Shown here: positions 1 through 64,000 of the stretch, in pieces | How the letters are laid out: each line of letters starts with the position of its first letter | Numbering within the stretch: the first letter of the stretch is position 1 | DNA from: Christensenellaceae bacterium | GTDB lineage: Bacteria; Bacillota; Clostridia; Christensenellales; UBA1242 | NCBI GenBank assembly: GCA_031260975.1 | Contig: JAISKJ010000003.1 | Span: 436,065-500,064, forward strand | Length of the DNA: 64,000 nucleotides | Reading direction: 5' to 3' | The notes under the pieces: generated by a model | Seen by the model: the letters and a program-made list of their open reading frames with translations, nothing else | What the model was told of the DNA's origin: nothing | Databases searched by the model: none | Translations under genes and position numbers: made by a program

Positions 1-245
1 CGATGACCATTGAGATGCACGACATGCAGACCAAGGCCCGCCATGCAAACAAGTTTTTGCAGGAGGGTGACAAGGTTAAGGTTACCATCCGCATGCGAGG
101 ACGTCAGCAAGCAAGACCGGAGATGGGTATCGGTGTTATGCGGCAGTTTTTTGAGCTCATCAATGCAAACGGCACCATTGACAAAGAACCTGAAATTTTG
201 GGCAGAACCATCACTATGATAGTTGTCCCGAGCATCAAGAAATAA
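1..245 (+). CDS. infC: translation initiation factor IF-3, C-terminal fragment (5' end outside window)
   Basis: ORF open to window edge with IF-3 C-domain sequence (KVKVTIRMRGRQQARPEMG); followed by rpmI-rplT as in the conserved operon. Confidence 0.93.
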   Translation, partial: MTIEMHDMQTKARHANKFLQEGDKVKVTIRMRGRQQARPEMGIGVMRQFFELINANGTIDKEPEILGRTITMIVVPSIKK

Positions 246-358
246 GCTTAATTGCTTTGTGACATGTGTCGAGAACTAACCAAAAATTGCCGGCGGTGTT
301 ATCACCGCAAAAACAGCCCGCGGGGGCATACCCGTAAATAAATTAAGGAGAAAATAAA

Positions 359-553
359 ATGCCAAAACAAAAAACTAATCATTCAGTAAAAAAGCGTTTT
401 AAAGCCACCGCTTCGGGGAAAATTAAACGCAGCCAGCAGGGCAGACGCCACATCTTGGGCAAAAAGTCGACTTCAGTTAAGAGAGACTTGCGTAAAGGCG
501 AATATGTAGACAAGACGCAGGAAAAAACCATTAGGACCTTAATCGGCGCATAA
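359..553 (+). CDS. rpmI: 50S ribosomal protein L35
   Basis: 64 aa, [16 protein letters not shown]-terminus typical of L35; AAGGAG SD 8 nt upstream; operon context. Confidence 0.95.
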
Positions 554-563
554 GGAGAGAGAT

Positions 564-923
564 ATGAGAATAAAAAGAGCAGTTAATAAAAACAAAAATA
601 AAACAAAGGTTCTGAAAGCCGCCAAGGGTTTTTGGGGAGCCAGAAGCAAACAATACAGATATGCCATCGAAGCTGTTATGAAGGCTCAGAAATACGCCTA
701 TATCGGAAGAAAACTTCGCAAAAGAGACATGCGTACTTTGTGGATAACCAGAATTTCGGCAGAAGCGAAAAACAATGGACTTTCATACAATCAGTTTATA
801 CATGGTCTTAAGGTAGCCGAGATTAATCTTAACCGCAAAATTTTGGCTGAAATGGCCGTAAATAACAAGTCAGAATTTGCGTCTCTTGCAGCAACAGCAA
901 AAAAGCAGCTTGTAAAGGCGTAA
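564..923 (+). CDS. rplT: 50S ribosomal protein L20
   Basis: 119 aa basic protein, KGFWGARSKQYRYA motif of L20; directly after rpmI. Confidence 0.96.
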   Translation: MRIKRAVNKNKNKTKVLKAAKGFWGARSKQYRYAIEAVMKAQKYAYIGRKLRKRDMRTLWITRISAEAKNNGLSYNQFIHGLKVAEINLNRKILAEMAVNNKSEFASLAATAKKQLVKA

Positions 924-929
924 CAACTT

Positions 930-1685
930 ATGTTGGTAATTACCTCAACGAGTAATCAAATAATAAAAGATACAGCCGCTCATAAGAGCGGCAAGTCTTG
1001 TTTTGCGCTACTTGAAGGTGAAAACCTTGTTAATGAAGCCATAAAACGTAAAATTAATATTGACAAGCTTTTTGTTTTAAAGGACTGTGCTGATGAGTAT
1101 GGTGTTATTTTGGAGCGAGTACAGAGAGACAAAATCTCCGTTTATTTTGTCAGCGAAAATGTTTTTAAGGCTCTCAGTGACACCAAAACTCCGCAGGGCA
1201 TTTTGGCGCTTGTTGAGCTTCCGCAAAAGCCCATAAGTGGCCCTAAAGGCAACTTTTTGGTGCTTGACAATATTCAAGACCCGGGCAACATGGGGGCAAT
1301 CCTCAGAAGTGCTTTAGGTGCAGGTTTTTTTGATGTGTATTTATTAAACTGTGTCAGTCTTACAAATCCTAAGGTAGTTAGGGCCAGCATGGGCACTGTG
1401 CTTGCGCTGGATTTATATCAAACGGCAGCAGAACAGCTTAGGAATATGCTCAACCAAACCAAACTGCCGCTTTTTGTAAGCGATATGAAAGGTAAGGATA
1501 TATTTAGCTTTAGGCCGCCGCCACAGTTTGGGCTCGTTGTGGGCAATGAAGGCAGCGGCGTATCAGATGAGATAAAAAAGCTTTGCCATGAGGCTTTGAC
1601 AATCCCTATGAGGGGGGGACTTGAATCTCTCAATGCTGCTGTTGCGGCAGGGATTATTATGTTTACGCTTAATTCAAAAAAATAA
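930..1685 (+). CDS. TrmH/SpoU family RNA 2'-O-methyltransferase
   Basis: 251 aa; SpoU-type C-terminal motifs (VVGNEGSGVS, ESLNAAVAAGI); position after rplT as in other Firmicutes. Confidence 0.85.
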   Translation: MLVITSTSNQIIKDTAAHKSGKSCFALLEGENLVNEAIKRKINIDKLFVLKDCADEYGVILERVQRDKISVYFVSENVFKALSDTKTPQGILALVELPQKPISGPKGNFLVLDNIQDPGNMGAILRSALGAGFFDVYLLNCVSLTNPKVVRASMGTVLALDLYQTAAEQLRNMLNQTKLPLFVSDMKGKDIFSFRPPPQFGLVVGNEGSGVSDEIKKLCHEALTIPMRGGLESLNAAVAAGIIMFTLNSKK

Positions 1686-1722
1686 AAAATAGCCGGCGGG
1701 GCACCCCCGCAAGGAGGACAAA

Positions 1723-2463
1723 ATGTCAGGACACAGCAAGTGGGCCACAATTAAGCGGGCCAAAGGAAAAACAGATGCCGAGCGCGGCAAAGTGTTTACA
1801 AAACTTGGCAAAGAAATCGCCGTAGCAGTAAAAATGGGCGGTGCCGATCCAAACGCCAACCCAAGGCTGAGGGACGCAGTAACGAAAGCAAAACAGAATA
1901 ATATGCCAAACGACAACATAACCCGAAGCATCAAAAAGGCCAGCGGGGAGCTCAGCACCATTAATTATGAAGATATGACCTATGAGGGCTATGGAATTGG
2001 TGGCAGTGCTGTGATTGTTGAGTGTTTGACCGATAATAAAAATCGTACTGTAGGAGACATTAGGCACTATTTTGACAAATACGGCGGCAGTCTGGGCTCC
2101 ACCGGCTGTGTGTCATATATGTTCAATAAAAAAGGCGTTCTTACTCTTGAAAAAACCGATAAAACCGATGAGGATACTGTCACTATGCTGGCGCTTGAAG
2201 CAAACGCTGAGGATGTGGTGGATGACGATGAGGCCTATCAGATTATAACAGAGCCTTCTAAATTTGGTGAAATAAAAGAAATACTCGAAAGTAAAGGACT
2301 TGTATTTGTTGATGCCGCTGTTCAATATGTTCCGCAGAACTATGTGGACTTAAACCCTGAGCAGCTGACGACTTTTGTCAGGATGCTGGATATGCTTGAG
2401 GACCTTGATGACGTTCAGGAAGTGTGGCACAACGTGAATCTGCCTCTGACGGAGGAAGAATAG
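1723..2463 (+). CDS. yebC: YebC/PmpR family DNA-binding regulator
   Basis: 246 aa; hallmark N-terminus MSGHSKWATIKRAKGKTDAERGK; AAGGAGG SD. Confidence 0.93.
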   Translation: MSGHSKWATIKRAKGKTDAERGKVFTKLGKEIAVAVKMGGADPNANPRLRDAVTKAKQNNMPNDNITRSIKKASGELSTINYEDMTYEGYGIGGSAVIVECLTDNKNRTVGDIRHYFDKYGGSLGSTGCVSYMFNKKGVLTLEKTDKTDEDTVTMLALEANAEDVVDDDEAYQIITEPSKFGEIKEILESKGLVFVDAAVQYVPQNYVDLNPEQLTTFVRMLDMLEDLDDVQEVWHNVNLPLTEEE

Positions 2464-2531
2464 CCTGATTTTTGAGGGTTTAAAAACGTTTCTGGAAATA
2501 TTATAAAAATCAATAAATTCCTGCAAAATAT

Positions 2532-2560
2532 TTGTGATTTTGGTCAAAGTTTGTTATAAT
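2532..2560 (+). promoter_or_regulatory. sigma-A type promoter of ruvC (TTGTGA-17-TATAAT), start codon 7 nt after the -10 box
   Basis: -35 at 2532-2537, -10 at 2555-2560, ATG at 2568, no SD in between. Confidence 0.6.
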
Positions 2561-2567
2561 GCTATAT

Positions 2568-3059
2568 ATGATAGTTTTAGGGATAGACCCGGGTTTGGCG
2601 ACAGTGGGCTATGGGGTTGTTGACAAACGGCCCGACGGCAGTATTATGGCCGTAGATTATGGGGTTATTGAGACTCCGCCAAACGAAACCATTGCCACAC
2701 GACTTGCTATGATTTATGAAGGAGTAAAGCAGCTTATGCTTCACTTTAAGCCCGAAGAAATCGCACTTGAACAAATTTTTTATTTCAAAAACCAAAAGAC
2801 AATAATCCCTGTAGCCGAAGCCCGTGGAGTTGCGATATTGGCACTTGTGCAGACTACCGGCAAGCTGTTTGAATACACTCCACTTCAGGTCAAGTCTGTA
2901 ATGACAGGAAACGGCAGGGCGGACAAAAAACAGGTGCAGAATATGGTTAAACTTTTGCTTAATCTTGACAACATTCCAAAGCCTGATGATGCGGCAGATG
3001 CATTGGCGGTGGCAATTACACACTGCAAAACAAACAATATCAGCAAAAATCAAATATAA
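2568..3059 (+). CDS. ruvC: crossover junction endodeoxyribonuclease RuvC
   Basis: MIVLGIDPGLATVGYG N-terminus and DAADALAVAITH C-terminal motif; ATG 2559 lies inside the -10 box so 2568 preferred. Confidence 0.9.
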   Translation: MIVLGIDPGLATVGYGVVDKRPDGSIMAVDYGVIETPPNETIATRLAMIYEGVKQLMLHFKPEEIALEQIFYFKNQKTIIPVAEARGVAILALVQTTGKLFEYTPLQVKSVMTGNGRADKKQVQNMVKLLLNLDNIPKPDDAADALAVAITHCKTNNISKNQI

Positions 3060-3079
3060 GTCAGAAAAGGAGAGAAGAG

Positions 3080-3691
3080 ATGTATTCATTCATAAGAGGA
3101 GTTGTGGCAGATAAAAGTGAAAACAGCTTTGTGTTGGATAACGGAGGTATAGGCTATGAAATTCATGCCTCAAAAGCAGGTATAGACCGCGTAGATGTAG
3201 GGGATGAAATTACTGTTCATATCCACGAGCAGGTGACCGAATCAGGGATAAATCTGGTTGGGTTTATTGATATGAAAGAAAAAGAACTCTTTAATAAGCT
3301 GATTGGCATAAACGGTGTGGGCGTTAAGGCCATACTTACTATGTTTTCAAATGTTGATATTGACACAATAAACAGTATTATTGCAAAGGGTGACGCAAAG
3401 GAACTCAGCAAAATTAAGGGTGTGGGCCCCAAGACTGCCGAACGTATTGTTTTGGAGCTTAAGGGCAAGGTTACAGCTTCTGCTACTCCTGAACAAAAAA
3501 CAGCTGTCAAAAAAGACAACATTATCGGCGGCGACGGCCGAGAGATTGGCACGGACGTAATTGATGAAGTTGTGTCACTTCTAGAAGGCTTAGGAGTTGC
3601 CAAGGGTGAGGCACTCAGGCTTGCTAAACAGCAATATGAATTTGGGCTGACCGCCACTGATGTATTAGTCAGATGTCTAAGACACGTATAA
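3080..3691 (+). CDS. ruvA: Holliday junction DNA helicase RuvA
   Basis: 203 aa; HhH motifs (INGVGVKAIL, IKGVGPKTAERI); between ruvC and ruvB. Confidence 0.92.
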   Translation: MYSFIRGVVADKSENSFVLDNGGIGYEIHASKAGIDRVDVGDEITVHIHEQVTESGINLVGFIDMKEKELFNKLIGINGVGVKAILTMFSNVDIDTINSIIAKGDAKELSKIKGVGPKTAERIVLELKGKVTASATPEQKTAVKKDNIIGGDGREIGTDVIDEVVSLLEGLGVAKGEALRLAKQQYEFGLTATDVLVRCLRHV

Positions 3692-3700
3692 AGGAAACTT

Positions 3701-4783
3701 ATGGAAGCACCTAACAAGTTTTTTGCAAGCACAAAAGACGGACATGAAACAAGGCATACCGCCACTACAAACACAAAAACAGCGACGGACAAGGAAATAG
3801 AAAATAAGCTCAGGCCTCAGTTTCTTGTTGATTATGTGGGGCAGACCAAAATAAAGAGCAATATAGAAATATATATAACCGCTGCTAAAAAGCGGGGCGA
3901 GCCTCTTGATCATGTGTTGCTTTATGGGCCGGCGGGGCTTGGAAAAACAACTCTTTCAAATATAATAGCAAACGAAATGGGGTCCAAGATAAAAATAACG
4001 GCGGGCCCTGTTTTAAGCCGTGCTGCCGACCTTGCGGGTATACTGACTAATCTCAGTGCCGGCGATGTTTTGTTTATAGATGAAATTCATAGGCTCCCAG
4101 CCACTGTCGAAGAGGTTCTGTATGGCGCTATGGAGGACTTCACTATAGACTTTGTGGCAGGCAAGGGGGCAGGAGCAAACAACATAAGGCTTCCGCTGAA
4201 GCCTTTTACATTGATTGGTGCCACAACCAAAGCGGGCAGCGTGTCATCACCACTAAGAGACAGATTTGGAGTGCTGTCAAGGCTGGAGCTTTATAGCATA
4301 GAAGAGCTTTCGCAAATAATCACCAGAAGTGCTAAAATTCTGGGAGCTGAAATAACCAAAGAGGCTGTTTTTGAAACTGCAAAATGCAGCAGGGGCACGC
4401 CAAGAATAGCCAACAGACTTCTTAAAAGGGTACGTGATTATGCCGAAGTTGAAAATGCAAAAGCAATAGACTTACAAATTGCCGTGAAGGCAATGAAGCA
4501 AATGGATATAGACGTATTAGGTCTTGACCCTATGGATAGGCGTATTTTGGGCTGTATGATAGAGCATTTTGGCGGCGGTCCTGTGGGGCTTGAAAATATT
4601 GCAAGCGTTGTGGGCGAAGATAGCGGCACCATAGAAGAGGTCTATGAGCCTTATTTGATTAGGCTCGGTTTTATTACAAGGACGCCTAAAGGTCGGGTTG
4701 CGCTTAGCGGAGCTTATAAGCATTTGGGCATAAAGCTTGACAAAACCAAGCAAGAACTGTTAAATGAATATGAAACAAAATAA
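3701..4783 (+). CDS. ruvB: Holliday junction DNA helicase RuvB
   Basis: 360 aa; Walker [27 protein letters not shown]; about 35-aa Thr-rich N-terminal extension. Confidence 0.95.
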
Positions 4784-4799
4784 AAAAAGCATTGTAGGT

Positions 4800-4817
4800 T
4801 TGCATAATACTATGCAA
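4800..4817. repeat. palindromic repeat copy TTGCATAATACTATGCAA (perfect)
   Basis: 7-4-7 inverted repeat, identical to copies at 23025, 32782 and 32815; followed by ACTTTTTGTCGAAT flank shared with the 58685 locus. Confidence 0.9.
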
Positions 4818-4920
4818 CTTTTTGTCGAATTTTTGATAACTTATAAAAAATGATTGTAAAATAAATTAAAATGGTGTATCATAATATCATTAGTGTATAA
4901 CACAAACAAGGAGCGTTGAT

Positions 4921-5358
4921 ATGACAAATTTGTTGTTAGCAGATTTTAGTTGGGCCACTGCATGGCCGGTAATGTTGTTGGGAGTATTGCTTGTAGGCAT
5001 GATTGTTTTTCAGTTTGTAAGCCGCAAAAAATACTCAAAGCAGGAAGCTCAGATGCGCGAGCAGCTTAAAGTAGGTGACAAAATTGTGACCAACGCCGGA
5101 GTATACGGTGAAATTATAGAGTTTTCAGACACCAATTTTGGCAAGGTGGCTCTTATCAAAACCGGTGAGGGTGACAAAGTGAGTTACCTCAGTATTAATG
5201 CCAGCGTTATTTTAGGTATTGACGTAAAAGAGCCTGTTGTTTTGGATGCCGAAGGCAATCCTATTTTGCCTGCCGCTGAAAAAGTAGTAGCTGAGCCCAG
5301 CAGCAACCCAAGTACTGATGAAACACCCAAAAAATCTAAGAAAAAGAAAGAAGAATAA
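4921..5358 (+). CDS. yajC: preprotein translocase subunit YajC (long C-terminal tail)
   Basis: N-terminal TM helix then KVGDKIVTNAGVYGEI YajC core; precedes secDF region. Confidence 0.8.
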   Translation: MTNLLLADFSWATAWPVMLLGVLLVGMIVFQFVSRKKYSKQEAQMREQLKVGDKIVTNAGVYGEIIEFSDTNFGKVALIKTGEGDKVSYLSINASVILGIDVKEPVVLDAEGNPILPAAEKVVAEPSSNPSTDETPKKSKKKKEE

Positions 5359-5363
5359 ATAAA

Positions 5364-5393
5364 CAAAAACAACTCATTGCGGGTTGTTTTTTT
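5364..5393 (+). terminator. intrinsic terminator after yajC
   Basis: AACAACTC-loop-GGGTTGTT stem followed by T7 run. Confidence 0.75.
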
Positions 5394-5527
5394 CTGAGTT
5401 ACCTCCGTGCGGTTATTGGGAACATAAAAATCGAAATATCGTTTGAGAAATTATAGGTCGTGCAGTCCTGTTTTAAACTTCTCATAAAATATGACAATGC
5501 CTCATAGGTTATAGCAAGAGGTATTTT

Positions 5528-5923
5528 ATGGAAAAGATAATGAACAAAGATTTTGCGCTGTCAGTGCTCAAAGGTGTGCTTGTCAGTTTGTGCATTACGC
5601 TGGTGCTTATATTGCTTTTTGCGGTAATTTTGAGGTTTGTTGATATGAATGATACCCTTGTCAGCACCGTAAATCAAATTATAAAGGTCGTAAGTGTATT
5701 TCTGGGTGTGATGGCGTCGCTTAAAAAGAATTCTGTAAAAGGGCTTTATAAAGGAATGATGATAGGAATTCTTTACACATTTTTGGCCTTTTTGGTATTT
5801 TCGCTGCTTGATGGAAGCTTTGCGTTTGGAGTAACTCTCATATTTGACTTGCTGTTTGCCTTGATTATCGGTGCGGTATGCGGACTTATCTGCGTCAACT
5901 TTAAGAAGAAAGAGAGAATATAA
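5528..5923 (+). CDS. small integral membrane protein (4 predicted TM helices; possibly TIGR04086/YrzE-like)
   Basis: 131 aa, four hydrophobic segments; family assignment from memory only. Confidence 0.7.
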   Translation: MEKIMNKDFALSVLKGVLVSLCITLVLILLFAVILRFVDMNDTLVSTVNQIIKVVSVFLGVMASLKKNSVKGLYKGMMIGILYTFLAFLVFSLLDGSFAFGVTLIFDLLFALIIGAVCGLICVNFKKKERI

Positions 5924-6099
5924 TTAGAGGTTGTTATTTTATATTTATCATTTAAAAGCCCCTTATAATGGGTCTTTTTTAAATTCAAGAATAAATTGTG
6001 AGATAAGTGAGCAATTTTCTTATGGTACAAATGCGTTTGTGAGGGGCTTTTTATTATGCCTTTTGAATCTTAAAAACTGCTTTTGGGGTATTTACAAGT

Positions 6100-6381
6100 G
6101 TGCTCTATAATGTTATAATAAATAAGATAACTAATGCCCAAGAAGGGGGCTACCGCGCCGAAATGTTTTTTGTAAACGGATTGGGCGGATTTACTTATGT
6201 TGTAAATAATGAGCAGTACCGTTCTTTTAAATGTCTGCCTTTTGAGGACCTGCGCGATCACCTGACAAATAATAATACTATTAAAGATGGCGAAGTAATT
6301 TATAAGCTGATGAAATACTTCAGAGCAGACCCTGAAAATGAGCTTATTGTGGGCTTTGACAACGTAAACGAATGTGACTGA
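6100..6381 (+). CDS. hypothetical protein (GTG start); reading frame continues past its TGA for 65 more sense codons to 6579
   Basis: 93-aa ORF with protein-like composition; same frame stays open 6382-6576; see finding. Confidence 0.5.
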   Translation: MLYNVIINKITNAQEGGYRAEMFFVNGLGGFTYVVNNEQYRSFKCLPFEDLRDHLTNNNTIKDGEVIYKLMKYFRADPENELIVGFDNVNECD

Positions 6382-6580
6382 AGCGTCAGGATATTTGTTC
6401 AGCTTTCCCGCCTCGGCCAGAATGATTATGCGTTTGGAGCAAAACCTGCACAAAAAGTTTTTTATTGTGACGACAGCTTCAAAAAGCTGGGGGAAAATTA
6501 CAGTCAAATAGAAACAAATATTTTTAACAGTATATATGACTGCTTTAAGATGCAAGAACAGCAGATAGGAGGGCAATGAT

Positions 6581-7951
6581 ATGTATGATAGTGATGAAAG
6601 CGTCCCCGAAAATAGAATATCAAAGAAAAAAGAAGTGCAGGCAGACGCTTCAAAGAGACGCATGGGAAGACCATCCAATGCTTACAAAATTATGCAGGAA
6701 CTCAAAGCACAAGGCGTGGATGTTGATGTTATATTTGGAATTTATCTTATTAACCCTAGGTCTAACTACATACCTAAAAGGCTGAGAGAGGAACTGTCGC
6801 CGGAAGCATTGGTGCAATCGGTTGAAATTATTGCTTCTGAAGAAGCTGATAAACCTACAGTCATTAAACATGGCCTCAAATGGCCTGCTAAGATTGACAA
6901 AGAAATTGATGCAAAAAAAGAGATATCTATTAAAGAAGACCTAGCATCCATAGCTGTCAGGATTGACCCTTATAAGTTTGGCTGGCCTAAGAGGGGTAGC
7001 GGCAGGTTGCTTTATGCCGAAAAGGAACGCAGGATTGCGCAGTTCTTTACAAGTCCCGATGGAGAAGCTTTGCTTAAAGAGCGGGGAATTGAGGGGGAGT
7101 TTGTAACGTTTAGTGTTGTGCCCTATGATGTTAATGTCAAAAAAGAAAGATTGTCAGCACCCAAAGGCGGACCGCTTGGTAGCCCCAATAAAGTAATGAG
7201 CGCAAAAAGGCTTGAAAAAATAAAAGAAAAAGAGGAAATATTTATGAAGCTTCCGCCTACGCTGCATGTTAAACAGAAAGATGAAATCGCTATACAAGTT
7301 AAACCTTTTGAAGAGACAGAAGGAGCACCGGAAGTGCCTGAAAATTTTGCCAACTGTATGAAAAACCTAAACGGTAAGCGTTGTTCTGTTGGCAGAGCTG
7401 TTGCAGACTCGCTGCATGCAGTTACGAACACACAGTGGTTTAGGTCGCAGTGTGTTGACACTATATCACTTAGAATAACCAGAAATAAAATAGGCATGTT
7501 TATGGCTGAGGTAGTGTTTAGGGATTATAATCAAAGGATGGTAAAGCAGCAGGAAATATTGCCTATAGGAGAAAGCCTAACAGCACTGACACCTGACACT
7601 AAGCATCACCCCATGCTTGAAGCTTTAAGCAGGCAGGTGACACCTGACAGAATACTTAATCTTAATTTTGAAAACTTGCACATAAACTATGAAACTACGC
7701 TTAACATAAGGCTTATTGGCATACAGCCAAGCAAAACAACGGAGCTTTGCAGAATAGAACGTTCACTTGAGATGTCGGCGAGAAAGATTGCCGACCAGGA
7801 TGAGGTTTTAGCTGAAGCCCACGAAGAAAGTGCACTTGACGAACCTATATTCAAGGCACTTAATGCTTTTGAGAAAAGTGCAAAAGAGAAATTTGGACGA
7901 AAGTATGCCATTTCAAGATATGACGAGATTTTAAGAGGCGGTATGCAATAA
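6581..7951 (+). CDS. hypothetical protein, 456 aa, no domain recognised
   Basis: Long ORF, GGAGGG SD 8 nt upstream, start abuts upstream frame stop (TGAtATG); terminator follows. Confidence 0.75.
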   Translation: MYDSDESVPENRISKKKEVQADASKRRMGRPSNAYKIMQELKAQGVDVDVIFGIYLINPRSNYIPKRLREELSPEALVQSVEIIASEEADKPTVIKHGLKWPAKIDKEIDAKKEISIKEDLASIAVRIDPYKFGWPKRGSGRLLYAEKERRIAQFFTSPDGEALLKERGIEGEFVTFSVVPYDVNVKKERLSAPKGGPLGSPNKVMSAKRLEKIKEKEEIFMKLPPTLHVKQKDEIAIQVKPFEETEGAPEVPENFANCMKNLNGKRCSVGRAVADSLHAVTNTQWFRSQCVDTISLRITRNKIGMFMAEVVFRDYNQRMVKQQEILPIGESLTALTPDTKHHPMLEALSRQVTPDRILNLNFENLHINYETTLNIRLIGIQPSKTTELCRIERSLEMSARKIADQDEVLAEAHEESALDEPIFKALNAFEKSAKEKFGRKYAISRYDEILRGGMQ

Positions 7952-7960
7952 TAAGAACAA

Positions 7961-7984
7961 AGCTGCACATCCGTGCAGTTTTTG
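7961..7984 (+). terminator. intrinsic terminator
   Basis: AGCTGCAC-ATCC-GTGCAGTT stem followed by TTTTG. Confidence 0.75.
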
Positions 7985-8111
7985 TTTGACTTGATGGCTT
8001 TTTGTCAAAAATCTTTTATTGATTTTAGGCCTGCTTAAAAGAGTTTAGAAGGTTAAACAGACTTGTATAATGATGCAGGGCCAATCAACACATTTTTTGT
8101 TAAAAATCTTG

Positions 8112-8140
8112 TTGACTTATCAGGCCGAATTTTGTATAAT
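8112..8140 (+). promoter_or_regulatory. sigma-A type promoter of secDF (TTGACT-17-TATAAT)
   Basis: -35 at 8112-8117, -10 at 8135-8140; SD AGGAG and ATG 8175 downstream. Confidence 0.65.
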
Positions 8141-8174
8141 CAGATATTACGGATTTTTAGGAGACAGTTTTTTA

Positions 8175-9449
8175 ATGACCAAAAAGAGGAGCATAATAAG
8201 ATTTACAATCCTAACCCTGGCCGCCGTGCTTGGGATTTTATTGTGTTTTGTAAGTTTTAAAATCCCGTTTACCGACAAGCAGTTTAACGGCTTTGCAAAC
8301 TCAATTTCTATGGGGCTTGATGTTAAGGGCGGTGTGCTTGCAGTATATGAAGCATCGGTTGAAGGGGAATATGAAAATGAATTTGAAACCCGCTTTAACG
8401 CGACCATACGAAGATTAAGCGACCTGCTTACGGGCAAAGGATATACCGAAGCTACGGTAACCGCGCAAGGGACAAATAAAATAAGGGTAGAAGTGCCGGA
8501 TGTTGATAATCCCGACACACTTTTTGATCTTATTGGCAGCCCTGCAGAGCTTGAAATAAGAGAAACCTCAGACGGTGCCGCGGTGCTTACGGGAAAGAAT
8601 ATTAAAAATGCATATGCTGCTTATCAGAACAACGAATACGGTGTTGTTGTTCAGTTTGACGATGAAGGGTCTCGGATTTTTGCTGACCTGACCTCCCGCC
8701 TCGTTGGTTCACCGATTTATATTGTTATTGACGGCAGTGTTTTTTCAAATCCTACTATAAATGAAACAATCAGCGGCGGAAGCACCTTTATCAATGGTAT
8801 GGGCAGTCAGACCGGTGCCGAAAACTATGCCATGAAAATACTTAGCGGAACGTTTTCAGTTAAGCTGGAGTTGCAGTCAAACTCGGTGGTTAGCGCTACG
8901 CTTGGTGCGGATGCATTGAGATATGGGCTTATTGCCGGAGCTATCGGTATTGCGCTTATTATAATATTTTTGATTTGTTATTATGGAATATTCGGGTTGC
9001 TTGCAAGCTTCGCTCTTACTTTATATGGCATATTGTTTGTGTTTTTTCTTCAGGCAATCCCCGGCATACAGTTGACGCTTCCGGGTATTGCAGGTATATT
9101 CCTGAGCTTGGGTATGGCCGTGGACGGAAATATAATTATCTTTGAGCGTATAAAAGAAGAATATCGGTCAGGCAAGAAAATTCCCGCATCCATCAAGTCG
9201 GGCTTTAAGAATGCCTTGTCTGCTATATTAGACAGTAACATCACCACAATTATTGCGGCCTTTGTGCTGTTCCTTTTGGGCAGCGGCTCAATAAAGGGTT
9301 TTGCTATAGTGCTTTTGATAGGAAACGTAATATCAGTGTTCACCTCTGTTATTGTTACACGTGCACTTATCAAGATGTATTTGCCGTTTAACAGCACCAG
9401 GCCTAAGCCTCTGCGACTTAAAAGGGAGGTGACTTTGCATGCAAAATAA
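8175..9449 (+). CDS. secD: protein translocase subunit SecD
   Basis: MTKKRSIIRF start with signal-anchor and SD; C-terminal 6-TM region; ORF-track start 8070 lies upstream of the promoter. Confidence 0.9.
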   Translation: MTKKRSIIRFTILTLAAVLGILLCFVSFKIPFTDKQFNGFANSISMGLDVKGGVLAVYEASVEGEYENEFETRFNATIRRLSDLLTGKGYTEATVTAQGTNKIRVEVPDVDNPDTLFDLIGSPAELEIRETSDGAAVLTGKNIKNAYAAYQNNEYGVVVQFDDEGSRIFADLTSRLVGSPIYIVIDGSVFSNPTINETISGGSTFINGMGSQTGAENYAMKILSGTFSVKLELQSNSVVSATLGADALRYGLIAGAIGIALIIIFLICYYGIFGLLASFALTLYGILFVFFLQAIPGIQLTLPGIAGIFLSLGMAVDGNIIIFERIKEEYRSGKKIPASIKSGFKNALSAILDSNITTIIAAFVLFLLGSGSIKGFAIVLLIGNVISVFTSVIVTRALIKMYLPFNSTRPKPLRLKREVTLHAK

Positions 9450-10503
9450 GAAAAATACTCCTGACAAGTCATTTAACTATGAAATGAGGTTGCTAAATTC
9501 TAAATATGACTTTGTAAAGCAAAGCAAATGGTTTTGGATAGCACCTTGCGCACTTATATTTGTGTCACTAATAATAATTGCAATTTTCGGACTTAATCTT
9601 GGTCTTGACTTCACGGGAGGAACAGTTATTTCAGTAAAGACCGGAAATGCAGACTATAATCAGTCGCTGACCAAAATTACTGAGGTTTTAAACGATAACA
9701 ATCTAAGAGTGGCCTCAGCACAGCTTGAAGGCAGCGGAGCCGATGCCAAAATTGCGATTAAATATCAGGACATTGACGGCACCGATATGGATAATCTTAC
9801 TCAAAAAGTAAGGCGTGAGATTAATGAGAAATTTGCAACAGGCTCAACCGTGCTGGGAGACAGCAAAGACATAACAACGGCAACTGAACGAATTTCGGCA
9901 ACAGCCCGCGGAGACCTAATATTCAATGCCTTTGTAACAGTTATATTTGCGATAGCGCTTATGCTTTTGTATATTGTAATAAGATTTGAGGCCATGAGCG
10001 GACTTGCCACAATTCTTGGACTTGTACACGACGTTATTTTGACGATAGCATTCCTTTCTATATTCCGCATCCCTGTCAACAGCACTGTGGTTGCGGCGGT
10101 AATTACTATTATCGGATATTCTATCAACAACAGTATCATAGTATTTGACCGTATCAGAGAAAATCTCAAAAAGCCGGCACTGACATACAATACCAACCAT
10201 GAAATAGCAAACCTTTCTATAAAACAAACATTGGTGCGAAGTGTCAACACCACAGTTACTACCATTGTAGCGGTGCTTATGCTTGCAATTATAGGTGTTC
10301 CTTCTGTGCGTGAGTTTGTGCTTATTATAGTTGTGGGACTTGTTGCGGGTGTATATTCGTCAATCTTCCTCGTTCCGGAGTTCTGGGCGCTGGTTAACCA
10401 TAAGCGAAAGCTTGTCAAGCCCGAAATCGCCAAAGAAGTGGCCGAGCTTGAAGCAGCCAACAACAGAGACAGCGGTGCTCCTGTAGTTGAAGTAAGTGAT
10501 TAA
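9439..10503 (+). CDS. secF: protein translocase subunit SecF
   Basis: LGLDFTGGT motif, 6 TM; overlaps secD stop; GGGAGGTG SD. Confidence 0.9.
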   Translation: MQNKKNTPDKSFNYEMRLLNSKYDFVKQSKWFWIAPCALIFVSLIIIAIFGLNLGLDFTGGTVISVKTGNADYNQSLTKITEVLNDNNLRVASAQLEGSGADAKIAIKYQDIDGTDMDNLTQKVRREINEKFATGSTVLGDSKDITTATERISATARGDLIFNAFVTVIFAIALMLLYIVIRFEAMSGLATILGLVHDVILTIAFLSIFRIPVNSTVVAAVITIIGYSINNSIIVFDRIRENLKKPALTYNTNHEIANLSIKQTLVRSVNTTVTTIVAVLMLAIIGVPSVREFVLIIVVGLVAGVYSSIFLVPEFWALVNHKRKLVKPEIAKEVAELEAANNRDSGAPVVEVSD

Positions 10504-10506
10504 ACT

Positions 10507-10539
10507 AAAAAGACAACCTTTTGGTTGTCTTTTTTTTTG
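10507..10539 (+). terminator. intrinsic terminator after secF
   Basis: AAAAAGACAACC-TTTT-GGTTGTCTTTTT perfect 12-bp stem plus T-run. Confidence 0.9.
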
Positions 10540-10667
10540 CCGGCCAAACACTTGTTTTTTAAGTATTTTGTTAGTATAAGTTTATGGATATAACGATTAA
10601 GCAGAAATTATTTTTGTAATGTGTAAATTAAAAACGTGCCGGCGGTTTTCTTTTTTGTTTGTTTAAC

Positions 10668-10696
10668 TTGTTTATATTTGGCTTAGATGCTATAAT
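10668..10696 (+). promoter_or_regulatory. candidate promoter of recJ (TTGTTT-17-TATAAT)
   Basis: -35 at 10668-10673, -10 at 10691-10696. Confidence 0.5.
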
Positions 10697-10718
10697 TAAA
10701 CTAGAAGAGTGTGATTAA

Positions 10719-13064
10719 ATGAAAGATTTAACCCAAGAAATATCCAAAACTTATAACCTAAACGACATAGTGACACAACTGCTTGTTTTGAGGGGTGTTG
10801 ACACCAAAGAGAAGGTAGAAAAGTTCCTCAACCCGAGCTTTGATGATTTTCACGACCCGTTTAGACTTAGGGGTATGAAAGAAGCCGTATCGCGCGTAGA
10901 AGACGCTATAAAGAGGAACCAAAAAGTGCTTATTTTTGGTGACTATGATGTTGATGGTGTTTCGGCCACGGCGATTTTAATGCGCTATTTTAAGGATATA
11001 AATTTTGCTGTTGACTTTTATTTGCCTAATAGATATATAGATGGCTATGGGCTGACCTGTGCAGTTTTGGATAAAATTAAACAGCACTTTTGTCCCGACC
11101 TTATTATTACTGTGGATTGCGGAATATCGTGCCACAAAGAAGTGGAGCATGCAAAAACGCTTGGGATTGAAATAATTATCACTGACCATCATGAAATCCC
11201 CGAAACAATCCCTAAAACAATTGTTATAGACCCAAAACTCCCGGGGCAGGAATATCCCTTTGACGGACTTTGCGGTGCAGGAGTAGCACTTAAGTTTGTG
11301 CAGGCTTTAAGCCGTCTTGAGCAGTCCAAGAAATATTTGGCTATTTGTGCTGTTGCAACGATTGCTGATATTGTGCCGCTTTTGGGTGAAAACAGAGCTA
11401 TTACCGCTATTGGGCTTAAGATGCTTAAAACCTTGCCGACCGGAGTAAAAATGCTAATGCAGCGCAGTAAAATGGATATGAATGCCGGGGCTTCAGATGT
11501 TGCTTTTAAGCTGGCGCCAAAGATAAATGCTGCGGGGCGTATGGGGGATGCGTCGGTTGCGCTTAATTTATATCTAAATGAAGATAAAAAGAAGCTTGAG
11601 CAGCTGGTTCAGAAATTAATCAATCTTAATACTGAGCGGCAGGGGCTGTGCAACGCGGTTTATGAAGAGGCTCAGAAGCGGCTGAATGATGTTAATCTGA
11701 CAAAAATGCGCTCTATTGTGTTATATTCAAAAGATTGGGACAGCGGCATTGTGGGGATTGTTGCGGCACGCCTTGCTGAGGAGTATAACAAGCCCACAGT
11801 TTTGATGGGGGAAGCCCATGGATTTTTAAAGGGCAGTGCCCGAAGTATAAATGATATTGACATTTGTTCAATTATTTCTAATATAAAAGAAACCGTAGAA
11901 ACTTTTGGCGGGCATAAAATGGCGGCAGGGCTCACTGTAAAAAAAGAAAATATTGACAAATTTATCAAAAGCCTTAACAGTGCTCTTGAAAAGGAATATA
12001 CTGCAGAGGACTATTTGCCAAAGCCAGATTATGATATGACACTAAATTTGGGGGATATTAATGAAAAATTGATATCTGACTTAAATGTTCTGGAGCCTTG
12101 CGGCTGCGGAAATCCTAAGCCTGCATTTTCGGTTGTGCTTAGCAAGTTTACTGTCGGCCCTATGCCTAATAATCCCAGCCATATTACCATGATGGCAATG
12201 GGCTTTAACGTAGTAGCTTTTGGCGCAAGTGATTATGTTCCTGTTCTTAAAAACACCAATCATGCTGATTTGAGCCTTGAGCTTCAAAGCCATGTTTACA
12301 ACGGACGCACATATATTAAGGGCGTAGCGAATAGTATTCGTATAGGCCGGCTAACTCCGCTTAAAAGCGAAGATTTTGCTCACGGAGTATATTTGAAGCA
12401 ATTTGTGAACCAAAATGCGCCCCATTCAGACTGTGAGGAGTATGACAAAGCAGAGCTTGATGAAATCATTAAGCAAGCCGAGAAAAACAAGTTCGGAACA
12501 CTTTTTGTCGTGTCGAGAAATCAGACTTATAATGATTTTGCAGGTTTTGAGGGGCTTAGGACTTATATGCTTGAAGTTGTCGACAAAAGCGGGCTGAATG
12601 CAGTGGTTCTGTCATGGACCGGCACTAAAAACCTCAACTGTTTTGACACGGTTGTGTGTCTGGACCCTGTGCTAAGTCAAAATTATATAAACACATTGGG
12701 CAAATATGGCGCAAGGATTTATATCCCTAAAACCAAGTTTGATTTTGATAAGGAAGTATTCACAGGGCTTGAGTTTGGCCGTGAAATATTTTTGGATTAT
12801 TTTAAAATGCTTAAAAGCTTTGCGGCGCAACGGGTGCCGGTTTTAAGTGAGGTATATTTATACAAGAGACTAAAAGCACTTAATCCGCACAAAAAGCTGA
12901 GCTTTAAGCAGTTTATATATTGTCTCTATTCATTTTTGGAGCTGGAAATATTTGAGCCCCAGGCTTGTGATGGCGGATTTTTATTAAAAGAAAAGAAGAG
13001 CAGTACCGCGCTTGAAAAGTCAGAGTTTTATAATACAATCAAATTGATTATAATGTCAATTTAA
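10719..13064 (+). CDS. recJ: single-stranded-DNA-specific exonuclease RecJ
   Basis: 781 aa; DHH motifs (GDYDVDGVS, ITDHHE), DHHA1 region (GGHKMAAG); follows secDF as in Bacillus. Confidence 0.92.
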   Translation: MKDLTQEISKTYNLNDIVTQLLVLRGVDTKEKVEKFLNPSFDDFHDPFRLRGMKEAVSRVEDAIKRNQKVLIFGDYDVDGVSATAILMRYFKDINFAVDFYLPNRYIDGYGLTCAVLDKIKQHFCPDLIITVDCGISCHKEVEHAKTLGIEIIITDHHEIPETIPKTIVIDPKLPGQEYPFDGLCGAGVALKFVQALSRLEQSKKYLAICAVATIADIVPLLGENRAITAIGLKMLKTLPTGVKMLMQRSKMDMNAGASDVAFKLAPKINAAGRMGDASVALNLYLNEDKKKLEQLVQKLINLNTERQGLCNAVYEEAQKRLNDVNLTKMRSIVLYSKDWDSGIVGIVAARLAEEYNKPTVLMGEAHGFLKGSARSINDIDICSIISNIKETVETFGGHKMAAGLTVKKENIDKFIKSLNSALEKEYTAEDYLPKPDYDMTLNLGDINEKLISDLNVLEPCGCGNPKPAFSVVLSKFTVGPMPNNPSHITMMAMGFNVVAFGASDYVPVLKNTNHADLSLELQSHVYNGRTYIKGVANSIRIGRLTPLKSEDFAHGVYLKQFVNQNAPHSDCEEYDKAELDEIIKQAEKNKFGTLFVVSRNQTYNDFAGFEGLRTYMLEVVDKSGLNAVVLSWTGTKNLNCFDTVVCLDPVLSQNYINTLGKYGARIYIPKTKFDFDKEVFTGLEFGREIFLDYFKMLKSFAAQRVPVLSEVYLYKRLKALNPHKKLSFKQFIYCLYSFLELEIFEPQACDGGFLLKEKKSSTALEKSEFYNTIKLIIMSI

Positions 13065-13111
13065 CTTGCTTCATTGTAACGAGGCAAATAAGTTTAGGAT
13101 AATTTTTCTAA

Positions 13112-13211
13112 GGCGGATTCTATCGCTTTGTTCCAGAATGACAAATTATATTATACAAAGAAGTTTAACTGTCATTCTGGAAGGAGCATAGAGAATGATA
13201 GAATCTCTGCC
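13112..13211. repeat. about 100-bp imperfect inverted-repeat element (arms GTCATTCTGG...GATAGAATC)
   Basis: Inner stem CCAGAATGACA/TGTCATTCTGG (13133-43/13170-80), outer stem GGATTCTATC/GATAGAATCT (13115-24/13196-205). Confidence 0.7.
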
Positions 13212-13278
13212 ACATTAAATAATTATCTAAATTATATTATTTATATTGACTGAGGCGTCCGCCGTTGCAACAAAACAC

Positions 13279-13307
13279 TTGCCAAAAATGTTTTTTTGTG
13301 ATAGAAT
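13279..13307 (+). promoter_or_regulatory. promoter of rpsO (TTGCCA-17-TAGAAT with TG extension)
   Basis: -35 at 13279-84, TG at 13299-300, -10 at 13302-07; about 85-nt structured leader before SD. Confidence 0.6.
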
Positions 13308-13396
13308 ACATCCATACCTAAGTCAAGGGGGTACGACACTCCGACGGCCTGCTTTGATTTTGGTGAATATAGGGAAAACCCTAAAAAGGAGAAAAT

Positions 13397-13657
13397 ATGG
13401 AAAAAGAAAAGAAGCAGGCTGTTATGAACAAGTTTGCAAGGGACGCTAAGGATACCGGTTCGACTGAAGTGCAGATTGCACTCTTAACCGAACGTATCAA
13501 CCATCTTACCGAACACCTTAAAGTAAACAACAATGACAACCATTCACGCCGAGGTTTGCTTATGATGGTAGGAAAGCGTAAAGCGCTTTTGGACTATTTG
13601 GCAGGTCAGGACATTGAGAAGTTCAGAGAAATCAAAAAAGAATTAAAAATCAGATAA
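13397..13657 (+). CDS. rpsO: 30S ribosomal protein S15
   Basis: 86 aa; [23 protein letters not shown] motif. Confidence 0.96.
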
Positions 13658-13726
13658 AAAACAGGCGGGGGAACGATATGCGGTCGCATTTTGCCCCTGC
13701 TTTTTTGAGTTAAGGAGAGAAAAATA

Positions 13727-15826
13727 ATGAAACATATGAATGCAGACAAAAAGGGTACATCCTTTGAAACTTCTATCGGCGGCAAAAAGGTAACAGTTCT
13801 CACCGGAAAGTATGCCGAGCAGTCAAACGGTTCGTGCATGATCAGCTGCGGTGAAACTGTTTTGCTGGCCAACGTTTGTATGGCGAACAAACCGCGCGAC
13901 GGCATAGACTTTTTCCCGCTGAGCGTGGACTATGAAGAAAAAATGTATGCCGTTGGCAAAATCCCCGGAGGGTTTAAAAAGCGTGAAGGGCGGGCCAGCG
14001 ACAAGGCAATATTGACCTCAAGGCTTTGTGACAGGCCGCTGAGACCTTTATTTCCAAAGGGGTTTTATAATGATGTTACAATTGTGATAACTGCGCTTTC
14101 TGTAGACCCCGCTTATGCCCCCGAGCCGCTTGCTATGCTGGCCTCATCCGTTGCTCTTACCATCTCGGATATCCCGTTTATGGGGCCTACAGGTGCTGTT
14201 TCGGTAGGGCTTATTGACGGTAAGTATATTGCCAACCCGACTTCTGAGCAGCGTGAAAAAAGTGTTATGCATGTATATGTCAGCGGAACCAAGGAAGCCA
14301 TTTTGATGGTGGAGGCGGCTGCTAATGAAGTCAGCGAAAAAGAAATGCTGGGCGCAATTATGTTTGCTCACGAAGAAATTAAGAATCTGGTTGACTTTCA
14401 GCAAAAAATTCAAAAGAAGGTCGGAGTTAAGAAAGCAACCGATTATCCGATAATTTTGCCGGCAAGTGAAGTTTTTGATGCGGTGAGAGATTATGCCGAC
14501 AAAAGGCTTGATAAAGCTCTTGACAATTTTGAACGTGAAGAAAGACAGAAAAAGCAGAGTGAAGTTGAAGAGGACGTTAAAGAGCACTTTAAAGATAAGT
14601 TTGACGAGCGTTCACTTGATGAAGTGCTTTATAAAATAGTCAAAAGCAAGGTGCGTGAAAAAATATTGTCAAAGGGCGTTCGTCCGGATGGGCGTAAGTC
14701 CACTGAAATCAGACCCATTTGGTGTGACGTTGGGATGCTTCCAAGAGTTCACGGAAGTGCTGTGTTCACCCGAGGTCAGACTCAGGTTTTAACCGCGCTT
14801 ACTCTTGGCATGATGAACGAAGTTCAGCGGCTTGAAGGGCTTGACGATGAAGAAGAAAAAAGATATGTTCACCATTATAACATGCCTGCTTATGCCACGG
14901 GAGAGGCAAGATCGCTTAAGCTTCCGGGAAGGCGTGAGATTGGTCATGGGGCTTTGGCTGAGCGTGCACTTGAACCGGTAATACCCAGCGAAGAAGAATT
15001 CCCATACGCATTGCGTTTGGTGAGTGAAGTTCTCAGCTCAAACGGCTCATCATCAATGGCCAGCACCTGCGGATCTACGCTTGCGCTTCTGGATGCAGGC
15101 GTGCCTATCAAATCGCCTGTAGCGGGCATTGCGATGGGGCTGATAAAAGATCCTAAAACAAATAAAGTGGCGATTTTGAGCGATATACAGGGCTTAGAGG
15201 ACTTTTTGGGCGACATGGACTTCAAAGTTACGGGCACAACAAAGGGTATTACGGCTATTCAGATGGATATCAAAATTGCCGGAATTGACGAAAAGATTTT
15301 GCAGACTGCGCTTGAACAGGCAAGAGTAGGCAGAATTGAAATTCTGGGTGAGATGCTCAAGGTCATAAAAGTGCCAAACAAGAACCTGAACAAATATGCA
15401 CCCAAGATTATTACTTTCAACATTGACCCTGATAAAATCAGAGATGTTATCGGCAGCGGCGGAAAGGTTATTAACAAGATTATTGAAGAGACGGGCGTTA
15501 AGATAAACATTGAAGACGACGGAAAGGTGGATATCGCCAGCAGCGATGAAGTGCAGCTTAAGCGGGCTAAGGAGATAGTCATGGGCATCGTTGAGGATTT
15601 GGAAGTCGGCAAGGAATATGATGGCAAGGTTATGCGTATTATGCAGTTTGGTGCATTCGTTGAAGTTTTACCTACCAAAGAAGGAATGATACATATTTCC
15701 AAGCTCAGCGAAGAACATGTTGCCAAAGTAACAGATGTTGTAAACATTGGTGACAAGGTGAGAGTAAAGGCTATTAAGGTTGACGAAAAAGGCAGAGTAG
15801 ATTTTAGGCTCGTAAAAAAACTTTAA
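13727..15826 (+). CDS. pnp: polyribonucleotide nucleotidyltransferase (PNPase)
   Basis: 699 aa; two RNase PH domains, KH and S1 (GKVMRIMQFGAFVE); rpsO-pnp synteny. Confidence 0.97.
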   Translation: MKHMNADKKGTSFETSIGGKKVTVLTGKYAEQSNGSCMISCGETVLLANVCMANKPRDGIDFFPLSVDYEEKMYAVGKIPGGFKKREGRASDKAILTSRLCDRPLRPLFPKGFYNDVTIVITALSVDPAYAPEPLAMLASSVALTISDIPFMGPTGAVSVGLIDGKYIANPTSEQREKSVMHVYVSGTKEAILMVEAAANEVSEKEMLGAIMFAHEEIKNLVDFQQKIQKKVGVKKATDYPIILPASEVFDAVRDYADKRLDKALDNFEREERQKKQSEVEEDVKEHFKDKFDERSLDEVLYKIVKSKVREKILSKGVRPDGRKSTEIRPIWCDVGMLPRVHGSAVFTRGQTQVLTALTLGMMNEVQRLEGLDDEEEKRYVHHYNMPAYATGEARSLKLPGRREIGHGALAERALEPVIPSEEEFPYALRLVSEVLSSNGSSSMASTCGSTLALLDAGVPIKSPVAGIAMGLIKDPKTNKVAILSDIQGLEDFLGDMDFKVTGTTKGITAIQMDIKIAGIDEKILQTALEQARVGRIEILGEMLKVIKVPNKNLNKYAPKIITFNIDPDKIRDVIGSGGKVINKIIEETGVKINIEDDGKVDIASSDEVQLKRAKEIVMGIVEDLEVGKEYDGKVMRIMQFGAFVEVLPTKEGMIHISKLSEEHVAKVTDVVNIGDKVRVKAIKVDEKGRVDFRLVKKL

Positions 15827-15835
15827 ATTAATGTC

Positions 15836-15910
15836 AAGTGAGTATATGTATCTCTAGGCTTCGGCATCTTTGATGCCTGCAGAAGCGTTCAGAGATATAT
15901 ATACTCACTT
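15836..15910 (+). terminator. 75-nt extended hairpin after pnp; core is member A of a two-copy repeat
   Basis: 20-bp outer stem AAGTGAGTATATGTATCTCT/AGAGATATATATACTCACTT, inner GCTTC/GAAGC and GGCATC-TTT-GATGCC. Confidence 0.65.
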
Positions 15911-16038
15911 TTCAATAATATAGTTTTTTGTTCATCCTGCAGTAAACTGCTGTTTGGGAAGAAAGAAGGCAAAAAAGAAGAGCAATGTACCCCCTCTTTA
16001 TCAAGCATTTCTTTTTGCGGCCTTGCATATAAATTATC

Positions 16039-16767
16039 ATGAAGATTTTAGGTTTTTGGTCGGGTAACGAGAAAGGTTTTGTACATGTTATATCCAATTT
16101 TGTGATACTTGGCGTTATTTTGGGTGTTGGGTTCATCAGTCTTTTTGTGCCGATTGTTTCCGCGTCAAATTTTGAGGAAGGCTTTCCGATTTATTCGGGC
16201 AATCCAAACCGTAAGAATATTACGCTTATGATAAATGTTTATTGGGGCACTGAGTTCATTGAACCAATGCTGGATATTTTTGACGCGCAAAATGTTAAAA
16301 CCACCTTTTTTGTGGGAGGTATGTGGGTAACTCAGGAAGAGGAACTGCTCAAGGAAATAAGCGGCAGAGGCCATGAAATAGCTAATCACGGTTATAGTCA
16401 CAAGGACCATAAAAAGCTGAACTTAACTCAAAATCAGGATGAGATATACAACACTCATCAGAAGGTTGTGGAGGTATTGGGTTTGGGCATGAAACTTTTT
16501 GCGCCTCCCAGTGGCAGTTTTGGCGATATCACGCTTCAGGTGGCAAAAAACTTGGGCTATAAGACCATTATGTGGAGCAAAGACACCGTGGATTGGCGCG
16601 ATCAAAACAAGCAGCTGATTTTTAGCAGGGCTACAACCAACCTTAAAAACGGTGATCTGATTTTGATGCATCCCACCTCAAAAACGCTGGAGGCTCTAAA
16701 TGATATAATCATCAGTATCAAAACACAGGGCTTCAGTTTGGTTACGGTCAGTGAAAATATTGCGTAA
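16039..16767 (+). CDS. polysaccharide deacetylase (NodB domain) family protein
   Basis: 242 aa; N-terminal TM, NodB motifs (TFFVGG, HEIANHGYSH). Confidence 0.85.
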   Translation: MKILGFWSGNEKGFVHVISNFVILGVILGVGFISLFVPIVSASNFEEGFPIYSGNPNRKNITLMINVYWGTEFIEPMLDIFDAQNVKTTFFVGGMWVTQEEELLKEISGRGHEIANHGYSHKDHKKLNLTQNQDEIYNTHQKVVEVLGLGMKLFAPPSGSFGDITLQVAKNLGYKTIMWSKDTVDWRDQNKQLIFSRATTNLKNGDLILMHPTSKTLEALNDIIISIKTQGFSLVTVSENIA

Positions 16768-16798
16768 AAAGTTGTGGACGATGTAGTAAAGAGCCCCT

Positions 16799-16857
16799 CG
16801 CTAGGGCTTTGGCATCTGCGATGCTTGCATAAACGTTTAGGATTATTGCCTAGAGCG
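16799..16857 (+). repeat. member B of the repeat seen at 15855-15895 (degenerate hairpin)
   Basis: CTAGGGCTTTGGCATCTGCGATGCTTGCATAAACGTTTAG aligns at about 80 percent with CTAGGCTTCGGCATCTTTGATGCCTGCAGAAGCGTTCAG. Confidence 0.6.
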
Positions 16858-16916
16858 AAAAAGGATGGATTATGTAATGAAATTGTGGTATAATAATAAA
16901 GTCACAGGAGAAAATA

Positions 16917-18188
16917 ATGAAAACAAAAACAAAGGTATATAACAGTGGCCTTAGGCTTATTGTGAGTACTACCGACACCAAAGCGGTAAGCATGTTTATC
17001 GGTGTTGACACGGGTAGCGTAAATGAAGATAAAACCAACAACGGAATTTCACACTTTATTGAGCATATGGTATTTAAGGGCACAAAGAACAGAACCTCAG
17101 AACAAATAAACCGAGACTTTGAAAGTCTGGGCGCCGTTACAAATGCATTTACTTCGCCTTATGTTACGGCTTTTCACAGTCAGTGTATTGACGAAAATGC
17201 TGATAAGTGCTTTGAAATTTTGAGCGACCTTATTTTAAATCCTACCTTTGACGAGACCGAATTTAAGAAAGAGCGCAAGGTTATTTTTGAAGAAATTGAC
17301 ATGTATGAGGATGACCCGGGCTCAGTAGCCTACGACAACTTTATCTGTAAGTTTTTTGAAGGCACAAAAATGGGCAAACTGCTTATCGGCACAAAAAAGA
17401 TACTTAACAAACTCACACCGCAGCATCTGAGAGACTATATGGCAAAGTTTTATGTTCCGCCTAATATTGTGGTGTCGGTTGCTGGGGGTGTAGACTTTGA
17501 AACGGCTGAAAAGTTTGTGAATAAACATTTTGCCTGCCGTTTTAAAACTAAAGGGCATCCGCATGTTTATAATCAGGACAAAAAGGTGTTTATGGCACCG
17601 AAATCAATATTTTTGGGGCTGAAAAAAGATATTAATCAAACAAATATTATATTTGGGCTGCCCATTTGCGGAGTATTTAGCGATGACCGTCTGGCTTATG
17701 GTGTGGCGAGCTTTATTTTTGGCGGCAGTATGAGCTCACGTTTAAGTGAGCGCATCAGAAATAAGCTGGCATTTGTTTATTCTATTCACGCACTACCGGA
17801 TTTTTATGATATAGGCGGTGTTTTGAATGTCAGTTTTGCCACCAACAAAGAGCATCAGGAAGAGGCTATTTTAGCTATCAAACAGGAAATGGACGATCTT
17901 ATGAACAATGGTGTGAGTGACGAAGAATTTAACCGCGCCAAAACATTTTATAAAAGCACGATAATTTTGTCGGAAGAAAATTCAATAAATATCGCAAGGC
18001 ATAATCTTACAAATGTTTTGACATTTAATGAATATAAGAGCATAGAAGACAGAATTGCCGGTATCAACAGAGTGACAAAAGAACAAGTTAACCGAATTTT
18101 TAAATGTATGTTTCAAACCAAAAACGTTTGCGGCGTTGTTGTAAGCAGTGAGCCGAATACCAAAATTTTTGCCCCGCTTGTTGACTAA
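16917..18188 (+). CDS. M16 family zinc peptidase (pitrilysin-like)
   Basis: 423 aa; HxxEH zinc motif HFIEHMVFKG. Confidence 0.87.
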   Translation: MKTKTKVYNSGLRLIVSTTDTKAVSMFIGVDTGSVNEDKTNNGISHFIEHMVFKGTKNRTSEQINRDFESLGAVTNAFTSPYVTAFHSQCIDENADKCFEILSDLILNPTFDETEFKKERKVIFEEIDMYEDDPGSVAYDNFICKFFEGTKMGKLLIGTKKILNKLTPQHLRDYMAKFYVPPNIVVSVAGGVDFETAEKFVNKHFACRFKTKGHPHVYNQDKKVFMAPKSIFLGLKKDINQTNIIFGLPICGVFSDDRLAYGVASFIFGGSMSSRLSERIRNKLAFVYSIHALPDFYDIGGVLNVSFATNKEHQEEAILAIKQEMDDLMNNGVSDEEFNRAKTFYKSTIILSEENSINIARHNLTNVLTFNEYKSIEDRIAGINRVTKEQVNRIFKCMFQTKNVCGVVVSSEPNTKIFAPLVD

Positions 18189-18277
18189 GCTGCGGTTTTA
18201 TGATATAATAAATTATATTCGCAAAAACTTTAACAGGCAGTCGTTTTTGTGCAAATTTAACACAGCAGGAGGTATTT

Positions 18278-18544
18278 GTGGCAGAAGAAACAACTCAAAT
18301 TGAACCATTTAGTGAGGGTGCCTCAAGTGTGGTTTTGTATGGAGAGGCGCCGCCAAGTTTATTGGATGAAACAGGTCATATTCCGTCAAAAATGGAGGAC
18401 GAAAGCAGTTTTGATGGGACGAGCAGTTATGAAATAGATATTTTGTTTGGCACTGATTTAGGCGGCCTTAAGCACGACATGGATATCAGGGGCAGGGCGG
18501 GTGAAATTAATGAAGATATAAGTGATATAAGAGATTTATATTAA
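18278..18544 (+). CDS. hypothetical small acidic protein
   Basis: 88 aa, GTG start with AGGAGG SD, terminator immediately downstream; no family recognised. Confidence 0.55.
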   Translation: MAEETTQIEPFSEGASSVVLYGEAPPSLLDETGHIPSKMEDESSFDGTSSYEIDILFGTDLGGLKHDMDIRGRAGEINEDISDIRDLY

Positions 18545-18569
18545 AATTCCCTTTGCGGGGATTTTTTTT
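18545..18569 (+). terminator. intrinsic terminator
   Basis: AATTCCC-TTTGC-GGGGATT stem plus T8. Confidence 0.8.
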
Positions 18570-18698
18570 ATGTCGCTCTTTATTGTCTTTTAAGACTAAA
18601 AAAATATTGGGCACTTTGACAATTTTTTGATTGTATTTAATAGGCTAAATATGCTATAATTAAAGGGTAGTGAGAAATATTTAAAGGGGTGCTTTAAC

Positions 18699-21557
18699 TT
18701 GGCTATTTATACAACTTCTTCAAAAAAACCTAATACCAATAAACACCGAATTGTGGGGATATCGCTGATATCTCTTTCGTTGTTGCTTCTTGTTTTTACA
18801 ACAACAAATTGGCTTTGGTTTATAAAAAGTTTCTTTCTCGGGGTTTTTGGTGTGGCGTTTTATCCCATACTGCTGCTGATGATATTAATAGGAATCGGCG
18901 TGCTCACGCAGCGCCGTTTTGTGCATCAAAAAAAGTACCCAATTTATTTGGGCCTTGCGTTTTTTTGCATAATTGCCATGATACATGTGGCTGTGACAGG
19001 TGCTCTTAACAACGGGAATTTCTTTTCTTATCTTAGTGACTGTTATGGTGCCAAATATACCGCAGGTGGGTTGCTTGTAGGTATCTTTACCTTTCCGTTT
19101 ATGAGTTTTCTAAACCCGGTTGCAGCGTATGTGTTCTTTTCAATCGTGCTGGTTGTATTGATATCCCTGATAATAGAATACCTTTATGCCGTACGTCAGT
19201 TTGCGGTTTTAAGCCATAACAACACAAGGGTGGAAAAGGAAGAGCCTAATATAGATGTTATTGTGCCATATTTTGAGGGCACTCAAACAAAAAGTGCTCC
19301 GCCGCCTGAAGAGGAAGAGCCTGCGCCCGCCGAAACATTTAAGCAAGGGTCAAGAGCTAGGGATATTCTGGGGCTTAATAAGACCGAGCAGGCAGAGTCT
19401 GCGGCGCAGCCCCGTCAGCGGCTTTATGATAGTGAGCCCAAACCTAATCCTGTGGCTTCCATTCCTCAGCCGAGTGAACAGTGGATGAACCGTAGCATGG
19501 GCAAGAATCCAACCGAAACTGCGGATATTCGTCCTCCCAAGTATGTGCATGACCCCAACAATGTAATAGGCAGACCTGAGAGTATTATGGATATAAGAAA
19601 CCGTGAATATCTTCAGAGTATTCACAAGGTTGTGCCTGAAAATGTTGTTCCCATCATCAATGCCGAGACAGTTGGCAGCAGAATTGAACCGCTTCAAAAT
19701 AGAAACATAAATGTCGTGCCGCAGCCGATTACACCGATACCGCCGATATCTCAGTCAATACAGCAGTCTTCCACGGTGCCTATAGAGCCGCAGCCGATTA
19801 TACCTAATCCGATAATCAGCAATGTAGACAATCTGGCTCCTAAATTGTCGCCGCTTAATCCAAATAACTTTAAAACCGGTGACGACAAGAGTAGTTTTGA
19901 CGAGGGTAAATCAATAATAAGCTCGGTTGAAGATTTCAGTCAGCCAAAAGAAAATGTTGCTGAAAAGTTTAATATTCCTCAGGGTATGAAGCGTCAGCAG
20001 GAAATGAGTGTACAGATAAGTATTCCGGGCACTGAACGCGAAAAGACCGCCAAAGCGCAGCCTGCGCCAAAATATAAGAGAGTTTCAAGATATAACAGGC
20101 CCCCTGTGGAGATGCTTAATGTTATTACGCATGATATATCAGGATATGAACACCAGCAGCAACAAAATATTGAAAAGCTTGAGGAAGTGCTTAACAAGTT
20201 TGGTATTGCCGCCAAGGTTATTGCAGTGCGAAGAGGCCCTGCAGTTACGCGTTATGAGGTGTCTATACCCATGGGCGTGGGTGTAAAGAAGCTGATAAAT
20301 CACAATTTGGATATATCAATGGCTCTTGCTGCCCGCGGTGAAATAAGAATAGAAGCACCTATACCCGGCAAGAGTGCTGTGGGAATTGAGGTGCCCAACA
20401 ACGGCATTGATGCAGTAGGTTTGCGTGACATTGTCGACACTGAAAAATTCAGGTCGGCACATTCGCCGCTCAGCTTTGCAGTGGGCAAAGACATTGACGG
20501 CACCGTTTATGTGGGTGATATCGCAAAGATGCCGCACTTGCTTGTTGCAGGTGCTACCGGCTCAGGAAAGAGCGTTGCACTAAACAGTATGCTTATAAGC
20601 TTACTATACAAAGCCTCACCTGAGGATTTGAAGCTGATTATTGTTGACCCCAAAAGGGTGGAGTTTACGTTATTCAACGGCTTACCTCACATGCTTATAC
20701 CAAACTCCATAACTGACACCAACAAGGCTATCAATGCCCTGAATTGGCTTATTAATGAGATGGAACGCAGATATGAGCTTTTTCAAAATTGTTATGTTAA
20801 AAACATTCACGAATATAACAGTCAGTCTCAGGTAGTGAGCGGACAGAGCGATAAGCTGCCGTTTATTGTGCTTATAGTTGACGAGTTTGGTGACCTTATG
20901 GCTGGGCCACATCGAAGAGACTTTGAGGACCAAATAATCAAGCTTACCCAAAAAGCAAGGGCGGCGGGTATTCATATAATTCTGGCTACTCAGCGTCCGT
21001 CGGTGGATGTTATTACCGGAACCATCAAGATTAACCTGCCTTCGCGTATGGCATTTGCCGTCAACACCTTTGAAGACTCCCGAACTATTCTGGGCTGCGG
21101 CGGTGCTGACAAGTTGCTGGGCCGGGGAGACATGCTCTATATGGCTTCCAGCAGTCCGGCTCCCATAAGGCTTCAAGGTGCGTTTGTAGATACTCCCGAA
21201 ATTGCGGCAATTATAAAATATGTCAAAGAACATAATGAAACACATTTTGATGAGGAGCTTGAAGTTCAGATTACCAGCAATCCTGATACGGGCGACAAAG
21301 GTGAGGCTTCTGCTGGCGGCGGCAATACGGGCGGCGTGGACGCTCTTATGCAAGACGCTCTGAAGCTTGTAATTGACAGTGGAAATGCTTCGGTGTCAAT
21401 GCTTCAGCGAAGGTTTTCAATAGGCTTCAACCGTGCAGCACGTATCGTTGACCAGATGGAAGAGGCGGGCTTTGTTGGCCCTCAGGACGGCAGTAAATCG
21501 CGAAAGGTGTATATTACCATGGAGCATTTTAATGAGCTGTTCGGCTCAAAAGAATAA
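18699..21557 (+). CDS. ftsK: DNA translocase FtsK/SpoIIIE
   Basis: 952 aa; N-terminal TM helices, Pro/Gln-rich linker, Walker A GATGSGKS, C-terminal gamma wHTH; TTG start. Confidence 0.94.
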   Translation: MAIYTTSSKKPNTNKHRIVGISLISLSLLLLVFTTTNWLWFIKSFFLGVFGVAFYPILLLMILIGIGVLTQRRFVHQKKYPIYLGLAFFCIIAMIHVAVTGALNNGNFFSYLSDCYGAKYTAGGLLVGIFTFPFMSFLNPVAAYVFFSIVLVVLISLIIEYLYAVRQFAVLSHNNTRVEKEEPNIDVIVPYFEGTQTKSAPPPEEEEPAPAETFKQGSRARDILGLNKTEQAESAAQPRQRLYDSEPKPNPVASIPQPSEQWMNRSMGKNPTETADIRPPKYVHDPNNVIGRPESIMDIRNREYLQSIHKVVPENVVPIINAETVGSRIEPLQNRNINVVPQPITPIPPISQSIQQSSTVPIEPQPIIPNPIISNVDNLAPKLSPLNPNNFKTGDDKSSFDEGKSIISSVEDFSQPKENVAEKFNIPQGMKRQQEMSVQISIPGTEREKTAKAQPAPKYKRVSRYNRPPVEMLNVITHDISGYEHQQQQNIEKLEEVLNKFGIAAKVIAVRRGPAVTRYEVSIPMGVGVKKLINHNLDISMALAARGEIRIEAPIPGKSAVGIEVPNNGIDAVGLRDIVDTEKFRSAHSPLSFAVGKDIDGTVYVGDIAKMPHLLVAGATGSGKSVALNSMLISLLYKASPEDLKLIIVDPKRVEFTLFNGLPHMLIPNSITDTNKAINALNWLINEMERRYELFQNCYVKNIHEYNSQSQVVSGQSDKLPFIVLIVDEFGDLMAGPHRRDFEDQIIKLTQKARAAGIHIILATQRPSVDVITGTIKINLPSRMAFAVNTFEDSRTILGCGGADKLLGRGDMLYMASSSPAPIRLQGAFVDTPEIAAIIKYVKEHNETHFDEELEVQITSNPDTGDKGEASAGGGNTGGVDALMQDALKLVIDSGNASVSMLQRRFSIGFNRAARIVDQMEEAGFVGPQDGSKSRKVYITMEHFNELFGSKE

Positions 21558-21566
21558 GTCTTAATG

Positions 21567-21671
21567 GTCATTGTGAGCTTTGCTCCGGCGGCTTATTTAT
21601 GAAGCAATCCATTAATATATTATTTAATTATGGGAATGCTTAGTCAGCAGCTGAAGTGAAGTTCATAGTGA
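21567..21671. repeat. about 105-bp imperfect inverted-repeat element (arms GTCAYTRTGARCTT ... AAGCAWTCC)
   Basis: Left arm 21567-21616 versus reverse complement of 21628-21671 pair at both ends; termini resemble the 13112-13211 element. Confidence 0.55.
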
Positions 21672-21699
21672 CGTAAAGAAAATATAACGGAGAGAGATT

Positions 21700-23010
21700 T
21701 TGACTGAAGAAAAACTAAACAAAACAGTTGGATTTGTGTCGCTTGGGTGTGACAAAAACAGGGTGGATACCGAAAGCATAATAACCACTCTTTATGCTAA
21801 TGGTTTTAAAACAACAGGAAACATAAATGATGCTCAGATAATAATAATAAACACCTGTGCTTTTTTAAAGTCTGCTCGTGATGAGGCTCTTGCCACTATG
21901 CTTGAAATGCTGGATTATAAAAAGACAAGTGCCGAAAAAATAATCGTGGCAGGCTGTCTTTGTCAAATGGATGATAAGCTCAAAGAAAAGTATCCTGAGA
22001 TTGACGCTTTTATTACGCCCAAGGATTATGGCGATATTGCAAAGATAATATACGGCCTTTATGGAAAGCCTTATAAAAACTCCAACGGTGTTCCGGATTA
22101 TCGCAAAATTACAACGCCCGGGCATTTTGCATATCTTAAGATTGCCGAAGGCTGTGACAATTCCTGTAGCTATTGCACAATTCCAAAAATTAAAGGACCC
22201 TATGTCAGCGAACCTATTGAAAGTCTTGTAAAAACGGCGACGATACTTGCTGAGCAGGGAGTGAAGGAGCTCATTTTGGTGGCGCAGGATACCACAAGGT
22301 ATGGGCTTGACTTATATAAAAAACAGACTATTGCTGAGCTTTTAAAAAAGCTTAGTGAAATTAATGGTATTGAATGGATACGCTTGCATTATTGTTATCC
22401 TGAGATGCTGACGCCGGCAATAATAAACGAAATTGCGACTAACCCCAAGGTTGTAAAGTATCTGGATATTCCGTTTCAGCATGTAAGCACAAAGGTACTT
22501 AAGTCCATGAACAGAGCAGGCAACGAGCAATCTGTAAAATTGATTGTTGAAATGCTGCGCTCTAAAATTCCGGAGATAGTGCTCAGGTCCACTTTTATTG
22601 TAGGCTTTCCGGGGGAAACTAATGAGGACTTTAAACTTCTTTTGAAGTTTTTGAAGGAATATAAATTGGATGCCGTCGGCTTCTTTGCATATTCAAATGA
22701 AGAGGGAACTCCATCTTTTGAATTTGATGGGCAACTTAGTCAAAAAGAAAAGCAAAAGAGGCTGGAGGCCGCTCAGAAGATTCAAAGCAAAATTGCCTTT
22801 GAGCTAAATCAAAAGTTTATAGGCGCCACCCAAAAGGTGTTGTGCGACGGATTTGATCAGGCGAATGGCCTATATTATGGGCGTAACTATGGTAGCTCAC
22901 CGGACGTTGATTTTGTTGTGTATATAAATGGGAAATGCAGTATAGGTGATTTTGTATCAGTAAAAATTACTGATGCAACAGACGAGTATTTGATAGGGGA
23001 AATTGCATAG
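21700..23010 (+). CDS. rimO: ribosomal protein S12 methylthiotransferase RimO
   Basis: 436 aa; UPF0004 N-domain, radical-SAM CDNSCSYC, TRAM C-domain; TTG start. Confidence 0.9.
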   Translation: MTEEKLNKTVGFVSLGCDKNRVDTESIITTLYANGFKTTGNINDAQIIIINTCAFLKSARDEALATMLEMLDYKKTSAEKIIVAGCLCQMDDKLKEKYPEIDAFITPKDYGDIAKIIYGLYGKPYKNSNGVPDYRKITTPGHFAYLKIAEGCDNSCSYCTIPKIKGPYVSEPIESLVKTATILAEQGVKELILVAQDTTRYGLDLYKKQTIAELLKKLSEINGIEWIRLHYCYPEMLTPAIINEIATNPKVVKYLDIPFQHVSTKVLKSMNRAGNEQSVKLIVEMLRSKIPEIVLRSTFIVGFPGETNEDFKLLLKFLKEYKLDAVGFFAYSNEEGTPSFEFDGQLSQKEKQKRLEAAQKIQSKIAFELNQKFIGATQKVLCDGFDQANGLYYGRNYGSSPDVDFVVYINGKCSIGDFVSVKITDATDEYLIGEIA

Positions 23011-23042
23011 TATTATGCAATAGTTTGCATAATACTATGCAA
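23003..23042. repeat. two perfect palindromic repeat copies in opposite orientation (TTGCATAGTATTATGCAA tagt TTGCATAATACTATGCAA)
   Basis: 23003-23020 and 23025-23042; first copy contains the rimO stop codon. Confidence 0.92.
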
Positions 23043-23069
23043 ACTTTAGTCACACAAAGGAGAGATATA

Positions 23070-24296
23070 ATGAATATAAGTATACTTACAGTCAGCAACA
23101 GCGAAGTTATATCAACGGCACCAAACAGCGCCCTTTGTTTGGTTGCTTCTACGCTTCACAAAAGCGGTTTTAACATAGCTGAAAACAATCATTTGTCGGT
23201 GGATGCCGCTGTAACTCTTAGTAATCTTACGCAGGCTTATGAACACAGTGACTGTGTAATTTTGGCTGTTCAAGATCAGATAGATTATGCTTATGTTTTG
23301 AAAAAGACTGTTGCCAAATATTTTGAGGACGAGGTTGTGCCAAATATCTACGCCAAAAACGCGCTTTCAAATTATTATAAGGCGCAAAATGTGCCGCTTC
23401 CTAAGGATGCGCTGTCACACGCGCAGATGCCAAAGAGCGCACGGGCAATTTTAAACGATCTTGGCCCCATGCAGGGATTTTTGATGGAAAAGCAAGGCAA
23501 GCTGCTGTTTTTTATGCCATATACCGAAATTGAACTGAAGGATATGTTCATAAAATCCGTTTTGCCATATCTTATCGAAAACACCAAGGAGCGCAGCAAG
23601 ACCATAATTTTTAAGCTTTTTGGGCTGACGCAAAATGAGATTTTATCAATTTTGAAGGACCTTCGGAAAAACAAGCAGAAGATAAACATTATTTGCAGCG
23701 AAACGCTTTTGGATTGTGAACTTATTATCGACTTTTCTGAAAAGACCGAGCAGATTGTGATTGACGGGCTTGTTTCCACAATATATAAGAGGCTTGGAAA
23801 TTACATTTATGCTGACAGCGACATAAGCCTGCCTGAGTGCTTGCTGGGTTTGCTGAATGTCAAAAATAATTCACTTGTTTGTGCCGAGGACGCTACTTGT
23901 GGTGCTGTGAGTGCGGGGCTTCTGGCAGCCGGACCCAAGGCCGCCGAGAGACTTGTTGAAAGCTTTATAGTTCCTAATAAAAACAGCAAAATCAAGAATT
24001 TGGGCGTTGATGCCGATTTGTTCAGAGGCGCAAATGTTGATGCAAACGAAGTGGTTTATCAGATGGCGGTGGGAGCACTTGAAAATTCATCCGCAAATTT
24101 TGTTGTAGCAACCTTTTCAAAAGGTGACACGCTATATCTTGGCATAGGAACTACTGACGGCATACATGTTTACACTCAAAACTTTAAAGGCTTGCTAAAG
24201 GAGCGCATTTCAAAGTTCAGTTCGGCCGCCTATTTTAATTTAATTAAGAAAATTAAGAAAAACGATTTTAATTTGCCGCAAAATGTAGTACAATGA
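23070..24296 (+). CDS. cinA: CinA-like competence/damage-inducible protein (divergent)
   Basis: 408 aa directly upstream of recA; AAGGAG SD before ATG 23070; ORF-track start 23025 is inside the repeat. Confidence 0.6.
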   Translation: MNISILTVSNSEVISTAPNSALCLVASTLHKSGFNIAENNHLSVDAAVTLSNLTQAYEHSDCVILAVQDQIDYAYVLKKTVAKYFEDEVVPNIYAKNALSNYYKAQNVPLPKDALSHAQMPKSARAILNDLGPMQGFLMEKQGKLLFFMPYTEIELKDMFIKSVLPYLIENTKERSKTIIFKLFGLTQNEILSILKDLRKNKQKINIICSETLLDCELIIDFSEKTEQIVIDGLVSTIYKRLGNYIYADSDISLPECLLGLLNVKNNSLVCAEDATCGAVSAGLLAAGPKAAERLVESFIVPNKNSKIKNLGVDADLFRGANVDANEVVYQMAVGALENSSANFVVATFSKGDTLYLGIGTTDGIHVYTQNFKGLLKERISKFSSAAYFNLIKKIKKNDFNLPQNVVQ

Positions 24297-24323
24297 AATC
24301 ACAAAGGTTAAGGAGAGAGAATT

Positions 24324-25328
24324 ATGGAAACCAAAAAACAGGAGCTGCTGGATCAGGCGATTTTGCAGATAGAAAAACAGTTTGGCAAAGGTGCTATTAT
24401 GAAGCTGGGAGAAGCTCCCCTTCAAAACATTGAAGTTATTTCAACGGGATGTTTGACGCTTGACAACGCCCTTGGCATCGGAGGTGTTCCAAGAGGAAGG
24501 ATTGTGGAAATTTATGGACCTGAGTCTTCGGGCAAAACCACGGTTGCGCTTCATATTGTGGCTGAGGCCCAAAAAAGTGGCGGAACGGCAGCGTTTATTG
24601 ACGCTGAGCACGCTCTTGACCCAATTTATGCCGGAAAGCTTGGCGTAAATATTGAGGATTTATATGTTTCGCAGCCTGACACGGGCGAGCAGGCGCTGGA
24701 TATCTGTGACACATTGGTTCGAAGCGGCGTATTTGATATTGTGGTTATAGATTCAGTGGCGGCTCTTACTCCAAAGGCTGAAATTGAAGGCGAGATGGGT
24801 GACAGTTTTATGGGGCTTCAGGCAAGACTGATGAGTCAGGCACTGAGAAAGTTGACCGGAATTACCAACAAAAGCAAGACCTGTATTGTGTTTATCAACC
24901 AGCTGAGAGACAAAATCGGTGTTATGTTCGGTTCGCCTGAAACTACCACCGGCGGAAAAGCTCTCAAATTTTATGCAAGCATCAGGATGGATGTGCGCAA
25001 AATTGACCAGGTTAAAGACGGAAATGAGCTTTCGGGAAATCGCGTGAGAGTAAAGGTTGTAAAAAACAAGCTTGCGCCGCCTTTCAGGCAGGCCGAGTTT
25101 GACATTATTTTTGGCAAGGGTATTTCAAATGAGGGCTGTATTGTTGATTTGGCCACCGAGTTTGAAATTTTGCAAAAGAGCGGCTCGTGGTATTCATATA
25201 AGGATGAAAAGATAGCGCAAGGTAAAGAAAATATAAAAACATATCTGGAAAAGAATCCTGAGATATCAAAAGAAATAGTAGAGCAGATAAAAGCAAAGAT
25301 TGCCGAGAAAAACCAGCAAAAGGACTGA
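24324..25328 (+). CDS. recA: recombinase RecA
   Basis: 334 aa; GPESSGKTT Walker A, near-complete RecA core sequence. Confidence 0.98.
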
Positions 25329-25375
25329 TTGACAGCATTTTGCTTAGAAAATTGTAGTTTTAATGTTATTATTAA

Positions 25376-27628
25376 TCAATAAAAACCTGCGACCGGACGG
25401 TCTGACGCTCCGACTGCGGGTTTTTTAATTTTTGGATGGGGCGGCAAATATACTTTTACTATGTTGCTCAGCTCCGTTTTGTCTAAAAGCGTTGCTTTAC
25501 AGTAATATTCATATAAATTGCCGCGCTCAATTGTGTTTTGTTTAGTATAAAATCCGCTGCTGCCTATGACAGTTTCAATCAAGATTTCGCTGTCTTCTTG
25601 TTTTTTGAATAACTCATATTTGATATACGGTTTTGTGTGGGTGCTGAGTGTGACAGTGTTGTCTTTGACCGATGCTGTCAGTGTGACTTGTTCAAGTGTT
25701 TCAAATTTTGAACTTTGTTTAGGCATATAACGTTTGCTTAAGTAGACAGATTTTTTATACCGTTCACTCATTTCAGGGGGGCTCAGTCTCACTGTATGGT
25801 CATCCAAATCAAGGGTGCTGATTTCTATTTTTTCAACGCTATTTGGAATAGGAAAATTTTCCCCGTCAGGCAGTGCGGTATAGATATTTTTCATAACACG
25901 TATGGGTGTTCCTGAGCCGGTTTGAGTGGACTTAAGGTTTTCGTCGGGTTCACCGGTATTTCCAAACCACACATACACCGTGTTTTTGGTGGTGTAAGAT
26001 ATTGCACCTATATCGGTATTGGTTTTATCGGCTGCCCCCGCAGTGCCGGTTTTGGCGGCTATGTCAAACCCAAGCCCGCCAAGCCCTTTGGCTGTGCCTG
26101 TTTTTGCTGTTTCTTTCAGCATATCCGTAATTAGATATGCCGTGTCATCCCCCATAACTTGAGTGCCTCTCTCATCTTTTTGATAGATTGTTCGTCCGTA
26201 TTTGTTGACAATCTTTTTGACTGTGCCGATTTTTACAAAATTTCCGCTTCTTGAAAAAGGCAGATAGCTGTTTGCTATTTGAATATGACTAAGCCCTTGT
26301 GTTAGGCCCCCGAGTGCCATTGAAAGCCCGGTGTCGTCCTTGTCAAACGTAAGGCCTAAACGTGTGGCAAATGCCTTGGCTTTTTCCACACTCACAAAAC
26401 TTAAAATTTTTACTGCAGGCACATTCAGTGACTTTGAAAGTGCGGTTTTGGTGTCAGTCCAGCCCGAAAATTTACCGTTATAATTTGAAGGCGAATAATT
26501 GCCAAAGTCAGCGGGCTCGTCAAGAATAGGTGTTACAGGCGTAATTTTTCCTGTTTCAAGTGCGGGGGCGTATACTAAAACGGGTTTGATAAGGGAAGCA
26601 GGGTTACGCTTTATTTCAAAGAGGCTATATTTGGATGTACCCAGATATCCGCTTATCCCACCGGTTTTGTTGTTTATAACCATAGCAAGACTATCGGTCT
26701 GAGGCAAATATTTATCCTTCAAACTTTTTTTGATTGTTTTTTGAATAGACACATCCAGATAAGTATAAATCTTATATTGCTCGCGGACCAGGTCTCTTTC
26801 TGTAATATTTAGAATTTTACATGCTTCAGATATGGCAAATGCTTCATAACTGTTTGCAAGATAGGAATTTTTGTTGATGTCAAGATTTAGAGCTTCTTTT
26901 TTGGCTGTGTCATATTGCAGTTTTGTTATTTTTCCGTCGTTTAGCATTTCAGAAAGCACCAGATTGCGCCGCTCAAGCGATGCCTTGGGTTCCAGAATGG
27001 GAGAGTATAGCTTTGGAGATTTTATAACCCCGGCCAGCAGTGCGCTTTCGGCAAGATTAAGCTGGGAGGCGGGCTTGTTGAAATATCGGTGACTTGCTTC
27101 GTTTATTCCAAAGGTGTTGCTGCCAAAATATATTACGTTGAGATAAGCTTCAAGAATTTGGTTTTTATTAAAGTTTTTTTCAAGTCGCTGGGTCAGCAGA
27201 ATTTCATTAAACTTACGCCCCAAAGTTTTTTCGGAGCTGAGATGAGTGTTTTTTATAAGCTGCTGACTGATAGTGGAGGCTCCTTCGCTAAAACCCAGCT
27301 GCTTTATATTTACAAGCGCGGCTTTTGCAATCCGCCCCCAGTTAATGCCGTGATGCTTATAAAAGTCTTTATCCTCTATGCTGATAAAGGCATCAATGGT
27401 GTGCCGGTTGAGATTTTTTAGTGCTATAGTTTTGGTGGGTGTGCTTACTTGGTGATTGTCACCGTCAAAAATAGTGGGATGAGAATTTATATATTGCAGG
27501 GCATTTTCGTCGAATCTAACCGAAGCAAGCGGATAAAGTGCGCCAAAATAGAGCAGCGTGAAAAAAAGTATGCTAAGAGAAGCTGCAACTGACAGTGAAA
27601 TCAGAGTAAATTTAAGAACTTTTTTCAT
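25376..27628 (-). CDS. class A penicillin-binding protein (transglycosylase/transpeptidase)
   Basis: 750 aa; GT51 motifs (EDKDFYKHHGI, STISQQL), transpeptidase SLIK (SxxK), KTGT. Confidence 0.9.
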   Translation of the reverse strand: MKKVLKFTLISLSVAASLSILFFTLLYFGALYPLASVRFDENALQYINSHPTIFDGDNHQVSTPTKTIALKNLNRHTIDAFISIEDKDFYKHHGINWGRIAKAALVNIKQLGFSEGASTISQQLIKNTHLSSEKTLGRKFNEILLTQRLEKNFNKNQILEAYLNVIYFGSNTFGINEASHRYFNKPASQLNLAESALLAGVIKSPKLYSPILEPKASLERRNLVLSEMLNDGKITKLQYDTAKKEALNLDINKNSYLANSYEAFAISEACKILNITERDLVREQYKIYTYLDVSIQKTIKKSLKDKYLPQTDSLAMVINNKTGGISGYLGTSKYSLFEIKRNPASLIKPVLVYAPALETGKITPVTPILDEPADFGNYSPSNYNGKFSGWTDTKTALSKSLNVPAVKILSFVSVEKAKAFATRLGLTFDKDDTGLSMALGGLTQGLSHIQIANSYLPFSRSGNFVKIGTVKKIVNKYGRTIYQKDERGTQVMGDDTAYLITDMLKETAKTGTAKGLGGLGFDIAAKTGTAGAADKTNTDIGAISYTTKNTVYVWFGNTGEPDENLKSTQTGSGTPIRVMKNIYTALPDGENFPIPNSVEKIEISTLDLDDHTVRLSPPEMSERYKKSVYLSKRYMPKQSSKFETLEQVTLTASVKDNTVTLSTHTKPYIKYELFKKQEDSEILIETVIGSSGFYTKQNTIERGNLYEYYCKATLLDKTELSNIVKVYLPPHPKIKKPAVGASDRPVAGFY

Positions 27629-27658
27629 AGGATTAGGTTATGTAAAAGATTTATTTTG

Positions 27659-27687
27659 TTGCAAAATACTTCAAAAAAAGGTATAAT
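27659..27687 (+). promoter_or_regulatory. promoter of miaB (TTGCAA-17-TATAAT), ATG 9 nt after the -10 box
   Basis: -35 at 27659-64, -10 at 27682-87, ATG 27697, no SD. Confidence 0.55.
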
Positions 27688-27696
27688 TTGTATACT

Positions 27697-29010
27697 ATGG
27701 AAAAATGTTACCACATACACACCTACGGCTGCCAGATGAATGTTCACGAATCCGAGAAGCTGGCGGGCGTACTTAATAAATTGGGATATACTGAGACGCC
27801 TGATGAGAAACAGGCGTCTGTTATAGTTTTTAACACTTGCTGCATTAGAGAGAGTGCCGAGCAGCACGTATACGGCAATATTGGAGCGTTGAAGCAGCAT
27901 AAAAAACAAAACCCAGAGCTTATTATTGCGGTTTGTGGCTGTATGAGTCAACAAAAAGCAACTGCCGATAACATAAAGGCAAAGTATCCTTTTGTAAACA
28001 TAGTTTTTGGAACGCATAACATTCATATGTTTGAAGAATATCTCAAAGAGGCTGAGAAAGAAAAGCATGTGTTTGCTTTGTGGGAAAAAGAACAAGAGAT
28101 TGTTGAAAACACATCGGTATACAGAACCAGCGACAACAATGCGTGGGTTAACATAACTTATGGTTGCAACAACTTTTGCACTTATTGCATTGTTCCGTTT
28201 GTGCGAGGGAGAGAACGTAGCCGTAAAGCGGCCGATATCATAAACGAAGTCAAGGGATTGATAGGAAAGTATAAAACCATAACGCTTCTTGGGCAAAACG
28301 TAAATTCATATGGAAAAGACTTTGGTGATGGCACAGATTTTGCGGGGCTGCTTGAGGATTTAGCTAAGCTCGAGGGAGATTTCAGAATAAAGTTTTTGAC
28401 TTCGCACCCAAAAGATTTGAGCCAAAAAGTTATTAATGTGATTGCAAAAAACAATAAAATGAGTAAAACAATTCATTTGCCTGTGCAGTCTGGCAGCAAC
28501 AAGATTTTGAAGCTTATGAACCGAAGTTACACCAGAGAGCACTATATTTCATTGATTGACAGCATAAAAAAGGCTATGCCTGATGCTGTGATTACGACTG
28601 ATATTATAGTTGGATTTCCAGGGGAAACCGATAGCGATTTTGAAGAAACTATGGATTTGTTAAGGTATTGTAACTTTGCCGGAATTTTTGCTTTTATGTA
28701 TTCAAAAAGACGTGGTACACCTGCTGAAATAATGGATGGACAGGTTTCGATTGAAACAAAGCGAAAGCGTGTGAATGCCGCTCTTGACCTTCAGCGCAAA
28801 ATTAGCGCTGAGGTTATGCAGAGCTTTTTGGGTAAAACCTTAGAGGTTTTGACAGAAATGTTTAACGGTAAGGTTGTGGGACGAACGGAATTCGGAAAGC
28901 TTGTTGACCTTGATAAAGAGGCCGAACAAGGCAGTTTTTATGAGGTAGAAATTACTAAGATACTCAGCAAGAAGTTTGCAGGCAAGATTTTGAACAAAAG
29001 GGTATTGTAA
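27697..29010 (+). CDS. miaB: tRNA-i6A37 methylthiotransferase MiaB
   Basis: MEKCYHIHTYGCQMN N-terminus, radical-SAM CNNFCTYC, TRAM domain. Confidence 0.92.
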   Translation: MEKCYHIHTYGCQMNVHESEKLAGVLNKLGYTETPDEKQASVIVFNTCCIRESAEQHVYGNIGALKQHKKQNPELIIAVCGCMSQQKATADNIKAKYPFVNIVFGTHNIHMFEEYLKEAEKEKHVFALWEKEQEIVENTSVYRTSDNNAWVNITYGCNNFCTYCIVPFVRGRERSRKAADIINEVKGLIGKYKTITLLGQNVNSYGKDFGDGTDFAGLLEDLAKLEGDFRIKFLTSHPKDLSQKVINVIAKNNKMSKTIHLPVQSGSNKILKLMNRSYTREHYISLIDSIKKAMPDAVITTDIIVGFPGETDSDFEETMDLLRYCNFAGIFAFMYSKRRGTPAEIMDGQVSIETKRKRVNAALDLQRKISAEVMQSFLGKTLEVLTEMFNGKVVGRTEFGKLVDLDKEAEQGSFYEVEITKILSKKFAGKILNKRVL

Positions 29011-29021
29011 GAAACCAAACG

Positions 29022-29113
29022 GGGCATTTTGTCACAAAAAGCAGCAGGCTTTTTGTGACGGCACAAACACAGTTTGTGCCGTGGGCGCCCAAATATGGGC
29101 GCGCAAAATGCCC
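29022..29113 (+). other. structured intergenic element E1: three hairpins closed by a 10-bp outer stem
   Basis: Outer GGGCATTTTG/CAAAATGCCC (29022-31/29104-13); H1 29032-58 (11 bp), H2 29059-81 (10 bp), H3 29085-102 (7 bp). Confidence 0.7.
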
Positions 29114-29134
29114 ATACCTAAAAGGAGAAATGAT

Positions 29135-31714
29135 ATGGCACTTTCACCAATGATGCAACAGTATATGGAGATAAAACAAAACTATAAGGATTGCTTGGTA
29201 TTTTGTAGGCTCGGAGATTTTTATGAGCTGTTTTTTGACGATGCTTTGATAGCCTCAAAAGAGTTGGAGCTGACTCTCACGGGGCGAAACTGCGGCCTTG
29301 AAGAAAAGGCTCCCATGTGCGGTGTTCCTTATCACGCTGCCGAAGGGTATATAGCCAAACTTATTGAAAAGGGCCATAAAGTAGCAATTCTTGAGCAGCT
29401 CAGCGAGCCCGCTCCAGGCAGGCTTGTTGACAGACAGGTGGTAAGGGTGATTACTGCAGGCACGGTGACCGATGCCGGCATGCTTGATGACAAAAAGAAT
29501 AATTATATTGCGAGTATATATTTAGGTGACAAGGGCGCGGGAATTGCTTATGCCGATGTTGCAACGGGTGAATTTTGCGTAAATTCCTATCAGGAAGAAT
29601 TTTTGACAAACCTCAATGACACTCTTACGCGCATAAGACCTGCTGAAATAATATGCTCAAAACGGGTGCTTGAACAAATTGCCGAGATTCCTTGCGTGAA
29701 GGCTAACATAATGCCTCGGTTTGAAGAATATCCCGAAGTTTTTTTTGACTACAAAAACGCAACCGAAATAATAAAGCGCCAGCTTAAGATTGCTACGCTC
29801 ACAGGTTTTGATTTTGCCAAGCTTGAATATGCAATTTGCGCCAGCGGAGCGCTTATAAATTATATATTAGAAACTCAAAAACGAGACCTTAATCACATAA
29901 ACCGCATTATATGCGAAAAGAATGATTCTTATCTATATCTCGATCCGGCTACAACTCGCAATCTTGAACTTGTTGAAACAATCAGGGAGCAAAAGAAAAA
30001 GGGCTCATTGCTGGGGCTTTTGGATAATACCAAAACCAATATGGGAGCAAGGCTTCTGCGCACATGGATACTTCAGCCTTTGCGTGACCCAGAGCAAATC
30101 AATCGCAGACTTGAGGCTGAGGAAGAACTTATTGGCGAGCATATTTTGTTTAATGACATAACGGCGAGTCTTTCAAAAGTTTCGGATATCAGCAGGATTG
30201 CTGGCAAAATATCCTTTAATACCGTTATGCCGCGCGATTTGATTTTGCTCAAAAATTCGATTAAAGAAGCAATGGAGCTTAGTGTACTTGTAAAAAATCT
30301 TAAGAGTGAGACTTTAAATGGGCTTATTTCGGATTTTTATAAACTTAAAGAAGTTTTTGAAGAGATTGAAAAGGCTATTGATGAGGAACCACCTTTGGTG
30401 CTTACCAACGGAGGTTATATAAAGAAGGGATTTAGCGGTGACCTTGACAATCTTCGTGCCACAACAACTGACGCTCAGCAATGGCTTGCGGCACTTGAGG
30501 CAACCGAGCGTGAGCAAACGGGTATCAAAAACATTAAGGTTGGATATACGCGTGTGTTTGGATATTACTTAGAGGTTCCCAAGTCTCAGCAGGATCAGGT
30601 GCCGTATAGATATCAACGCAAGCAAACGGTGGTAGGAGCTGAGCGATATGTCACCGAAGAACTCAAACAGATTGAAGAAAAAATAATGAACAGCGAAGAG
30701 CTTTCACTCAAGCTTGAACAGCAGTTATACAGCGAGCTTAAAGAGTTTTTAAAAACCGCTGTAACAGCTCTTCAAAAAACGGCAGGAGACATTGCTATGC
30801 TTGACTGTATATGTGCACTTGCTGAAACTGCAAAGACACGCGGCTTTATAAAGCCCGTTATAAACGGCGGCATAAAGGCAATCAATATAACAGATGGCAG
30901 GCATCCCGTGGTTGAAGCGTTGCTTAAAGATGAGCAGTTTGTTCCTAATGACTGCTATCTTGACTGTGATAAAAACAGAACTATGATAATTACCGGTCCT
31001 AATATGGCCGGCAAAAGTACCTATATGAGGCAGGTGGCACTCATTGTTCTGCTTGCTCACATGGGCAGTTTTGTTCCGGCAAAATCTGCTGAGATTAGCC
31101 TTACTGACCGAATTTTTACTAGGATTGGCGCCAGCGATGATCTGGCATATGGGCAGAGTACGTTTATGGTGGAGATGGTTGAGGTTTCAAACATTTTAAA
31201 CAATGCAACCAAAAACAGTCTGCTTGTTTTGGATGAGGTTGGCCGAGGTACTTCCACTTTTGACGGGCTCAGTATTGCGTGGGCGGTAATTGAACATGTA
31301 ACCAAAAACATAAAAGCCAAAACACTTTTTGCCACGCACTATCACGAGCTTACTGAACTTGAAGGGCAGCTGGAGGGAACGAATAATTACCGCGTGGCTA
31401 TTCAGGAGTTTAACAACAGCATAATTTTCCTTCACAAAATTGTAAGAGGAGGCACCAGCCGAAGCTTTGGAATTGAAGTGGCGTCCCTTGCCGGCATAGG
31501 TTCAAATATAATAGGGCGGGCTAAGCAGATTTTGCATACCCTTGAGCAAAATGACCTTGAGGGTAGCAGTAAGCTTGTAACACTTGAAAAATCCAAAGAA
31601 CCAAAGGGGGAACTAACAGGCAAGCTGAAAAACCTTGATATGAATACTGTTACTCCTTTGGTGGCGTTTGACATTTTAAAGGAACTAAGCGATAAAGCTA
31701 AAAGGAGTGACTAA
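29135..31714 (+). CDS. mutS: DNA mismatch repair protein MutS
   Basis: MALSPMMQQYMEIK start with AAGGAG SD; GPNMAGKST Walker A; ORF-track start 29081 lies inside element E1. Confidence 0.97.
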   Translation: MALSPMMQQYMEIKQNYKDCLVFCRLGDFYELFFDDALIASKELELTLTGRNCGLEEKAPMCGVPYHAAEGYIAKLIEKGHKVAILEQLSEPAPGRLVDRQVVRVITAGTVTDAGMLDDKKNNYIASIYLGDKGAGIAYADVATGEFCVNSYQEEFLTNLNDTLTRIRPAEIICSKRVLEQIAEIPCVKANIMPRFEEYPEVFFDYKNATEIIKRQLKIATLTGFDFAKLEYAICASGALINYILETQKRDLNHINRIICEKNDSYLYLDPATTRNLELVETIREQKKKGSLLGLLDNTKTNMGARLLRTWILQPLRDPEQINRRLEAEEELIGEHILFNDITASLSKVSDISRIAGKISFNTVMPRDLILLKNSIKEAMELSVLVKNLKSETLNGLISDFYKLKEVFEEIEKAIDEEPPLVLTNGGYIKKGFSGDLDNLRATTTDAQQWLAALEATEREQTGIKNIKVGYTRVFGYYLEVPKSQQDQVPYRYQRKQTVVGAERYVTEELKQIEEKIMNSEELSLKLEQQLYSELKEFLKTAVTALQKTAGDIAMLDCICALAETAKTRGFIKPVINGGIKAINITDGRHPVVEALLKDEQFVPNDCYLDCDKNRTMIITGPNMAGKSTYMRQVALIVLLAHMGSFVPAKSAEISLTDRIFTRIGASDDLAYGQSTFMVEMVEVSNILNNATKNSLLVLDEVGRGTSTFDGLSIAWAVIEHVTKNIKAKTLFATHYHELTELEGQLEGTNNYRVAIQEFNNSIIFLHKIVRGGTSRSFGIEVASLAGIGSNIIGRAKQILHTLEQNDLEGSSKLVTLEKSKEPKGELTGKLKNLDMNTVTPLVAFDILKELSDKAKRSD

Positions 31715-33558
31715 TGAAAATAAACATATTAGACAGTAGCATATACAATCGAATTGCAGCGGGTGAAGTTGTTGAACGTCCTCATTCGATTGTCAAGGAG
31801 CTTGTTGAAAATAGCGTTGATTCGGGGGCTGACAGTATAATAATAGAAGTTGTGGGCGGCGGTATGCGCTCTGTGAAAGTGACTGACAACGGCAGTGGAA
31901 TTGACTTTGATGACCTGACGGCCGCATTTTTGCCGCATGCAACCAGCAAAATCAAAACAACCGACGACCTGAATTCAATCGCTACGCTGGGTTTTAGAGG
32001 TGAAGCACTTGCCAGCATCGGCTCGGTAAGTGAAATTATGTTGAGCTCCAAAACTAAAGGAGCCACTACCGGCGGTGAGGTTGAAGTAAGAGGCGGAACC
32101 ATTTCTAAACCCCATCCTAAGGGGTGCCCCGAAGGGACGCATGTTGTGGTGAATAACTTATTTTTTAATACTCCGGCCCGAGCCAAGTTTTTAAAGTCAG
32201 CCAAAACTGAAGAAAGTTATATCACCAATCTGGTTGAGCGCACAATCTTAGCCCATCCGAATATCAGTTTTAAGTATATTGTCGACGGCAAAATTGTATA
32301 TCAGACAACGGGCAAAGGCCTTGAAGAGGCGATTTATGTGATTTATGGCAAGGAAACAACGGGAAACTTAATCAGTGTAGAATATAAAAATTCTAGCCTA
32401 ACCATATCCGGTTTTGTGGGCCGACCGACTTATACTAAGCCTAATCGTACTTATCAGACGCTGGTCATAAACGGCAGGTATGTTGTTGACAGTCTTGTTT
32501 CAACGTCGGTTTTCAATGCTTTTTCGAACTATATGATGAAGGGCAGGTTCCCGTTTTTTGTTCTTTTTATAAATATGCCCTATGAGGATGTTGATGTAAA
32601 TGTTCATCCAAACAAGCTGGCTGTAAGATTTGTAAACTCCAATGGTGTGTATGTTGCGGTAAGCAATGCTGTCAGCGGCGCGTTGCTTAACGCCAACAAT
32701 ATTGTTGACGCTGTGACAACTGCTGAAAACGAGCCGATTGTGCCGATGCCAAAGGTGACGGGCAGGAGTTTTGGGGAGAGTTTGCATAATACTATGCAAA
32801 CCTTGGATGAAAAATTGCATAATACTATGCAAACAATTGACACAAAGCCCGCAGTTTCAAGTCCGATACTGCCAAATATTCCTATTACGCCTGTGGCAAC
32901 GCTAAAGGATGATGGTGGAATATATTATCAGACACTTCAGAATTATGTCAAGGCAGCTGCTCAGCCTGAAGTTTCACTTGCCGAAGGAGTTGAGGATTTT
33001 AAGATAATCGGCACAGTATTTACCACCTACATAATTGTGGAGCACAAAGGTGAAGCATATTTTATTGACCAGCACGCAGCGCACGAGCGGCTTTTGTTTG
33101 ACAAATTTTCGGCCGAATTTGAAAAGAAACAGGTTAATATCCAACAGCTGTTTGTGCCGTATGTGTTGCGGATTAATAGTGTTGAGGATGTATTTTTAAA
33201 GGAACACCTTAATGATTTTGGTGAGCTGGGCTTTGAGGTTTCGGAGTTTGGCAATCTTTCATACAAGGTTTCAAGTGTGCCGCTTAGCCTCAGTCAAATA
33301 GACCTGAGTGCATATTTTGATGACAGTCTTAAAAACCTTAACAAGCTTGGCAGCAGCGTTGAAGTCAGGCACTTTTTGGCCACAAAGGCATGCAAGGCAG
33401 CGGTCAAAGCCGGGCATGATTTAAATGGCACTGAAATTGCAACGCTGCTTAAAGAAATCAGCAAATCGGGAACAACCTTGCTTTGTCCGCACGGTAGGCC
33501 TGTTTGCGTAAGGCTTAAAAAAACCGACGTTGACAAATGGTTTAAGAGGATTGTATGA
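31714..33558 (+). CDS. mutL: DNA mismatch repair protein MutL
   Basis: 614 aa; GHKL ATPase motifs (ELVENSVDSGA, DNGSGI), C-terminal dimerisation domain (FIDQHAAHER). Confidence 0.95.
   Translation: MKINILDSSIYNRIAAGEVVERPHSIVKELVENSVDSGADSIIIEVVGGGMRSVKVTDNGSGIDFDDLTAAFLPHATSKIKTTDDLNSIATLGFRGEALASIGSVSEIMLSSKTKGATTGGEVEVRGGTISKPHPKGCPEGTHVVVNNLFFNTPARAKFLKSAKTEESYITNLVERTILAHPNISFKYIVDGKIVYQTTGKGLEEAIYVIYGKETTGNLISVEYKNSSLTISGFVGRPTYTKPNRTYQTLVINGRYVVDSLVSTSVFNAFSNYMMKGRFPFFVLFINMPYEDVDVNVHPNKLAVRFVNSNGVYVAVSNAVSGALLNANNIVDAVTTAENEPIVPMPKVTGRSFGESLHNTMQTLDEKLHNTMQTIDTKPAVSSPILPNIPITPVATLKDDGGIYYQTLQNYVKAAAQPEVSLAEGVEDFKIIGTVFTTYIIVEHKGEAYFIDQHAAHERLLFDKFSAEFEKKQVNIQQLFVPYVLRINSVEDVFLKEHLNDFGELGFEVSEFGNLSYKVSSVPLSLSQIDLSAYFDDSLKNLNKLGSSVEVRHFLATKACKAAVKAGHDLNGTEIATLLKEISKSGTTLLCPHGRPVCVRLKKTDVDKWFKRIV
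32782..32832. repeat. two perfect direct copies of the palindromic repeat, in frame inside mutL
   Basis: TTGCATAATACTATGCAAAC at 32782-32801 and 32815-32834, period 33 nt, translated LHNTMQT twice. Confidence 0.92.
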
Positions 33559-34469
33559 AAAAGCCTAAAATTTTAGTGATAACCGGGCCTACGGGCAGCG
33601 GAAAGACGGATATAGCCATTGAGTGCGCTAAGCAATTTAACGGCGAAATTGTCTCTGCCGATTCGATGCAGATTTATAAGGATATGGATATCGGAACGGG
33701 TAAAGTAGCCGAAAAACAAGGTGTGCCGCATTATATGCTTGACATAATAAACCCTGACCAAGGCTTTAGTGTCAAGCAATATAAGTATATGGCCCAAAGC
33801 TTTATAGACGATATTTTGGCAAGGAATAAGGTTCCTATAATTGTGGGCGGCACCGGTTTTTATATTTCGGCGTTGATTTTTAATATGAGTTTTGGTAACA
33901 CAGGAGGCCCGACTGAAGTTCGTGGAAAATATAGAAAACTTTATGAGGAACACGGCAGCGAGTATTTATATGATATGTTGAAGCGTGTTGACAGTAAGTC
34001 GGCCGAAGCAATTGATAAGAACAATATCAAAAAAATAATCCGCGCACTTGAAATTTTTGAGGTGACGGGAAAGCCCAAGAGTGAAATCAACGACCCCGAG
34101 CCTCAGTATGATTTTGCGCTGGCGGTGCTAAATCCGCCCAGAGAAAAGTTGTATCAAAATATCAACCGCAGATTTGATGATATGATAAGGCTTGGCCTTT
34201 TTGAAGAAATAAAGCGGGTAGTCAAACAGTATAATCTGACCCAGGATTGTCAAAGTATGCAGGCTATAGGCTACAGGGAATTTTTGCCTTATCTAAACGA
34301 CCAAGATGCGCTGGAACAACAAGTCAGTTTGGCTGCCCAACACAGCAGAAATTTTGCAAAACGGCAAATAACCTATTTTAAAGGCTTTAAAACGGCTGTA
34401 TGGATTGACCCAATACTTGAAAAAAACAAAATATTTGACTATTTCAAAGACTTTTTATCTAAAAAATAA
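33555..34469 (+). CDS. miaA: tRNA dimethylallyltransferase MiaA
   Basis: 304 aa; P-loop GPTGSGKT, SADSMQIYK motif; overlaps mutL stop. Confidence 0.94.
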   Translation: MKKPKILVITGPTGSGKTDIAIECAKQFNGEIVSADSMQIYKDMDIGTGKVAEKQGVPHYMLDIINPDQGFSVKQYKYMAQSFIDDILARNKVPIIVGGTGFYISALIFNMSFGNTGGPTEVRGKYRKLYEEHGSEYLYDMLKRVDSKSAEAIDKNNIKKIIRALEIFEVTGKPKSEINDPEPQYDFALAVLNPPREKLYQNINRRFDDMIRLGLFEEIKRVVKQYNLTQDCQSMQAIGYREFLPYLNDQDALEQQVSLAAQHSRNFAKRQITYFKGFKTAVWIDPILEKNKIFDYFKDFLSKK

Positions 34470-34480
34470 GGAGAAAGATA

Positions 34481-35707
34481 ATGAATATAAAACCGATTAT
34501 TACAAAAGCTGAACAGAAAATACAGCCTAGGTTTAAGGCTTTAGAGGATACAGCACTTTTTAATCAACACAAGGTTTTGAGTGCGCTTAAAAACAACAGG
34601 GTAGCTCTGAGGCATTTTGCGGGCACTACCGGTTATGGTTATGATGATGCGGGCAGAGATAATTTGTTTAAGGTGTATTCCGAGGTGTTCGGGGCCGAGG
34701 CTGCAATTGTGTCATATAATATCACTTGCGGCTCACATGCACTGAAAGTTGCTCTCTATGGAATTCTGCGCCCGGGCGACACTATGTTGGCTATAACCGG
34801 CAAGCCTTATGACACCATGGACATAACAATATTCGGTGATGGTGACAAAGATAATGGCAGTTTGAAGGATTTTGGTGTTATGTATAAACAGATTGACCTT
34901 AAAGACGGTAAGTTTGATGAAAAGGCAATTTTAGAAGAAGTAGCAAAAAATCCCAAAATAATATTTTTGCAGCGTTCAAAGGGATATAGTTTGAGGGATG
35001 CTTTGAGTATAGAGCAAATTGAGGACATAATAAAAAAGATACGTACTGTTAATAAAACCGGATTTATTTTTGTGGACAACTGTTATTGTGAATTTGTAGA
35101 TATGCGTGAACCATGTGAGGTCGGTGCCGACATTGCGGTTGGGTCGCTTATAAAAAATCCCGGCGGAGGAATTGTTCCCACCGGCGGATATATTGTCGGC
35201 ACTCAGCGGGCGATTGCTCTTATTGCCACCTCACACACGTCTCCGTCACTAGGTCTTGAAGTGGGTTCTAATGAGCAAGGCTACAGGCTTCTTTATCAGG
35301 GGCTTTTTATGGCACCTCATATTGTTTTACAATCGCTCAAAGGTGGACTTTTAATTGCTCAGACCATGGAGGATTTGGGCTTTGAGGTTTTTCCTAAAGC
35401 CCAAGAGCCTATGTATGATATTGTCAGGGATATAAAATTTAAGACTAAACAAGAGCTTGTCAATTTTTGTGTGGGTATTCAGCATGCATCTCCTGTGGAT
35501 AGTTTTGTTGACCCTGAACCTTGGGATATGCCGGGGTATATTGATCAGGTTATTATGGCGGCAGGTACATTTGTTCAGGGAGCGTCAATTGAGTTGTCGT
35601 GCGACGCGCCTATTAGGGAACCATATATTTTATATTTACAGGGCGGGCTTACGTATGAGCATGTTAAGCTTGCACTGAATGAGGCTATAGGGAATTTAAG
35701 GAAATAG
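34481..35707 (+). CDS. PLP-dependent aluminium-resistance/YnbB family protein (methionine gamma-lyase-like)
   Basis: 408 aa; RHFAGTTGYGYDDAGRD motif typical of this family; usual neighbour of lexA in Clostridia (from memory). Confidence 0.75.
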   Translation: MNIKPIITKAEQKIQPRFKALEDTALFNQHKVLSALKNNRVALRHFAGTTGYGYDDAGRDNLFKVYSEVFGAEAAIVSYNITCGSHALKVALYGILRPGDTMLAITGKPYDTMDITIFGDGDKDNGSLKDFGVMYKQIDLKDGKFDEKAILEEVAKNPKIIFLQRSKGYSLRDALSIEQIEDIIKKIRTVNKTGFIFVDNCYCEFVDMREPCEVGADIAVGSLIKNPGGGIVPTGGYIVGTQRAIALIATSHTSPSLGLEVGSNEQGYRLLYQGLFMAPHIVLQSLKGGLLIAQTMEDLGFEVFPKAQEPMYDIVRDIKFKTKQELVNFCVGIQHASPVDSFVDPEPWDMPGYIDQVIMAAGTFVQGASIELSCDAPIREPYILYLQGGLTYEHVKLALNEAIGNLRK

Positions 35708-35720
35708 ATACGGGCTTTTG

Positions 35721-36314
35721 TTACAAAAATCGTATAATACCCACAACCCGTCCCAAAATTTTGACATCAAAAAAATATTGCGGAGCATATTTGTTGTTGT
35801 AGGCTTTTAACATTATATTTCCGTCCTGCCTGAAAAACCGTCTAAAAATCGGTTCATTGTTTATTACACATAAAATAATATCGCCGTTGTCGGCGTAAGT
35901 TTGTTTTTTTATTATAGCCAAGTCCCCCTTAATAATTCCGATACCTGTCATGCTGTCGCTGTCAACGCTGATTGCAAACAAATCTCCGTTAAAAAGATTG
36001 GCCGATACCTTAAAGCTTTGATTATAATAATCAAGAGACAGAGGCTTTTTAATGGTTATTTTATGGATAGTGCAAAATTGTTCGTTCAGGCTTTGTGAAT
36101 AGTCCGGTATAATTTCTATGGCACGGTTTTTATTGGTGCCTTTTCTGATTTTACCTCTTTCTTCAAGTTTTGTCAGGTAATAGAATATAGTGGAAGTTGA
36201 TTTAACATTCATTTCTTGCATAAGCTCGCGCACGGTAGGAGGATATCCATGCTCGCTAAGATGAATTTTAAGAATACGAAGGAGTTTATTTAGGGTTTCT
36301 TCTATTTTTAGCAT
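35721..36314 (-). CDS. lexA: LexA repressor (S24 peptidase)
   Basis: 197 aa; N-terminal wHTH (GYPPTVRELM), S24 domain with DSDSM serine and downstream Lys. Confidence 0.87.
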   Translation of the reverse strand: MLKIEETLNKLLRILKIHLSEHGYPPTVRELMQEMNVKSTSTIFYYLTKLEERGKIRKGTNKNRAIEIIPDYSQSLNEQFCTIHKITIKKPLSLDYYNQSFKVSANLFNGDLFAISVDSDSMTGIGIIKGDLAIIKKQTYADNGDIILCVINNEPIFRRFFRQDGNIMLKAYNNKYAPQYFFDVKILGRVVGIIRFL

Positions 36315-36324
36315 AGATTTTCTC

Positions 36325-37362
36325 CTAATTATCCCGCAGTTTCACCTTATTTGCAGCGGATTTTCGGATATCCTCACTTATGGCGGCGTAATGTTTTCGT
36401 GTGGTGTTTACGTCTTTATGCCCCAAAACATCGGCCACCATATAAATATCGCCTGTTTCACGATATAAATTTGTGCCGTATGTACTTCTTAGCTTGTGGG
36501 GTGTAATTTTTTTGAGAGGAGTGGATACCGAACTATATTTTTTTACTAATTTTTCAACAGCTCTAACGCCGATTCTTTCGTTTCGAAGCGATAGAAATAG
36601 TGCATTGTCGTCGGTTTTTTTGTTAAGCTTGCGTTTTTCAAAATATTCTCTTAAGGCATCAGCCACTTCATCCGAAAAGTATAATATTGCCTGATTTCCG
36701 CCTTTTCGCATAATTCTGAAACTATTTGCATTAAAGTCGATATCATCCAAATTTAAACCCACAAGCTCGCTTATACGAATACCTGTTCCTAAAAAAAGCG
36801 TTAAAATTGCTAAATCTCGTGTTCTGGTATGCTTATTAAATTCAAGTTGCATATGGCTGAATTTGATAGGGGCTTCGGTTTGGTCCAAAAGCTTTACCAC
36901 CTCGTCAACCTCAAGGCGGATAATTTCTTTAGTGTGAATTTTTGGCATTTCTATTTTTGTTGCAACATTGGCGTCCAGCTTATCTTTGTTAAAAAAATAT
37001 TTAAAAAGACTGCGCACTGCTGCCAACTTGCGTGCCTTTGCCTTGTCGTTATTCTGAATTTTTTTGCCGTTATGCTCATAAAAACTCAGATATGATAAAA
37101 ACTTTTCAATATTTGAAGAGGTGACTGCATTTAGGTGCTTAAGTTCGAGCTCGGTAATCCGAAAGTTGTCGAATTTGGGAAGTTTTTTTACTAAAAAGTC
37201 AAAAAAAATGCCCAGATCCCTCGCATAGTTTATTCGAGTAAGAGGGGTGGTCCGGCTTTCAATACCTATGAAAAAGTCTTCGCAAAATTCGGGAAGCTCA
37301 CCCATGATGTTGTCTAGAGCTTGCGTATTTTTTTCGTTGCGTTCGACAAAATAATTACTCAC
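36325..37362 (-). CDS. tyrosine site-specific recombinase, XerC/XerD-like
   Basis: 345 aa; SAM-like N-domain, catalytic R..HKLR..LGHKDVNTTRKHY; GTG start; co-oriented 10 nt upstream of lexA. Confidence 0.85.
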   Translation of the reverse strand: MSNYFVERNEKNTQALDNIMGELPEFCEDFFIGIESRTTPLTRINYARDLGIFFDFLVKKLPKFDNFRITELELKHLNAVTSSNIEKFLSYLSFYEHNGKKIQNNDKAKARKLAAVRSLFKYFFNKDKLDANVATKIEMPKIHTKEIIRLEVDEVVKLLDQTEAPIKFSHMQLEFNKHTRTRDLAILTLFLGTGIRISELVGLNLDDIDFNANSFRIMRKGGNQAILYFSDEVADALREYFEKRKLNKKTDDNALFLSLRNERIGVRAVEKLVKKYSSVSTPLKKITPHKLRSTYGTNLYRETGDIYMVADVLGHKDVNTTRKHYAAISEDIRKSAANKVKLRDN

Positions 37363-37368
37363 AAATAC

Positions 37369-37397
37369 ATTTTATCAAATTTCGCACAGGTTGTAAA
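37369..37397 (-). promoter_or_regulatory. promoter of xer-lexA (TTTACA-17-TAAAAT), GTG start 6 nt after the -10 box
   Basis: -35 at 37397-92, -10 at 37374-69, GTG at 37362-60, no SD. Confidence 0.5.
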
Positions 37398-37544
37398 GGA
37401 ATTAGTACCTGCATATAAGTTTCTTGGATTTTAGCCGTAATGCATATGCGTCAAAGTAGATATGTATTTATTTTGCCTTATGTCAAAAAGTTTAAGCGAA
37501 TATATTTAGTTACTTGGAGTTAAGAGAAAAAGGCGGGCATTCAT

Positions 37545-37573
37545 TTGACATTTTTGGCAGGGAATATTATAAT
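37545..37573 (+). promoter_or_regulatory. consensus sigma-A promoter of serS (TTGACA-17-TATAAT)
   Basis: -35 at 37545-50, -10 at 37568-73. Confidence 0.75.
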
Positions 37574-37578
37574 ATAAA

Positions 37579-37596
37579 TTGCATAATGCTGTGCAA
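37579..37596. repeat. palindromic repeat copy, 2 mismatches (TTGCATAATGCTGTGCAA)
   Basis: Starts about 6 nt after the serS -10 box, at the predicted transcript 5' end. Confidence 0.8.
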
Positions 37597-37611
37597 ACTT
37601 TTGGAGGAAAA

Positions 37612-38901
37612 ATGATAGACATAGAGCTTATAAGAAACAATCCTGAAATGGTCAAAAAAAATATAAAAAAGAAGTTTCAGGACAAAAAACTGCCGCTTGT
37701 TGATGAGGTGAAAACTCTCGACATAAGAAGCCGCAGTCTTAAGCAGGAAATTGACAGTCTCAGAAGCAGCCGCAACAAGTTGAGCCAAGAAATTGGCGAG
37801 TTTATGAAGCAAAAGAAAAGCAGTCAGGCTGAAACGCTGAAAAAACAGGTTGTGGATATAAACACTAAGGTTGCTGAGCTTGAGACGGAATATAATGAGG
37901 TAGGCACAAAAATCAACCAAATTATGATGACAATTCCAAATATCATAGCTGATGATGTGCCGGTTGGCCGCAGCGACGCCGAAAATGTTGAGCGTGAAGT
38001 GTTTGGCAAGCCAAAGAAGCCGGATTTTGAAATTCCATATCATGCCGATATTATGGAGAATTTGTGTGGGCTTGACAAAGATAGTGCCGGAAAAACCTCA
38101 GGTAATGGATTTTATTTTTTGATGGGTGATGTGGCAAGGCTTCATTCAGCCATTTTGTCGTATGCCCGTGATTTTATGATAGACAAGGGTTTTAATTATT
38201 GTATTCCTCCGTTTTTGATACACGCAGACGTGGTCAGAGGCGTTATGAGCTTTGCTGAAATGGACGCTATGATGTATAAAATTGAAGGCGAGGACCTTTA
38301 TATGATAGGCACCAGCGAGCACTCAATGATAGGAAAATATAAAGATGCCGTTTTAAAGGAAGAAGATCTTCCGATTTGTCTTACGTCATATTCGCCGTGC
38401 TTCCGTAAAGAAGTTGGTGCACACGGCATTGAGGAACGCGGCATATACAGAGTTCATCAGTTTGAAAAGCAGGAAATGATAGTAATTTGCAAAAAAGAAG
38501 AAGCTAGAATGTGGTATGATAAAATGTCGCATTTTGCGGTTGATTTTTTTAAAAGTCTTGAACTGCCGGTGCGTATTTTAGAATCATGTAGCGGGGATTT
38601 GGCCGATTTAAAGGTTAAGGGTTGCGATATTGAGGGATTTAGTCTGAGGCAGCAAAAGTATTTGGAGCTTGGAAGCTGTTCGGATATGGGAGACGCTCAG
38701 GCACGAAGGCTGGGTATGCGATATAAGACGGCAAGTGGTACAGTTTTTGCGAACACTTTAAACAACACCGTTGTGGCTACACCCAGGGTGTTGACTGTGT
38801 TTTTTGAAAATCATCTGCAAAAAGATGGTTCGGTAAATATACCAAAAGCTCTTCAGCCTTATATGGGAGGCAAAACTAAGCTGGAACCAAAAAAGAAATG
38901 A
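37612..38901 (+). CDS. serS: seryl-tRNA synthetase
   Basis: MIDIELIRNNPE start with GGAGG SD; coiled-coil N-domain, class II motifs. Confidence 0.96.
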   Translation: MIDIELIRNNPEMVKKNIKKKFQDKKLPLVDEVKTLDIRSRSLKQEIDSLRSSRNKLSQEIGEFMKQKKSSQAETLKKQVVDINTKVAELETEYNEVGTKINQIMMTIPNIIADDVPVGRSDAENVEREVFGKPKKPDFEIPYHADIMENLCGLDKDSAGKTSGNGFYFLMGDVARLHSAILSYARDFMIDKGFNYCIPPFLIHADVVRGVMSFAEMDAMMYKIEGEDLYMIGTSEHSMIGKYKDAVLKEEDLPICLTSYSPCFRKEVGAHGIEERGIYRVHQFEKQEMIVICKKEEARMWYDKMSHFAVDFFKSLELPVRILESCSGDLADLKVKGCDIEGFSLRQQKYLELGSCSDMGDAQARRLGMRYKTASGTVFANTLNNTVVATPRVLTVFFENHLQKDGSVNIPKALQPYMGGKTKLEPKKK

Positions 38902-38908
38902 AAGAGGT

Positions 38909-38992
38909 CGGGCTTTGGCGCAAACAGGAGTTTGCGCGGCGCAACTACTTGTTGCGCCGGCGTGAGCCTTCTGGCTCACGCCGCAAAGCCCG
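38909..38992 (+). other. structured intergenic element E2: three hairpins closed by a 9-bp outer stem
   Basis: Outer CGGGCTTTG/CAAAGCCCG (38909-17/38984-92); H1 38918-37 (8 bp), H2 38938-58 (8 bp), H3 38959-82 (10 bp). Confidence 0.7.
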
Positions 38993-39036
38993 CTTCATAA
39001 AATTACTCGTGGGACGCCCCCGAAAAGGAGCCGAAA

Positions 39037-39939
39037 TTGAAAAAACAAAGAATTGAACAATTTGCAACAGAAGTTAATGGCGATACTGCCAAAGAAAATT
39101 ATAAAATTGCACTTAATGTAATCATAGAGGCGCTTGAGGGGCTAACCGGTAAGGTGTCTACACTGACGCCCGAGGAAGTGCGTGTTTTTCCGATGGGTGA
39201 GCTCACCAACGGCACCTTTGTTGACACAAACGATGAAATTGAAATAGCTCTTGTCACCAGCAATCCTCAAATGGCGTTTACAAATTCCGCCTACATAAGA
39301 CTTATGTCTGAGATTAAAAAACAGAAAGACCGCGACGCAGTCAGTTCAGACAACACTACACATCAAATCATACAGCTTTTGTTTGATGAATTTATTAAAT
39401 TGTTTTCGGCTGACACTACAATCATTATAACTCAACAAGGAATAAAAATATTATCTAACAAGGAGCTTGGCTTTAAAATTATGTTACGCCTCGGCACGTA
39501 TAATGCCTATGACACAAATTTTGTGCTGTCACTGTGGAATCCTGTGCGAAAAACAACTGAAAATCTTGATATTTTCGGCTATGCTGAAGCTATGAAAAAG
39601 AAAGACGATGATACAGACGGCAACTTTAACAAAATTGTAAGAATTTTTAAAAACTTCCGTAAAGCTGTTGTGGCCAATAAATGGTTCGGCAGTTCATTTG
39701 CAAACAAATATCTGGTTGAGATGGTAGTATACAACATACCAAACTCATTGCTTAAAGGCAGTGATGTATATAAGGTTTATGTCAAAAGTATAAATTATTT
39801 ACTGAATTGTCCGCTGAGTAGTTTTAAATCTTTTAACGGCGGGCAGCTTAGTAGTTTTCCGATAGCAGGCGCAGATCAATATCACATAAAAACTTTCCTG
39901 AGCAGCTGCAGCAGATTGCTGGCGCTCAAGGATGTATAA
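39037..39939 (+). CDS. hypothetical protein, possibly a divergent Pol-beta-fold nucleotidyltransferase (CD-NTase/SMODS-like layout)
   Basis: 300 aa, TTG start with AAAAGGAG SD; MGELTNGTFVDTNDEIEIALV resembles hG[GS]x9-13DhDh with GE and EIE substitutions; later FNKIVRIFKNFRK...YLVEMVVYNIP helices. Confidence 0.35.
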   Translation: MKKQRIEQFATEVNGDTAKENYKIALNVIIEALEGLTGKVSTLTPEEVRVFPMGELTNGTFVDTNDEIEIALVTSNPQMAFTNSAYIRLMSEIKKQKDRDAVSSDNTTHQIIQLLFDEFIKLFSADTTIIITQQGIKILSNKELGFKIMLRLGTYNAYDTNFVLSLWNPVRKTTENLDIFGYAEAMKKKDDDTDGNFNKIVRIFKNFRKAVVANKWFGSSFANKYLVEMVVYNIPNSLLKGSDVYKVYVKSINYLLNCPLSSFKSFNGGQLSSFPIAGADQYHIKTFLSSCSRLLALKDV

Positions 39940-40087
39940 AGCGAGCCCTTAACAATACAAAAAAATAAAAGCAAAGTTTTTGAAGTTCTTTAATAACATA
40001 TTAGGCAGAATAAAAATAAAAAAACAAATATAAACACACAAATTCGTTTTTTGCATAGCACCACTGTTTTCAGGCAAAAATACCCAT

Positions 40088-40121
40088 ATCTATTCGCAAA
40101 AGCTGTCTTTTGCGAATAGAT
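40088..40121. other. perfect 15-bp hairpin ATCTATTCGCAAAAG-CTGT-CTTTTGCGAATAGAT
   Basis: Read directly; lies between convergent genes; arm resembles the ATTCGACAAAAA module. Confidence 0.7.
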
Positions 40122-40186
40122 TATGTAGGCCCCATTTTGGCCCTTCTTTTAACCTCTTTTCTAAAAAAACAACCTTTTTTAACAAA

Positions 40187-40235
40187 AATATTCGACAAAA
40201 AAGCGGTGTCTTTCACCGCCCTTTTGTCGAATATT
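40187..40235. other. nested long hairpin (14-bp outer stem AATATTCGACAAAA, inner GCGGTG-TCTTT-CACCGC)
   Basis: Read directly; T-run follows on the minus strand, so possibly the terminator of the DUF45 gene. Confidence 0.65.
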
Positions 40236-40321
40236 TAACGTAACATTCTTTTTGGCAGGCAAAGTTCAGCCCCGTTTCAATCGTGTGGACACTACGGGCT
40301 TTTAAGAAAATGAAATCTCAG

Positions 40322-41035
40322 TCACCTATAAATCCCAAGCAGAAAGTTGTTGCGTTTGAGTGTGAGACGTGCCTGCTTCCAGCCTGGCATGAGGCGCTCA
40401 AGCACTGCATAAAACTTTTGCGAATGGTTCATCTCATATGTGTGGCTAAGCTCATGCAGAATTACATAATCAATGACATTGTGCGGCAGCATTACAAGCC
40501 GCCAATTTAATTTGATATTCTTATTTGTATCACAACTACCCCATTTTGCTTTAAAGTCGCCGATTTTCAGGCTTTTATAACCTATCCCGTGCGTCTTCCC
40601 AAGCGTCTCAAGCCGTTTGGTAAGTATTTCCGCCCCTAGTGCCCTTTGCCATTTCAATAAGTGTTTTATGTATGAGCCTTCTATATAATATTTATTTGGC
40701 ACGATTACCTGATTTTTTTCAATTGTTATTGTCTTTGTGTCGCCGGCGGTGATGTCATAAAGCGTTCCGCACACTGAAATTTGTTTAAAGTTGATTATGG
40801 TTTGATGGTCAATATTCACCTGTGCTATCTGCTGCATCTTTTTTTCAATCCATTTGGCTTTTTGATTTATGATTTCACCAAGCCGTTGAGTATTCATTTT
40901 TATGGGTGCAAAAACCACCAGCTTTCCGTGGGTGTCTATGGTTATCTTAACGCTTCTGCGACGCTCACGCAGAATGTCGGCGATATCTATTAAGTTTTGC
41001 ATAGTATTATTCAAACTTTGCATAGTATTATTCAA
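40322..41035 (-). CDS. YgjP-like/DUF45 family metal-dependent hydrolase (HExxH)
   Basis: HELSHTYEMNHSQKFY zinc motif, RRSVKITIDTHGKLVVFAP N-region; start ambiguous (TTG 41035, ATG 41023 or ATG 41002), all inside repeat copies. Confidence 0.8.
   Translation of the reverse strand: MNNTMQSLNNTMQNLIDIADILRERRRSVKITIDTHGKLVVFAPIKMNTQRLGEIINQKAKWIEKKMQQIAQVNIDHQTIINFKQISVCGTLYDITAGDTKTITIEKNQVIVPNKYYIEGSYIKHLLKWQRALGAEILTKRLETLGKTHGIGYKSLKIGDFKAKWGSCDTNKNIKLNWRLVMLPHNVIDYVILHELSHTYEMNHSQKFYAVLERLMPGWKQARLTLKRNNFLLGIYR
40997..41035. repeat. two direct palindromic repeat copies, 1 mismatch each (TTGCATAGTATTATTCAA), period 21 nt
   Basis: 40997-41014 and 41018-41035; encode NNTMQ twice on the minus strand. 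Confidence 0.85.
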
Positions 41036-41084
41036 AAGCCTCTACTTAGTCCATTATAGCATAAATTCAGACAAAAAGCATATT

Positions 41085-41096
41085 TTGCATAGTATT
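41085..41096. repeat. half copy of the palindromic repeat (TTGCATAGTATT)
   Basis: Ends 3 nt before the -35 box of the PadR-like gene promoter. Confidence 0.6.
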
Positions 41097-41099
41097 TTA

Positions 41100-41128
41100 T
41101 TGACTTTTTTGCCTTTTTTTTGTATAAT
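41100..41128 (+). promoter_or_regulatory. consensus promoter of PadR-like gene (TTGACT-17-TATAAT, TG-extended)
   Basis: -35 at 41100-05, -10 at 41123-28; SD AAGAGGG then ATG 41147. Confidence 0.7.
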
Positions 41129-41146
41129 TTTTTAAGAGGGATTATT

Positions 41147-42913
41147 ATGGCAGAAGAAACAAAGGCAAACCGCGGCACCATTATACAAATAGTGCTGAAC
41201 AGCCTACTTGACGGTGATAAATATGGATATGAAATCTGCAAAGATATTGAGCAGAAAAGCGGCGGTAAGCTTGTGCTGAAGCAGCCCAGCCTTTATAGTA
41301 GCCTCAGGCGTATGAGCGAAAAAGGCGTGATATCTTCTTATTGGGATGAGAGCGATCAGGGCGGCAGAAGGCATTATTACAGCATTACTGAGGGCGGACG
41401 CGAGCAATATGAACGCAATAAAAGCAATTGGGCGAATTATAACGCTCTTGTTTCGTCGCTTAACACCGAAGAACTTAAGGCGTTGAGCGCTGAGCCGCAA
41501 AAAACTCAGGAAGAACAAAAAAGCGACAGTATAAAAGTGGTTAAGCAGGAAAATCTGTTTGCCTTCACAAAGCCAATTCCAAAAGTAGATGCAGAAGAAT
41601 CTGCACCGGCTTCTTTTGTGCAATATGATTTATTTAATGTTGCTTCTAAGTTTGTAGCCAGCGATGCGGCTGAGATAAAGACTGAAACAAATTTATATCA
41701 AAACAAGTTCAGCGACAGTGCTGACCCCAAAAGCACCATCCAGCCGCTCTCTCCTATTTTTAAGTCTTATGAAAGTGTAAATACACGCGACCTTGAAAAC
41801 CTGCAGAAGAATTATAATTCATATGCCAACAGTGAAGACACAGAGGATGTTGATATTTCAGGTTTGTCTTTGAGTGATTTTGGTCTGGATGATACACCGG
41901 CAAATGATGAGCCTGAACAGGACGCAGAACTAAAAGAAATCACTCATCACGAGGTTAAGGAAATTGAGTTTCATGAGCATATGGAGCCTGAAGCTCAGGA
42001 AAAAGACCCCTATGCTCCGGGAGATCTCAGCAAGTTTAGTGAGGTTTTAAGCGACGAACAAAGAGTTGAAACCGGTTTTAGCGAACAATATTCTTCAAGA
42101 TATGAATATAATCCGGCTACATATACGGTTAAGCCCAAAGAGCGCGTTAGAAGCGAAGAGCCTGATATAGATTACAAAAATATATTAGGCGGGCTTTATG
42201 CCGGTGGGGGCCGCGGTGATCCCTATGAAAAAAAACGCTTTGATGAGCAGCAATATCTCAAACAGTATGAGGGTGAAAGCGAGAACGCAGTGCAGCCTAT
42301 ACCTGAAGAGGCTCCCCTTCCTGCATCCGAAACTCCGCAGCTTGTCAATATCAGCCCGCAGTATGACGATTATAATGTCAGCGCAAACAGTTTTGAAATG
42401 TTTAAGAGCGACCTTGCTATGGATGGCATAAGGGTCAAAAAGTATGTTAAGCACAAAAATATAATCCGTACGGGCGACAATTTTATCAAATACAGCAAGC
42501 TCAAGTTGGTTCAGGGCTGGCTGTTGTGGCTCATTATGGCGGCGGAGATTGTGGCTGCTTACTTTATTATGAAATCGGTAAACCTGCTGCCGGCAGCTCA
42601 AGAAAACCTTTACTTTATAGCCATTGGCGTGATATTTGCCTACCCACTCTTTTATAGTCTGGCTTATATGATAAATCCCGATAGAAAAATCGCTTCAACA
42701 TTTAGGGTGAACATAAGCTTGTTTAACAGGCTGCTTGCTGTGATGATTACCGTAGTGTTTGTATTTTCAATAAGTTTATTTATGGGTATGACTGCCCTCA
42801 ACCAGCTGGATTTTCTTAATTATTGGCTGCTTCCCATAATTCTTAGCACAAACTATATTGTGGCAGGGCTTCTGTATTACATTTTACTTCGAAGCAAAAG
42901 ATATAATGTATGA
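41147..42913 (+). CDS. PadR-family wHTH protein with long acidic linker and C-terminal multi-TM domain
   Basis: N-terminal LLDGDKYGYEICKDIE...LKQPSLYSSLRRMSEKGVISSYW PadR fold; several hydrophobic helices in the last 130 aa. Confidence 0.75.
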   Translation: MAEETKANRGTIIQIVLNSLLDGDKYGYEICKDIEQKSGGKLVLKQPSLYSSLRRMSEKGVISSYWDESDQGGRRHYYSITEGGREQYERNKSNWANYNALVSSLNTEELKALSAEPQKTQEEQKSDSIKVVKQENLFAFTKPIPKVDAEESAPASFVQYDLFNVASKFVASDAAEIKTETNLYQNKFSDSADPKSTIQPLSPIFKSYESVNTRDLENLQKNYNSYANSEDTEDVDISGLSLSDFGLDDTPANDEPEQDAELKEITHHEVKEIEFHEHMEPEAQEKDPYAPGDLSKFSEVLSDEQRVETGFSEQYSSRYEYNPATYTVKPKERVRSEEPDIDYKNILGGLYAGGGRGDPYEKKRFDEQQYLKQYEGESENAVQPIPEEAPLPASETPQLVNISPQYDDYNVSANSFEMFKSDLAMDGIRVKKYVKHKNIIRTGDNFIKYSKLKLVQGWLLWLIMAAEIVAAYFIMKSVNLLPAAQENLYFIAIGVIFAYPLFYSLAYMINPDRKIASTFRVNISLFNRLLAVMITVVFVFSISLFMGMTALNQLDFLNYWLLPIILSTNYIVAGLLYYILLRSKRYNV

Positions 42914-42982
42914 CATTTTCTTGTCATATCGGTATTTACATAATAAAACGCGTGTGATATAATATCATAAAATGGGGTGCCT

Positions 42983-43972
42983 ATGAAAGTTAATTTAGAG
43001 GTAAAGAACCTTACCAAAACATTTGGATCCAGGACTGCCGTGAATAATGTCTCCTTTGAGGTTTTTGAAGGAGAGATTTTCGGTTTTCTTGGCCCGAATG
43101 GCGCCGGAAAAACTACCGTTCTTCGCATGGTTTGCGGCCTTGCCGCTCCCACCTCGGGCGATGCTATAATTTGCGGACACTCCATCAAAAAAGAATTTGA
43201 AAAAGCCATCATAAATGTTGGCGGAATTATTGAAAACCCTGAAATGTATAAAAATTTTTCAGGACTTGAAAATTTAAAGTATTATGCCAGCCTATATAAA
43301 GACATTGACAAAGACCGTATAAATCAGGTTGTTGAGCTTGTGGGTCTTAAAGACAGAATGAAAGATAAAATAAAGACCTACTCTCTCGGAATGAAGCAGC
43401 GCATAGGCATTGCTCAGGCGCTTTTGCACAGGCCTAAACTGTTGATACTTGACGAGCCCACCAATGGTCTTGACCCCAGCGGTGTTATTGATATGCGAAA
43501 ATTCCTCACCAAGCTTGCCAAAGCCGAAGGCATATCAATCCTTATCTCAAGCCACGGTCTTGCTGAAATGGAGCTTATTTGCGACACAATCGGCATCATC
43601 GACCGGGGCGTGTTGGTTAGCATCCGCAGCGTTGCCGACATGACCAAAGGGGGTGCTCCGAGAATTCAGATAACGGTTAACTTCCCCAACTACGCAGGAA
43701 AGCTGCTGTTTGAAAAATATGAAACGCTTGACAGCATAACTCTTGAAGATAATACCCTGACAGTTGGGCTTCCTATTGAAGAAGTGCCCGAGATAACAAA
43801 CTATCTGGTAAAAAAAGGACTGCGGATTTATTCAATTACTTCAACGGTAAAGACCTTGGAAGAGGCTTTTTTAGAAACCATTGAAAATGAGCGGCTTTCT
43901 TTTGGAAATCAGGACAGACTTACCTATCAGACAACCACAACTACAACGACCACAACGGGAACGACAAGATAG
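42983..43972 (+). CDS. ABC transporter ATP-binding protein (C-terminal poly-Thr tail)
   Basis: Walker A GPNGAGKTT, signature YSLGMKQR, Walker B LLILDEPT; ends TYQTTTTTTTTTGTTR. Confidence 0.92.
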   Translation: MKVNLEVKNLTKTFGSRTAVNNVSFEVFEGEIFGFLGPNGAGKTTVLRMVCGLAAPTSGDAIICGHSIKKEFEKAIINVGGIIENPEMYKNFSGLENLKYYASLYKDIDKDRINQVVELVGLKDRMKDKIKTYSLGMKQRIGIAQALLHRPKLLILDEPTNGLDPSGVIDMRKFLTKLAKAEGISILISSHGLAEMELICDTIGIIDRGVLVSIRSVADMTKGGAPRIQITVNFPNYAGKLLFEKYETLDSITLEDNTLTVGLPIEEVPEITNYLVKKGLRIYSITSTVKTLEEAFLETIENERLSFGNQDRLTYQTTTTTTTTTGTTR

Positions 43973-44046
43973 AAAACAAAAAACTGAACAATTCTGCAGT
44001 AAATACTTAATGGGACATTACTGCCACAATAAATAAGGAGAAAAGT

Positions 44047-45831
44047 ATGTTTAAATTATTTAGAGGAGAGCTTCGAAAAATAATATTGCGGCCCGGCATA
44101 TATATTATGACAGCTCTTTTGGTGCTGGTGCTGATACTTGCTCCTATGATTTTTAAGCCCTCTGCGCGAACAGATGCGCTTCCTGTAATTGACGGCACAA
44201 CAGTGTCGGCTCACAACAGTTATTTTAGCGTAAACATAAAACCAGAGCGCGACCAAAGTCTGACGGACAGGGTTATTATTGCCGAAGATATTTTGAGCAA
44301 CCCCGCCCGAAATGTGGTCTATGACAACATTCTGTCATATTTTGTACGCCCTGTTGTTGACACTATAAACCCTGTTACGCTAAAAGATTTTTACGGCAAG
44401 TTTGAAGGAATTATGGGCACCTTGCCTTTGGATATCACTTCGGTGAGAACTGAGCTTGAAAGTGCGGTTTTGGGCATGAAAAACAGTGCTAACACGCTTT
44501 CAAACAAATATTCCGAAACTGTCACCAGCATAACTCCCCTCGTTTTGGTGTCAAAGGAAACCAACGAGCAAATAAGAAGTGTGCTTGAAGGGCTTATTCA
44601 AAGACTTAATGTTTTTAGTGCTGGTGTGCAGGACCGTATAGACTATATCAACCTGCGGGCAAACCTTATTGACTTTGGGTATATCCGTGACCTTGACACA
44701 CACTTTGTAAACGTAAAAAATATAGAATACGATAACCAGATGCTGCAGCAGATTTATGAGGACTATTATGTCGGCGTGCCTGCTCATTTGACTGATTTAA
44801 ACAATGAAATATTGGCACTTGCTCTAGGTGTTCCTAGTGACCCAGCGGCTCAGGCTCAGGGTAAAATAGATATAGACGAAAAAATTTGGGCTTATGCTGC
44901 CCTTTCAAAAAACACAACCAGAATTTTGGATAATGCTATTATGCTGAGTGCCGCCGCAGGCAAAAGTGACGCTGAAATGAGCGGATATATCGGCTTTGAA
45001 AACTTTAATAATTATCAACGAACAGAAGAACTGACCAAATACAAATTTCTTTTTGACAACGATAAGGCCGAATATGACTATGCAAATGTGTTTGCGTTTG
45101 GCAGGAACAGTGATTTTTATACCAACGCATATGACTTTATATATTTTGTGCTTGAAATTTTTGCTTTTGTAATAATTGCTTATGGTGTGGTGCTTGGTGC
45201 CGGAATGATTGCAGGTGAGCAAAGCAGCGGTACAATCAAACTGCTTGCCATAAGGCCATATAATCGCGGCAAAATAATGTGCTCCAAAATGATGGCTGCT
45301 TTCTTCTTTGTGACATTGTTTACTGTGCTGTCAACCATCATAGCTATTATAGCCTCACTGTTTATATACGGAACAGGCGCGCTGGCTTCACTTCCGGTGC
45401 TTGTAATATTCAATGCAACTCTGCCCTTTACGCTAAACGCCTGGGTGCTGCTGCTTATATATCTTGCTGCTTTGATTATAAAGGCGTGGATATTTGTGCT
45501 GCTGGCTTTTGCGATTTCTACGTTGTTTAAGTCTCATGTGGGTGCCGTAATTATCTCAGTTCTTCTATATTTGATAAGTATGGTAATAACCTTTGTGGCG
45601 GCGGGTGCAAATTGGCTTAAGTATGTGATATTCAGCAACCTTGACTTCTTTAAGTATTTCGGAGGCTCGTTTATAAATCAGTATCGGTCGGGCGAAACCT
45701 TTACTAACCTGTTTATAAATCCCGTGTTTGCCGACACTACCATAATCTATACTTCAGTTGTTGTCGTAGGCTTGCTGCTGCTTCTAAATATTATAACCTT
45801 TGCAACATTTAAGCACAGGGATATAACATAA
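44047..45831 (+). CDS. ABC-2 type permease with about 330-aa extracytoplasmic domain
   Basis: 594 aa; one N-terminal TM, large soluble region, five or more C-terminal TM helices; follows the ATPase. Confidence 0.7.
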   Translation: MFKLFRGELRKIILRPGIYIMTALLVLVLILAPMIFKPSARTDALPVIDGTTVSAHNSYFSVNIKPERDQSLTDRVIIAEDILSNPARNVVYDNILSYFVRPVVDTINPVTLKDFYGKFEGIMGTLPLDITSVRTELESAVLGMKNSANTLSNKYSETVTSITPLVLVSKETNEQIRSVLEGLIQRLNVFSAGVQDRIDYINLRANLIDFGYIRDLDTHFVNVKNIEYDNQMLQQIYEDYYVGVPAHLTDLNNEILALALGVPSDPAAQAQGKIDIDEKIWAYAALSKNTTRILDNAIMLSAAAGKSDAEMSGYIGFENFNNYQRTEELTKYKFLFDNDKAEYDYANVFAFGRNSDFYTNAYDFIYFVLEIFAFVIIAYGVVLGAGMIAGEQSSGTIKLLAIRPYNRGKIMCSKMMAAFFFVTLFTVLSTIIAIIASLFIYGTGALASLPVLVIFNATLPFTLNAWVLLLIYLAALIIKAWIFVLLAFAISTLFKSHVGAVIISVLLYLISMVITFVAAGANWLKYVIFSNLDFFKYFGGSFINQYRSGETFTNLFINPVFADTTIIYTSVVVVGLLLLLNIITFATFKHRDIT

Positions 45832-45834
45832 TGA

Positions 45835-45980
45835 TTGACAAAAACAAAACCTTTGAGGTATAATAAAATCATGAAAATAGAATTCTATACACTACTATCA
45901 TAAATGGGCATGTCACAAGGCATGCGCTTTTTGGTGGTGCTATAGGTTAACCGACAGCACATACTGTCGGATTTTTTTAT
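45835..45980 (+). promoter_or_regulatory. leuS leader: promoter TTGACA-18-TATAAT, 10-codon mini-ORF (45871-45903, MKIEFYTLLS), GGTGGTGC box, intrinsic terminator 45951-45978
   Basis: All elements read directly; terminator CCGACAG-CACATA-CTGTCGG plus T7. Confidence 0.6.
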
Positions 45981-46056
45981 AAATACTAGTTTTTATAAAA
46001 ATATCACAAGCAGATTAAGGCTAACGTCCGCGGGTGTACACACAAGGAGAGAAAAT

Positions 46057-48426
46057 ATGAGAGAATATAAATATCGTGAAATTGAACAAAAATGGCAAAA
46101 GATTTGGGAGAAAGACAACGCCTTTAAGGCCGTTGATGAGGATTGCCGTTCCAAACAATATTTGCTGTTTGAATTTCCTTACCCTAGCGGTGCCGGTATG
46201 CACGTAGGTCACGTGCGGGCTTATTCTGCCGTTGAAGCACTTGCCCGCAAGCGCAGACTTCAGGGCTACAATGTTTTGTGCCCCGTTGGCTATGACGCGT
46301 TTGGTTTACCTGCCGAAAATTACGCCATAAAAACCGGTAAGCACCCGGGCGAACTGACTAAGGCCACTATCGCCAATTTTTCCGCTCAAATTAAGCGTTT
46401 GGGTTTTGGTGTGGATTGGTCACGCCAAATTGCCACATGTGAGCCAGAATTTTATAAATGGACACAGTGGATATTTTTGCAGATGTTTAAACGCGGACTT
46501 GCCTATAGGGCTGTCAGCAAAGTAAACTTTTGTGAGAAATGCAAATGTGTGCTTGCCAATGAGGATTGTGAAGGCGGCAAATGTGACCGCTGCCATACCA
46601 AGGTTGTTCAAAAAGAGCGTATGGTGTGGTTTTTGAAGATACGCGACTATGCCGAAAGGCTGCTGGAAGGCTTAGACCGAACAGAATTTTTGGAATCTGT
46701 CAAGCAGGGTCAGCGTCATTGGATTGGCAAAAGCGAGGGCCTTGAGATTGACTTTTTAACCACAAACGGAGAAAAAATTACAGTATACACCACTCGTGCC
46801 GACACGGTTTTTGGTATAACTTTTTTGGTTATTGCCCCTGAACACAAGCTTTTGAAGAGTAAAGACATTAGAAATGCGACGCAAGTTTCAAAATATGTTG
46901 AACAAAGCAAGTTTAAAAAGGAATTTGACCGCAAGCTTAACAAACAAAAAACAGGCGTAAAGCTTGACGGAATAAATGCGGTTAATCCTTTTACCGGCAA
47001 AGAGATTCCCATTTTTGTAGCGGATTATGTTTTGGGCGGTCACGGAACGGGTGCCATTATTGCCGTTCCTGCTCATGATCAGCGCGACTATGAGTTTGCA
47101 AAAAAGTATAAACTTAACATCTTGCAGATTATTGAGGGAGATATCACTCAAAAGGCTTATGAGGGTGATGGTAAGCATATAAATTCAGATTTTATCAACG
47201 GCATGAATATAGCCGACGCCACTAAGTCCGTGAGTGATTATTGTATTAAAAACAAAATAGGCCGCACGCATGTGGACTATGCCATCACTGATTGGGCCTT
47301 TAACCGACAGCGTTATTGGGGCGAGCCTATACCCATTGTTTATTGCAAAAAATGCGGAACTGTGCCCGTGCCCGAAAGTGAGCTGCCATTAACACTTCCT
47401 TTTGTAGACGATTATAAGCCTGATGAAGAAGGCAACAGTCCGCTGTCACGAGCACAAGACTTTGTAAATTGTAAGTGTCCCAAATGTAATGGACCTGCTC
47501 AGCGTGAAACTGACACTATGCCGCAGTGGGCGGGGTCAAGTGCTTATTGGCTGAGATTTATGGACCCGCACAACAATAAAGAGTTTGTAAGTAAAGACAA
47601 AATGAAGTATTGGAATCAGGTTGACCTGTATTCCGGTGGTCAGGAGCATGTAACAAGACATTTGATTTACGCCAGATTTTGGCACAAGTTTTTGTTTGAC
47701 CTCGGCGTTGTTGATTTTGATGAGCCTTTTAAGAGACGTGTGCAGCAGGGGCTGATATTATCTTCCAATGGCTCAAAAATGAGCAAGTCTGCAGGTAATG
47801 TCGTGGGGCCCATTGAGTATACCGACAGACACGGTGCCGATGTGTTTAGAGTGCACCTTTACTTTTTGGGAGACTTCTCTGCCGCGGCTCCATGGAATGA
47901 TGACGCATTGTTTGGCTGTGAAAGATTTATTAGAAGAGTTTGGAACCTGCCCGATATTGTAAAAGGTGACGAAATAAGTGAAAAGCATATATACAAAATA
48001 AATCAGCTTATAAAAAAAGTTGATGATGACAGCGAAAATCTTAAGTTTAACGGAGCTATTGCATCACTTATGGAATTTTTGAATGTGGTGACAAACGACG
48101 GATATATCACCAAAGATGAATTGTATATCTTTTTGCAGCTGCTCTACCCGTTCGCTCCGCACACAACTGAGGAACTGAGTGAAATTATAGGCAAGCCGCC
48201 GATATATAAGTCCGTTTGGCCAAAGGCAGATGAAAAATATTTGCTTGACAAAACCTTTAATATGCCTGTGCAAATAAACGGCAAGCTTAAGGGTGTGGTT
48301 GTGGTAAATCAGGACGACAGCCAAGAGCAAGTCTTGGAAAAAATCAAAGCTACCACTAATATTGATGTTAGTGCAGCCAAAAAGATTGTGTTTGTAAAGA
48401 ATAAAATAATAAGCATCATAAAATAA
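46057..48426 (+). CDS. leuS: leucyl-tRNA synthetase
   Basis: 789 aa; HIGH-type GMHVGHV, KMSKS, editing CP1 domain. Confidence 0.97.
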   Translation: MREYKYREIEQKWQKIWEKDNAFKAVDEDCRSKQYLLFEFPYPSGAGMHVGHVRAYSAVEALARKRRLQGYNVLCPVGYDAFGLPAENYAIKTGKHPGELTKATIANFSAQIKRLGFGVDWSRQIATCEPEFYKWTQWIFLQMFKRGLAYRAVSKVNFCEKCKCVLANEDCEGGKCDRCHTKVVQKERMVWFLKIRDYAERLLEGLDRTEFLESVKQGQRHWIGKSEGLEIDFLTTNGEKITVYTTRADTVFGITFLVIAPEHKLLKSKDIRNATQVSKYVEQSKFKKEFDRKLNKQKTGVKLDGINAVNPFTGKEIPIFVADYVLGGHGTGAIIAVPAHDQRDYEFAKKYKLNILQIIEGDITQKAYEGDGKHINSDFINGMNIADATKSVSDYCIKNKIGRTHVDYAITDWAFNRQRYWGEPIPIVYCKKCGTVPVPESELPLTLPFVDDYKPDEEGNSPLSRAQDFVNCKCPKCNGPAQRETDTMPQWAGSSAYWLRFMDPHNNKEFVSKDKMKYWNQVDLYSGGQEHVTRHLIYARFWHKFLFDLGVVDFDEPFKRRVQQGLILSSNGSKMSKSAGNVVGPIEYTDRHGADVFRVHLYFLGDFSAAAPWNDDALFGCERFIRRVWNLPDIVKGDEISEKHIYKINQLIKKVDDDSENLKFNGAIASLMEFLNVVTNDGYITKDELYIFLQLLYPFAPHTTEELSEIIGKPPIYKSVWPKADEKYLLDKTFNMPVQINGKLKGVVVVNQDDSQEQVLEKIKATTNIDVSAAKKIVFVKNKIISIIK

Positions 48427-48449
48427 AAAAGAGATTAAATCTCTTTTTT
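48425..48449. terminator. bidirectional terminator between leuS and rnhA
   Basis: AAAAAAGAGAT-TAA-ATCTCTTTTTT symmetrical hairpin. Confidence 0.8.
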
Positions 48450-48453
48450 GTTT

Positions 48454-48912
48454 TTATGTCAGTTTTGTCAAATCGCTTTTAAATTTCTCACTTTCTTTTA
48501 CGGCGATTTTATCGCACTTGTTGTTATACTCATTGTCAGCGTGGCCCTTAACTTTCACAAATCTTACAGTGTGTTTCCTTGTTAAATTTAAAAGTTCTTC
48601 CCACAAATCCTGATTGAGCACGGGCTTTTTGTTTGCGCTTCTCCATCCGTTTAAAACCCAGCCGGATATCCAATCTTGCAAAAACGCATTGCACACATAA
48701 GCTGAGTCTGTATATAATTTTACCGCACAAGGTTCTTTCAGCGCGCTCAACCCTTCAATGGCTCCCTTTAGCTCCATGCGGTTGTTGGTGGTGGCACGCT
48801 CCCCTCCTGACAAAACCTTTTCTTTTTTTCCATATAACAAAATTGCACACCAGCCACCGGGGCCGGGGTTTCCGCTACACGCTCCGTCTGTATAAATTTC
48901 TACTTGCTTCAT
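48454..48912 (-). CDS. rnhA: ribonuclease HI
   Basis: 152 aa; IYTDGACSGNPGPGGW, NNRMEL, HADNEYNNKCD motifs. Confidence 0.93.
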   Translation of the reverse strand: MKQVEIYTDGACSGNPGPGGWCAILLYGKKEKVLSGGERATTNNRMELKGAIEGLSALKEPCAVKLYTDSAYVCNAFLQDWISGWVLNGWRSANKKPVLNQDLWEELLNLTRKHTVRFVKVKGHADNEYNNKCDKIAVKESEKFKSDLTKLT

Positions 48913-49104
48913 GTTCTAATTATAATCCAATAAGACAAGCATTGTCAATCAAACTTGTTTGTAAAGTCATGCATTTTGAAAGTTGGGCAGAATCAGGAAA
49001 AATATAATTATAATCATGAAGCTTATTTTTTGTCATTTGAGCTGTCAACACAATCAACTTGCAAATTTCATAAACTACTTTAATTAAAATGAGGAGAAAA
49101 AATT

Positions 49105-49935
49105 ATGAAATTTTGTGACAGTCACAGTGATTGCCTGACTTTTTATAGCATTGAAAATGCCGCTCAATATCTTAAAAGTTATAAAACAAAAAACATAAAA
49201 ACACTTTGCTGTGCCGTGTTTACAAGTGAGCTGAAAGAAGACCCGCTTTTATATATTGAAGCCGCGGCAGCCCAAATAAAGGCGTTAAATTCAGGACATA
49301 AATTTATTATTTACGGTGAAGACTGCAGTTTTTTGACAAAAAGCAACCTAAAAACTTTGATAGATTTGCGTCCTGTTTCATGCGGGCTCACATGGCATTT
49401 TGACAATAGTCTTGCCGGAGGCGACGAGGGACACGGAGATATCACTCCGTTTGGAACTGAAGTCATAAAAACTCTGGAGCAAAATAACATTTTTATAGAT
49501 ACTGCTCATCTCAACCGTAAATCTTTTTATCAGGTTTGCGGGCTTTCAAAAAAACCTATTTACAACTCTCACTGCGGCGTATATAAGTTTTGCCGCAACA
49601 AACGGAACTTGACCGACCAACAGATTAAATATATTTTTGATACAAACGGTTTTATGGGTATTTATCTTGTTTCATATTTGTTGAGCAAAAAGCATTGTTC
49701 CGTTAGGACTGTTGCTGAGCATTTTGATTATGTAATAAGAAAATTCGGATATAAAAATGTAGGCTTAGGCACGGATTTTTTTGGCACAAAAAACCTGCCC
49801 GCACGTGCGACGGGCTATGATGATTTGCATTTGATTTTAAAAGAACTGAAAGACATGGGACATTCGCGCAAAATAATAAAACATATTGCTCATAAAAACT
49901 ATACTGATTTTTTAAAACGCAGCGGATTATTGTGA
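49105..49935 (+). CDS. membrane dipeptidase (M19 family)-like protein
   Basis: 276 aa; CDSHSDCL, DTAHLN, GLGTDFFG motifs resembling the renal dipeptidase family. Confidence 0.7.
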   Translation: MKFCDSHSDCLTFYSIENAAQYLKSYKTKNIKTLCCAVFTSELKEDPLLYIEAAAAQIKALNSGHKFIIYGEDCSFLTKSNLKTLIDLRPVSCGLTWHFDNSLAGGDEGHGDITPFGTEVIKTLEQNNIFIDTAHLNRKSFYQVCGLSKKPIYNSHCGVYKFCRNKRNLTDQQIKYIFDTNGFMGIYLVSYLLSKKHCSVRTVAEHFDYVIRKFGYKNVGLGTDFFGTKNLPARATGYDDLHLILKELKDMGHSRKIIKHIAHKNYTDFLKRSGLL

Positions 49936-50751
49936 GCTATCTTTATATTTATATAGGATGGCGGGTCTGAACCCTCCGGTTTTATATATGCCCAATGACT
50001 GAGCCTTGTTTTTTATCTTTCGCTGAAAATTGGCCTTACTGAGTTTTTTGTCTAGTATAGCTTCATACACTTGTTTTAGTTCAGCCATAGTAAATTGTTT
50101 TTCCAGCATACTGAAAGCAATATCAGTATATTCCAGCTTATTTCTTATTCTGTTGAGGCCATAGAAGATTACTTTGGCGTGGTCAAATGCAAGATTCTTG
50201 GCTTCTGTCATAATTATGCTGCCGTTGTCTGTTTTTATTTTTGCTTTGATAACTACTCCGTTTTCACCCTCAAGCGTCATTTCACACACGCCGTCAGAAG
50301 CTGTCGGTGAGGTTTTTAATGTAAACCATGAAGTTTTATTGCTGTCATCATTGAGACTTGTTCTTTTTTTGTTTATCAGCCCCACATAAGAAATTGACAA
50401 TACTCTGGTTCGGGGGTCTCTGTCAACATCTCCAAAGGTGTAAAGTTGCTCAAGATACATATCCTTTATTTTAGTTTTGTTTTTCAGGCATCTGATTGAA
50501 GCGTCTTCAAGTGCTTCATTCAGCCTGACAAATGTGCCGGGTAAACTCCATAGGTCAATATATGGGTGCTCATCTCTTTTGACAAGCAAAACCTGAAGTT
50601 TTTTTTCACCGAGTTTTCGGATATTATTATTTTCCGTTTCATCAATAGCAAACAATAAATTGTCAACCGCCACCGACGGTCTTTCAAAATCGGTTATTTT
50701 ATATTGTTTTAAAAACTCTGCTTCGGTTAATCCGTTTTTATCTTTTTTCAT
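49927..50751 (-). CDS. nrtR: NrtR-like Nudix-related transcriptional regulator
   Basis: 274 aa; N-terminal Nudix fold plus C-terminal wHTH (FTMAELKQVYEAIL...ANFQRKI); adjacent to nadE-nadV-prs. Confidence 0.75.
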   Translation of the reverse strand: MKKDKNGLTEAEFLKQYKITDFERPSVAVDNLLFAIDETENNNIRKLGEKKLQVLLVKRDEHPYIDLWSLPGTFVRLNEALEDASIRCLKNKTKIKDMYLEQLYTFGDVDRDPRTRVLSISYVGLINKKRTSLNDDSNKTSWFTLKTSPTASDGVCEMTLEGENGVVIKAKIKTDNGSIIMTEAKNLAFDHAKVIFYGLNRIRNKLEYTDIAFSMLEKQFTMAELKQVYEAILDKKLSKANFQRKIKNKAQSLGIYKTGGFRPAILYKYKDSSQ

Positions 50752-50759
50752 ATAATTTA

Positions 50760-50788
50760 ATTATAATATCCCTAGTCTTAAAAGTCAA
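50760..50788 (-). promoter_or_regulatory. consensus promoter of nrtR (TTGACT-17-TATAAT), ATG 8 nt after the -10 box
   Basis: -35 at 50788-83, -10 at 50765-60, ATG 50751-49, no SD. Confidence 0.65.
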
Positions 50789-50825
50789 ATAAAACCGCTG
50801 CTAGGTTTTCGGCGGTTTTATTTTG

Positions 50826-51602
50826 TTAAAATTGCATTGTCTGGTCTGAGCCATCAAATATCGGAACAGATGCAAGCTTGTGTGTTGACATGGCAATTCG
50901 GTTTTTTATTATTTGGTCAGCTTCAGTGCTTCCTGAGGTGCCGTATAGAATGAAATTATCTATTTCTTCATAGGTTGCTCCTAGCTCCCCCTCATCGGTC
51001 TGACCCTCATAAAGTCCTGCCGAAGGCGGCTTGTTTATTATTGACTGCGGCACCTCAAGGTGACGTGCCAAGACTCTGACCTCGCCTTTGGTCAACATTC
51101 CCAAAGGATTTAAATCATGAGCTCCGTCGCCCCATTTGGTGAAGTATCCCAGCAGCCGCTCATCAAGATTTCCCGTTCCTATCACAAATGCGCTGTTGTT
51201 TTGTGCAAGCGCATAAAGAACAGACATTCGAACTCTGGGCGGAATATTCATTCTGCTCAAGGTTCTAAGCGGCTCATCAATTGCGTTTTCAAATTGGTTA
51301 CAAATATCTTTAATATCTATTATTCTATAATTAAAGCCGAATTCGTTTACCATTTCCATAGCATCTTCAATGTTTTTGATATTCGTTACAGTGTTTTCAT
51401 CGTCCGGAAGCATTACCAATTCTACATTTATGCCTGCTTTTTGGCATAGCCTTGCCACAACGGCACTGTCTATGCCGCCGCTCATGCCAAGCACCACACC
51501 GCTTCGTCCTGCGCGCTCAACGCTTTTTCTTATAAAATCTGCAATGCAACTGATATATTGCTCAGCATTTTTTTCAGTTATTACAAAATTCTTGTTTATC
51601 AT
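50826..51602 (-). CDS. nadE: NH3-dependent NAD+ synthetase
   Basis: 258 aa; PP-loop GMSGGIDSAV; 1-nt overlap with nadV stop. Confidence 0.92.
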   Translation of the reverse strand: MINKNFVITEKNAEQYISCIADFIRKSVERAGRSGVVLGMSGGIDSAVVARLCQKAGINVELVMLPDDENTVTNIKNIEDAMEMVNEFGFNYRIIDIKDICNQFENAIDEPLRTLSRMNIPPRVRMSVLYALAQNNSAFVIGTGNLDERLLGYFTKWGDGAHDLNPLGMLTKGEVRVLARHLEVPQSIINKPPSAGLYEGQTDEGELGATYEEIDNFILYGTSGSTEADQIIKNRIAMSTHKLASVPIFDGSDQTMQF

Positions 51603-53188
51603 TAAAATCTCCTTTCATCATATTGATTGTTTTGTGGGTTTATGTTCTGCCATCCATACACTCTGGTTGATTCACTCGCTACCCGTGCTCTTATATCTTC
51701 AAAGTTGTTAGGCTTTACCAGCTCACCGTTTACATAAAAATTTTCAAGCAGGTTAATGTCGGCGAGCGCTGCTTCCTGTTCGGGAGTAAGTCCGTCTATC
51801 AAAGCCAAATCACCGTCTCTTTCCACTGCCGCAACCATGCCTTTGCCTGATTTTTTAAAGCTGTCCTTATCAGTTGCCGGCCTTTTTTGAATCATCTTAA
51901 ACTCACCGTCCTGAATTTCGGCCGTAGACTTCAGGGCAAACCCAAAGGTGTCACGTGTGTTATATTGATAAGTATAAGACCCGATACCCAAATTTACGTT
52001 AGTTGTGGCAAAGCCTTTGTCCATTAACCGCTCACATATTTTTTGTGTGCGCTCGGGCGTTATGGCGTCGGCATACACCGCGCCTATTTTAGGACTTAGC
52101 TCGATATAACCCTTTTCATTGATAGTGCCGCCAAATATCTCATATAATCTTTCAATAAGACCTTTCCTTACGGTTTCGTCTTCGCTCAGCGGGTCGCCGC
52201 ATATAATGTCAACGGGGTCTCCGCTGTCGGGTCTGACAACCACCTTGCCATCCCTGCGCAGCATTTCTTCTCTAAACAGCGGCAACACATTGTCAATCAC
52301 GTTCCAAAAGTCATAGGTGTCAGAAACTATTGATATTGTACCGCTGCGATGAACGTTTTGTGTTAAAAACTTATATGCATTATATTCGTCCTCACCGTGA
52401 CAGCACATAACCGAGTGCTCAGTAGACAGTGTTCCGTTCAGCGTATCCGGTTTGGCATCATAATATCTCATAAGATAATCCTTTGCCTGAACTGTGGATG
52501 AAGCGCCGAAAGACAATAAGTGTCCTCCGGAGGTTCGCATAGCTGCCTCCGGAGAAGCCATACCTCTTAGCGAAAAGTCGCTTGCCTGAGTCATCAGCTT
52601 GGTTCTGTCGCCCGTAAGGTCTGCGTAACTTAGCAGCGTTTGCTTAACCTTGTCAGCTATTGTGGCCGCTGTCATCGGAGCCCATATATAAGAGGACAGC
52701 TGACTTTCAAGAAAGCTTGGCAGCCAGAAAAATTCGGGCAAAGTATTTTCGACAGTAAACATTGGCACACCTATCGGTGTGAAAGTACCTTCTTTAAGTG
52801 CCTTTATTTTAAGGGGTAAATATCCCAGATTGTGCAGGTTTCTTATATGTGCTGTGTCAATATTATTTGCAAATTCGGGATTTGTTCTGCCAAACACGTC
52901 TGCTGCAGTCTCTTTATATTCTGCTATAATCTCTTCTATGTCCCGGCCGAAAAAGTATTGCTCAAAATTTTCGGTTATTTCTTGTATTGCGCCTTGCAAT
53001 CCATAAAATACAACGTGATTGATGCCTTCCATTCTGGATTTTCTAGGTGTCCAAGTCAAATATAATTTCTCAATTCCCGGAGGATATTGTTTTATGTGCC
53101 CCATCTTGTTTGCGTCAATGCATTTTATAGGGTTTAATACTCGTTCTCTGGATACTTTAGGGTTGCATATCGTTCGTTTCTGTTCCAT
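51602..53188 (-). CDS. nadV: nicotinamide phosphoribosyltransferase
   Basis: 528 aa; NAMPT motifs (SDTYDFW, VVRPDSGDP, GIGSY); overlaps prs 3' end by 32 nt. Confidence 0.88.
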   Translation of the reverse strand: MEQKRTICNPKVSRERVLNPIKCIDANKMGHIKQYPPGIEKLYLTWTPRKSRMEGINHVVFYGLQGAIQEITENFEQYFFGRDIEEIIAEYKETAADVFGRTNPEFANNIDTAHIRNLHNLGYLPLKIKALKEGTFTPIGVPMFTVENTLPEFFWLPSFLESQLSSYIWAPMTAATIADKVKQTLLSYADLTGDRTKLMTQASDFSLRGMASPEAAMRTSGGHLLSFGASSTVQAKDYLMRYYDAKPDTLNGTLSTEHSVMCCHGEDEYNAYKFLTQNVHRSGTISIVSDTYDFWNVIDNVLPLFREEMLRRDGKVVVRPDSGDPVDIICGDPLSEDETVRKGLIERLYEIFGGTINEKGYIELSPKIGAVYADAITPERTQKICERLMDKGFATTNVNLGIGSYTYQYNTRDTFGFALKSTAEIQDGEFKMIQKRPATDKDSFKKSGKGMVAAVERDGDLALIDGLTPEQEAALADINLLENFYVNGELVKPNNFEDIRARVASESTRVYGWQNINPQNNQYDERRF

Positions 53189-54005
53189 ATTGTTCTGCCT
53201 CCAATGACAATTTTTTAATTTTTGGGTGCTCTTTTTTCAGCATCGAATCGCTGGTATAAATTATATCTATCGGTGAATCATCCTGCAGCAGCCTTCCTTC
53301 AAAAATTGTATTTTCACAATGAGCTACTAGCAGGCTTACCTTTTTAGCGCCAAGCGCCTTTAAAGTATTTCCCACACTTAAAAATGTTCCGCCTTTTGAA
53401 CATAAATCATCAATAATAATGCAATGGCTGTTTAAATTAACTGTGCCTTCTTCAAGCTCTATGTCCTCAATGTTTCCTGTTATGGGGTTTCTTTTTTTGT
53501 TAAAAATAAGAGGGTTTAAAATGTCCATATCGCAATATCGCTGCGCAGCTCCCATATCGGGAAACACAATGTGGTCTTGTGTGCCAAAACTTGTTTTTTC
53601 CATAATCTGATAAAGCCATTCTTTTGTGGGATAAACAGTTTTTATATTGATGCCGTTTTCACTAAACAAAGCTTCTGTTTGATATGAATGGGGTTCCATC
53701 ACAGTAATTTCATTAAAATTTAACCCGCTTAAAAAACCACATGCATATTTCAGAGTAAATAAATCGCCCGGAATTTCCCTGTCCATCCTGCTATAAGGCA
53801 TATACCATATAAATAAATCGGTTTTCTTACCCATTTCGTCAAGCCGTTTTTTTGCAAACATCAAGCTTATAAGGTCACGGTCCGATTCATATTTTAATTC
53901 CAATAAACACTCATCCGTGTCCAATGCTTCCATAAAGTCCTTCACTTTGGTTTCGTTGTTGGGATACTTTTCAGTGTTTATTTTTTTGCCATTAATCAGA
54001 AGCAT
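53157..54005 (-). CDS. prs: ribose-phosphate pyrophosphokinase-like phosphoribosyltransferase
   Basis: 282 aa; PRPP-binding loop IIIDDLCSKGGT; classic nadV partner. Confidence 0.75.
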   Translation of the reverse strand: MLLINGKKINTEKYPNNETKVKDFMEALDTDECLLELKYESDRDLISLMFAKKRLDEMGKKTDLFIWYMPYSRMDREIPGDLFTLKYACGFLSGLNFNEITVMEPHSYQTEALFSENGINIKTVYPTKEWLYQIMEKTSFGTQDHIVFPDMGAAQRYCDMDILNPLIFNKKRNPITGNIEDIELEEGTVNLNSHCIIIDDLCSKGGTFLSVGNTLKALGAKKVSLLVAHCENTIFEGRLLQDDSPIDIIYTSDSMLKKEHPKIKKLSLEAEQYGTETNDMQP

Positions 54006-54211
54006 AGTACTTCCTCCGTTTTTAGTGTTTCAACTACTTCTACGCCCGCCTGTGTCATTTCGGCAAAAGCCTTTTCGTTCCATTCATTTCGCTTGTGTGT
54101 GCCGGTAATATTAAAAGTGTCAACTGCGTCTTTTGGAACAATTACTTTTACGTCTTTGTTTTTTTGATTTAAATAATTTTTCAGATTAAAAAAAATAAGT
54201 TTTTTGTCTCT
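53996..54211 (-). pseudogene. C-terminal remnant of an isochorismatase/nicotinamidase-family gene, no start codon
   Basis: 71 open codons ending TGA 53998-96; ...DVKVIVPKDAVDTFNITGTHKRNEWNEKAFAEMTQAGVEVVET resembles cysteine-hydrolase C-termini; bounded upstream by in-frame TAG and the pgsA terminator. Confidence 0.45.
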
Positions 54212-54240
54212 CTAAGTCTGTCAGTTTTGTTACTATTAAT

Positions 54241-54266
54241 AAAAAAGACACTTAAAAGTGTCTTTA
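54241..54266 (-). terminator. intrinsic terminator of pgsA
   Basis: AAAGACACT-TAAA-AGTGTCTTT stem, T-run on the minus strand. Confidence 0.8.
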
Positions 54267-54298
54267 TGGTGATGCCCTTGCATACTTCTTTTCATGGG

Positions 54299-54892
54299 TT
54301 ATGTTTTGGTTTCTTCTTTAAATAAATGTTGATTTACCACCAGATAATTTATGCCTGAATATATCGTAAGCAGCACAGCTATGCCCAAGAGTACGTGACA
54401 GAATATTTCATAGGCAAACAAAAAGGTAGTGCCGCCAAGCCATCCGGCCATGTTAATTCCGGCCAGAAGCATATATGCACCCACCGAAATGTCTTGGAAG
54501 ACTGCTTTAATTTTACCCCATTTATCAGCGCTGAGACTAATACCTTGAAGCGCAGCCACCTGACGCAAGGCAGTTATAACAATTTCACGCCCGATAATAA
54601 TGACTGCTGCAATGACACCGTATGGCGCCGGGATTGTTCCGTCGACAACAACAAGCAAAAGCGCGGCTGTAATCAAAAGCTTATCGGCAAGTGTATCCAA
54701 CAGAGAACCAAGCTTTGTTACAAGCCCCAATTTTCGTGCAAAATGCCCATCTAACAGGTCGGTAATTCCTGCAATTATATAAAGCCCGAGCGCAATAAAT
54801 ATCCCATACGGAACAAATGTGGCCAGATACATGAATACAATAATCGGTATAAACAGTATCCGGCTCAGTGATAATTTATTTGGTAAATTCAT
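54299..54892 (-). CDS. pgsA: CDP-diacylglycerol--glycerol-3-phosphate 3-phosphatidyltransferase
   Basis: 197 aa; CDP-alcohol motif DLLDGHFARKLGLVTKLGSLLDTLADK. Confidence 0.92.
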   Translation of the reverse strand: MNLPNKLSLSRILFIPIIVFMYLATFVPYGIFIALGLYIIAGITDLLDGHFARKLGLVTKLGSLLDTLADKLLITAALLLVVVDGTIPAPYGVIAAVIIIGREIVITALRQVAALQGISLSADKWGKIKAVFQDISVGAYMLLAGINMAGWLGGTTFLFAYEIFCHVLLGIAVLLTIYSGINYLVVNQHLFKEETKT

Positions 54893-55041
54893 GGAGATTC
54901 CCCCTGATTAATCTTTTCTTAATGGCACGGACTGTATGGCTTAGAACCTACACATATCCATGTCTTTCTTAGTCTAGCACATACAATTTTAAAAGGCAAG
55001 AAAAACACATAATAATTATGTGTTTAAGATAGAAAAGTAGA

Positions 55042-55890
55042 TTAATATGCTATAACAAGGCCCTTATCGCATGCGTAAAAACTTGCAAGTCCTCGCATTA
55101 AATATGTTTTAATATTTGTTAAACCGAATTTAGATTCTAAAAGTTTTTTTAGAAGAGAGGCATCTTCTTCGTTATGACAATGTGATATTACAAGGGGAAT
55201 GTCTTTTCCTTGTTCCTTTATTTTTTCTGCAGGATAATCGCTTAAAGTCATAAGAGCTTTTTTTGTGCCCAATATTTTTGCATACATTTTTATTTCGCCC
55301 TCGCCGTTGTCTCCGCATATTGGTTTAATTGCAAATATCGAAGCAATTAATCCTGCTAATTTCCCAATTCGTCCGGTTTTTATAAGATTGGTATAATCAT
55401 GAATTAAAAATCTTGTTTTCATTGATTTTCTAAAAGATAAAATATGTTTTATAATTTCATCAAAAGTATATTTGCCGGTTTCAATAAGTTCTTTTAACTT
55501 ATTTAATATAAGTGCCATTCCGGCAGTAGCGGTTAAACTGTCAAGCACAAAAATTTTTTTATGCGGACTTTCTTCAAGAACTGTTTCGGCGGCAAGCCGA
55601 GCACTGTTATAAGTTCCGCTAAGTTTAGAACTTAATGTAACACAAACAATATTGTCTCCCTTTCTCATAACTTCGGCAAAAGCTTCGGGCGGAGGACAAG
55701 CGGTTTTAGGTGCATCTTTATTGGCTTTCATATTTAAAACTAATTCTTTTGTATCTAAATTTTCTTCATCGAGATAGTGATTATCCCCTATTGTGATTGT
55801 GAGCGGAACTGCTGAAAAATCAATTTTATCCGAAACGAAGTTAGTTGATTTCAAGTCACATCCACTGTCTGCTATTATTGTAAATTTCAT
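55042..55890 (-). CDS. DegV family fatty-acid-binding protein
   Basis: 282 aa; MKFTIIADSGCDL N-terminus and overall DegV layout. Confidence 0.88.
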   Translation of the reverse strand: MKFTIIADSGCDLKSTNFVSDKIDFSAVPLTITIGDNHYLDEENLDTKELVLNMKANKDAPKTACPPPEAFAEVMRKGDNIVCVTLSSKLSGTYNSARLAAETVLEESPHKKIFVLDSLTATAGMALILNKLKELIETGKYTFDEIIKHILSFRKSMKTRFLIHDYTNLIKTGRIGKLAGLIASIFAIKPICGDNGEGEIKMYAKILGTKKALMTLSDYPAEKIKEQGKDIPLVISHCHNEEDASLLKKLLESKFGLTNIKTYLMRGLASFYACDKGLVIAY

Positions 55891-56065
55891 TTTACTTCTC
55901 CTTTTTACATATAATATTATAATGATTAAGTTCTAAAAACAATTCTATTTCTTATTTAAAAGACTGAATTGTTTGAATTATAGAAATAGAGAGACGAAAA
56001 TCAACTCTACCAACAGTGGAATGGGTTTTTATTAACAAAAATATATAAAAATTGCAAATTAAATG

Positions 56066-56139
56066 TGGCAGGGAGTGTAGGACTTGAACCCACCTCATAG
56101 GTTTTGGAGACCTAGGCACAACCTCTATACCAACTCCCT
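56066..56139 (-). tRNA. trnW: tRNA-Trp (anticodon CCA)
   Basis: 74 nt; acceptor AGGGAGT/ACTCCCT, anticodon stem TAGGT/ACCTA with loop CTCCAAA, T-arm GTGGG-TTCAAGT-CCTAC, encoded CCA end. Confidence 0.9.
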
Positions 56140-56202
56140 TCGTTTCGTCGTAGCTCATCAACACTGTTCATTTTGCTTACGCAAATAACCGAGCATATTT
56201 GT

Positions 56203-56231
56203 ATTATATAACAAACAGTTCAAACTGTCAA
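56203..56231 (-). promoter_or_regulatory. consensus promoter of tRNA-Trp (TTGACA-17-TATAAT)
   Basis: -35 at 56231-26, -10 at 56208-03 on the minus strand. Confidence 0.7.
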
Positions 56232-56260
56232 CAAAAAAGCAACCGGCATGGCTGCTTTTA
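56232..56260 (-). terminator. intrinsic terminator of rny
   Basis: Minus-strand AGCAGCC-AUGCC-GGUUGCU stem followed by U6. Confidence 0.8.
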
Positions 56261-56276
56261 TTTGGTTTATACATTC

Positions 56277-57827
56277 TTATTTTGCGGTTTCAATACTTCG
56301 GGTTTCTCTGATTACATTTACTCTGATTTGACCGGGATATTCCATTTCTTCCTCAATTTTCTTGGCAATATCCTTAGCCAAGAATACTGCTCCGGCGTCG
56401 TCAATTTCTTCGGGTTTAACCATTATCCTAATCTCTCTGCCCGCCTGAATAGCAAATGATTTTTCAACACCCTTAAAGCTGTTGGCTATACCTTCAAGCT
56501 TTTCAAGTCTCTTAATATAAGTATCCAACGACTCTCTTCGCGCTCCGGGTCTGCTGCTTGAAATAGCATCCGCCACCTGCACCAAAATTGCTTCAATTGT
56601 CTTAAATTCCACATCGCCATGGTGCGCTTCAATACAATGGATTACAGCCGGACTTTCTTTATATTTTTTGGCAATGTCGACACCCAGCTGAACATGAGTG
56701 CCCTCCATTTCAAAGTCAAGAGCTTTGCCCAGATCATGAAGCAGACCGCCGCGCTTGGCAATTTGAATGTCTGCACCCACTTCAGCGGCAAGAAGCCCCG
56801 CCAGATGACATACTTCAAGGCTGTGAACCAGACAGTTCTGGCAATAACTTGTTCGGTATTTAAGCTTTCCGAGCACTCGTGCAATTTCAGGGTGAACTCC
56901 AAGTAGCCCTGATTCATATACTGCGTTATCCCCTGCTTCTTTAATGGAGTTCTCAACATCTTTCTGCGCTTTTTCAACAATCTCTTCAATTCGCGCCGGA
57001 TGAATTCTGCCATCCATGATAAGTTTTTCAAGCGACATTCGGGCAATCTCACGCCTTATGGGGTCAAAGCCTGACAGCACCACTGCTTCGGGAGTGTCAT
57101 CTATAATAAGGTCTATACCTGTTGCGTTTTCAATGGCTCTGATGTTTCGGCCTTCTCGCCCAATTATTCTGCCCTTCATTTCGTCGTTTGGCAGAGGCAC
57201 CACCGTTACAGTGATTTCGGAGGTGTGATCGGTTGCACATTTCTGAATGGCAAGGCTCACAATCTCCTTAGCTTTTTTGCTTGCTTCATCCTTGGCGGTC
57301 TGTTCAATGTTTCGTACAATTGTTGCCGCCTCTTTTTTGGCCTCATCGGTATATTTTTCTATAAGTGTCTTTTTGGCCTGATCCTTTGTCATGCCTGCCA
57401 CTTTCTGAAGCTGCTCATCAACCTTGCTTGTAGCTTCTTCGGCTTCTTTTTTGATTTGTTCCAACTGTTGCTCTTTTGTGTTTAGCTTTTTTGTTGTTTC
57501 TTCAACATGTTGGAGTTTGCTGTCATATTCGGTTTCTTTTAGTTTCAATGTTTCTTCTTTTTGCAAAAGCTTATTTTCGTTTCTCATAAGCTCGCCCCGT
57601 TTTTCACTAACTTCTTCGTCAAACTTTTCTTTCAGGGTTTGTATTTCTTCTTTTGCTTCTAATATTGCTTCTTTCTTTGCGGTTTTTGCTTCCGCGTATG
57701 CGTTTTCAAGTACTTTTGCTGCGGTGTTTTTAGACTTCTTTGAACCGGAAATAAAGATAAGCAATGTTACCCCAAAACCAATTCCAAGACCCAAAACCGC
57801 CAAAAGCACGCCTAACCATATTGGCAT
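56277..57827 (-). CDS. rny: ribonuclease Y
   Basis: 516 aa; N-terminal TM, coiled coil, KH domain ([12 protein letters not shown]), HD domain (LLHDLGK). Confidence 0.96.
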
Positions 57828-58022
57828 TTTTGTTCCCTTCCTTTATTATTTAATTTGCATATATCTTTAGCGCTTCAGCGCTGTTAATTATATATACTAT
57901 CTATATTCTATCGTATATGGCTATACTTGTCAAATCTTTTGGGCAAGTGTATGAATCAACGTTTTTAGTTACATCCATTTTGAATAAAAAAACAGGCTTC
58001 AGCCCGCTTTTAAATACTGAAA

Positions 58023-58568
58023 TTAAAGCCCTATTCCGCCTTCAAATTTTTCTTTATATAATTTGATTGCAGTTTCAATAACCTTGATAGCAGCCTCTCT
58101 TCCTTCGATTTTATCAACTTGCACAGGCTTGTTTTCCAGCTGCTTATACACTGTGAAGAAATGCTGCAGCTCAGCTGCTATATGTTTAGGAAGCTCTGAA
58201 ACATCGCTGTAATCATTATAAGTAGAATCTTTAAGAGCTACTGCAACAATCTTTTCGTCAAGCTCACCCTGATCATGCATCCTGAGCACGCCTATAGGCT
58301 TGCAACGCACCAGACTTGCCTTTTCAATCGCTTGGCTGCAAAGCACGCATACGTCAAGTGGGTCTTTATCCTCACAAAATGTTCGGGGGATAAATCCGTA
58401 ATTCATCGGATAGTGTGTTGAGGTAGAAAGCACGCGGTCAAGTATAATAAGACCGGTCTCCTTGTCAAGCTCATATTTGTTTTTACAGCCCTTTTCGATT
58501 TCAATAAAGGCAATAAAATCATTGGCTTTTATTCTTTCTGGATTAATATCTTTCCATACATTATACAT
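58023..58568 (-). CDS. ppa: inorganic pyrophosphatase (family I)
   Basis: 181 aa; EIEKGCKNKYELD and DPLDVCVL motifs. Confidence 0.92.
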   Translation of the reverse strand: MYNVWKDINPERIKANDFIAFIEIEKGCKNKYELDKETGLIILDRVLSTSTHYPMNYGFIPRTFCEDKDPLDVCVLCSQAIEKASLVRCKPIGVLRMHDQGELDEKIVAVALKDSTYNDYSDVSELPKHIAAELQHFFTVYKQLENKPVQVDKIEGREAAIKVIETAIKLYKEKFEGGIGL

Positions 58569-58696
58569 AAATTTAGTTTTCTCCTTAAATTTGCTTTAGA
58601 GCCGATAAAATCGGCGAAAATTTCGTCTCTTTTTTTGAGCGATAGGTATATCATACAATAAATTTAGTTTTAAAGTCAATTAAAATTCGACAAAAA

Positions 58697-58746
58697 TTGC
58701 ATAATCTTTGCATAGTATTATGCAAAAGTTTGCACAGTACTATGCA
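58697..58746. repeat. palindromic repeat cluster: half copy plus one perfect plus one 2-mismatch copy
   Basis: TTGCATAAT 58697-705; TTGCATAGTATTATGCAA 58708-25; TTGCACAGTACTATGCAA 58729-46; preceded by ATTCGACAAAAA 58685-96. Confidence 0.9.
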
Positions 58747-58748
58747 AT

Positions 58749-59915
58749 CTAATGCCCATCTTCGATTATCATGCTCTCAGCTCCAGCTATAGCTTCGTCT
58801 ATGAGTGCTTCTATATCCAAAAATTTTTCGTTCAATTCTATGCGTGTTGTCTTTGGTTTAGTTACCGGTGACTTTGGCAAAAATACGCTGCAGCAGTCCT
58901 CATAAGGCAAAATTGAGGTTTCATAGGTTCCGATATTTTTTGAAATTGCGATGATATCCGTTTTGTCAAAGCCTATTAGCGGGCGCAGAACGGGCAATGT
59001 TTCAACAACCCCATTGCTGGCTGTCAAACCCTCAATCGTCTGACTTGCCACTTGACCCAGGCTTTCACCTGTGATGATTGCACTGCAATGATTTTGTTTG
59101 CCCAGCCGTTCGGCAATTCTAAACATAAAGCGCCGCGTAAAGGTCACCATATATTCACTGTCGCAGTTTTTATGGATTTCCTCCTGAATTTTAGTAAACG
59201 GCACTATAATTAGCTTAATAGAACCGGTATACGGTGTCATAAGTTTTGACAGCGTTATTACCTTTTGTTTAGCCTGTTCGCTTGTGTAGGGGTAACTGTG
59301 AAAATGTATAGCCATAATATTAAGGCCGCGTTTTGCCATCATAAAACCTGCCACAGGACTGTCTATTCCGCCGCTCAGCATAAGCATACCTTGTCCCGCC
59401 GTGCCCACAGGCATACCGCCATAGCATGGGAGCTTTTGGTGATAAACAAAGGTTGTGCCGTTCTCTCTTATGTCTATATGCACAGTGCTCTTTGGGTTGT
59501 GAACATCCACCTTGGCATGGGGGTTATTTTCAAGAATTATGTCCCCCATTTTGGCCGAAAATTCATATGATTTTATAGGGAAGTTTTTGTCGGCCCGCCG
59601 TGTTTCGACCTTAAAGGTTTGAGTAGTAATCTTTATTGTTTTTATTATATCAATTATTGCCGACTCTGCTGTCTTTATACTAAGAGCAACGCTAAGGCTT
59701 ACAATTCCGAATATCTTTTTAATACGCTCTATCAAATGCTCACGAAGTGAGGGGTCAAATCTTTCAACAATAATTCTGGCTCCTCCGCGGCTTACGGCGG
59801 CCCCATATGGTTTTACTGCCCGCTTTATGTTGTTTAGAAGAGTGCGTTCAAAAAAATTGAAGTTTTTACCCTTCAAAAAAATCTCCCCATATCGCAGTAG
59901 TAATACCTCTTGCAT
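58749..59915 (-). CDS. thiI: tRNA 4-thiouridine(8) synthase ThiI
   Basis: 388 aa; THUMP domain, PP-loop SGGIDSPVA. Confidence 0.92.
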   Translation of the reverse strand: MQEVLLLRYGEIFLKGKNFNFFERTLLNNIKRAVKPYGAAVSRGGARIIVERFDPSLREHLIERIKKIFGIVSLSVALSIKTAESAIIDIIKTIKITTQTFKVETRRADKNFPIKSYEFSAKMGDIILENNPHAKVDVHNPKSTVHIDIRENGTTFVYHQKLPCYGGMPVGTAGQGMLMLSGGIDSPVAGFMMAKRGLNIMAIHFHSYPYTSEQAKQKVITLSKLMTPYTGSIKLIIVPFTKIQEEIHKNCDSEYMVTFTRRFMFRIAERLGKQNHCSAIITGESLGQVASQTIEGLTASNGVVETLPVLRPLIGFDKTDIIAISKNIGTYETSILPYEDCCSVFLPKSPVTKPKTTRIELNEKFLDIEALIDEAIAGAESMIIEDGH

Positions 59916-59925
59916 AGTGTTCTCC

Positions 59926-61044
59926 TTAAATATTCAAAAGCTTGTTTATGCCGCTCACCAGAATCCGGCTGGCTTGGCTTATTTCGTCAAGTGTGTTAAG
60001 GTGACTGAAACTTATTCTGACGCTTCCAACAATATCGGTTTTGCTGCGCCCCATCGAAGCAAGCGCCCGATTTTCGATGTGCTTTGCGTTACACGCCGAT
60101 CCCGTTGTAATCAATATGTCGTGCTCTTTTAAAACATTTACCAAAGTCTGTCCCATAATCCCCTTAATTGAGAGGCTAAGCACATGCGGAAGCCCATTTC
60201 CGTTAATTATTATCTTGTCTTTAACGGGTCCAAGACCTTTTATAAACTCTTCTTTCAAGTGGGTTATGTGCTTGTTAAACTCGTCAAAGTTTTCAAACAT
60301 ATAGTCAACTGCTCTGCCAAATCCCATAATTCCCGAGGTATTTTGTGTTCCGGGTCTGAGACTTCCTTCGTGCTCACCACCCATACTTATGGCTTTTAGC
60401 ATAAGCTTTGGCGCAACATAAAGTGCCCCGATTCCTTTGGGTCCATGAATTTTGTGAGCGCAGATTGTGCAAAGGCTTATACCCAGCTTTTTGCATGAAA
60501 ATTTCATCTTACAAAACCCTTGAACGGCATCTACATGCAGGCGGGCCTTTGGGCATTTTGTTTTTATAAGTCTGCTTACTTCGGCAATGTTATTGACTGC
60601 ACCCGTTTCGTTGCTGGCGAGCATCACCGACACAAAACCAACGCTCTCATCAAGTGCCTCTTCAAGCTTTGTGAGGTTTATGGTGCCATCATCGCTAAGA
60701 GGCACCAACCTTGTTTCAATACCCTGCTGTTTTAGATGCATGGCCACGCTGTGCACCGAAGCGTGTTCGCCTTCGGCAAATACAAAAGCTTTCTTTTTGT
60801 CTATTAGGCTGCCCAAAATAGCCAGGTTGTTTGATTCAGTAGCGCCCGACGTAAATATAATTCTGCCACTCGAGTCTCCGTCAAGCTTTTTTATGAAGTT
60901 TTGTTTAACATTGTCAATCTCTACGTTCAGGTCGTTTGTATAAGGAGAAGCTGAATTAAAATAGATTTCTTCGTTATACTTTTTTATAATTTCTCCGACG
61001 TAAGGCACAACCTTGGTGGTTGCTGCATTATCAAGATATATCAT
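59926..61044 (-). CDS. cysteine desulfurase (NifS/IscS-like, class V aminotransferase)
   Basis: 372 aa; PLP-Lys region CAHKIHGPKG, SGSAC-type catalytic Cys (TGSACN); paired with thiI. Confidence 0.88.
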   Translation of the reverse strand: MIYLDNAATTKVVPYVGEIIKKYNEEIYFNSASPYTNDLNVEIDNVKQNFIKKLDGDSSGRIIFTSGATESNNLAILGSLIDKKKAFVFAEGEHASVHSVAMHLKQQGIETRLVPLSDDGTINLTKLEEALDESVGFVSVMLASNETGAVNNIAEVSRLIKTKCPKARLHVDAVQGFCKMKFSCKKLGISLCTICAHKIHGPKGIGALYVAPKLMLKAISMGGEHEGSLRPGTQNTSGIMGFGRAVDYMFENFDEFNKHITHLKEEFIKGLGPVKDKIIINGNGLPHVLSLSIKGIMGQTLVNVLKEHDILITTGSACNAKHIENRALASMGRSKTDIVGSVRISFSHLNTLDEISQASRILVSGINKLLNI

Positions 61045-63416
61045 ACTCTCAATTCCGCCTTATTGTCCCGCTGCTCGGCCTCTATAATCTTGTTCATAAC
61101 GGCATTAATCTCACTATCAGTTAGAGTATTTTCATTTTGTTTAATAAAGAATTTTATAGCTATGCTCTTTTTGTTTGCCGGCACCTGTGAACCCTCATAA
61201 ACGTCAAAGACAAACACATCGGAAATCTCATTTCTGGCACATTTTTTGGCACTTGACAAAATGTTGCCGGCAGGAATGTCTTTGCCCACAACAAACGCCA
61301 AATCGCGTTCAATCAGCGGTAGCTTATCGGGAGCCTTTCCTGTTTTTGCGTCAGTGTTTTTGACAAGAACCTGACTGAGGTCAATTTCTGCTACATATAC
61401 CTTTTTGCTTATTTCAAAGTTCTCTGAAACTTTGGGGTGCAATTCACCTATTAAACCTATCTTTTTGTTGTAAAGATAAACCTCGGCGGCAATTCCGGGA
61501 TGTAAAAAATCAATTTGAGCCTGTTTATATTCAAATGTAAGCCCAAGACTCTGTCCTATTTTATCTACGCTTTGTTTAAGACTGAAAAAGTCTTCACCGT
61601 CGGCATTCAAAACAAGTGCCAGATTATCGTGCTCATTGGGCAGTTCTGTCATCGGCAGCTGTTTTGGTTCATAAATTCTTCCAAGCTCAAACAAATATAA
61701 ATTCTTGTTGCCTTGATTAATGTTAAAAGACAAAGTATTAATAAGCCCGTTCAAAAGGCTTTTTCGCATTATGCTATATTCCTGGCCTATAGGGTTAGCA
61801 AGCTTTATATGCGTGTTTTCATCCTGCCCAAAATTCCCAATCCATTTGGGCGAAACAAACTGATAGTTTACTGCCTCCACAAATCCTTCGGCCGCAGCGG
61901 TGAGCCTTAAGGTGTTAATATTTTGCTGTTGCAGAGTAATATTTCCGTAAAAAATAGTTTTTGTGGGTGTAATTCCTTCGGTCAAATTGTCATAGCCCAC
62001 ACTTCGCCCGATTTCTTCAATAATGTCACACTCCAGGCTGATATCAGTGCGATATTCGGGGATTTGTGTGCTGAGTGTTTTTCCGCTAATGGTTGTTATT
62101 AGTCCTAAATTGTTTAAATATTGTGCCATTTGCTCACCGTTCAAGCCGAGACCCAGAGTTTGGTTAATGTTTGTAATATTGCTTTTGACCGCTATAGGTT
62201 TGGTCTTGCCGAAATTCTCATCCTCTATCACGCTGCTGATAATTCCTACTCCCAAGCTGTCAACAAGGTTAAGCGCACGCCGCATTCCAAGTTCGGCACA
62301 TTCGTTATATACGCCTTTAGAGTATCTGACACCCGCATCGCTCACAATGCCCAGAGCATTTTTTGTGTGTCTGATGTTGGCGCCGTCAAAAATTGCGCTT
62401 TCTAAAAATACGTCTTTGGTTGTAGTATATGTTCCGCTGTCAACCCCTCCCAAAACTCCTGCCACAACCAAAGCCTTTTCGGCGTCGGCAATCACAAGGT
62501 TGTTTGGATTAAGCGTATAGGTATTTCCGTCAAGCGTTTGCAACTTTTCACCCTTTTTTGCGTCGCGCACAATGATTTTACCTTTGATTTTGCTCAGGTC
62601 AAAAGCATGCATGGGCTGCCCTATTTCGGTCAGCACATAGTTTGTGATATCCACAAACAGGCTGTGCGGCGTGTGTTCGGTCAATATCAGTCTTTTTCTG
62701 ATAAACTCAGGTGAAGGGCCATTTTTGATATTTTCAACCACAACACCCATATAACGGGTACAGTGTTTTTTGTTCTGCACTTCTACCTTTATGTTTTTTG
62801 TGCTGTTATGAGTTTTAAAAGTCAACTTTGGCATGGTGAATTTTAATCCGAATGCTGCCGCAACTTCACGGGCTATGCCTATCACACTGTTGCAGTCGGG
62901 GCGGTTTGGCAAAATCTTTACGTCAAGCACAACCTCATCAAGCCCCAAAACCTTTGCCATGGGCTCTCCAATTTTTGTGTCGGGCCCAAGTATAAGCAAT
63001 CCATCGTTTTCAGCGTTTGGGTATATGTTGTTGTTAATATTTAGCTCGTCGCCTCCGCAAAACATACCCTGAGACTTTTCGCCTCTTATCTCACCGGTTC
63101 TGATTTTTTTTCCGCACGGAAGATTAGCTCCGTCCTGTGCCAGTGCCACGATGTCGCCCTCTTTCATATTTTTGGCGCCCGTAACAATTTGAACGGTGTC
63201 GCTTCCGATATCGGCCTTACACACAACCAACTTGTCGGCATTGGGATGCTGAGTTATTTTGGTGATTTTTGCGCTTATCACCTTTTCAAGCCCTTTAGAT
63301 TTGTTGATTATCTCATCTATCTCAAAACCAACCCCCGTGAGTTTTTTCACAAGAGTTTCAAGTGGGATATTATCTATTTTCACAAAATCGTTTAACCACG
63401 ATAATAGTATTTTCAT
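61041..63416 (-). CDS. pheT: phenylalanyl-tRNA synthetase beta subunit
   Basis: MKILLSWLNDFV start; tRNA-binding, B3/4, B5 and FDX-ACB domains; ORF-track start 63437 is a 7-aa extension. Confidence 0.95.
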   Translation of the reverse strand: MKILLSWLNDFVKIDNIPLETLVKKLTGVGFEIDEIINKSKGLEKVISAKITKITQHPNADKLVVCKADIGSDTVQIVTGAKNMKEGDIVALAQDGANLPCGKKIRTGEIRGEKSQGMFCGGDELNINNNIYPNAENDGLLILGPDTKIGEPMAKVLGLDEVVLDVKILPNRPDCNSVIGIAREVAAAFGLKFTMPKLTFKTHNSTKNIKVEVQNKKHCTRYMGVVVENIKNGPSPEFIRKRLILTEHTPHSLFVDITNYVLTEIGQPMHAFDLSKIKGKIIVRDAKKGEKLQTLDGNTYTLNPNNLVIADAEKALVVAGVLGGVDSGTYTTTKDVFLESAIFDGANIRHTKNALGIVSDAGVRYSKGVYNECAELGMRRALNLVDSLGVGIISSVIEDENFGKTKPIAVKSNITNINQTLGLGLNGEQMAQYLNNLGLITTISGKTLSTQIPEYRTDISLECDIIEEIGRSVGYDNLTEGITPTKTIFYGNITLQQQNINTLRLTAAAEGFVEAVNYQFVSPKWIGNFGQDENTHIKLANPIGQEYSIMRKSLLNGLINTLSFNINQGNKNLYLFELGRIYEPKQLPMTELPNEHDNLALVLNADGEDFFSLKQSVDKIGQSLGLTFEYKQAQIDFLHPGIAAEVYLYNKKIGLIGELHPKVSENFEISKKVYVAEIDLSQVLVKNTDAKTGKAPDKLPLIERDLAFVVGKDIPAGNILSSAKKCARNEISDVFVFDVYEGSQVPANKKSIAIKFFIKQNENTLTDSEINAVMNKIIEAEQRDNKAELRV

Positions 63417-63439
63417 ATTTTTCTTCCCTTTTCCCAATT

Positions 63440-64000
63440 TTATCTGAATTGCTTTAAAAACCTTATGTCGTTTTCATACATAAGCCGGCTGTAGGGTATT
63501 TTATAATGATTTTTAACCACTCTGTCAAAACCAAATCCAAATGCAAAGCCGCTGTATTTTTTGCTGTCAATGCCGTTCATTTCCAAAACTTTTGGATGAA
63601 TCATGCCGGCACCAAACAACTCAAAGCCTCCGGTATTTTTGCAGGCAGAACACCCTTTTCCCATGCAAACGGAACATACAATATCGCCCTCAACGCTGGG
63701 TTCGGTAAAAGGAAAGTATGAACCGCGGAGTTTTATTTTCACATCTTCACCCATTATTTGACGTGCTACTGCGTCAAGTGTGGCTTTAAGGTCGACCATA
63801 CTGACTTTTTCGTCAATATATATGCCCTCAAATTGAAAAAAGCTGGGTGTATGTGTGGCGTCGTATTCATCTCTTCTGAAGCATCTGCCCGGACAAAAAG
63901 CCTTGAATGGCAGTTTTATATTCTGCATTGCTCTGGGCTGCGCGTTTGAAGTCTGAGTGCGAAGAAGTATATTTTCAGTTATATAAAAGGTGTCCTGCAT
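63440..64000 (-). CDS. pheS: phenylalanyl-tRNA synthetase alpha subunit, C-terminal part (5' end outside window)
   Basis: Class II core motifs (FRRDEYDATH, GFAFGFGFDR); runs to window edge. Confidence 0.94.
   Translation of the reverse strand: MQDTFYITENILLRTQTSNAQPRAMQNIKLPFKAFCPGRCFRRDEYDATHTPSFFQFEGIYIDEKVSMVDLKATLDAVARQIMGEDVKIKLRGSYFPFTEPSVEGDIVCSVCMGKGCSACKNTGGFELFGAGMIHPKVLEMNGIDSKKYSGFAFGFGFDRVVKNHYKIPYSRLMYENDIRFLKQFR

Follow-up and report, generated by a model that had tools for sequence, protein, structure and literature searches.

A Dispersed 18-bp Palindrome in a Christensenellales Genome as a Putative Operator of a PadR-Family Regulator

A Repeated Palindrome in a 64-kb Window

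The window, meaning the whole 64-kb stretch of DNA analyzed here, carries a dispersed palindrome of the form TTGCATA-ATAC-TATGCAA in 10 full and three half copies (Table 1). The copies lie at or near ruvB-yajC, rimO-cinA, mutL, serS, and thiI-ppa, and their densest cluster adjoins the gene of PadR-TM, a PadR-family protein. The tally agrees with the 13 full or partial copies that a sequence-only reading of the same DNA had listed. A motif scan recovered all six perfect copies of that reading, the three half copies are present, and three of its four copies with one or two mismatches (37579, 40997, and 41018) stand as given; the fourth, placed at 58729–58746, was off by one and occupies 58730–58747.

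Table 1. Palindrome copies and accompanying features of the window
Feature	Coordinates	Strand	Context
Full copy, TTGCATAATACTATGCAA; perfect, ATAC on the plus strand	4800..4817	+	17 nt past the ruvB stop codon
Pair of full copies, 22 bp apart; perfect, 23003-23020 with GTAT and 23025-23042 with ATAC on the plus strand	23003..23042	+	
Two perfect copies in mutL, 33 bp apart; 32782-32799 and 32815-32832, ATAC on the plus strand	32782..32832	+	Each encodes LHNTMQ, in frame
serS copy, two mismatches, TTGCATAATGCTGTGCAA	37579..37596	+	
Half copy, TTGCATAGCAC	40051..40061	+	Opens a block conserved in L171 and L178
dif-like palindrome, 11-6-11	40090..40119		Conserved, single-copy
DUF45/YgjP-like zinc metallopeptidase gene	40322..41002	-	Divergent from PadR-TM
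Pair of copies at 21-bp spacing, minus strand reading TTGAATAATACTATGCAA; 40997-41014 and 41018-41035, one or two mismatches	40997..41035	-	Overlap the DUF45/YgjP-like gene start
Half-site, TTGCATAGTATT	41085..41096	+	Directly upstream of the PadR-TM -35 box
PadR-TM gene, candidate cognate regulator, 588 aa	41147..42913	+	
ABC transporter ATPase and ABC-2 permease genes	42977..45831	+	Directly downstream of PadR-TM
Cluster of half copy 58697-58705, perfect copy 58708-58725 (GTAT on the plus strand), and full copy 58730-58747	58697..58747	-	Past the thiI stop codon, upstream of the ppa promoter (-35 box 58679)

The 18-base palindrome is a real repeat. At three or fewer mismatches, the scan gave 19 strand-matches against 0.20 expected, a count reached in none of 100 shuffles, which bears out the earlier claim of recurrence far above chance. 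A 22-nt weight matrix trained on 52 sites, all from other genomes, retrieved precisely the same 10 window sites at scores of 19 to 32, with a gap between 9 and 19; shuffled sequence yielded 0.4 matches at scores of at least 9. The consensus over genomes is the perfect palindrome TTGCATAGTACTATGCAA, with GTAC at its center, from which the ATAC form of the window is one base away. An AAC(TTTT) flank on the 3′ side, also claimed earlier, survives as a weakly conserved A.tTT: nothing is conserved beyond it, and information content is at background outside the 18-mer and its 4-nt flank.

Conservation confined to the 18-mer and a short A.TTT flank argues against an IS, MITE, or REP. Spread of a selfish repeat within this genome would suit the identity of six dispersed copies, off-consensus ATAC center included, their location at tolerant positions, between genes or in the mutL linker, and local tandem duplications with units of 21 and 33 nt. 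Such a repeat is nevertheless extremely improbable: no sequence is shared past ~22 bp, there are no terminal repeats or target duplications, the window ORFs include no Y1 or other transposase, and orthologous positions are conserved across many genera, unlike those of species-specific REPs. The REP/MITE-like hairpin entertained by the sequence-only reading thus finds no support in a unit of 18–22 bp without shared flanks that keeps orthologous positions over 27–58% GC. A REP/BIME with RAYT was rejected on the orthologous positions, the two copies inside mutL, and the lack of a transposase among the window ORFs; a MITE or IS remnant, which would exceed ~50 bp and be bounded by terminal inverted repeats and a target-site duplication, was rejected on the absence of conservation past the flank.

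Placement Relative to Genes and Promoters

Eight of the 10 full copies lie within or at the edge of the noncoding 11% of the window. The 5′-of-gene placement noted earlier needs amending, in that 32782 and 32815 are inside mutL rather than intergenic and 40997 and 41018 overlap the DUF45 gene start; the ATG at 41002, in the second copy of that pair, is the probable start codon, and an orthologous pair occurs in L178 (L numbers designate loci from other genomes). The mutL copies fall in a disordered linker between Pfam domains at amino acids 208–324 and 432–570, and their two 33-nt units share identical 18-mers, with 15-nt remainders that differ at seven positions.

Elsewhere, the copies take up several positions around predicted promoters. 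The yajC copy ends (4817) 16 nt upstream of a predicted yajC −35 box, TTGATA at 4833. At rimO-cinA, the first copy and the rimO stop codon overlap, and 27 nt lie between the end of the second copy and the cinA ATG; no sigma-70-like promoter is predicted in between, and the junction of the pair (23015–23030) reads ATGCAA-TAGT-TTGCAT. The serS copy begins 5 nt past the −10 box of a perfect TTGACA-17-TATAAT promoter (37545–37573) and so covers the region of the serS transcription start; it ends 6 nt ahead of a GGAGG ribosome-binding site and 15 nt ahead of the serS ATG. In the thiI/ppa cluster, the 58730 copy has a GTAC center with one mismatch to the GTAC palindrome, and the perfect copy lies 22 bp from it.

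Several of these placements would also accommodate an element acting in RNA, a 7–10-bp hairpin in 5′ leaders or between genes with a role in mRNA stability, attenuation, termination, or processing. Copies fold at −6 to −10.6 kcal/mol; many stand directly ahead of a ribosome-binding site (cinA, serS, ridA, and ybaB), and others just past a stop codon and followed by AACTTTT. The ATAC variant lies on the sense strand in 8/9 asymmetric window copies—one orientation relative to transcription—and the variants at 37579 and 58730 keep sense-strand pairing by G-U. Against this, the recurrent form TTGAATA costs the stem a G-C pair (−0.9 kcal/mol, z = 0.2), and yet the window, L172, L173, and L178 all conserve this form; half-sites without a partner keep fixed positions in promoters; and the sequence itself, beyond its pairing, is conserved over 27–58% GC. 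The stem has only two G-C pairs, a terminator scan flags no copy, no Rfam match falls at the copies, and some copies lie upstream of −35 boxes and are untranscribed from that promoter. An intrinsic terminator or structured leader, which would have a stable hairpin kept by compensatory change and, in terminators, a U tract behind it, was rejected on the weak stem, the terminator scan, the folding of the TTGAATA variants, and the Rfam result. With stem-breaking variants and lone half-sites both conserved, the 5′-UTR stem-loop suggested by the sequence-only reading is highly improbable.

Recurrence in Other Genomes

Many genomes of Christensenellales and other Clostridia (27–58% GC) also carry the motif, commonly paired, so the little occurrence outside the window that the sequence-only reading had named as grounds for abandoning the family does not describe the result. 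Orthologous placement is frequent: relatives carry sites in the DUF45/PadR-TM intergenic region, upstream of cinA (L110), and in the mutL linker (L100/L103). The same holds for the lexA/integrase/metgl region (L014, L050, L135, L155, and L171–L173) and for the sequence ahead of dac, where three genomes (L011, L013, and L019) have sites. Half-sites in direct repeat are common in relatives, for example two to four copies of GTACTATGCAAAC past a CD_NTase_C-like gene.

The metagenome scan yielded at least 120 loci. L001 is 100% identical to the window and therefore carries no population information; the marine loci L052, L058, L102, and L118 were left out, as they hold a different repeat, T[TC]GCATAATATTATGC[AG]A. 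Among GTDB representatives, which do not include the source genome, the exact ATAC 18-mer gave 41 single matches against ~17 expected by our own calculation under uniform base composition. A viral scan gave eight single matches, none informative.

The pairs invite comparison with promoters recognized by an alternative sigma factor. Those at 23003/23025 and 58730/58708 read GCATA-N18-CATAATA, which we take to resemble the sigma-G consensus, and relatives encode the sporulation proteins YunB and SpoVA. A forespore sigma-G/F-like element is nonetheless scarcely credible, given that single copies and half-sites are conserved, that perfect dyad symmetry is not a promoter feature, and that pair spacing ranges from 21 to 36 bp over genomes. 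A promoter formed by the pair, whether of sigma-A or of sigma-G/F-like type, was rejected because this spacing varies.

A Candidate Regulator Beside the Densest Cluster

PadR-TM combines three parts: an N-terminal LmrR-like PadR-s2 winged-helix domain (amino acids 16–107; E ~1e-19 to PDB 3F8B and others, 9e-4 to AphA); an acidic, low-complexity linker of ~330 aa (amino acids ~101–430; 21% D+E) that aligns poorly among homologues; and four C-terminal hydrophobic/transmembrane helices (~452–581). A Pfam search with the C-terminal domain returned no family even at E = 1; a homologue, P0106, has a DUF1129 (HAAS-superfamily) match. The family comprises ~209 clusters at 50% identity. Pairing of PadR-TM with the DUF45 gene is kept in all 12 PadR-TM loci, and the ABC transporter genes are probably in one operon with PadR-TM and are likely its local target.

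The predicted PadR-TM promoter is TTGACT-17-TATAAT (41100–41128; 11/12 match). In an alignment of PadR-TM promoters from eight genomes (29–76% protein identity), T.GCATA.TA is as invariant as the −35 TTGAC. Site and regulator are thus conserved together in most genomes; the exceptions, L174, L175, and L179, have no motif in the PadR-TM promoter, and their recognition helix is unchanged. Among 169 motif-selected loci listed, five have a PadR-family gene start no more than 130 nt downstream, and only three independent, unrelated lineages stand behind this enrichment. The motif lies 26–128 nt upstream of these gene starts. In Coriobacteriia, the motif center is at the −10 box of TTGACA-17-TAGTAT; in L114, which encodes a PadR-TM homologue, the motif is at the −35 box of TTGCAT-17-TATAAT; the third lineage has a Porphyromonadaceae small PadR gene. 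Exact palindromes overlap promoters at PadR genes in the three lineages, and with the window half-site, L114, and the Coriobacteriia loci, the motif occupies the position expected of autoregulation.

These observations, all drawn from sequence, lead us to read the palindrome as the putative operator of a PadR-family winged-helix dimer, with PadR-TM as its most probable binder (probability roughly 0.6). The geometry fits: T-TGCA-TAGTACTA-TGCA-A amounts to TGCA-N8-TGCA, with cores ~12 bp apart center to center, and the classical PadR site is ATGT-N8-ACAT, likewise 4-N8-4 (PMC4517056; PMC5428041). The sequence-only reading had listed, among its possibilities, an operator for an unidentified regulator. 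This is supported, and it can be narrowed to the PadR family, for which the window itself encodes a candidate.

Under the operator reading, each PadR monomer would contact one arm, TTGCAT(A), the two TGCA cores being spaced by 12 bp, and pairs spaced by 21–22 bp, two helical turns, may bind cooperatively on one helix face. At the DUF45 gene, promoter and start codon are both overlapped, whereas the yajC and ppa sites precede the −35 box; at cinA and a number of loci of relatives, binding between the upstream stop codon and the ribosome-binding site could repress or form a roadblock. At serS, a site over the transcription start implies repression by occlusion, and the conserved half-site abutting the PadR-TM −35 box implies autoregulation. 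DNA binding may answer to an envelope or drug signal, on the model of LmrR-LmrCD; such control is suggested by the membrane anchor, by the long and flexible linker, and by the ABC exporter encoded alongside.

Several findings weigh against a PadR operator. The putative regulon (cinA-recA, mutL, serS, ppa, yajC, ligA, ybaB-recR, ridA, and dac) has no obvious common theme or link to the ABC exporter, and several sites lie inside coding sequence or downstream of genes. The L174, L175, and L179 promoters lack the motif, the everted hexamers are separated by N6 rather than the N4 of AphA, and half-sites in direct repeat are unusual for a symmetric dimer. Nor does a symmetric operator explain the sense-strand ATAC shared by 8/9 asymmetric copies.

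The sites behave as operators, and the same three promoters without a site would be expected if the binder were a different regulator—another PadR paralogue or winged-helix family—and PadR-TM a mere member of its regulon. We consider this unlikely: the site is kept at the PadR-TM promoter in eight genomes, and PadR genes independently adjoin the motif in three lineages. Other regulators of the window also fit poorly. Relatives have a canonical LexA box, CAAACATTTGTTCGAA, upstream of lexA and separate from the motif, alongside a motif copy in L172; no copy lies near the NrtR-like gene at 49927–50751. ArgR is also unfit, as no arginine gene is found among ~25 contexts and the ARG box consists of paired 18-mers, TGAAT-N4-ATTCA, upstream of arginine genes.

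Identities tried for the motif itself were rejected on similar grounds. It does not match the LexA dyad GAAC-N4-GTTC/GTTT, and near lexA or recA in the window there is no canonical GAAC-N4-GTTC box. Its spacing, TGCAT-N6-ATGCA, differs from that of an ARG box, and an NrtR box fails on spacing and regulon content. A Spo0A box, TTTTTGTCGAATTTT, flanks the yajC and ppa copies only in this genome and is not kept in relatives, and was therefore treated as separate.

Half-Site Polarity Around a dif-Like Palindrome

The dif-like palindrome lies in the same region as the PadR-TM cluster, and in L171 and L178 the conserved block that opens with the 40051 half copy extends into it. GC skew switches inside the window, with a cumulative maximum at 48467 and a plateau from ~40 kb. 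We counted the polarity of unpaired half-sites in the window and 10 syntenic loci: to the left of the dif-like site they read TAYTATGCA on the plus strand in 21/22 cases, and to the right they read TGCATARTA in 15/17, so that GTACTATGCAAAC points toward the dif-like site from both sides. This convergence is explained by no reading so far. A Xer/dif core site would have two ~11-bp arms around a central region of 6–8 bp and occur once near the terminus. The repeated 18-bp palindrome is not itself such a site, as its arms would be only 2 bp apart, it is multicopy, and a separate dif-like site is present; its right arm, CTATGCAAACT, resembles the B. subtilis XerD arm TTATGTAAACT.

One account would take the sites not as gene operators but as architectural or polar elements belonging to the replication terminus. 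Possibly bound by PadR-TM, they would tag or tether the terminus region or give forks or translocases a polar signal (compare RTP/Ter, MatP/matS, and XerD-binding sites). The skew switch, the conserved dif-like palindrome, and the converging polarity speak for it, as does the finding that conservation of position is highest in the two intergenic regions on either side of the dif-like site. Among the distinct multisite metagenome contexts listed, ~40% map to orthologues of this 64-kb region, although the comparison is biased. PadR-TM would further parallel B. subtilis rtp, a gene that adjoins the terminus and whose own promoter contains sites. We hold this account to be improbable. Polarity is confounded with gene direction, leaving ~14 independent positions, of which 11 fit and three do not; full sites are near-perfect palindromes and hence poor polar signals; sites also occur at ybaB-recR, truB-ribF, and purB, genes usually far from the terminus; and in other phyla, the same palindrome is an ordinary promoter-overlapping operator of small PadR genes.

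A more specific version, in which PadR-TM is a membrane-tethered terminus protein and not (only) a gene regulator, with polar sites converging on the dif-like site, is a long shot. If true, PadR-TM could anchor or organize the terminus at the membrane through its ~330-aa flexible linker or, alternatively, present forks or translocases with a polar barrier, and it would be a PadR-fold Clostridial functional analogue of MatP/matS or RTP/Ter. RTP/Ter (Bacillus subtilis) and MatP/matS (E. coli) share with it a winged-helix or dimeric protein, dispersed dyad sites around the terminus, and a polar orientation about it; in the case of RTP, the gene also lies at the terminus and its promoter holds sites. 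RTP is absent from the PDB matches of PadR-TM, among which no sequence relationship to it was detected.

Implications of a PadR Operator

The PadR-operator reading turns an anonymous repeat into the testable regulon of an uncharacterized one-component regulator family, whose design joins a PadR domain, a very long, acidic, and poorly conserved linker, and a four-helix membrane anchor. The family is found in Christensenellales, gut bacteria for which genetic tools are few and regulation is almost unmapped. Should PadR-TM bind these sites, an envelope-anchored sensor would be tied to genes of recombination and repair (cinA-recA, mutL, ligA, ybaB-recR, and lexA) and to housekeeping genes, and a defined operator would become available for synthetic control in Christensenellales. 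The convergent half-site polarity around the newly noticed dif-like site may hint at a function in terminus biology.

Comparison with Known PadR Systems

The palindrome is most likely a known kind of element, a PadR operator that is uncharacterized here, and not a selfish repeat. The sequence-only reading had recognized no described motif. For the exact sequence this stands, since its 12–14-mers have no occurrence in the searchable literature; its hexamers, however, are those of the AphA consensus, and its 4-N8-4 geometry is the classical PadR one.

Four PadR systems offer points of comparison. HAAS-PadR-like winged-helix dyads, proposed as an alternative to two-component systems (PMC11237479) and placed in the envelope-stress context of PSP/Lia, likewise couple a PadR winged helix to a membrane-associated signaling partner. 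The membrane domain is separately encoded in the dyads, whereas in PadR-TM it is fused; no PspC or Toastrack partner was found near PadR-TM. In Clostridioides difficile, the PadR-s2 autoregulator cdPadR1 binds repeats containing GTACTAT and has ~200 predicted genomic sites, many of them inside ORFs or between convergent genes (PMC5050560). Its boxes, which contain GTACTAT(G), recall the present motif; cdPadR1 is soluble, however, and its motif is TACT-N11-12-AGTA with an AT-rich core rather than an 18-bp TGCA palindrome.

AphA, a PadR-family regulator of Vibrio, uses the same hexamers, TTGCAT/ATGCAA, in the ChIP-seq consensus ATGCAA-N4-TTGCAT, with cooperative binding to adjacent sites, a dispersed regulon, and sites both over transcription starts and inside neighboring coding sequence (PMC6855506). 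The hexamer order is reversed here and the spacing differs (TTGCAT-N6-ATGCAA); the AphA-type arrangement appears only at the junctions of 22-bp-spaced pairs, such as 23015–23030. AphA is moreover a soluble PadR-s1 protein, distant from PadR-TM.

Closest to the DNA-binding domain of PadR-TM is LmrR of Lactococcus lactis, the PadR-s2 repressor of the adjacent ABC exporter lmrCD. The two systems share autoregulation at the regulator's own promoter (for PadR-TM, as we infer), a neighboring ABC transporter, and an inverted repeat with 4-bp cores ~12 bp apart. LmrR is a soluble protein of 116 aa with a ligand pocket in its dimer interface, whereas PadR-TM fuses the related domain to the ~330-aa acidic linker and the four transmembrane helices. 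TGCA here takes the place of ATGT/ACAT as the core, and the sites, rather than being confined to the transporter, are scattered over many housekeeping and DNA-repair genes.

A dispersed palindrome among housekeeping genes

Scanning the window recovered six perfect copies of the 18-mer TTGCATAATACTATGCAA and four with one or two mismatches (Table). At up to three mismatches there are 19 strand-matches against 0.20 expected, a count equalled by none of 100 dinucleotide shuffles of the 64-kb window; the sequence-only reading had likewise judged the recurrence far beyond chance. Its copy positions stand except one, 58729-58746, which is off by one base (58730-58747), and its three half copies were found. 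When the ten full copies are aligned in one orientation, only the 18-mer and a weakly conserved A.tTT 3' flank are shared, so the flank conservation it described is present in weak form and extends no further out.

The surrounding genes serve housekeeping and DNA repair (rplT, ruvCAB, yajC, secDF, recJ, pnp, ftsK, rimO, cinA, recA, mutSL, miaA, lexA, serS, leuS, rny, ppa, thiI, iscS, pheT). The A variant of the centre (ATAC) lies on the sense strand of local genes in eight of nine asymmetric window copies, a feature that a symmetric operator does not need.

Table. Positions and contexts of the features discussed; bare numbers refer to the window, and L numbers denote loci from other genomes or metagenomes
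Feature	Position	Context
Full copy		3' of ruvB, 5' of yajC
Copies		From rimO stop codon to cinA ribosome-binding site
Two copies, in frame	32782-32832	Disordered linker of mutL
Two copies each, in frame	L100:433-471; L103:1063-1101	mutL linker, distant relative
Copy		Directly 3' of -10 box of perfect serS promoter
Copies		Across start of DUF45/YgjP-like metallopeptidase gene
Half-site		Against -35 box of PadR-family gene
Copies		From thiI to ppa promoter
PadR-TM gene	41147-42913	588-aa protein
105-aa PadR, two Coriobacteriia species		TTGACA-17-TAGTAT; motif centre is the -10 box
Porphyromonadaceae PadR gene		Downstream of motif
PadR-TM homologue	L114	TTGCAT-17-TATAAT; motif is the -35 box
dif-like palindrome	40090-40119	Single copy
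dif-like site elsewhere (1)	L171:3669, L172:9060, L173:9100, L174:9101, L175:1603, L176:8869, L177:9045	
dif-like site elsewhere (2)	L178:450, L179:9073, L180:39, L050:6938, L135:1964, L155:3112	
Degenerate dif-like palindrome	L171:8576	Far end of prophage
Microviridae-like prophages	L171:3744-9134; L175:1716-8836	Between CD_NTase_C-like gene and DUF45 gene
~75-nt block TTGCATAGCACCACTGTTTTCAGGCAAAAATACCC	40051-40125; L171:3636-3710; L178:~405-480	Leads into dif-like palindrome
Direct half-sites	L179:8580-8730	3' of CD_NTase_C-like gene
Four copies of AAACGAAATCTAATCAAA, then run of N	L174:8860-8935	
Integrase-family gene	36325-37362	Beside lexA
15-mer TTTTTGTCGAATTTT	4819-4833 (+); 58682-58696 (-)	Between palindrome and -35 box (yajC, ppa)
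Hairpin, 20-bp stem	40189-40233	3' of DUF45 gene
NrtR-type regulator gene	49927-50751 (-)	Next to nadE and nicotinate phosphoribosyltransferase gene

Conservation across Clostridia

GTDB representative genomes (596 Gb) contain the exact ATAC 18-mer 41 times, each time as a lone copy, against about 17 expected by chance (our calculation, uniform composition), which indicates that the source species is absent from those representatives. Scanning metagenomes with TTGCATARTAYTATGCAA, with mismatches also allowed around the GTDB matches, gave at least 120 loci; the matches listed include many loci from Clostridia, with GC contents of 27-58%, where two to four copies cluster within a few kb. The search of relatives proposed in the sequence-only reading places the motif in many other Clostridia loci, often at orthologous positions. 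The consensus across these foreign loci is a perfect palindrome, TTGCATAGTACTATGCAA, from which the ATAC centre of the window copies departs by one base. When a 22-nt weight matrix built from 52 foreign sites is run on the window, it picks out all ten copies with no additional hit. Because pair spacing varies (21, 22, 23, 24, 27, 28, 33 and 36 bp), the single palindrome is the unit; an alternative-sigma promoter built from pairs was rejected on the same ground.

Eleven loci, obtained from homologues of the PadR gene or from the scans, are syntenic with window 29-63 kb. Most carry the motif or a half-site (one arm) in the DUF45/PadR intergenic region, and either form also occurs 3' of a CD_NTase_C-like gene and around lexA, the integrase and the methionine gamma-lyase gene. 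The motif further lies 5' of cinA (L110) and ligA (L054/L119), directly before ybaB-recR (L079) and ridA (L012/L144), and 5' of the D-Ala-D-Ala carboxypeptidase gene in three syntenic genomes (L011, L013, L019). Both mutL-linker copies of the window encode LHNTMQ; those of a distant relative (MutL identity ~33-43%), in the same reading frame, encode LHSSMQ/LHSTMQ. Their absence from closer relatives suggests that the two lineages gained them independently in this tolerant stretch 5' of miaA.

An 18-22-bp unit conserved in sequence over this GC range at orthologous positions argues for a recognition site rather than a selfish repeat. A REP, MITE or IS origin, one role first envisaged for the family, is very improbable: the copies share no flanks, no transposase was found in the 64-kb window, and conservation of the motif extends across genera. 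A 5'-UTR RNA stem-loop, also envisaged, is improbable. Hairpins at the copies are modest (-6 to -10.6 kcal/mol), a recurrent conserved TTGAATA variant abolishes the fold (-0.9 kcal/mol), half-sites are conserved by themselves, and a terminator scan and Rfam gave no match at any copy in the window.

Another dispersed palindrome, T[TC]GCATAATATTATGC[AG]A with A/T runs on its flanks, is present in four marine metagenome contigs (L052, L058, L102, L118; ~47% GC). It reaches four occurrences in 6.6 kb of L052, each differing from the GTAC palindrome at three positions or fewer; its context is unrelated to that of the Clostridial motif, and these contigs were set aside.

A membrane-anchored PadR protein as candidate regulator

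The motif is best explained as the predicted operator of a PadR-family regulator, with an uncharacterised membrane-anchored PadR subfamily, PadR-TM, as the probable candidate. Three lines point to the PadR family: the PadR-TM gene and its promoter, PadR genes beside the motif elsewhere, and published operators. Cross-genome conservation and PadR-gene adjacency thereby favour the role of operator for a global regulator among those first proposed.

PadR-TM carries a PadR winged-helix domain (Pfam) whose nearest structural matches are PadR-s2 proteins of the LmrR type (E about 1e-19); behind it come ~330 residues of acidic linker, poorly alignable between homologues, and four hydrophobic helices. 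This C-terminal membrane domain forms a family of ~209 clusters (50% identity), nearly always C-terminal in 400-800-aa proteins. Two ABC-transporter genes directly follow. In promoters aligned from eight genomes whose proteins are 29-76% identical, T.GCATA.TA immediately 5' of the PadR-TM -35 box varies no more than TTGAC does. Among 169 loci picked solely for containing the motif, a PadR-family gene starts 26-128 nt downstream in five, from three unrelated lineages. Judged from the 64-kb window and these loci, an operator belonging to a regulator other than PadR-TM is rather unlikely.

A PadR dimer would occupy each palindrome, with cooperative binding where two palindromes lie two helical turns apart. 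At serS a consensus promoter has its +1 inside the site, so repression is predicted; the half-site abutting the PadR-TM -35 box predicts autoregulation, of either sign. The yajC and ppa sites are placed 5' of the -35 box. Those at cinA, ridA and ybaB occupy the space from the upstream stop codon to the ribosome-binding site, where they could control a promoter inside the upstream gene or block read-through. At DUF45 the two copies supply the only promoter-like hexamers (TTGAAT-18-AATAAT), which end 4 nt 5' of the likely start codon, an ATG inside the second copy (41002-40997, -) that has no Shine-Dalgarno sequence; the mRNA may therefore be leaderless. The membrane anchor, long linker and ABC exporter suggest, by analogy with LmrR-LmrCD, that an envelope or drug signal controls PadR-TM; alternatively, the divergently encoded DUF45 metallopeptidase might free the DNA-binding domain.

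A dif-like site at the replication terminus

GC skew switches sign near 48 kb, which places the replication terminus inside the window. The palindrome CTA-TTCGCAAAA-GCTGTC-TTTTGCGAA-TAG, some 8 kb away from the maximum of cumulative GC skew, is found in 14 genomes with conserved arms and a variable 6-bp centre. It looks like the chromosome dif site for a single XerS/XerH-like recombinase, for which a conserved 345-aa integrase-family gene is the obvious candidate; in L050 and L135 the site adjoins an integrase-family gene. The right arm of the 18-mer resembles an XerD arm; as an Xer site its arms would be just 2 bp apart, and the dif-like site is distinct, so this reading was rejected.

Two prophages (Phage_F capsid, Chlamy_scaf, REP_ORF2-G2P) lie beside the dif-like site, and the degenerate second palindrome in L171 is the trace expected of Xer-mediated (IMEX-like) integration. 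The ~75-nt conserved block, without an Rfam match, could be accessory sequence of the recombination site or a small RNA.

Many sites in relatives are half-sites in direct repeat. In L179, 3' of the CD_NTase_C-like gene, GTACTATGCAAACT comes four times with a period of about 45 nt; counted as TACTATGCAAACT, there are three to four half-sites ~43-46 nt apart. This intergenic region is prone to repeats in L174 as well. The window and ten syntenic loci together contain 22 unpaired half-sites left of the dif-like site, 21 of which read TAYTATGCA on the + strand, and 17 to its right, 15 of which read TGCATARTA. On either side, therefore, the half-site is directed toward the dif-like site; this polarity is confounded with gene direction, and of ~14 independent positions 11 obey the rule and 3 break it. 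The PadR-TM promoter site obeys the dif rule, not the gene-direction rule. Orientation bias, direct repeats, convergence on the dif-like site and a regulator gene at the terminus with sites at its own promoter leave a small chance of something more unusual there: a membrane-tethered DNA-binding protein with a terminus-related architectural role.

Neighbouring regulatory elements

A LexA box was rejected as the motif's identity: relatives carry a separate CAAACATTTGTTCGAA box 5' of lexA, once beside a motif copy. No canonical LexA box lies near lexA, recA or ruvCAB in the window, where lexA follows the integrase-family gene by only 10 nt (35721-37362); in relatives a 90-150-nt spacer with CAAACATTTGTTCGAA separates the two.

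The repeated 15-mer contains a Spo0A-box-like TGTCGAA, which also forms the arms of the hairpin 3' of DUF45; TTTGTCGAA occurs five times against 0.8 expected. The Spo0A-box-like sequence showed no association with the palindrome in relatives. The NrtR-type gene (Nudix plus NrtR winged helix) belongs to an ordinary NAD regulon module that lacks the palindrome.

Comparison with published PadR operators

The classical PadR consensus is ATGT-N8-ACAT (PMC4517056; PMC5428041), whose 4-N8-4 geometry is matched by TGCA-N8-TGCA in the window motif, and cdPadR1 binds repeats containing GTACTAT (PMC5050560). AphA, by ChIP-seq, recognizes ATGCAA-N4-TTGCAT in cooperative pairs, with sites that overlap transcription starts (PMC6855506). 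Where the two copies of the 22-bp pair meet (23015-23030), the sequence matches the AphA consensus at 12 of 12 positions, a likeness that we count as secondary because pair spacing varies.

Follow-up and report, generated by a model that had tools for sequence, protein, structure and literature searches.

The window analyzed here, a 64-kb stretch of DNA from a Christensenellaceae bacterium, carries rimO (ribosomal protein S12 methylthiotransferase; 21700-23010, plus strand; TIGR01125, 473 bits), followed on the same strand by cinA (23070-24296), which encodes a divergent CinA/PncC-domain protein, and recA (24324-25328), which begins 27 nt after cinA and has neither a promoter nor a LexA box of its own. 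Two 18-bp palindromes fill the 59 nt that separate rimO from cinA. Copy 1, TTGCATAGTATTATGCAA (23003-23020), contains the rimO stop codon (TAG, 23008-23010), and copy 2, TTGCATAATACTATGCAA (23025-23042), is its exact reverse complement; the spacer between them is TAGT (23021-23024, 4 nt), which places their centers 22 bp apart. Copy 2 ends 15 nt before the GGAG ribosome-binding site of cinA (~23058) and 27 nt before the cinA ATG. These coordinates bear out the description in an earlier note on this DNA, which had two perfect copies 4 nt apart, the rimO stop inside the first and the second ending about 15 nt before the cinA Shine-Dalgarno sequence. The note was likewise correct in calling the N-terminal extension of the cinA ORF spurious: the longer frame (23025-24296) opens with TTG and reads LHNTMQT..., with M in first place when the TTG is taken as a start, and the true start is ATG 23070. 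The "opposite orientation" of the copies holds insofar as they are exact reverse complements, but because the unit is itself palindromic except for the central four bases (GTAT versus ATAC), only 2 of the 18 positions set the orientation, which relatives do not keep. A promoter scan recognized no sigma-70-type promoter at the pair, and a scan of 23003-23050 for intrinsic terminators was negative, with no U-tract; each 7-bp arm has only two G-C pairs, and the tail is ACUUUAGU.

Among repeat families in the window, that of the palindrome dominates. Its unit is near-perfect, with the consensus TTGCATAGT-ACTATGCAA, and allowing up to three mismatches the 18-mer gives 19 strand-hits against 0.13 expected, a number reached in none of 100 shuffles; these hits are not due to chance. 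The family comprises 10 full copies, mostly in pairs 21, 22, or 33 bp apart, and one half-site, and it is found at five places besides the rimO-cinA junction. A single copy lies between ruvB and yajC (4800-4817), its center ~58 nt before the point where yajC transcription is inferred to start. Two copies 33 bp apart lie inside the mutL linker (32782-32832), in frame, each encoding LHNTMQT. A degenerate copy, TTGCATAATGCTGTGCAA (37579-37596), sits at the predicted serS transcription start, just after TTGACA-17-TATAAT. The intergenic region between the divergent genes for a DUF45 protein and a PadR-type protein (PadR-TM, described below) holds two copies 21 bp apart with the right arm TATTCAA (40997-41035), the proximal one of which probably supplies the DUF45 start codon, together with a half-site, TTGCATAGTAT (41085-41095, plus strand), 5 nt upstream of the -35 element (TTGACT) of the PadR-TM gene. 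Finally, two copies 22 bp apart begin right after the thiI stop codon and end 28 nt upstream of the ppa -35 element (58708-58747). No obvious common theme links yajC, cinA-recA, serS, and ppa, the genes downstream of copies. Likeness among the copies is confined to ~24 bp, a stretch that is itself symmetric, and the pair spacings in the window and in relatives are 21, 22, 22, 22, 21, 33, 33, and 33 bp, corresponding to two or three turns of the helix. When 21 sites are oriented alike, the half ACTATGCAA hardly varies, and arm positions 1-3 and 16-18 are invariant in all 21. The sequence TGTCGAA, similar to a Spo0A box, occurs next to copies at 4823 and 58689 but was dropped from consideration, as it is not conserved in the relative L126.

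The sites are retained at orthologous junctions. In the closest relatives by CinA identity to the window, L043 (85%) and L045 (80%), rimO directly adjoins cinA as it does here, and the pair is present with spacings of 22 and 33 bp, respectively. In L046, a single perfect palindrome and a half-site lie right after pgsA, upstream of a GNAT gene and cinA. The centers at this locus in relatives are GAAC/ATAC, ATAC/GTAC, and GTAC, so that orientation is unconserved. The thiI-ppa pair is kept in L126, the DUF45-PadR pair and its half-site in L125, and the mutL-internal copies in L043, and copies at such orthologous junctions persist while flanking sequence diverges, down to 60 to 64% protein identity. 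In L127, ppa follows rnhA, not thiI, yet two GTACTATGCAA units still precede it; as judged from the ppa case, the motif travels with the downstream gene when neighbors change. Beyond this lineage, the exact 18-mer gave 41 single hits in 185,579 species genomes, a set without the source genome, and the same sequence is retained across phyla with 24 to 62% GC. The genes downstream of it in Clostridia metagenome-assembled genomes (MAGs), named from N-terminal sequence only, are diverse (dapF four times, a trxB-like gene, ridA, and argR); no common regulon emerged among these Clostridia loci, and no PadR genes were found beside them. A literature search for the motif in Christensenellaceae found nothing.

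A candidate binding protein is encoded in the window. PadR-TM (41147-42913, plus strand) has an N-terminal PadR winged-helix domain of the LmrR type (~45% identical to LmrR), a long acidic linker, and C-terminal hydrophobic stretches, judged by eye as about four membrane helices. Its conserved divergent partner is a DUF45/YgjP-like metallopeptidase (40322-41002, minus strand). Homologues of PadR-TM form a Clostridia-wide family of predicted membrane-anchored PadR regulators; our search of the literature on membrane-anchored PadR proteins found nothing. The pair at 40997-41035 and the half-site at 41085-41095 both precede the PadR-TM gene, and in 75 metagenome loci the density of the half-site TGCATARTA is 1.55 per kb within 300 nt upstream of PadR-TM homologues and 0.069 per kb elsewhere, a 22-fold enrichment (P = 2e-9 in a looser test), with the half-site usually 5 to 7 nt before a TTGACa -35 element. 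The strict half-site is upstream in only 24 of the 75 loci (about one-third) and the full palindrome in about 4, so that the association is visible only on a half-site scan. This rarity of the full palindrome before PadR-TM homologues, like the lack of a detectable promoter at the rimO-cinA pair, counts against an operator. In two other phyla, exact 18-mers do immediately precede small PadR genes, namely, in Coriobacteriia MAGs L009 and L025 and in a Porphyromonadaceae MAG (L015). The recognition helix of these small proteins differs from that of PadR-TM, which means that another PadR paralogue could be the binder. Guilt by association nevertheless makes PadR-TM the most likely, putative binder, since the motif is present in the promoter of its gene, both here and in many other Clostridia.

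On balance, we consider it probable that the rimO-cinA pair is a tandem operator, comprising two 18-bp sites that a dimeric, winged-helix PadR-family regulator would bind. The motif forms a family, is conserved at orthologous junctions, is spaced in phase with the helix, lacks covariation, and is associated with PadR genes; which protein binds, and whether as a repressor or an activator, is inferred. The earlier note's alternative proposal, that the repeat is the operator of cinA-recA, has become its better-supported half. Each site would offer two TGCA cores 12 bp apart (T-TGCA-N8-TGCA-A) to one dimer, and sites centered 22 bp apart, about two helical turns, would place two dimers on the same face of the DNA, where they might bind cooperatively. 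Because the sites fill the rimO-cinA gap, where no sigma-70-type promoter is recognizable, the most plausible action of the bound protein would be that of a roadblock or insulator setting the level of rimO read-through into cinA-recA; alternatively, it may control a weak promoter hidden within the sites.

Among characterized operators, the motif resembles those of the PadR family (AphA and cdPadR1). ArgR ARG boxes and NrdR boxes are likewise 18- or 16-bp palindromes arranged as helical-phase tandem pairs (the E. coli ARG boxes are 18 bp long with 3 bp between them), but they differ in half-site and internal spacing (TGAAT-N4-ATTCA), and the targets here are unrelated to arginine or nucleotide reduction. 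The general geometry of PadR operators, as for LmrR and B. subtilis PadR, is ATGT-N8-ACAT (PMC5050560). The 18-mer shares the 4-N8-4 inverted repeat, with two 4-bp cores 12 bp apart (T-TGCA-TAGTACTA-TGCA-A), but the cores are TGCA/TGCA rather than the canonical ATGT...ACAT. As in known PadR systems, the motif also occurs in the promoter of the PadR regulator itself, and several sites lie next to each other, an arrangement associated in those systems with higher-order binding. The inner part of the palindrome, ATAGTAC/GTACTAT, matches the operator of Clostridium difficile cdPadR1, GTACTAT(N2)ATTATA(N)AGTA (PMC5050560). AphA, a PadR family protein of Vibrio, recognizes ATGCAA-N4-TTGCAT (PMC6855506), with hexamer half-sites identical to those found here, and also binds adjacent site pairs cooperatively. 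The AphA box is matched at 12 of 12 positions across the copy junction at 23015-23030 and at 11 of 12 at 58720-58735, and is unmatched by single copies or by the 21- and 33-bp pairs; within the 18-mer, the half-sites are reversed (TTGCAT-N6-ATGCAA), and AphA itself is only a weak sequence match to PadR-TM (E = 1e-3). The candidate also departs from known PadR proteins, which are soluble and 110 to 180 amino acids long, in its length (~590 amino acids), in its long disordered linker, in the hydrophobic stretches at its C terminus (membrane helices by eye), and in its pairing with a DUF45 metallopeptidase. Unlike in known PadR systems, the sites precede housekeeping and repair genes and even lie inside mutL.

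Gene order bears on the earlier note's main idea, that the pair marks a rearrangement junction. The order M16-ftsK-rimO-pgsA-(GNAT)-cinA-recA is found in L046, L122, L123, and L124 (CinA 40 to 60% identical), so the note was right about pgsA beside cinA, and pgsA (54299-54892; 81% identical to a PF01066 protein of L125) and rny (56277-57827; 91% identical to an RNase_Y protein of L125) do lie far off on the minus strand, as it had said. In this clade (the window and L125), pgsA, displaced from its ancestral position between rimO and cinA, is next to rny. By synteny, then, a gene-order change did happen at the rimO-cinA junction, and the palindrome pair is neither its product nor its marker. 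L046 has pgsA in place with the palindrome already after it, which means that the site predates the pgsA move. It is very improbable that the inverted pair was created by the removal of pgsA or mediated it, as a rearrangement scar or recombination substrate. The position of pgsA in the four relatives and in this clade would fit such an origin, as would the fact that the rimO stop codon comes from the palindrome in the window, L043, and L045, unlike in L046, and the inclusion in the window of the terminus, a frequent site of inversions. Against it, besides L046, identical pairs occur at junctions unconnected with pgsA, and no palindrome remnant flanks the relocated pgsA in L125; the only candidate for a remnant carried along with pgsA, the 8-mer GTATGCAAG after pgsA in the window, is absent from L125 and unconvincing. 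The case is a caution, in that a repeat at a synteny breakpoint appears to have proved a cis element of the downstream gene and not a rearrangement product. A GC-skew switch lies inside the window at ~48 kb. A selfish dispersed repeat of the REP/REPIN type, copied by a transposase into intergenic DNA and tolerant coding linkers and having no specific regulatory role, is a more serious rival, if still distinctly unlikely. Many near-identical copies lie within 64 kb, mostly intergenic and often paired, two of them in frame in the disordered mutL linker, and copy number has apparently expanded in this clade, relatives with CinA 40 to 49% identical having zero copies in 10 to 13 kb. Such perfection and density are unusual for a transcription factor regulon, the two in-frame mutL copies included, and the pattern is more like that of a spreading repeat, which speaks against an operator. 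REP/REPIN elements, too, are short, imperfect palindromes of intergenic DNA that follow closely on stop codons and often come as inverted doublets, which can fold into a long hairpin. However, they insert in a lineage-specific manner, independently of neighbors, and the copies here occupy orthologous positions in L043, L045, L046, L125, and L126, down to the protein identities given above, and follow the downstream gene (ppa in L127). Their similarity ends at a symmetric stretch of ~24 bp, their arms are without covariation, their spacing keeps step with the helical repeat, and an association of the motif with PadR gene promoters extends over many unrelated genomes. No transposase gene, of the RAYT (IS200/IS605-like) type or any other, was identified among the scanned window ORFs (~37 of ~48 large ORFs scanned directly, three of them without a Pfam match).

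A role in RNA has to be weighed against the same sites. The copies transcribed with rimO could fold, as one long hairpin or as a 7- to 9-bp hairpin each, and so terminate, pause, or stabilize the rimO message or form a processing site uncoupling cinA-recA, a role that we judge unlikely. The rimO-cinA pair does fold into a perfect 18-bp stem (-25.6 kcal/mol, z = -7.6), a capacity that counts against an operator, and the thiI-ppa pair folds at -20.7 kcal/mol. In addition, the stop codons of the upstream genes ruvB, rimO, and thiI, like those of pgsA in L046 and rnhA in L127, each adjoin a copy; the variant copies at 37579 and 58730 retain pairing via G-U on the sense strand; and it is mostly the sense strand that shows the asymmetric ATAC center. 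Nevertheless, arm changes in the 21 sites (C4 to A in 5 of them) are never compensated, and the conserved DUF45-PadR pair folds poorly (-4.8 and -9.9 kcal/mol on the two strands), indicating that sequence, not a hairpin, has been selected. Lone half-sites and direct 11- to 12-nt repeats are conserved upstream of -35 boxes, where transcription is not needed, the sequence is the same across phyla of very different GC content, no U-tract terminator was found at the site, and an Rfam scan of the window returned one tRNA only, with no match for the palindromes. Control by a known regulator encoded in the window, either as a lineage-specific LexA box placing cinA-recA under SOS control or as an NrtR box placing cinA/pncC under NAD-salvage control, is very unlikely. 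Both lexA (35721-36314, minus strand; second gene of an xer-like/lexA operon) and nrtR (49927-50751; nrtR-nadE-pncB operon at 49.9-54.0 kb) are in the window, the pair lies immediately upstream of the recA-containing operon, the usual place of a LexA box in Bacillota, no canonical box is found near recA or lexA in the window, and CinA has an NMN-deamidase domain. However, the palindrome is unrelated in sequence to the LexA (Cheo) box GAAC-N4-GTTC, in L046 the palindrome coexists with a canonical GAACGGATGTTT box before recA, ruvC and recJ have no upstream copy, and the sole copy in the gap between xer-lexA and serS is degenerate, lies at the serS transcription start, and is 217 nt from xer. 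GAAC-N4-GTTC has no exact match in the window, and 1-mismatch hits number 10 against 17.8 expected, with the stretch from rimO to recA free of them. A single box-like sequence occurs near the operon (GAAGTGAAGTTC at 21653, before rimO); it has 1 mismatch and is within chance, and a LexA box was rejected. The DNA damage link implied by the earlier note is thus unsupported. NrtR recognizes 21-bp palindromes built on a GT-N7-AC core (PMC2330246), and an NrtR operator was rejected on motif shape and location, the 18-bp even palindrome with central GTAC/ATAC having no such core and the nrtR-nadE-pncB operon having no copy nearby. Least credible of all is a forespore-type promoter. In the 22-bp pairs, GCATA (23005-23009) and CATAATA (23028-23034), 18 nt apart, resemble the sigma-G consensus, the same arrangement recurs in the thiI-ppa pair and in L043, and sporulation genes are present in relatives. 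Such a promoter would leave unexplained the single copies, the 33-bp pairs, the conserved symmetric right arm, and the sites upstream of PadR genes in nonsporulating phyla.

Beyond the tandem PadR-type operator itself, it is possible, if doubtful, that the motif belongs to a Clostridia-wide signaling module in which a membrane-tethered PadR regulator, with its divergent DUF45/YgjP-like metalloprotease, would recognize TTGCATAGTACTATGCAA, and that in this Christensenellaceae lineage the regulon has expanded to cinA-recA (replacing the LexA box seen before recA in L046), ppa, yajC, serS, and the in-frame mutL sites. The DUF45 protease might release the DNA-binding domain of PadR-TM from the membrane; alternatively, tethered PadR-TM might hold terminus-proximal loci at the membrane. 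If the operator reading is correct, this gut Christensenellaceae lineage would express recA as part of a rimO-cinA-recA unit under PadR-type control in place of a canonical LexA box, an unusual wiring for a core repair gene, and a testable DNA motif would be available for the membrane-anchored PadR proteins of Clostridia, a large, wholly uncharacterized family, and for the DUF45 proteases paired with them. At the level of annotation, the palindrome accounts for the spurious cinA extension, the uncertain DUF45 start, and the two odd peptide repeats in MutL.

The junction between rimO (21700-23010; TIGR01125) and cinA reads TTGCATAGTATTATGCAA-TAGT-TTGCATAATACTATGCAA in the window sequence (23003-23042), and the palindrome pair that it contains is a real and conserved feature. 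As the earlier note had described, two perfect 18-bp copies lie 4 nt apart, each exactly the reverse complement of the other, and the rimO stop codon (TAG, 23008-23010) falls within copy 1. The copies are oppositely oriented only in the sense of that exact reverse complementarity, since the unit is itself palindromic and only two central bases give it a direction; this direction is not conserved in relatives, across which the consensus is a perfect palindrome of the halves TTGCATAGT and ACTATGCAA. The TTG-started ORF from 23025, which translates the palindrome as LHNTMQT, is a spurious N-terminal extension, as had also been proposed, because cinA homologues and independent gene calls start at ATG 23070, eight bases 3' of a GGAGAG ribosome-binding site; the palindrome's own ATG (23037) is in frame with cinA. 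Neither a terminator-like or sigma-70-like signal (signal scan) nor an Rfam match was found at the pair.

With up to three mismatches, the 18-mer matched 19 strand-positions of the window, where 0.13 would be expected, and it constitutes the only substantial repeat family within these 64 kb. Other copies lie between ruvB and yajC (4800), between thiI and ppa (58708 and 58730, minus strand), and between a DUF45/YgjP-like metallopeptidase gene (40322-41002, minus strand) and the divergent PadR-domain gene, here PadR-TM (41147-42913, plus strand), where copies at 40997 and 41018 are accompanied by a half-site (41085-41095) 5 nt upstream of the PadR-TM -35. A degenerate copy (37579) lies at the predicted serS transcription start, and two copies (32782-32799 and 32815-32832) lie in frame within the variable linker of mutL (31714-33558), each encoding LHNTMQT. 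Centre-to-centre distances of the window pairs are 21, 22, 22, and 33 bp. In species-representative genomes the exact 18-mer gave 41 matches, with no genome having more than one.

Contigs of relatives, obtained via CinA, PadR-TM, and ThiI homologues, have diverged flanks around all of the sites that they conserve. The rimO-cinA pair is present in L043 (CinA 85%; spacing 22), where copy 1 again overlaps the rimO stop, and in L045 (CinA 80%; spacing 33). The thiI-ppa pair recurs in L126 (ThiI 81%), directly after the thiI stop and 28 nt before the ppa -35, the DUF45-PadR pair and its half-site in L125 (PadR-TM 76%), and the mutL site in L043, as one good and one degenerate copy (LHSAMQT; LPDTMQT). 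In the more distant L127 (ThiI 64%, CinA 47%), ppa follows rnhA rather than thiI, yet two direct GTACTATGCAA units remain in front of it; retention of the motif after a change of neighbour indicates that it belongs to the downstream gene and not to the junction.

In all four relatives with CinA 40 to 60% identical (L046, L122-L124), the gene order is M16-ftsK-rimO-pgsA-cinA-recA (with an extra GNAT gene in L046), whereas the window, L043, and L045 have no pgsA between rimO and cinA, and in the window clade pgsA lies beside rny (54.3-57.8 kb of the window; L125). Judged by this comparison, rimO-pgsA-cinA is the ancestral arrangement and pgsA moved later. The suggestion that the pair marks a rearrangement junction was thus correct about the move of pgsA, but the repeat is not its product. 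On the rearrangement reading, the palindrome should be absent where pgsA is retained; L122-L124 have neither gap nor palindrome, but L046 has a perfect palindrome and a half-site directly after its pgsA, so cinA had gained the upstream site by the time pgsA moved away. Once pgsA was lost from here, the distal copy came to provide the rimO stop codon. The window also spans the replication terminus, as indicated by a cumulative GC skew maximum at ~48 kb (47000-49000) at which gene orientation flips, and the region around this maximum is further reshuffled relative to L127. An XerS/XerA-like recombinase gene (36325-37362) forms an operon with lexA (35721-36314), 11 kb from the skew peak.

The conserved sequence, the spacing in helical phase, and the functional half-sites argue for recognition by a protein rather than for a selected hairpin. 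When 21 sites were oriented in the direction of local transcription, ACTATGCAA was the nearly invariant half; its partner arm differed between sites (C4 to A in five of the 21) with no compensating change, and no double change was found. The rimO-cinA pair could form an 18-bp RNA stem (-25.6 kcal/mol), whereas the equally conserved DUF45-PadR pair folds poorly (-4.8 and -9.9 kcal/mol for the two strands). An RNA-level role and a REP-like repeat are minority explanations, kept alive by the near-perfect, dense copies in the window clade, by the in-frame pair in mutL, which is retained in L043, and by the lack of any function common to the target genes.

Evidence of three independent kinds favours a PadR-family protein as the binder. 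Among the 41 exact matches, the 18-mer immediately precedes small PadR genes in two Coriobacteriia MAGs, overlapping the -10 in both, and in one Porphyromonadaceae MAG. PadR-TM itself (roughly 590 aa) has an N-terminal PadR domain ~45% identical to LmrR, an acidic linker of roughly 330 residues, and C-terminal hydrophobic stretches, read by eye as ~four predicted membrane helices; its homologues form a large Clostridia family of 520-730 residues. Across 75 metagenome loci with such homologues, the density of the half-site TGCATARTA is 1.55 per kb within 300 nt upstream versus 0.069 per kb elsewhere; the half-site is often present twice and usually precedes a TTGACa -35 by 5-7 nt. A looser test was positive in 26 of 70, compared with 9.4% for control windows (p = 2e-9). 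The divergent upstream gene encodes a DUF45/YgjP-like metallopeptidase in at least 37 of the 75 Clostridia loci. A literature search turned up no paper describing the DUF45-PadR-TM pair, which is usually followed by ABC-transporter genes (L047-L121, L125, L127).

The palindrome also resembles published PadR-family operators. AphA binds ATGCAA-N4-TTGCAT, cooperatively on adjacent sites (PMC6855506), and this site is exactly 23015-23030, the junction of the two copies; the C. difficile cdPadR1 target, GTACTAT(N2)ATTATA(N)AGTA (PMC5050560), is similar. The usual PadR geometry of two 4-bp cores with 8 bp between them (PMC5050560) is fitted by T-TGCA-N8-TGCA-A. Direct 12-nt repeats at two of the metagenome loci (L075, L083) keep the TGCA-N8-TGCA spacing because TGCA is self-complementary; the direct 11-nt repeats of L127 have TGCA-N7-TGCA.

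A tandem PadR-type operator is therefore the best reading of the rimO-cinA pair, for which we infer PadR-TM as the candidate binder; the palindrome would be a new motif and regulon variant, PadR-type operators being already known. Two PadR-type dimers would occupy the two operators on the same helix face. Since no promoter is detectable in the 59-nt rimO-cinA gap, the bound protein would most likely act as a roadblock or insulator modulating rimO read-through into cinA-recA. The sites at ppa, yajC, and PadR-TM lie upstream of the -35 and that at serS lies at +1, so the regulator may both activate and repress.

The alternative in the earlier note, a cinA-recA operator, survives in this PadR-type form but not as a LexA site, an identity that was rejected. 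In the window, recA, cinA, and lexA have no GAAC-N4-GTTC box nearby, and L046, the 60% relative, has, alongside its palindrome, a canonical GAACGGATGTTT box (12493-12504) and a TGCTACAAT promoter before a separately promoted recA. The only box-like sequence close to the rimO-cinA-recA genes, GAAGTGAAGTTC (21653-21664; one mismatch, 47 nt upstream of rimO), is within chance expectation. In the window, recA begins 27 nt beyond cinA (24297-24323) and has neither a separate promoter nor a separate LexA box, and recA of this clade appears to have lost its LexA-controlled promoter.

Operators of the NrtR family are 21-bp palindromes built on a GT-N7-AC core (PMC2330246), and the nrtR-nadE-pncB operon (nrtR, 49927-50751) has no copy of the palindrome nearby. 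The relocated pgsA is immediately followed by this NAD-salvage cluster (49927-54892, minus strand), which comprises nrtR and nadE, one pncB-like gene, and a 282-aa ORF of unknown function. In L046, genes for an RNK-like kinase and an NMNAT-like protein come after cinA, placing cinA in an NAD-salvage neighbourhood that the window does not keep together. No Pfam match was obtained for the ORFs at 6581-7951 (456 aa), 39037-39939 (300 aa), and 53157-54005 (282 aa); that at 39037-39939 has a weak NCBIfam match to an anti-phage nucleotidyltransferase.

The serS region (37545-37612) has a near-consensus TTGACA-17-TATAAT promoter, with the degenerate palindrome covering +1 to +18, and a short leader without a T-box (no Rfam match); an aminoacyl-tRNA synthetase gene lacking a T-box is unusual in Bacillota. 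A perfect Spo0A-box-like heptamer, TGTCGAA, lies amid T-runs beside the palindromes before yajC (4823-4829) and ppa (58687-58693, minus strand), which share the string TATGCAAyTTTTTGTCGAATTTT; the heptamer is not kept beside the palindrome in L126. By alignment to homologues, the motif ATG (TATGCAA) probably serves as start codon of the window DUF45 gene (41000-41002). The gene caller starts DUF45 of L125 at the ATG of the distal copy, and it has the GNAT gene of L046 begin at a half-site ATG (9446); gene callers likely mis-start genes beside these palindromes. Finally, a sigma-factor gene (possibly sigF), spoVAC/AD/AEB, and yunB lie beside pheST-thiI in L127 (1-5061), so at least some members of the group carry sporulation genes.

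Follow-up and report, generated by a model that had tools for sequence, protein, structure and literature searches.

Two GC-rich elements, E1 and E2, in the 64-kb stretch of Christensenellaceae DNA analysed here (the window) are best read, with a probability of roughly 60%, as copies of a lineage-restricted family of dispersed nested-palindrome insertions of 82-92 bp, that is, as non-autonomous mobile DNA of a REP/BIME/MITE-like kind. The family counts at least four members (E1-E4), no two of them at the same intergenic site, and is shared by two sister species of one uncultured Christensenellaceae genus. It is a previously undescribed family of ~90-bp, GC-rich elements that we found solely in this one uncultured gut lineage.

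All four members are built alike, with a closing stem of 9-11 bp around three hairpins that have 3-5-nt loops and are separated by 0-3 linker bases. The first-pass annotation of the window, made from its sequence alone, had described E1 and E2 as an outer stem enclosing three perfect hairpins, and both sequence and folding reproduce this exactly (Table 1). It had further quoted stems of 11, 10 and 7 bp for E1; here the architecture stands, but the exact lengths vary with the assignment of the junction bases, with 10 bp for H1 (11-12 bp if junction bases are counted), 10-11 bp for H2 and 7 bp for H3, around a junction that can isomerise by one pair. The GC-richness noted for E1 relative to its surroundings is likewise borne out, at 53% for E1 (and 65% for E2) vs 41% for the window. 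E1 starts 11 nt past the miaB stop codon (29008-29010); from its end it is 8 nt to the start of the mutS SD (AAGGAG) and 21 nt to the mutS ATG. A longer listed mutS ORF, starting at GTG 29081, reads into E1 and was rejected as an artefact.

Table 1. Positions of E1 and E2, of their parts and of the neighbouring genes in the window.
Feature	Position	Strand	Sequence or product	Basis or remark
E1, complete element, 92 nt	29022..29113	+	outer stem and three hairpins forming a four-way junction	folding; spacer empty in sister species and outgroup
E1 outer stem, 5' arm	29022..29032	+	GGGCATTTTG(T)	junction-proximal TTTTG family-wide; same arm in E3
E1 hairpin H1 (A-run hairpin)	29033..29057	+	CACAAAAAGC / AGCAG / GCTTTTTGTG	position-wise like H1 of E3 and E4
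E1 hairpin H2	29059..29081	+	CGGCACAAAC / ACA / GTTTGTGCCG	like H2 of E2, 7/8 aligned pairs identical
E1 hairpin H3	29085..29102	+	GCGCCCA / AATA / TGGGCGC	GCGCCC common to H3 of E4; one pair swapped on both sides, A-T to T-A
E1 outer stem, 3' arm	29103..29113	+	(G)CAAAATGCCC	folding
E2, complete element, 84 nt	38909..38992	+	outer stem CGGGCTTTG/CAAAGCCCG	folding; missing from sister species and outgroup
E2 hairpin H1	38918..38937	+		stem 8 bp
E2 hairpin H2	38938..38958	+		stem 8 bp
E2 hairpin H3	38959..38982	+		stem 10 bp
miaB, upstream of E1	27688..29010	+	437 aa, MDR0850389.1	annotated product
mutS, downstream of E1	29135..31714	+	859-aa gene call	true start ATG 29135
serS, upstream of E2	37612..38901	+	429-aa product
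ORF downstream of E2	39037..39939	+	300 aa	without Pfam match; SD situated after E2 and before the start codon
pheS, 3' part	63440..64000	-		E4 just upstream of pheS, beyond the window

Folded as RNA, E1 reaches an MFE of -58.8 kcal/mol (z = -8.9) and E2 one of -65.1 kcal/mol (z = -9.1), values that in both cases none of 200 dinucleotide shuffles equals, and as single-stranded DNA the two elements reach z-scores of -9.8 to -10.8 on either strand. They also rank first in a sliding-window fold of the whole window. A structural detector for adjacent perfect hairpins inside a perfect outer stem returns E1 and E2 as its sole finds in the 64 kb, and none in ~2.1 Mb of DNA from outside the lineage, which comprises 1.3 Mb of related Clostridia and 0.8 Mb of metagenome and viral contigs. 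In the Clostridia set, drawn from GTDB representatives (80 loci, 1.3 Mb in total), nothing was found by the perfect-stem detector, by an energy-residual scan or by a covariance model. Given the shuffles, the ranking in the window and the scope of the detector, we regard the fold of E1 and E2 as real and far beyond chance.

Searches for known families returned no counterpart. At gathering thresholds, Rfam 15 reports only a tRNA-Trp (56069-56139) in the whole window, and permissive local scans of the elements give a best E-value of 0.076 and a best score of 20.5 bits against a threshold of 39.8. ARAGORN also calls only the tRNA-Trp in the window and does not call the elements tRNA-like, in agreement with the first-pass statement that E1 belongs to no known RNA family. 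Nothing similar occurs in annotated phages and plasmids, where only partial chance matches of 20-30% were obtained (E = 0.3), and this architecture is not described in the literature that we searched. In a scan of metagenome and viral contigs for the termini, with the pattern GGGCATTTTG-N50-80-GCAAAATGCC, at least 120 metagenome and 2 viral matches were found, but none among the matches listed has the architecture; when folded, these are plain long hairpins or chance matches. Within the window, solo termini are near chance, with 19 found vs 9.6 +/- 3.5 expected, a count that includes the two ends of E1 itself.

Two further members came from energy scans, E3 from an energy-residual scan of all loci and E4 from sequence that extends the source genome past the right end of the window. 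E3 belongs to the sister species, where it lies 7-8 nt after miaA (L083:6965-7048) and folds with an MFE of -53.0 kcal/mol (z = -8.05). E4 belongs to the source genome and sits on the minus strand 543 nt past the end of the window (L210:3759-3849, or ~64543-64633 in window numbering), between a YunB-family gene and pheS, with an MFE of -61.8 kcal/mol (z = -9.41). The source genome thus holds 3 copies in the ~74 kb that were read (the window plus ~6 kb to its left, L209, and ~4.4 kb to its right, L210), and the sister species 1 in ~31 kb. With four copies and ~110 kb of lineage DNA, any estimates of copy number, orientation bias and target preference are poor.

The copies are recognisably homologous, yet only ~60-70% alike. 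Since MAFFT loses the helix register, even with a hand-made, N-padded alignment, a multi-sequence covariance model was set aside and the copies were compared by hand, helix by helix, beside a model that used only the sequence and four-helix structure of E1, with E4 held out. This search, of the type suggested in the first-pass annotation, recovers E3 at 46.8 bits (E = 3e-8), the held-out E4 at 43.9 bits (E = 1.5e-7, with filters off, as this match needed) and E2 at 36.6 bits (E = 6e-6, that is, ~1e-5), so that E2 is a true relative of E1, as had been proposed. The next best match in the window scores 13.6 bits (E = 0.83), chance carriers of these termini reach 27.4 bits at best, and 1.43 Mb of other Clostridia and lineage loci contain no other match at E <= 10. 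As the E1-only model recovers E3, E4 and E2 above all other matches, E1-E4 are homologous copies of one dispersed family and not independent inventions.

The comparison by hand shows what has been kept. The junction-proximal part of the outer stem, TTTTG(C)...(G)CAAAA, is maintained across the family (TTTG...CAAA in E2), and the outer 4-5 bp of the closing stem differ between copies and are always paired (GGGCA/TGCCC, CGGGC/GCCCG, GCCCG/CGGGC). Hairpin H1 carries an A-run in all four copies (CACAAAAAGC, CACACAAA, GCCAAAAAAC, GCGCAAAC). These likenesses bear on the view that each element arose in place through its own succession of template-switch or fold-back events, in which case the four would be neither homologous nor mobile. 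Template switching can indeed make perfect hairpins de novo (PMC8794818), and the copies are very divergent. That all four should share the TTTTG(C)/(G)CAAAA motif and three hairpins in the same order, that hairpins should resemble each other position by position (H1 in E1, E3 and E4, H3 in E1 and E4, H2 in E1 and E2), and that a model of one copy should find the others at E-values of 1e-5 to 1e-8 and nothing else, nevertheless makes separate origins very unlikely. We give almost no credence to an artefact of short-read metagenome assembly, for although the source MAG and the Logan contig may share reads and E3 rests on a single contig, the elements stand at four loci, differ in sequence and come from at least two independent samples (SRR14710919 and SRR29082275), their flanks are clean and in frame, and such an artefact would not yield nested perfect palindromes with a common motif.

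That the elements are insertions is indicated by the orthologous sites. MiaB, SerS and LeuRS of the window are 100% identical to proteins of an NCBI/IMG MAG labelled Christensenellaceae bacterium (MiaB MDR0850389.1, LeuRS MDR0850402.1). The sister species (Logan runs SRR29082275, SRR29082281 and SRR29082291) shows 82-87% protein identity to the source genome, and a possible third species 82% (ERZ27245261); all other relatives are at <=70%, in a lineage with sparse sampling. The sister species has 24 nt between miaB and mutS and 55 nt downstream of serS, and the alignments show clean indels of ~95 and ~80 nt at E1 and E2, respectively, with well-aligned coding sequence on either side. The outgroup (63% MiaB identity) is syntenic and its spacers are element-free, at ~16 nt between miaB and mutS and ~20 nt between serS and the next gene. 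Conversely, the site of E3, downstream of miaA, is an empty 11-nt spacer in the window, so that 3/3 comparable sites are filled in one species only. By parsimony, E1 and E2 were gained in the lineage of the window. A further candidate site in the sister species, the 125 nt between mutS and mutL, proved to be AT-rich and unstructured (z = 0.03). The three filled/empty comparisons reveal no consistent target-site duplication or target motif: the candidate duplications, AAAC/ATAC at E1 and AGGAG at E3, differ in length and position, and the flanks of E2 are too diverged.

With presence in one species only at comparable sites, and an empty outgroup, we are dealing with dispersed insertions, which act as selfish repeats between genes, and not with a conserved RNA gene. 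In line with this, we consider it unlikely that the elements represent a structured RNA with a conserved function, be it in cis or as a small RNA (a protein-binding scaffold, a ribozyme or something riboswitch-like), whose junction is kept by selection on the transcript. Such an RNA would account for the extreme stability and specificity of the fold, for the sense placement of every copy relative to its flanking genes and for the two-sided changes in the stems, but it would have to be dispensable at orthologous spacers in a sister species at 82-87% protein identity and in the outgroup, and to recur in unrelated gene contexts (miaB/mutS, serS, miaA and yunB/pheS). It would, moreover, lack any Rfam match, have neither conserved nor internal loops and no loop of the GNRA or UNCG type, be all but free of G-U pairs and fold equally well from its antisense strand.

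The perfection of the stems points the same way. Of the 146 pairs predicted in E1-E4, 145 are Watson-Crick and one, at a junction, is G-T; the 16 helices contain neither mismatch nor bulge; and folding is as good for the antisense RNA and for either DNA strand as it is for the sense RNA. Loops differ from copy to copy. Functional RNAs normally show several percent of G-U pairs, and compensatory change in them often proceeds via G-U. As G-U pairing is essentially nil here, a constraint that is symmetric on both DNA strands fits, and near-pure Watson-Crick pairing together with both-strand folding points to maintenance of the palindromes at the level of DNA rather than to RNA-specific selection. 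Compensatory changes had been read in the first-pass annotation as a sign of maintained base pairing, and all differences between copies at aligned stem positions are indeed two-sided (7 among the 32 aligned pairs of E1 and E4, two copies from the same genome); what does not hold is their use as evidence of selected RNA structure, given that the elements are insertions, that 145/146 pairs are Watson-Crick and that both strands fold.

A process that could keep the arms identical is replication template switching, which at quasi-palindromes in one step turns a change on one side into a perfect change on both sides (PMC8794818, PMC7202029, PMC5941160) and can both create and maintain perfect hairpins (PMC8794818; for quasi-palindrome mutagenesis, PMC7202029). 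The stems of E1-E4 probably stay perfect through such homogenisation of the arms on the DNA, to which the loss of copies unable to fold may contribute. Alternatively, perfect stems could reflect very recent insertion or strong selection. Mismatch-tolerant and filter-free searches recovered no decayed copies in the ~110 kb of lineage DNA.

In all four elements the distance from the preceding stop codon is 7-56 nt, and the genes on either side are co-directional. E1-E3 are placed particularly tightly, with the stop codon 7-11 nt upstream and the next RBS 8-30 nt downstream, in apparent operons and with no terminator tail. Their position just past stop codons would suit unusual transcription terminators or attenuators, of a multi-hairpin intrinsic type, and E4 is indeed followed by a T-rich tract (TCTTTCTCTCTTTTC) and then by promoter-like sequence before pheS. 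As a general explanation this is highly improbable, since E1, E2 and E3 have no T-tract and stand immediately before the next RBS, and since a terminator scan leaves E1 and E2 uncalled and ordinary hairpin-plus-T terminators exist elsewhere in the window (e.g., 40186-40236); the lack of a U-tract after E1 had already been recorded in the first-pass annotation. Given the T-rich tract and the promoter-like sequence, E4 may nevertheless have a double role as a terminator.

The family also has a polarity, set by hairpin order, linkers and loops, by which the sense strand outscores the antisense strand by 9.4 bits in E3, 11.4 in E4 and 2.5 in E2. Relative to the flanking genes, the orientation is the same in 4/4 copies, which is only suggestive at a chance probability of 0.125. 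At ~48-49 kb the GC skew reverses and gene orientation turns convergent, and on these grounds the window spans a replication terminus, with E1 and E2 on the plus strand of one replichore and E4 on the minus strand of the other. Polarity thus follows the directions of transcription and replication alike, and the two are inseparable in these four copies. Strand-specific single-strand transposition, such as that of IS200/IS605, would give such a polarity; sense-strand selection on a transcript would give an identical pattern.

Could the folded strand or cruciform instead be a site of action on the DNA, a Holliday-junction-like substrate for a recombinase, a resolvase or a nucleoid protein, serving perhaps in recombination or attachment or, as with some REP/BIME clusters, in structuring the chromosome? 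The Watson-Crick perfection, the folding of both strands, the junction-like meeting of four helices with 0-3 unpaired linker bases and the flip of polarity with the replichore would all suit this role, and an interaction with nucleoid proteins is on record for REP clusters (PMC4550694). We hold it to be unlikely, however, as there is no dedicated recombinase nearby: the sole tyrosine recombinase (36325-37362) has a syntenic counterpart in the sister species and, apparently, in the outgroup too, neither of which contains E2, and scattered, species-specific sites argue against a required chromosomal function.

For mobile nested-palindrome insertions, the spread would be that of non-autonomous DNA mobilised in trans by an enzyme encoded away from the elements. 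The genes that flank the elements belong to housekeeping families by Pfam, and no transposase, RAYT or other mobilising gene is found among the 10 unannotated ORFs of the window scanned against Pfam, where the only matches are to housekeeping families. Variable outermost 4-5 bp, as seen here, are unusual for transposon ends. Because strand polarity is constant and neither terminal conservation nor target duplication is clear, a single-strand, hairpin-recognising mechanism would fit better than the cut-and-paste of a MITE that relies on terminal inverted repeats. A bolder version of this, which we regard as speculative and unlikely to be right as a whole, is a new class of structure-defined mobile element in which the folded single strand mimics a Holliday junction, a junction- or hairpin-specific enzyme reads the shape together with TTTTGC/GCAAAA, insertion is strand-specific and coupled to replication, and template switching within the element keeps it perfect. 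The flip of polarity between replichores would then be explained by the strand-specific, replication-coupled insertion, and the substrate of transposition would be unlike TIR-, REP- or attC-type sites.

On insertion, the closing stem would pack a 90-nt insert into a compact junction that leaves the stop codon and the downstream RBS only ~30 nt apart. Insertions are probably tolerated in tight operon junctions because the stem keeps the stop and the next start close in this way; when empty, the miaB-mutS junction and that downstream of miaA measure just 11-24 nt. Once transcribed, a junction of -55 to -65 kcal/mol should stop exonucleases coming from either end (3'-5' and 5'-3') and could make the adjoining mRNA more stable, by analogy with the single intercistronic stem-loops that set segmental mRNA stability in Clostridia (PMC9045158, PMC10311766). 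Any such stabilisation would come as a by-product or slight advantage of the insertions, and not as the reason for the existence of the family. The mRNA-stabilising and protein-scaffold roles put forward in the first-pass annotation are hypothetical.

If confirmed genome-wide, the family would add a new architecture to the bacterial intergenic repeats, a closed and perfect four-way junction whose sequence drifts and whose pairing remains unbroken. It would also provide a natural test case for whether palindromes are kept perfect by template-switch homogenisation or by selection, and for how 90-nt insertions are tolerated in tight housekeeping operons such as miaB-mutS-mutL-miaA. There is also a practical side, as such elements cause false ORF calls and can be mistaken for covarying functional RNAs in comparative scans.

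Among known systems, the tRNA cloverleaf also has a closing stem and three hairpins around a four-way junction within ~85-90 nt, but the stems of E1-E4 are perfect, at 7-12 bp, and the elements lack CCA and the features of the D, anticodon and T loops. Integron attC sites likewise place structure over sequence; their ends are conserved, the palindrome between them varies, and the functional form is a folded single DNA strand with a polarity. They consist of one imperfect hairpin with R''/L''-L'/R' boxes and extrahelical bases and occur in cassette arrays beside an integron integrase; in contrast, E1-E4 have another architecture, are isolated between housekeeping genes and show none of the attC array context.

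The intercistronic stem-loops of Clostridia (PMC9045158, PMC10311766) resemble E1-E3 as stable intercistronic folds whose action is on the transcript, through termination, processing or stability, which by analogy would likely be the consequence of E1-E3 at the RNA level. They differ in being single hairpins in fixed operons, where they have a proven function in operon stoichiometry, whereas E1-E3 belong to a dispersed homologous family. The mobile GC-rich hairpin clusters of organelles, such as the yeast mitochondrial GC clusters, the double-hairpin elements of Allomyces and the palindromic repeats of green algae (PMC7235400), are also multi-hairpin insertions scattered between the genes of AT-richer genomes and also differ in presence or absence among close relatives, but they are organellar, are without an enclosing stem or a four-way junction and belong to other sequence families.

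REP and BIME repeats, too, are short, GC-rich extragenic palindromes, found mostly downstream of genes between co-directional ORFs and in many cases plausibly transcribed, are often species-specific and thought to be non-autonomous mobile DNA, and form larger folds from adjacent units (PMC3733652). However, they are GTAG- or CGTC-tagged, numerous in a genome and associated with a RAYT (Y1 transposase) gene that the repeats flank, a REP being a single imperfect hairpin of 20-40 bp and a BIME a linear array of alternately oriented REPs, head-to-head or tail-to-tail (PMC3733652), whereas E1-E4 nest three distinct perfect hairpins in a closing stem, are far more divergent within one genome than typical REPs and have no RAYT that we could see. 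Read from the sequences, neither GTAG nor CGTC stands at or next to any helix end in E1-E4, which places the family outside the sequence definition of tagged REPs. In its behaviour the family nevertheless resembles REPs and MITEs, with small palindromic inserts that code for nothing, spread in one lineage and settle downstream of genes. The REP/BIME-like assignment offered in the first-pass annotation is the best category available, strengthened by the finding of E3 and E4 and by the variation in presence and absence, but without the sequence tags that the name implies. Nor did any of the outcomes arise that were named there as telling against it, since homologues exist, the stem changes are two-sided and Rfam gives no hit.

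The structured MITEs, such as the pneumococcal BOX and RUP, the Correia elements of Neisseria and the enterobacterial ERIC, are non-coding insertions of ~100 bp with paired ends. They are co-transcribed with neighbouring genes into stable folds that can affect mRNA stability; in BOX, built of A-Bn-C modules, A pairs with C. Their sequences and termini are well conserved, a target duplication is usual and the folds are imperfect. In E1-E4, by comparison, the ends vary and the junction-proximal stem is conserved, no duplication is clear and all helices are perfect. Judged against the terminal inverted repeats of a transposase-dependent MITE, the ends of E1-E4 do pair, but only the inner TTTTG(C) is conserved; what the family has in common with such elements is its presence/absence polymorphism at orthologous sites, in 3/3 cases.

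Apart from the nested-palindrome elements, there is an 18-bp palindrome, TTGCATAnTAnTATGCAA, which occurs 10 times, against 0.13 occurrences expected by chance, and frequently as tandem pairs. Its copies are found upstream of cinA-recA and of the pyrophosphatase gene, within mutL, and directly 3' of the ORFs that come after ruvC; others lie in two divergent regions, one separating the integrase-lexA operon from serS and the other a YgjP-like gene from its neighbour. The sites of cinA and mutL are kept in the sister species. The genes found at these sites (recA, the lexA region and the ruv region) suggest that the palindrome is a non-canonical SOS/LexA-type operator of this lineage.

Coordinates of the features discussed
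Feature	Contig	Positions
TTGCATAnTAnTATGCAA sites	window	4800-4817, 23003-23042, 32782-32832, 37579-37596, 40997-41035, 58708-58747
TTGCATAnTAnTATGCAA sites	L082	1687-1730, 11422-11455
Long imperfect hairpin	window	15814-15932
699-aa ORF	window	13727-15826
mutS-mutL spacer, sister species	L082	10242-10366
Best non-family match of the E1 model	L172	34-78
GC-skew and gene-strand change	window	about 48000-50000
mutS start called at a GTG within E1	window	29081-29134
52-aa ORF across E2	L086 (window)	11287-11445 (38898-39056)
E1 junction, alternative pairing	window	29031-29033 with 29058 and 29103
E2 junction, alternative pairing	window	38918 with 38937 and 38983

Three further sequences were considered beside the E family. 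A long imperfect hairpin directly 3' of the stop codon of the 699-aa ORF, with arms of ~42 nt at 79% complementarity, reaches -45 kcal/mol in a 100-nt window fold and ranks third in stability among the local folds of the window; it falls outside the family. In the sister species, mutS and mutL, which adjoin directly in the window, are separated by an AT-rich, unstructured spacer of 125 nt, whose fold has a z of 0.03 and which is not an E element. The top non-family match of the covariance model built from E1 alone (27.4 bits) is a simple, perfect 22-bp hairpin on an unrelated metagenome contig of 60% GC; the ends of this hairpin, GGGCATTTTG...CAAAATGCCC, are identical to those of E1, a likeness that is probably coincidental.

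The window itself appears to contain the replication terminus, where GC skew passes from ~+0.13 to ~-0.1 and genes flip from the plus to the minus strand, in convergent orientation.

E1 and E2 also give rise to false ORF calls: a mechanical ORF list pushes the mutS start upstream into E1, and the public gene call of a Logan contig places an ORF across E2.

As for the fold of the elements, the position corresponding to the junction base is a fixed C-G pair, part of the closing stem, in both E3 (sister species, after miaA) and E4 (source genome, beyond the end of the window). In E1 and E2, the junction base has two possible partners: the base that opens the 3' closing arm, and the one following H1, the first of the three enclosed hairpins. 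The junction can therefore shift by one pair, akin to limited branch migration.
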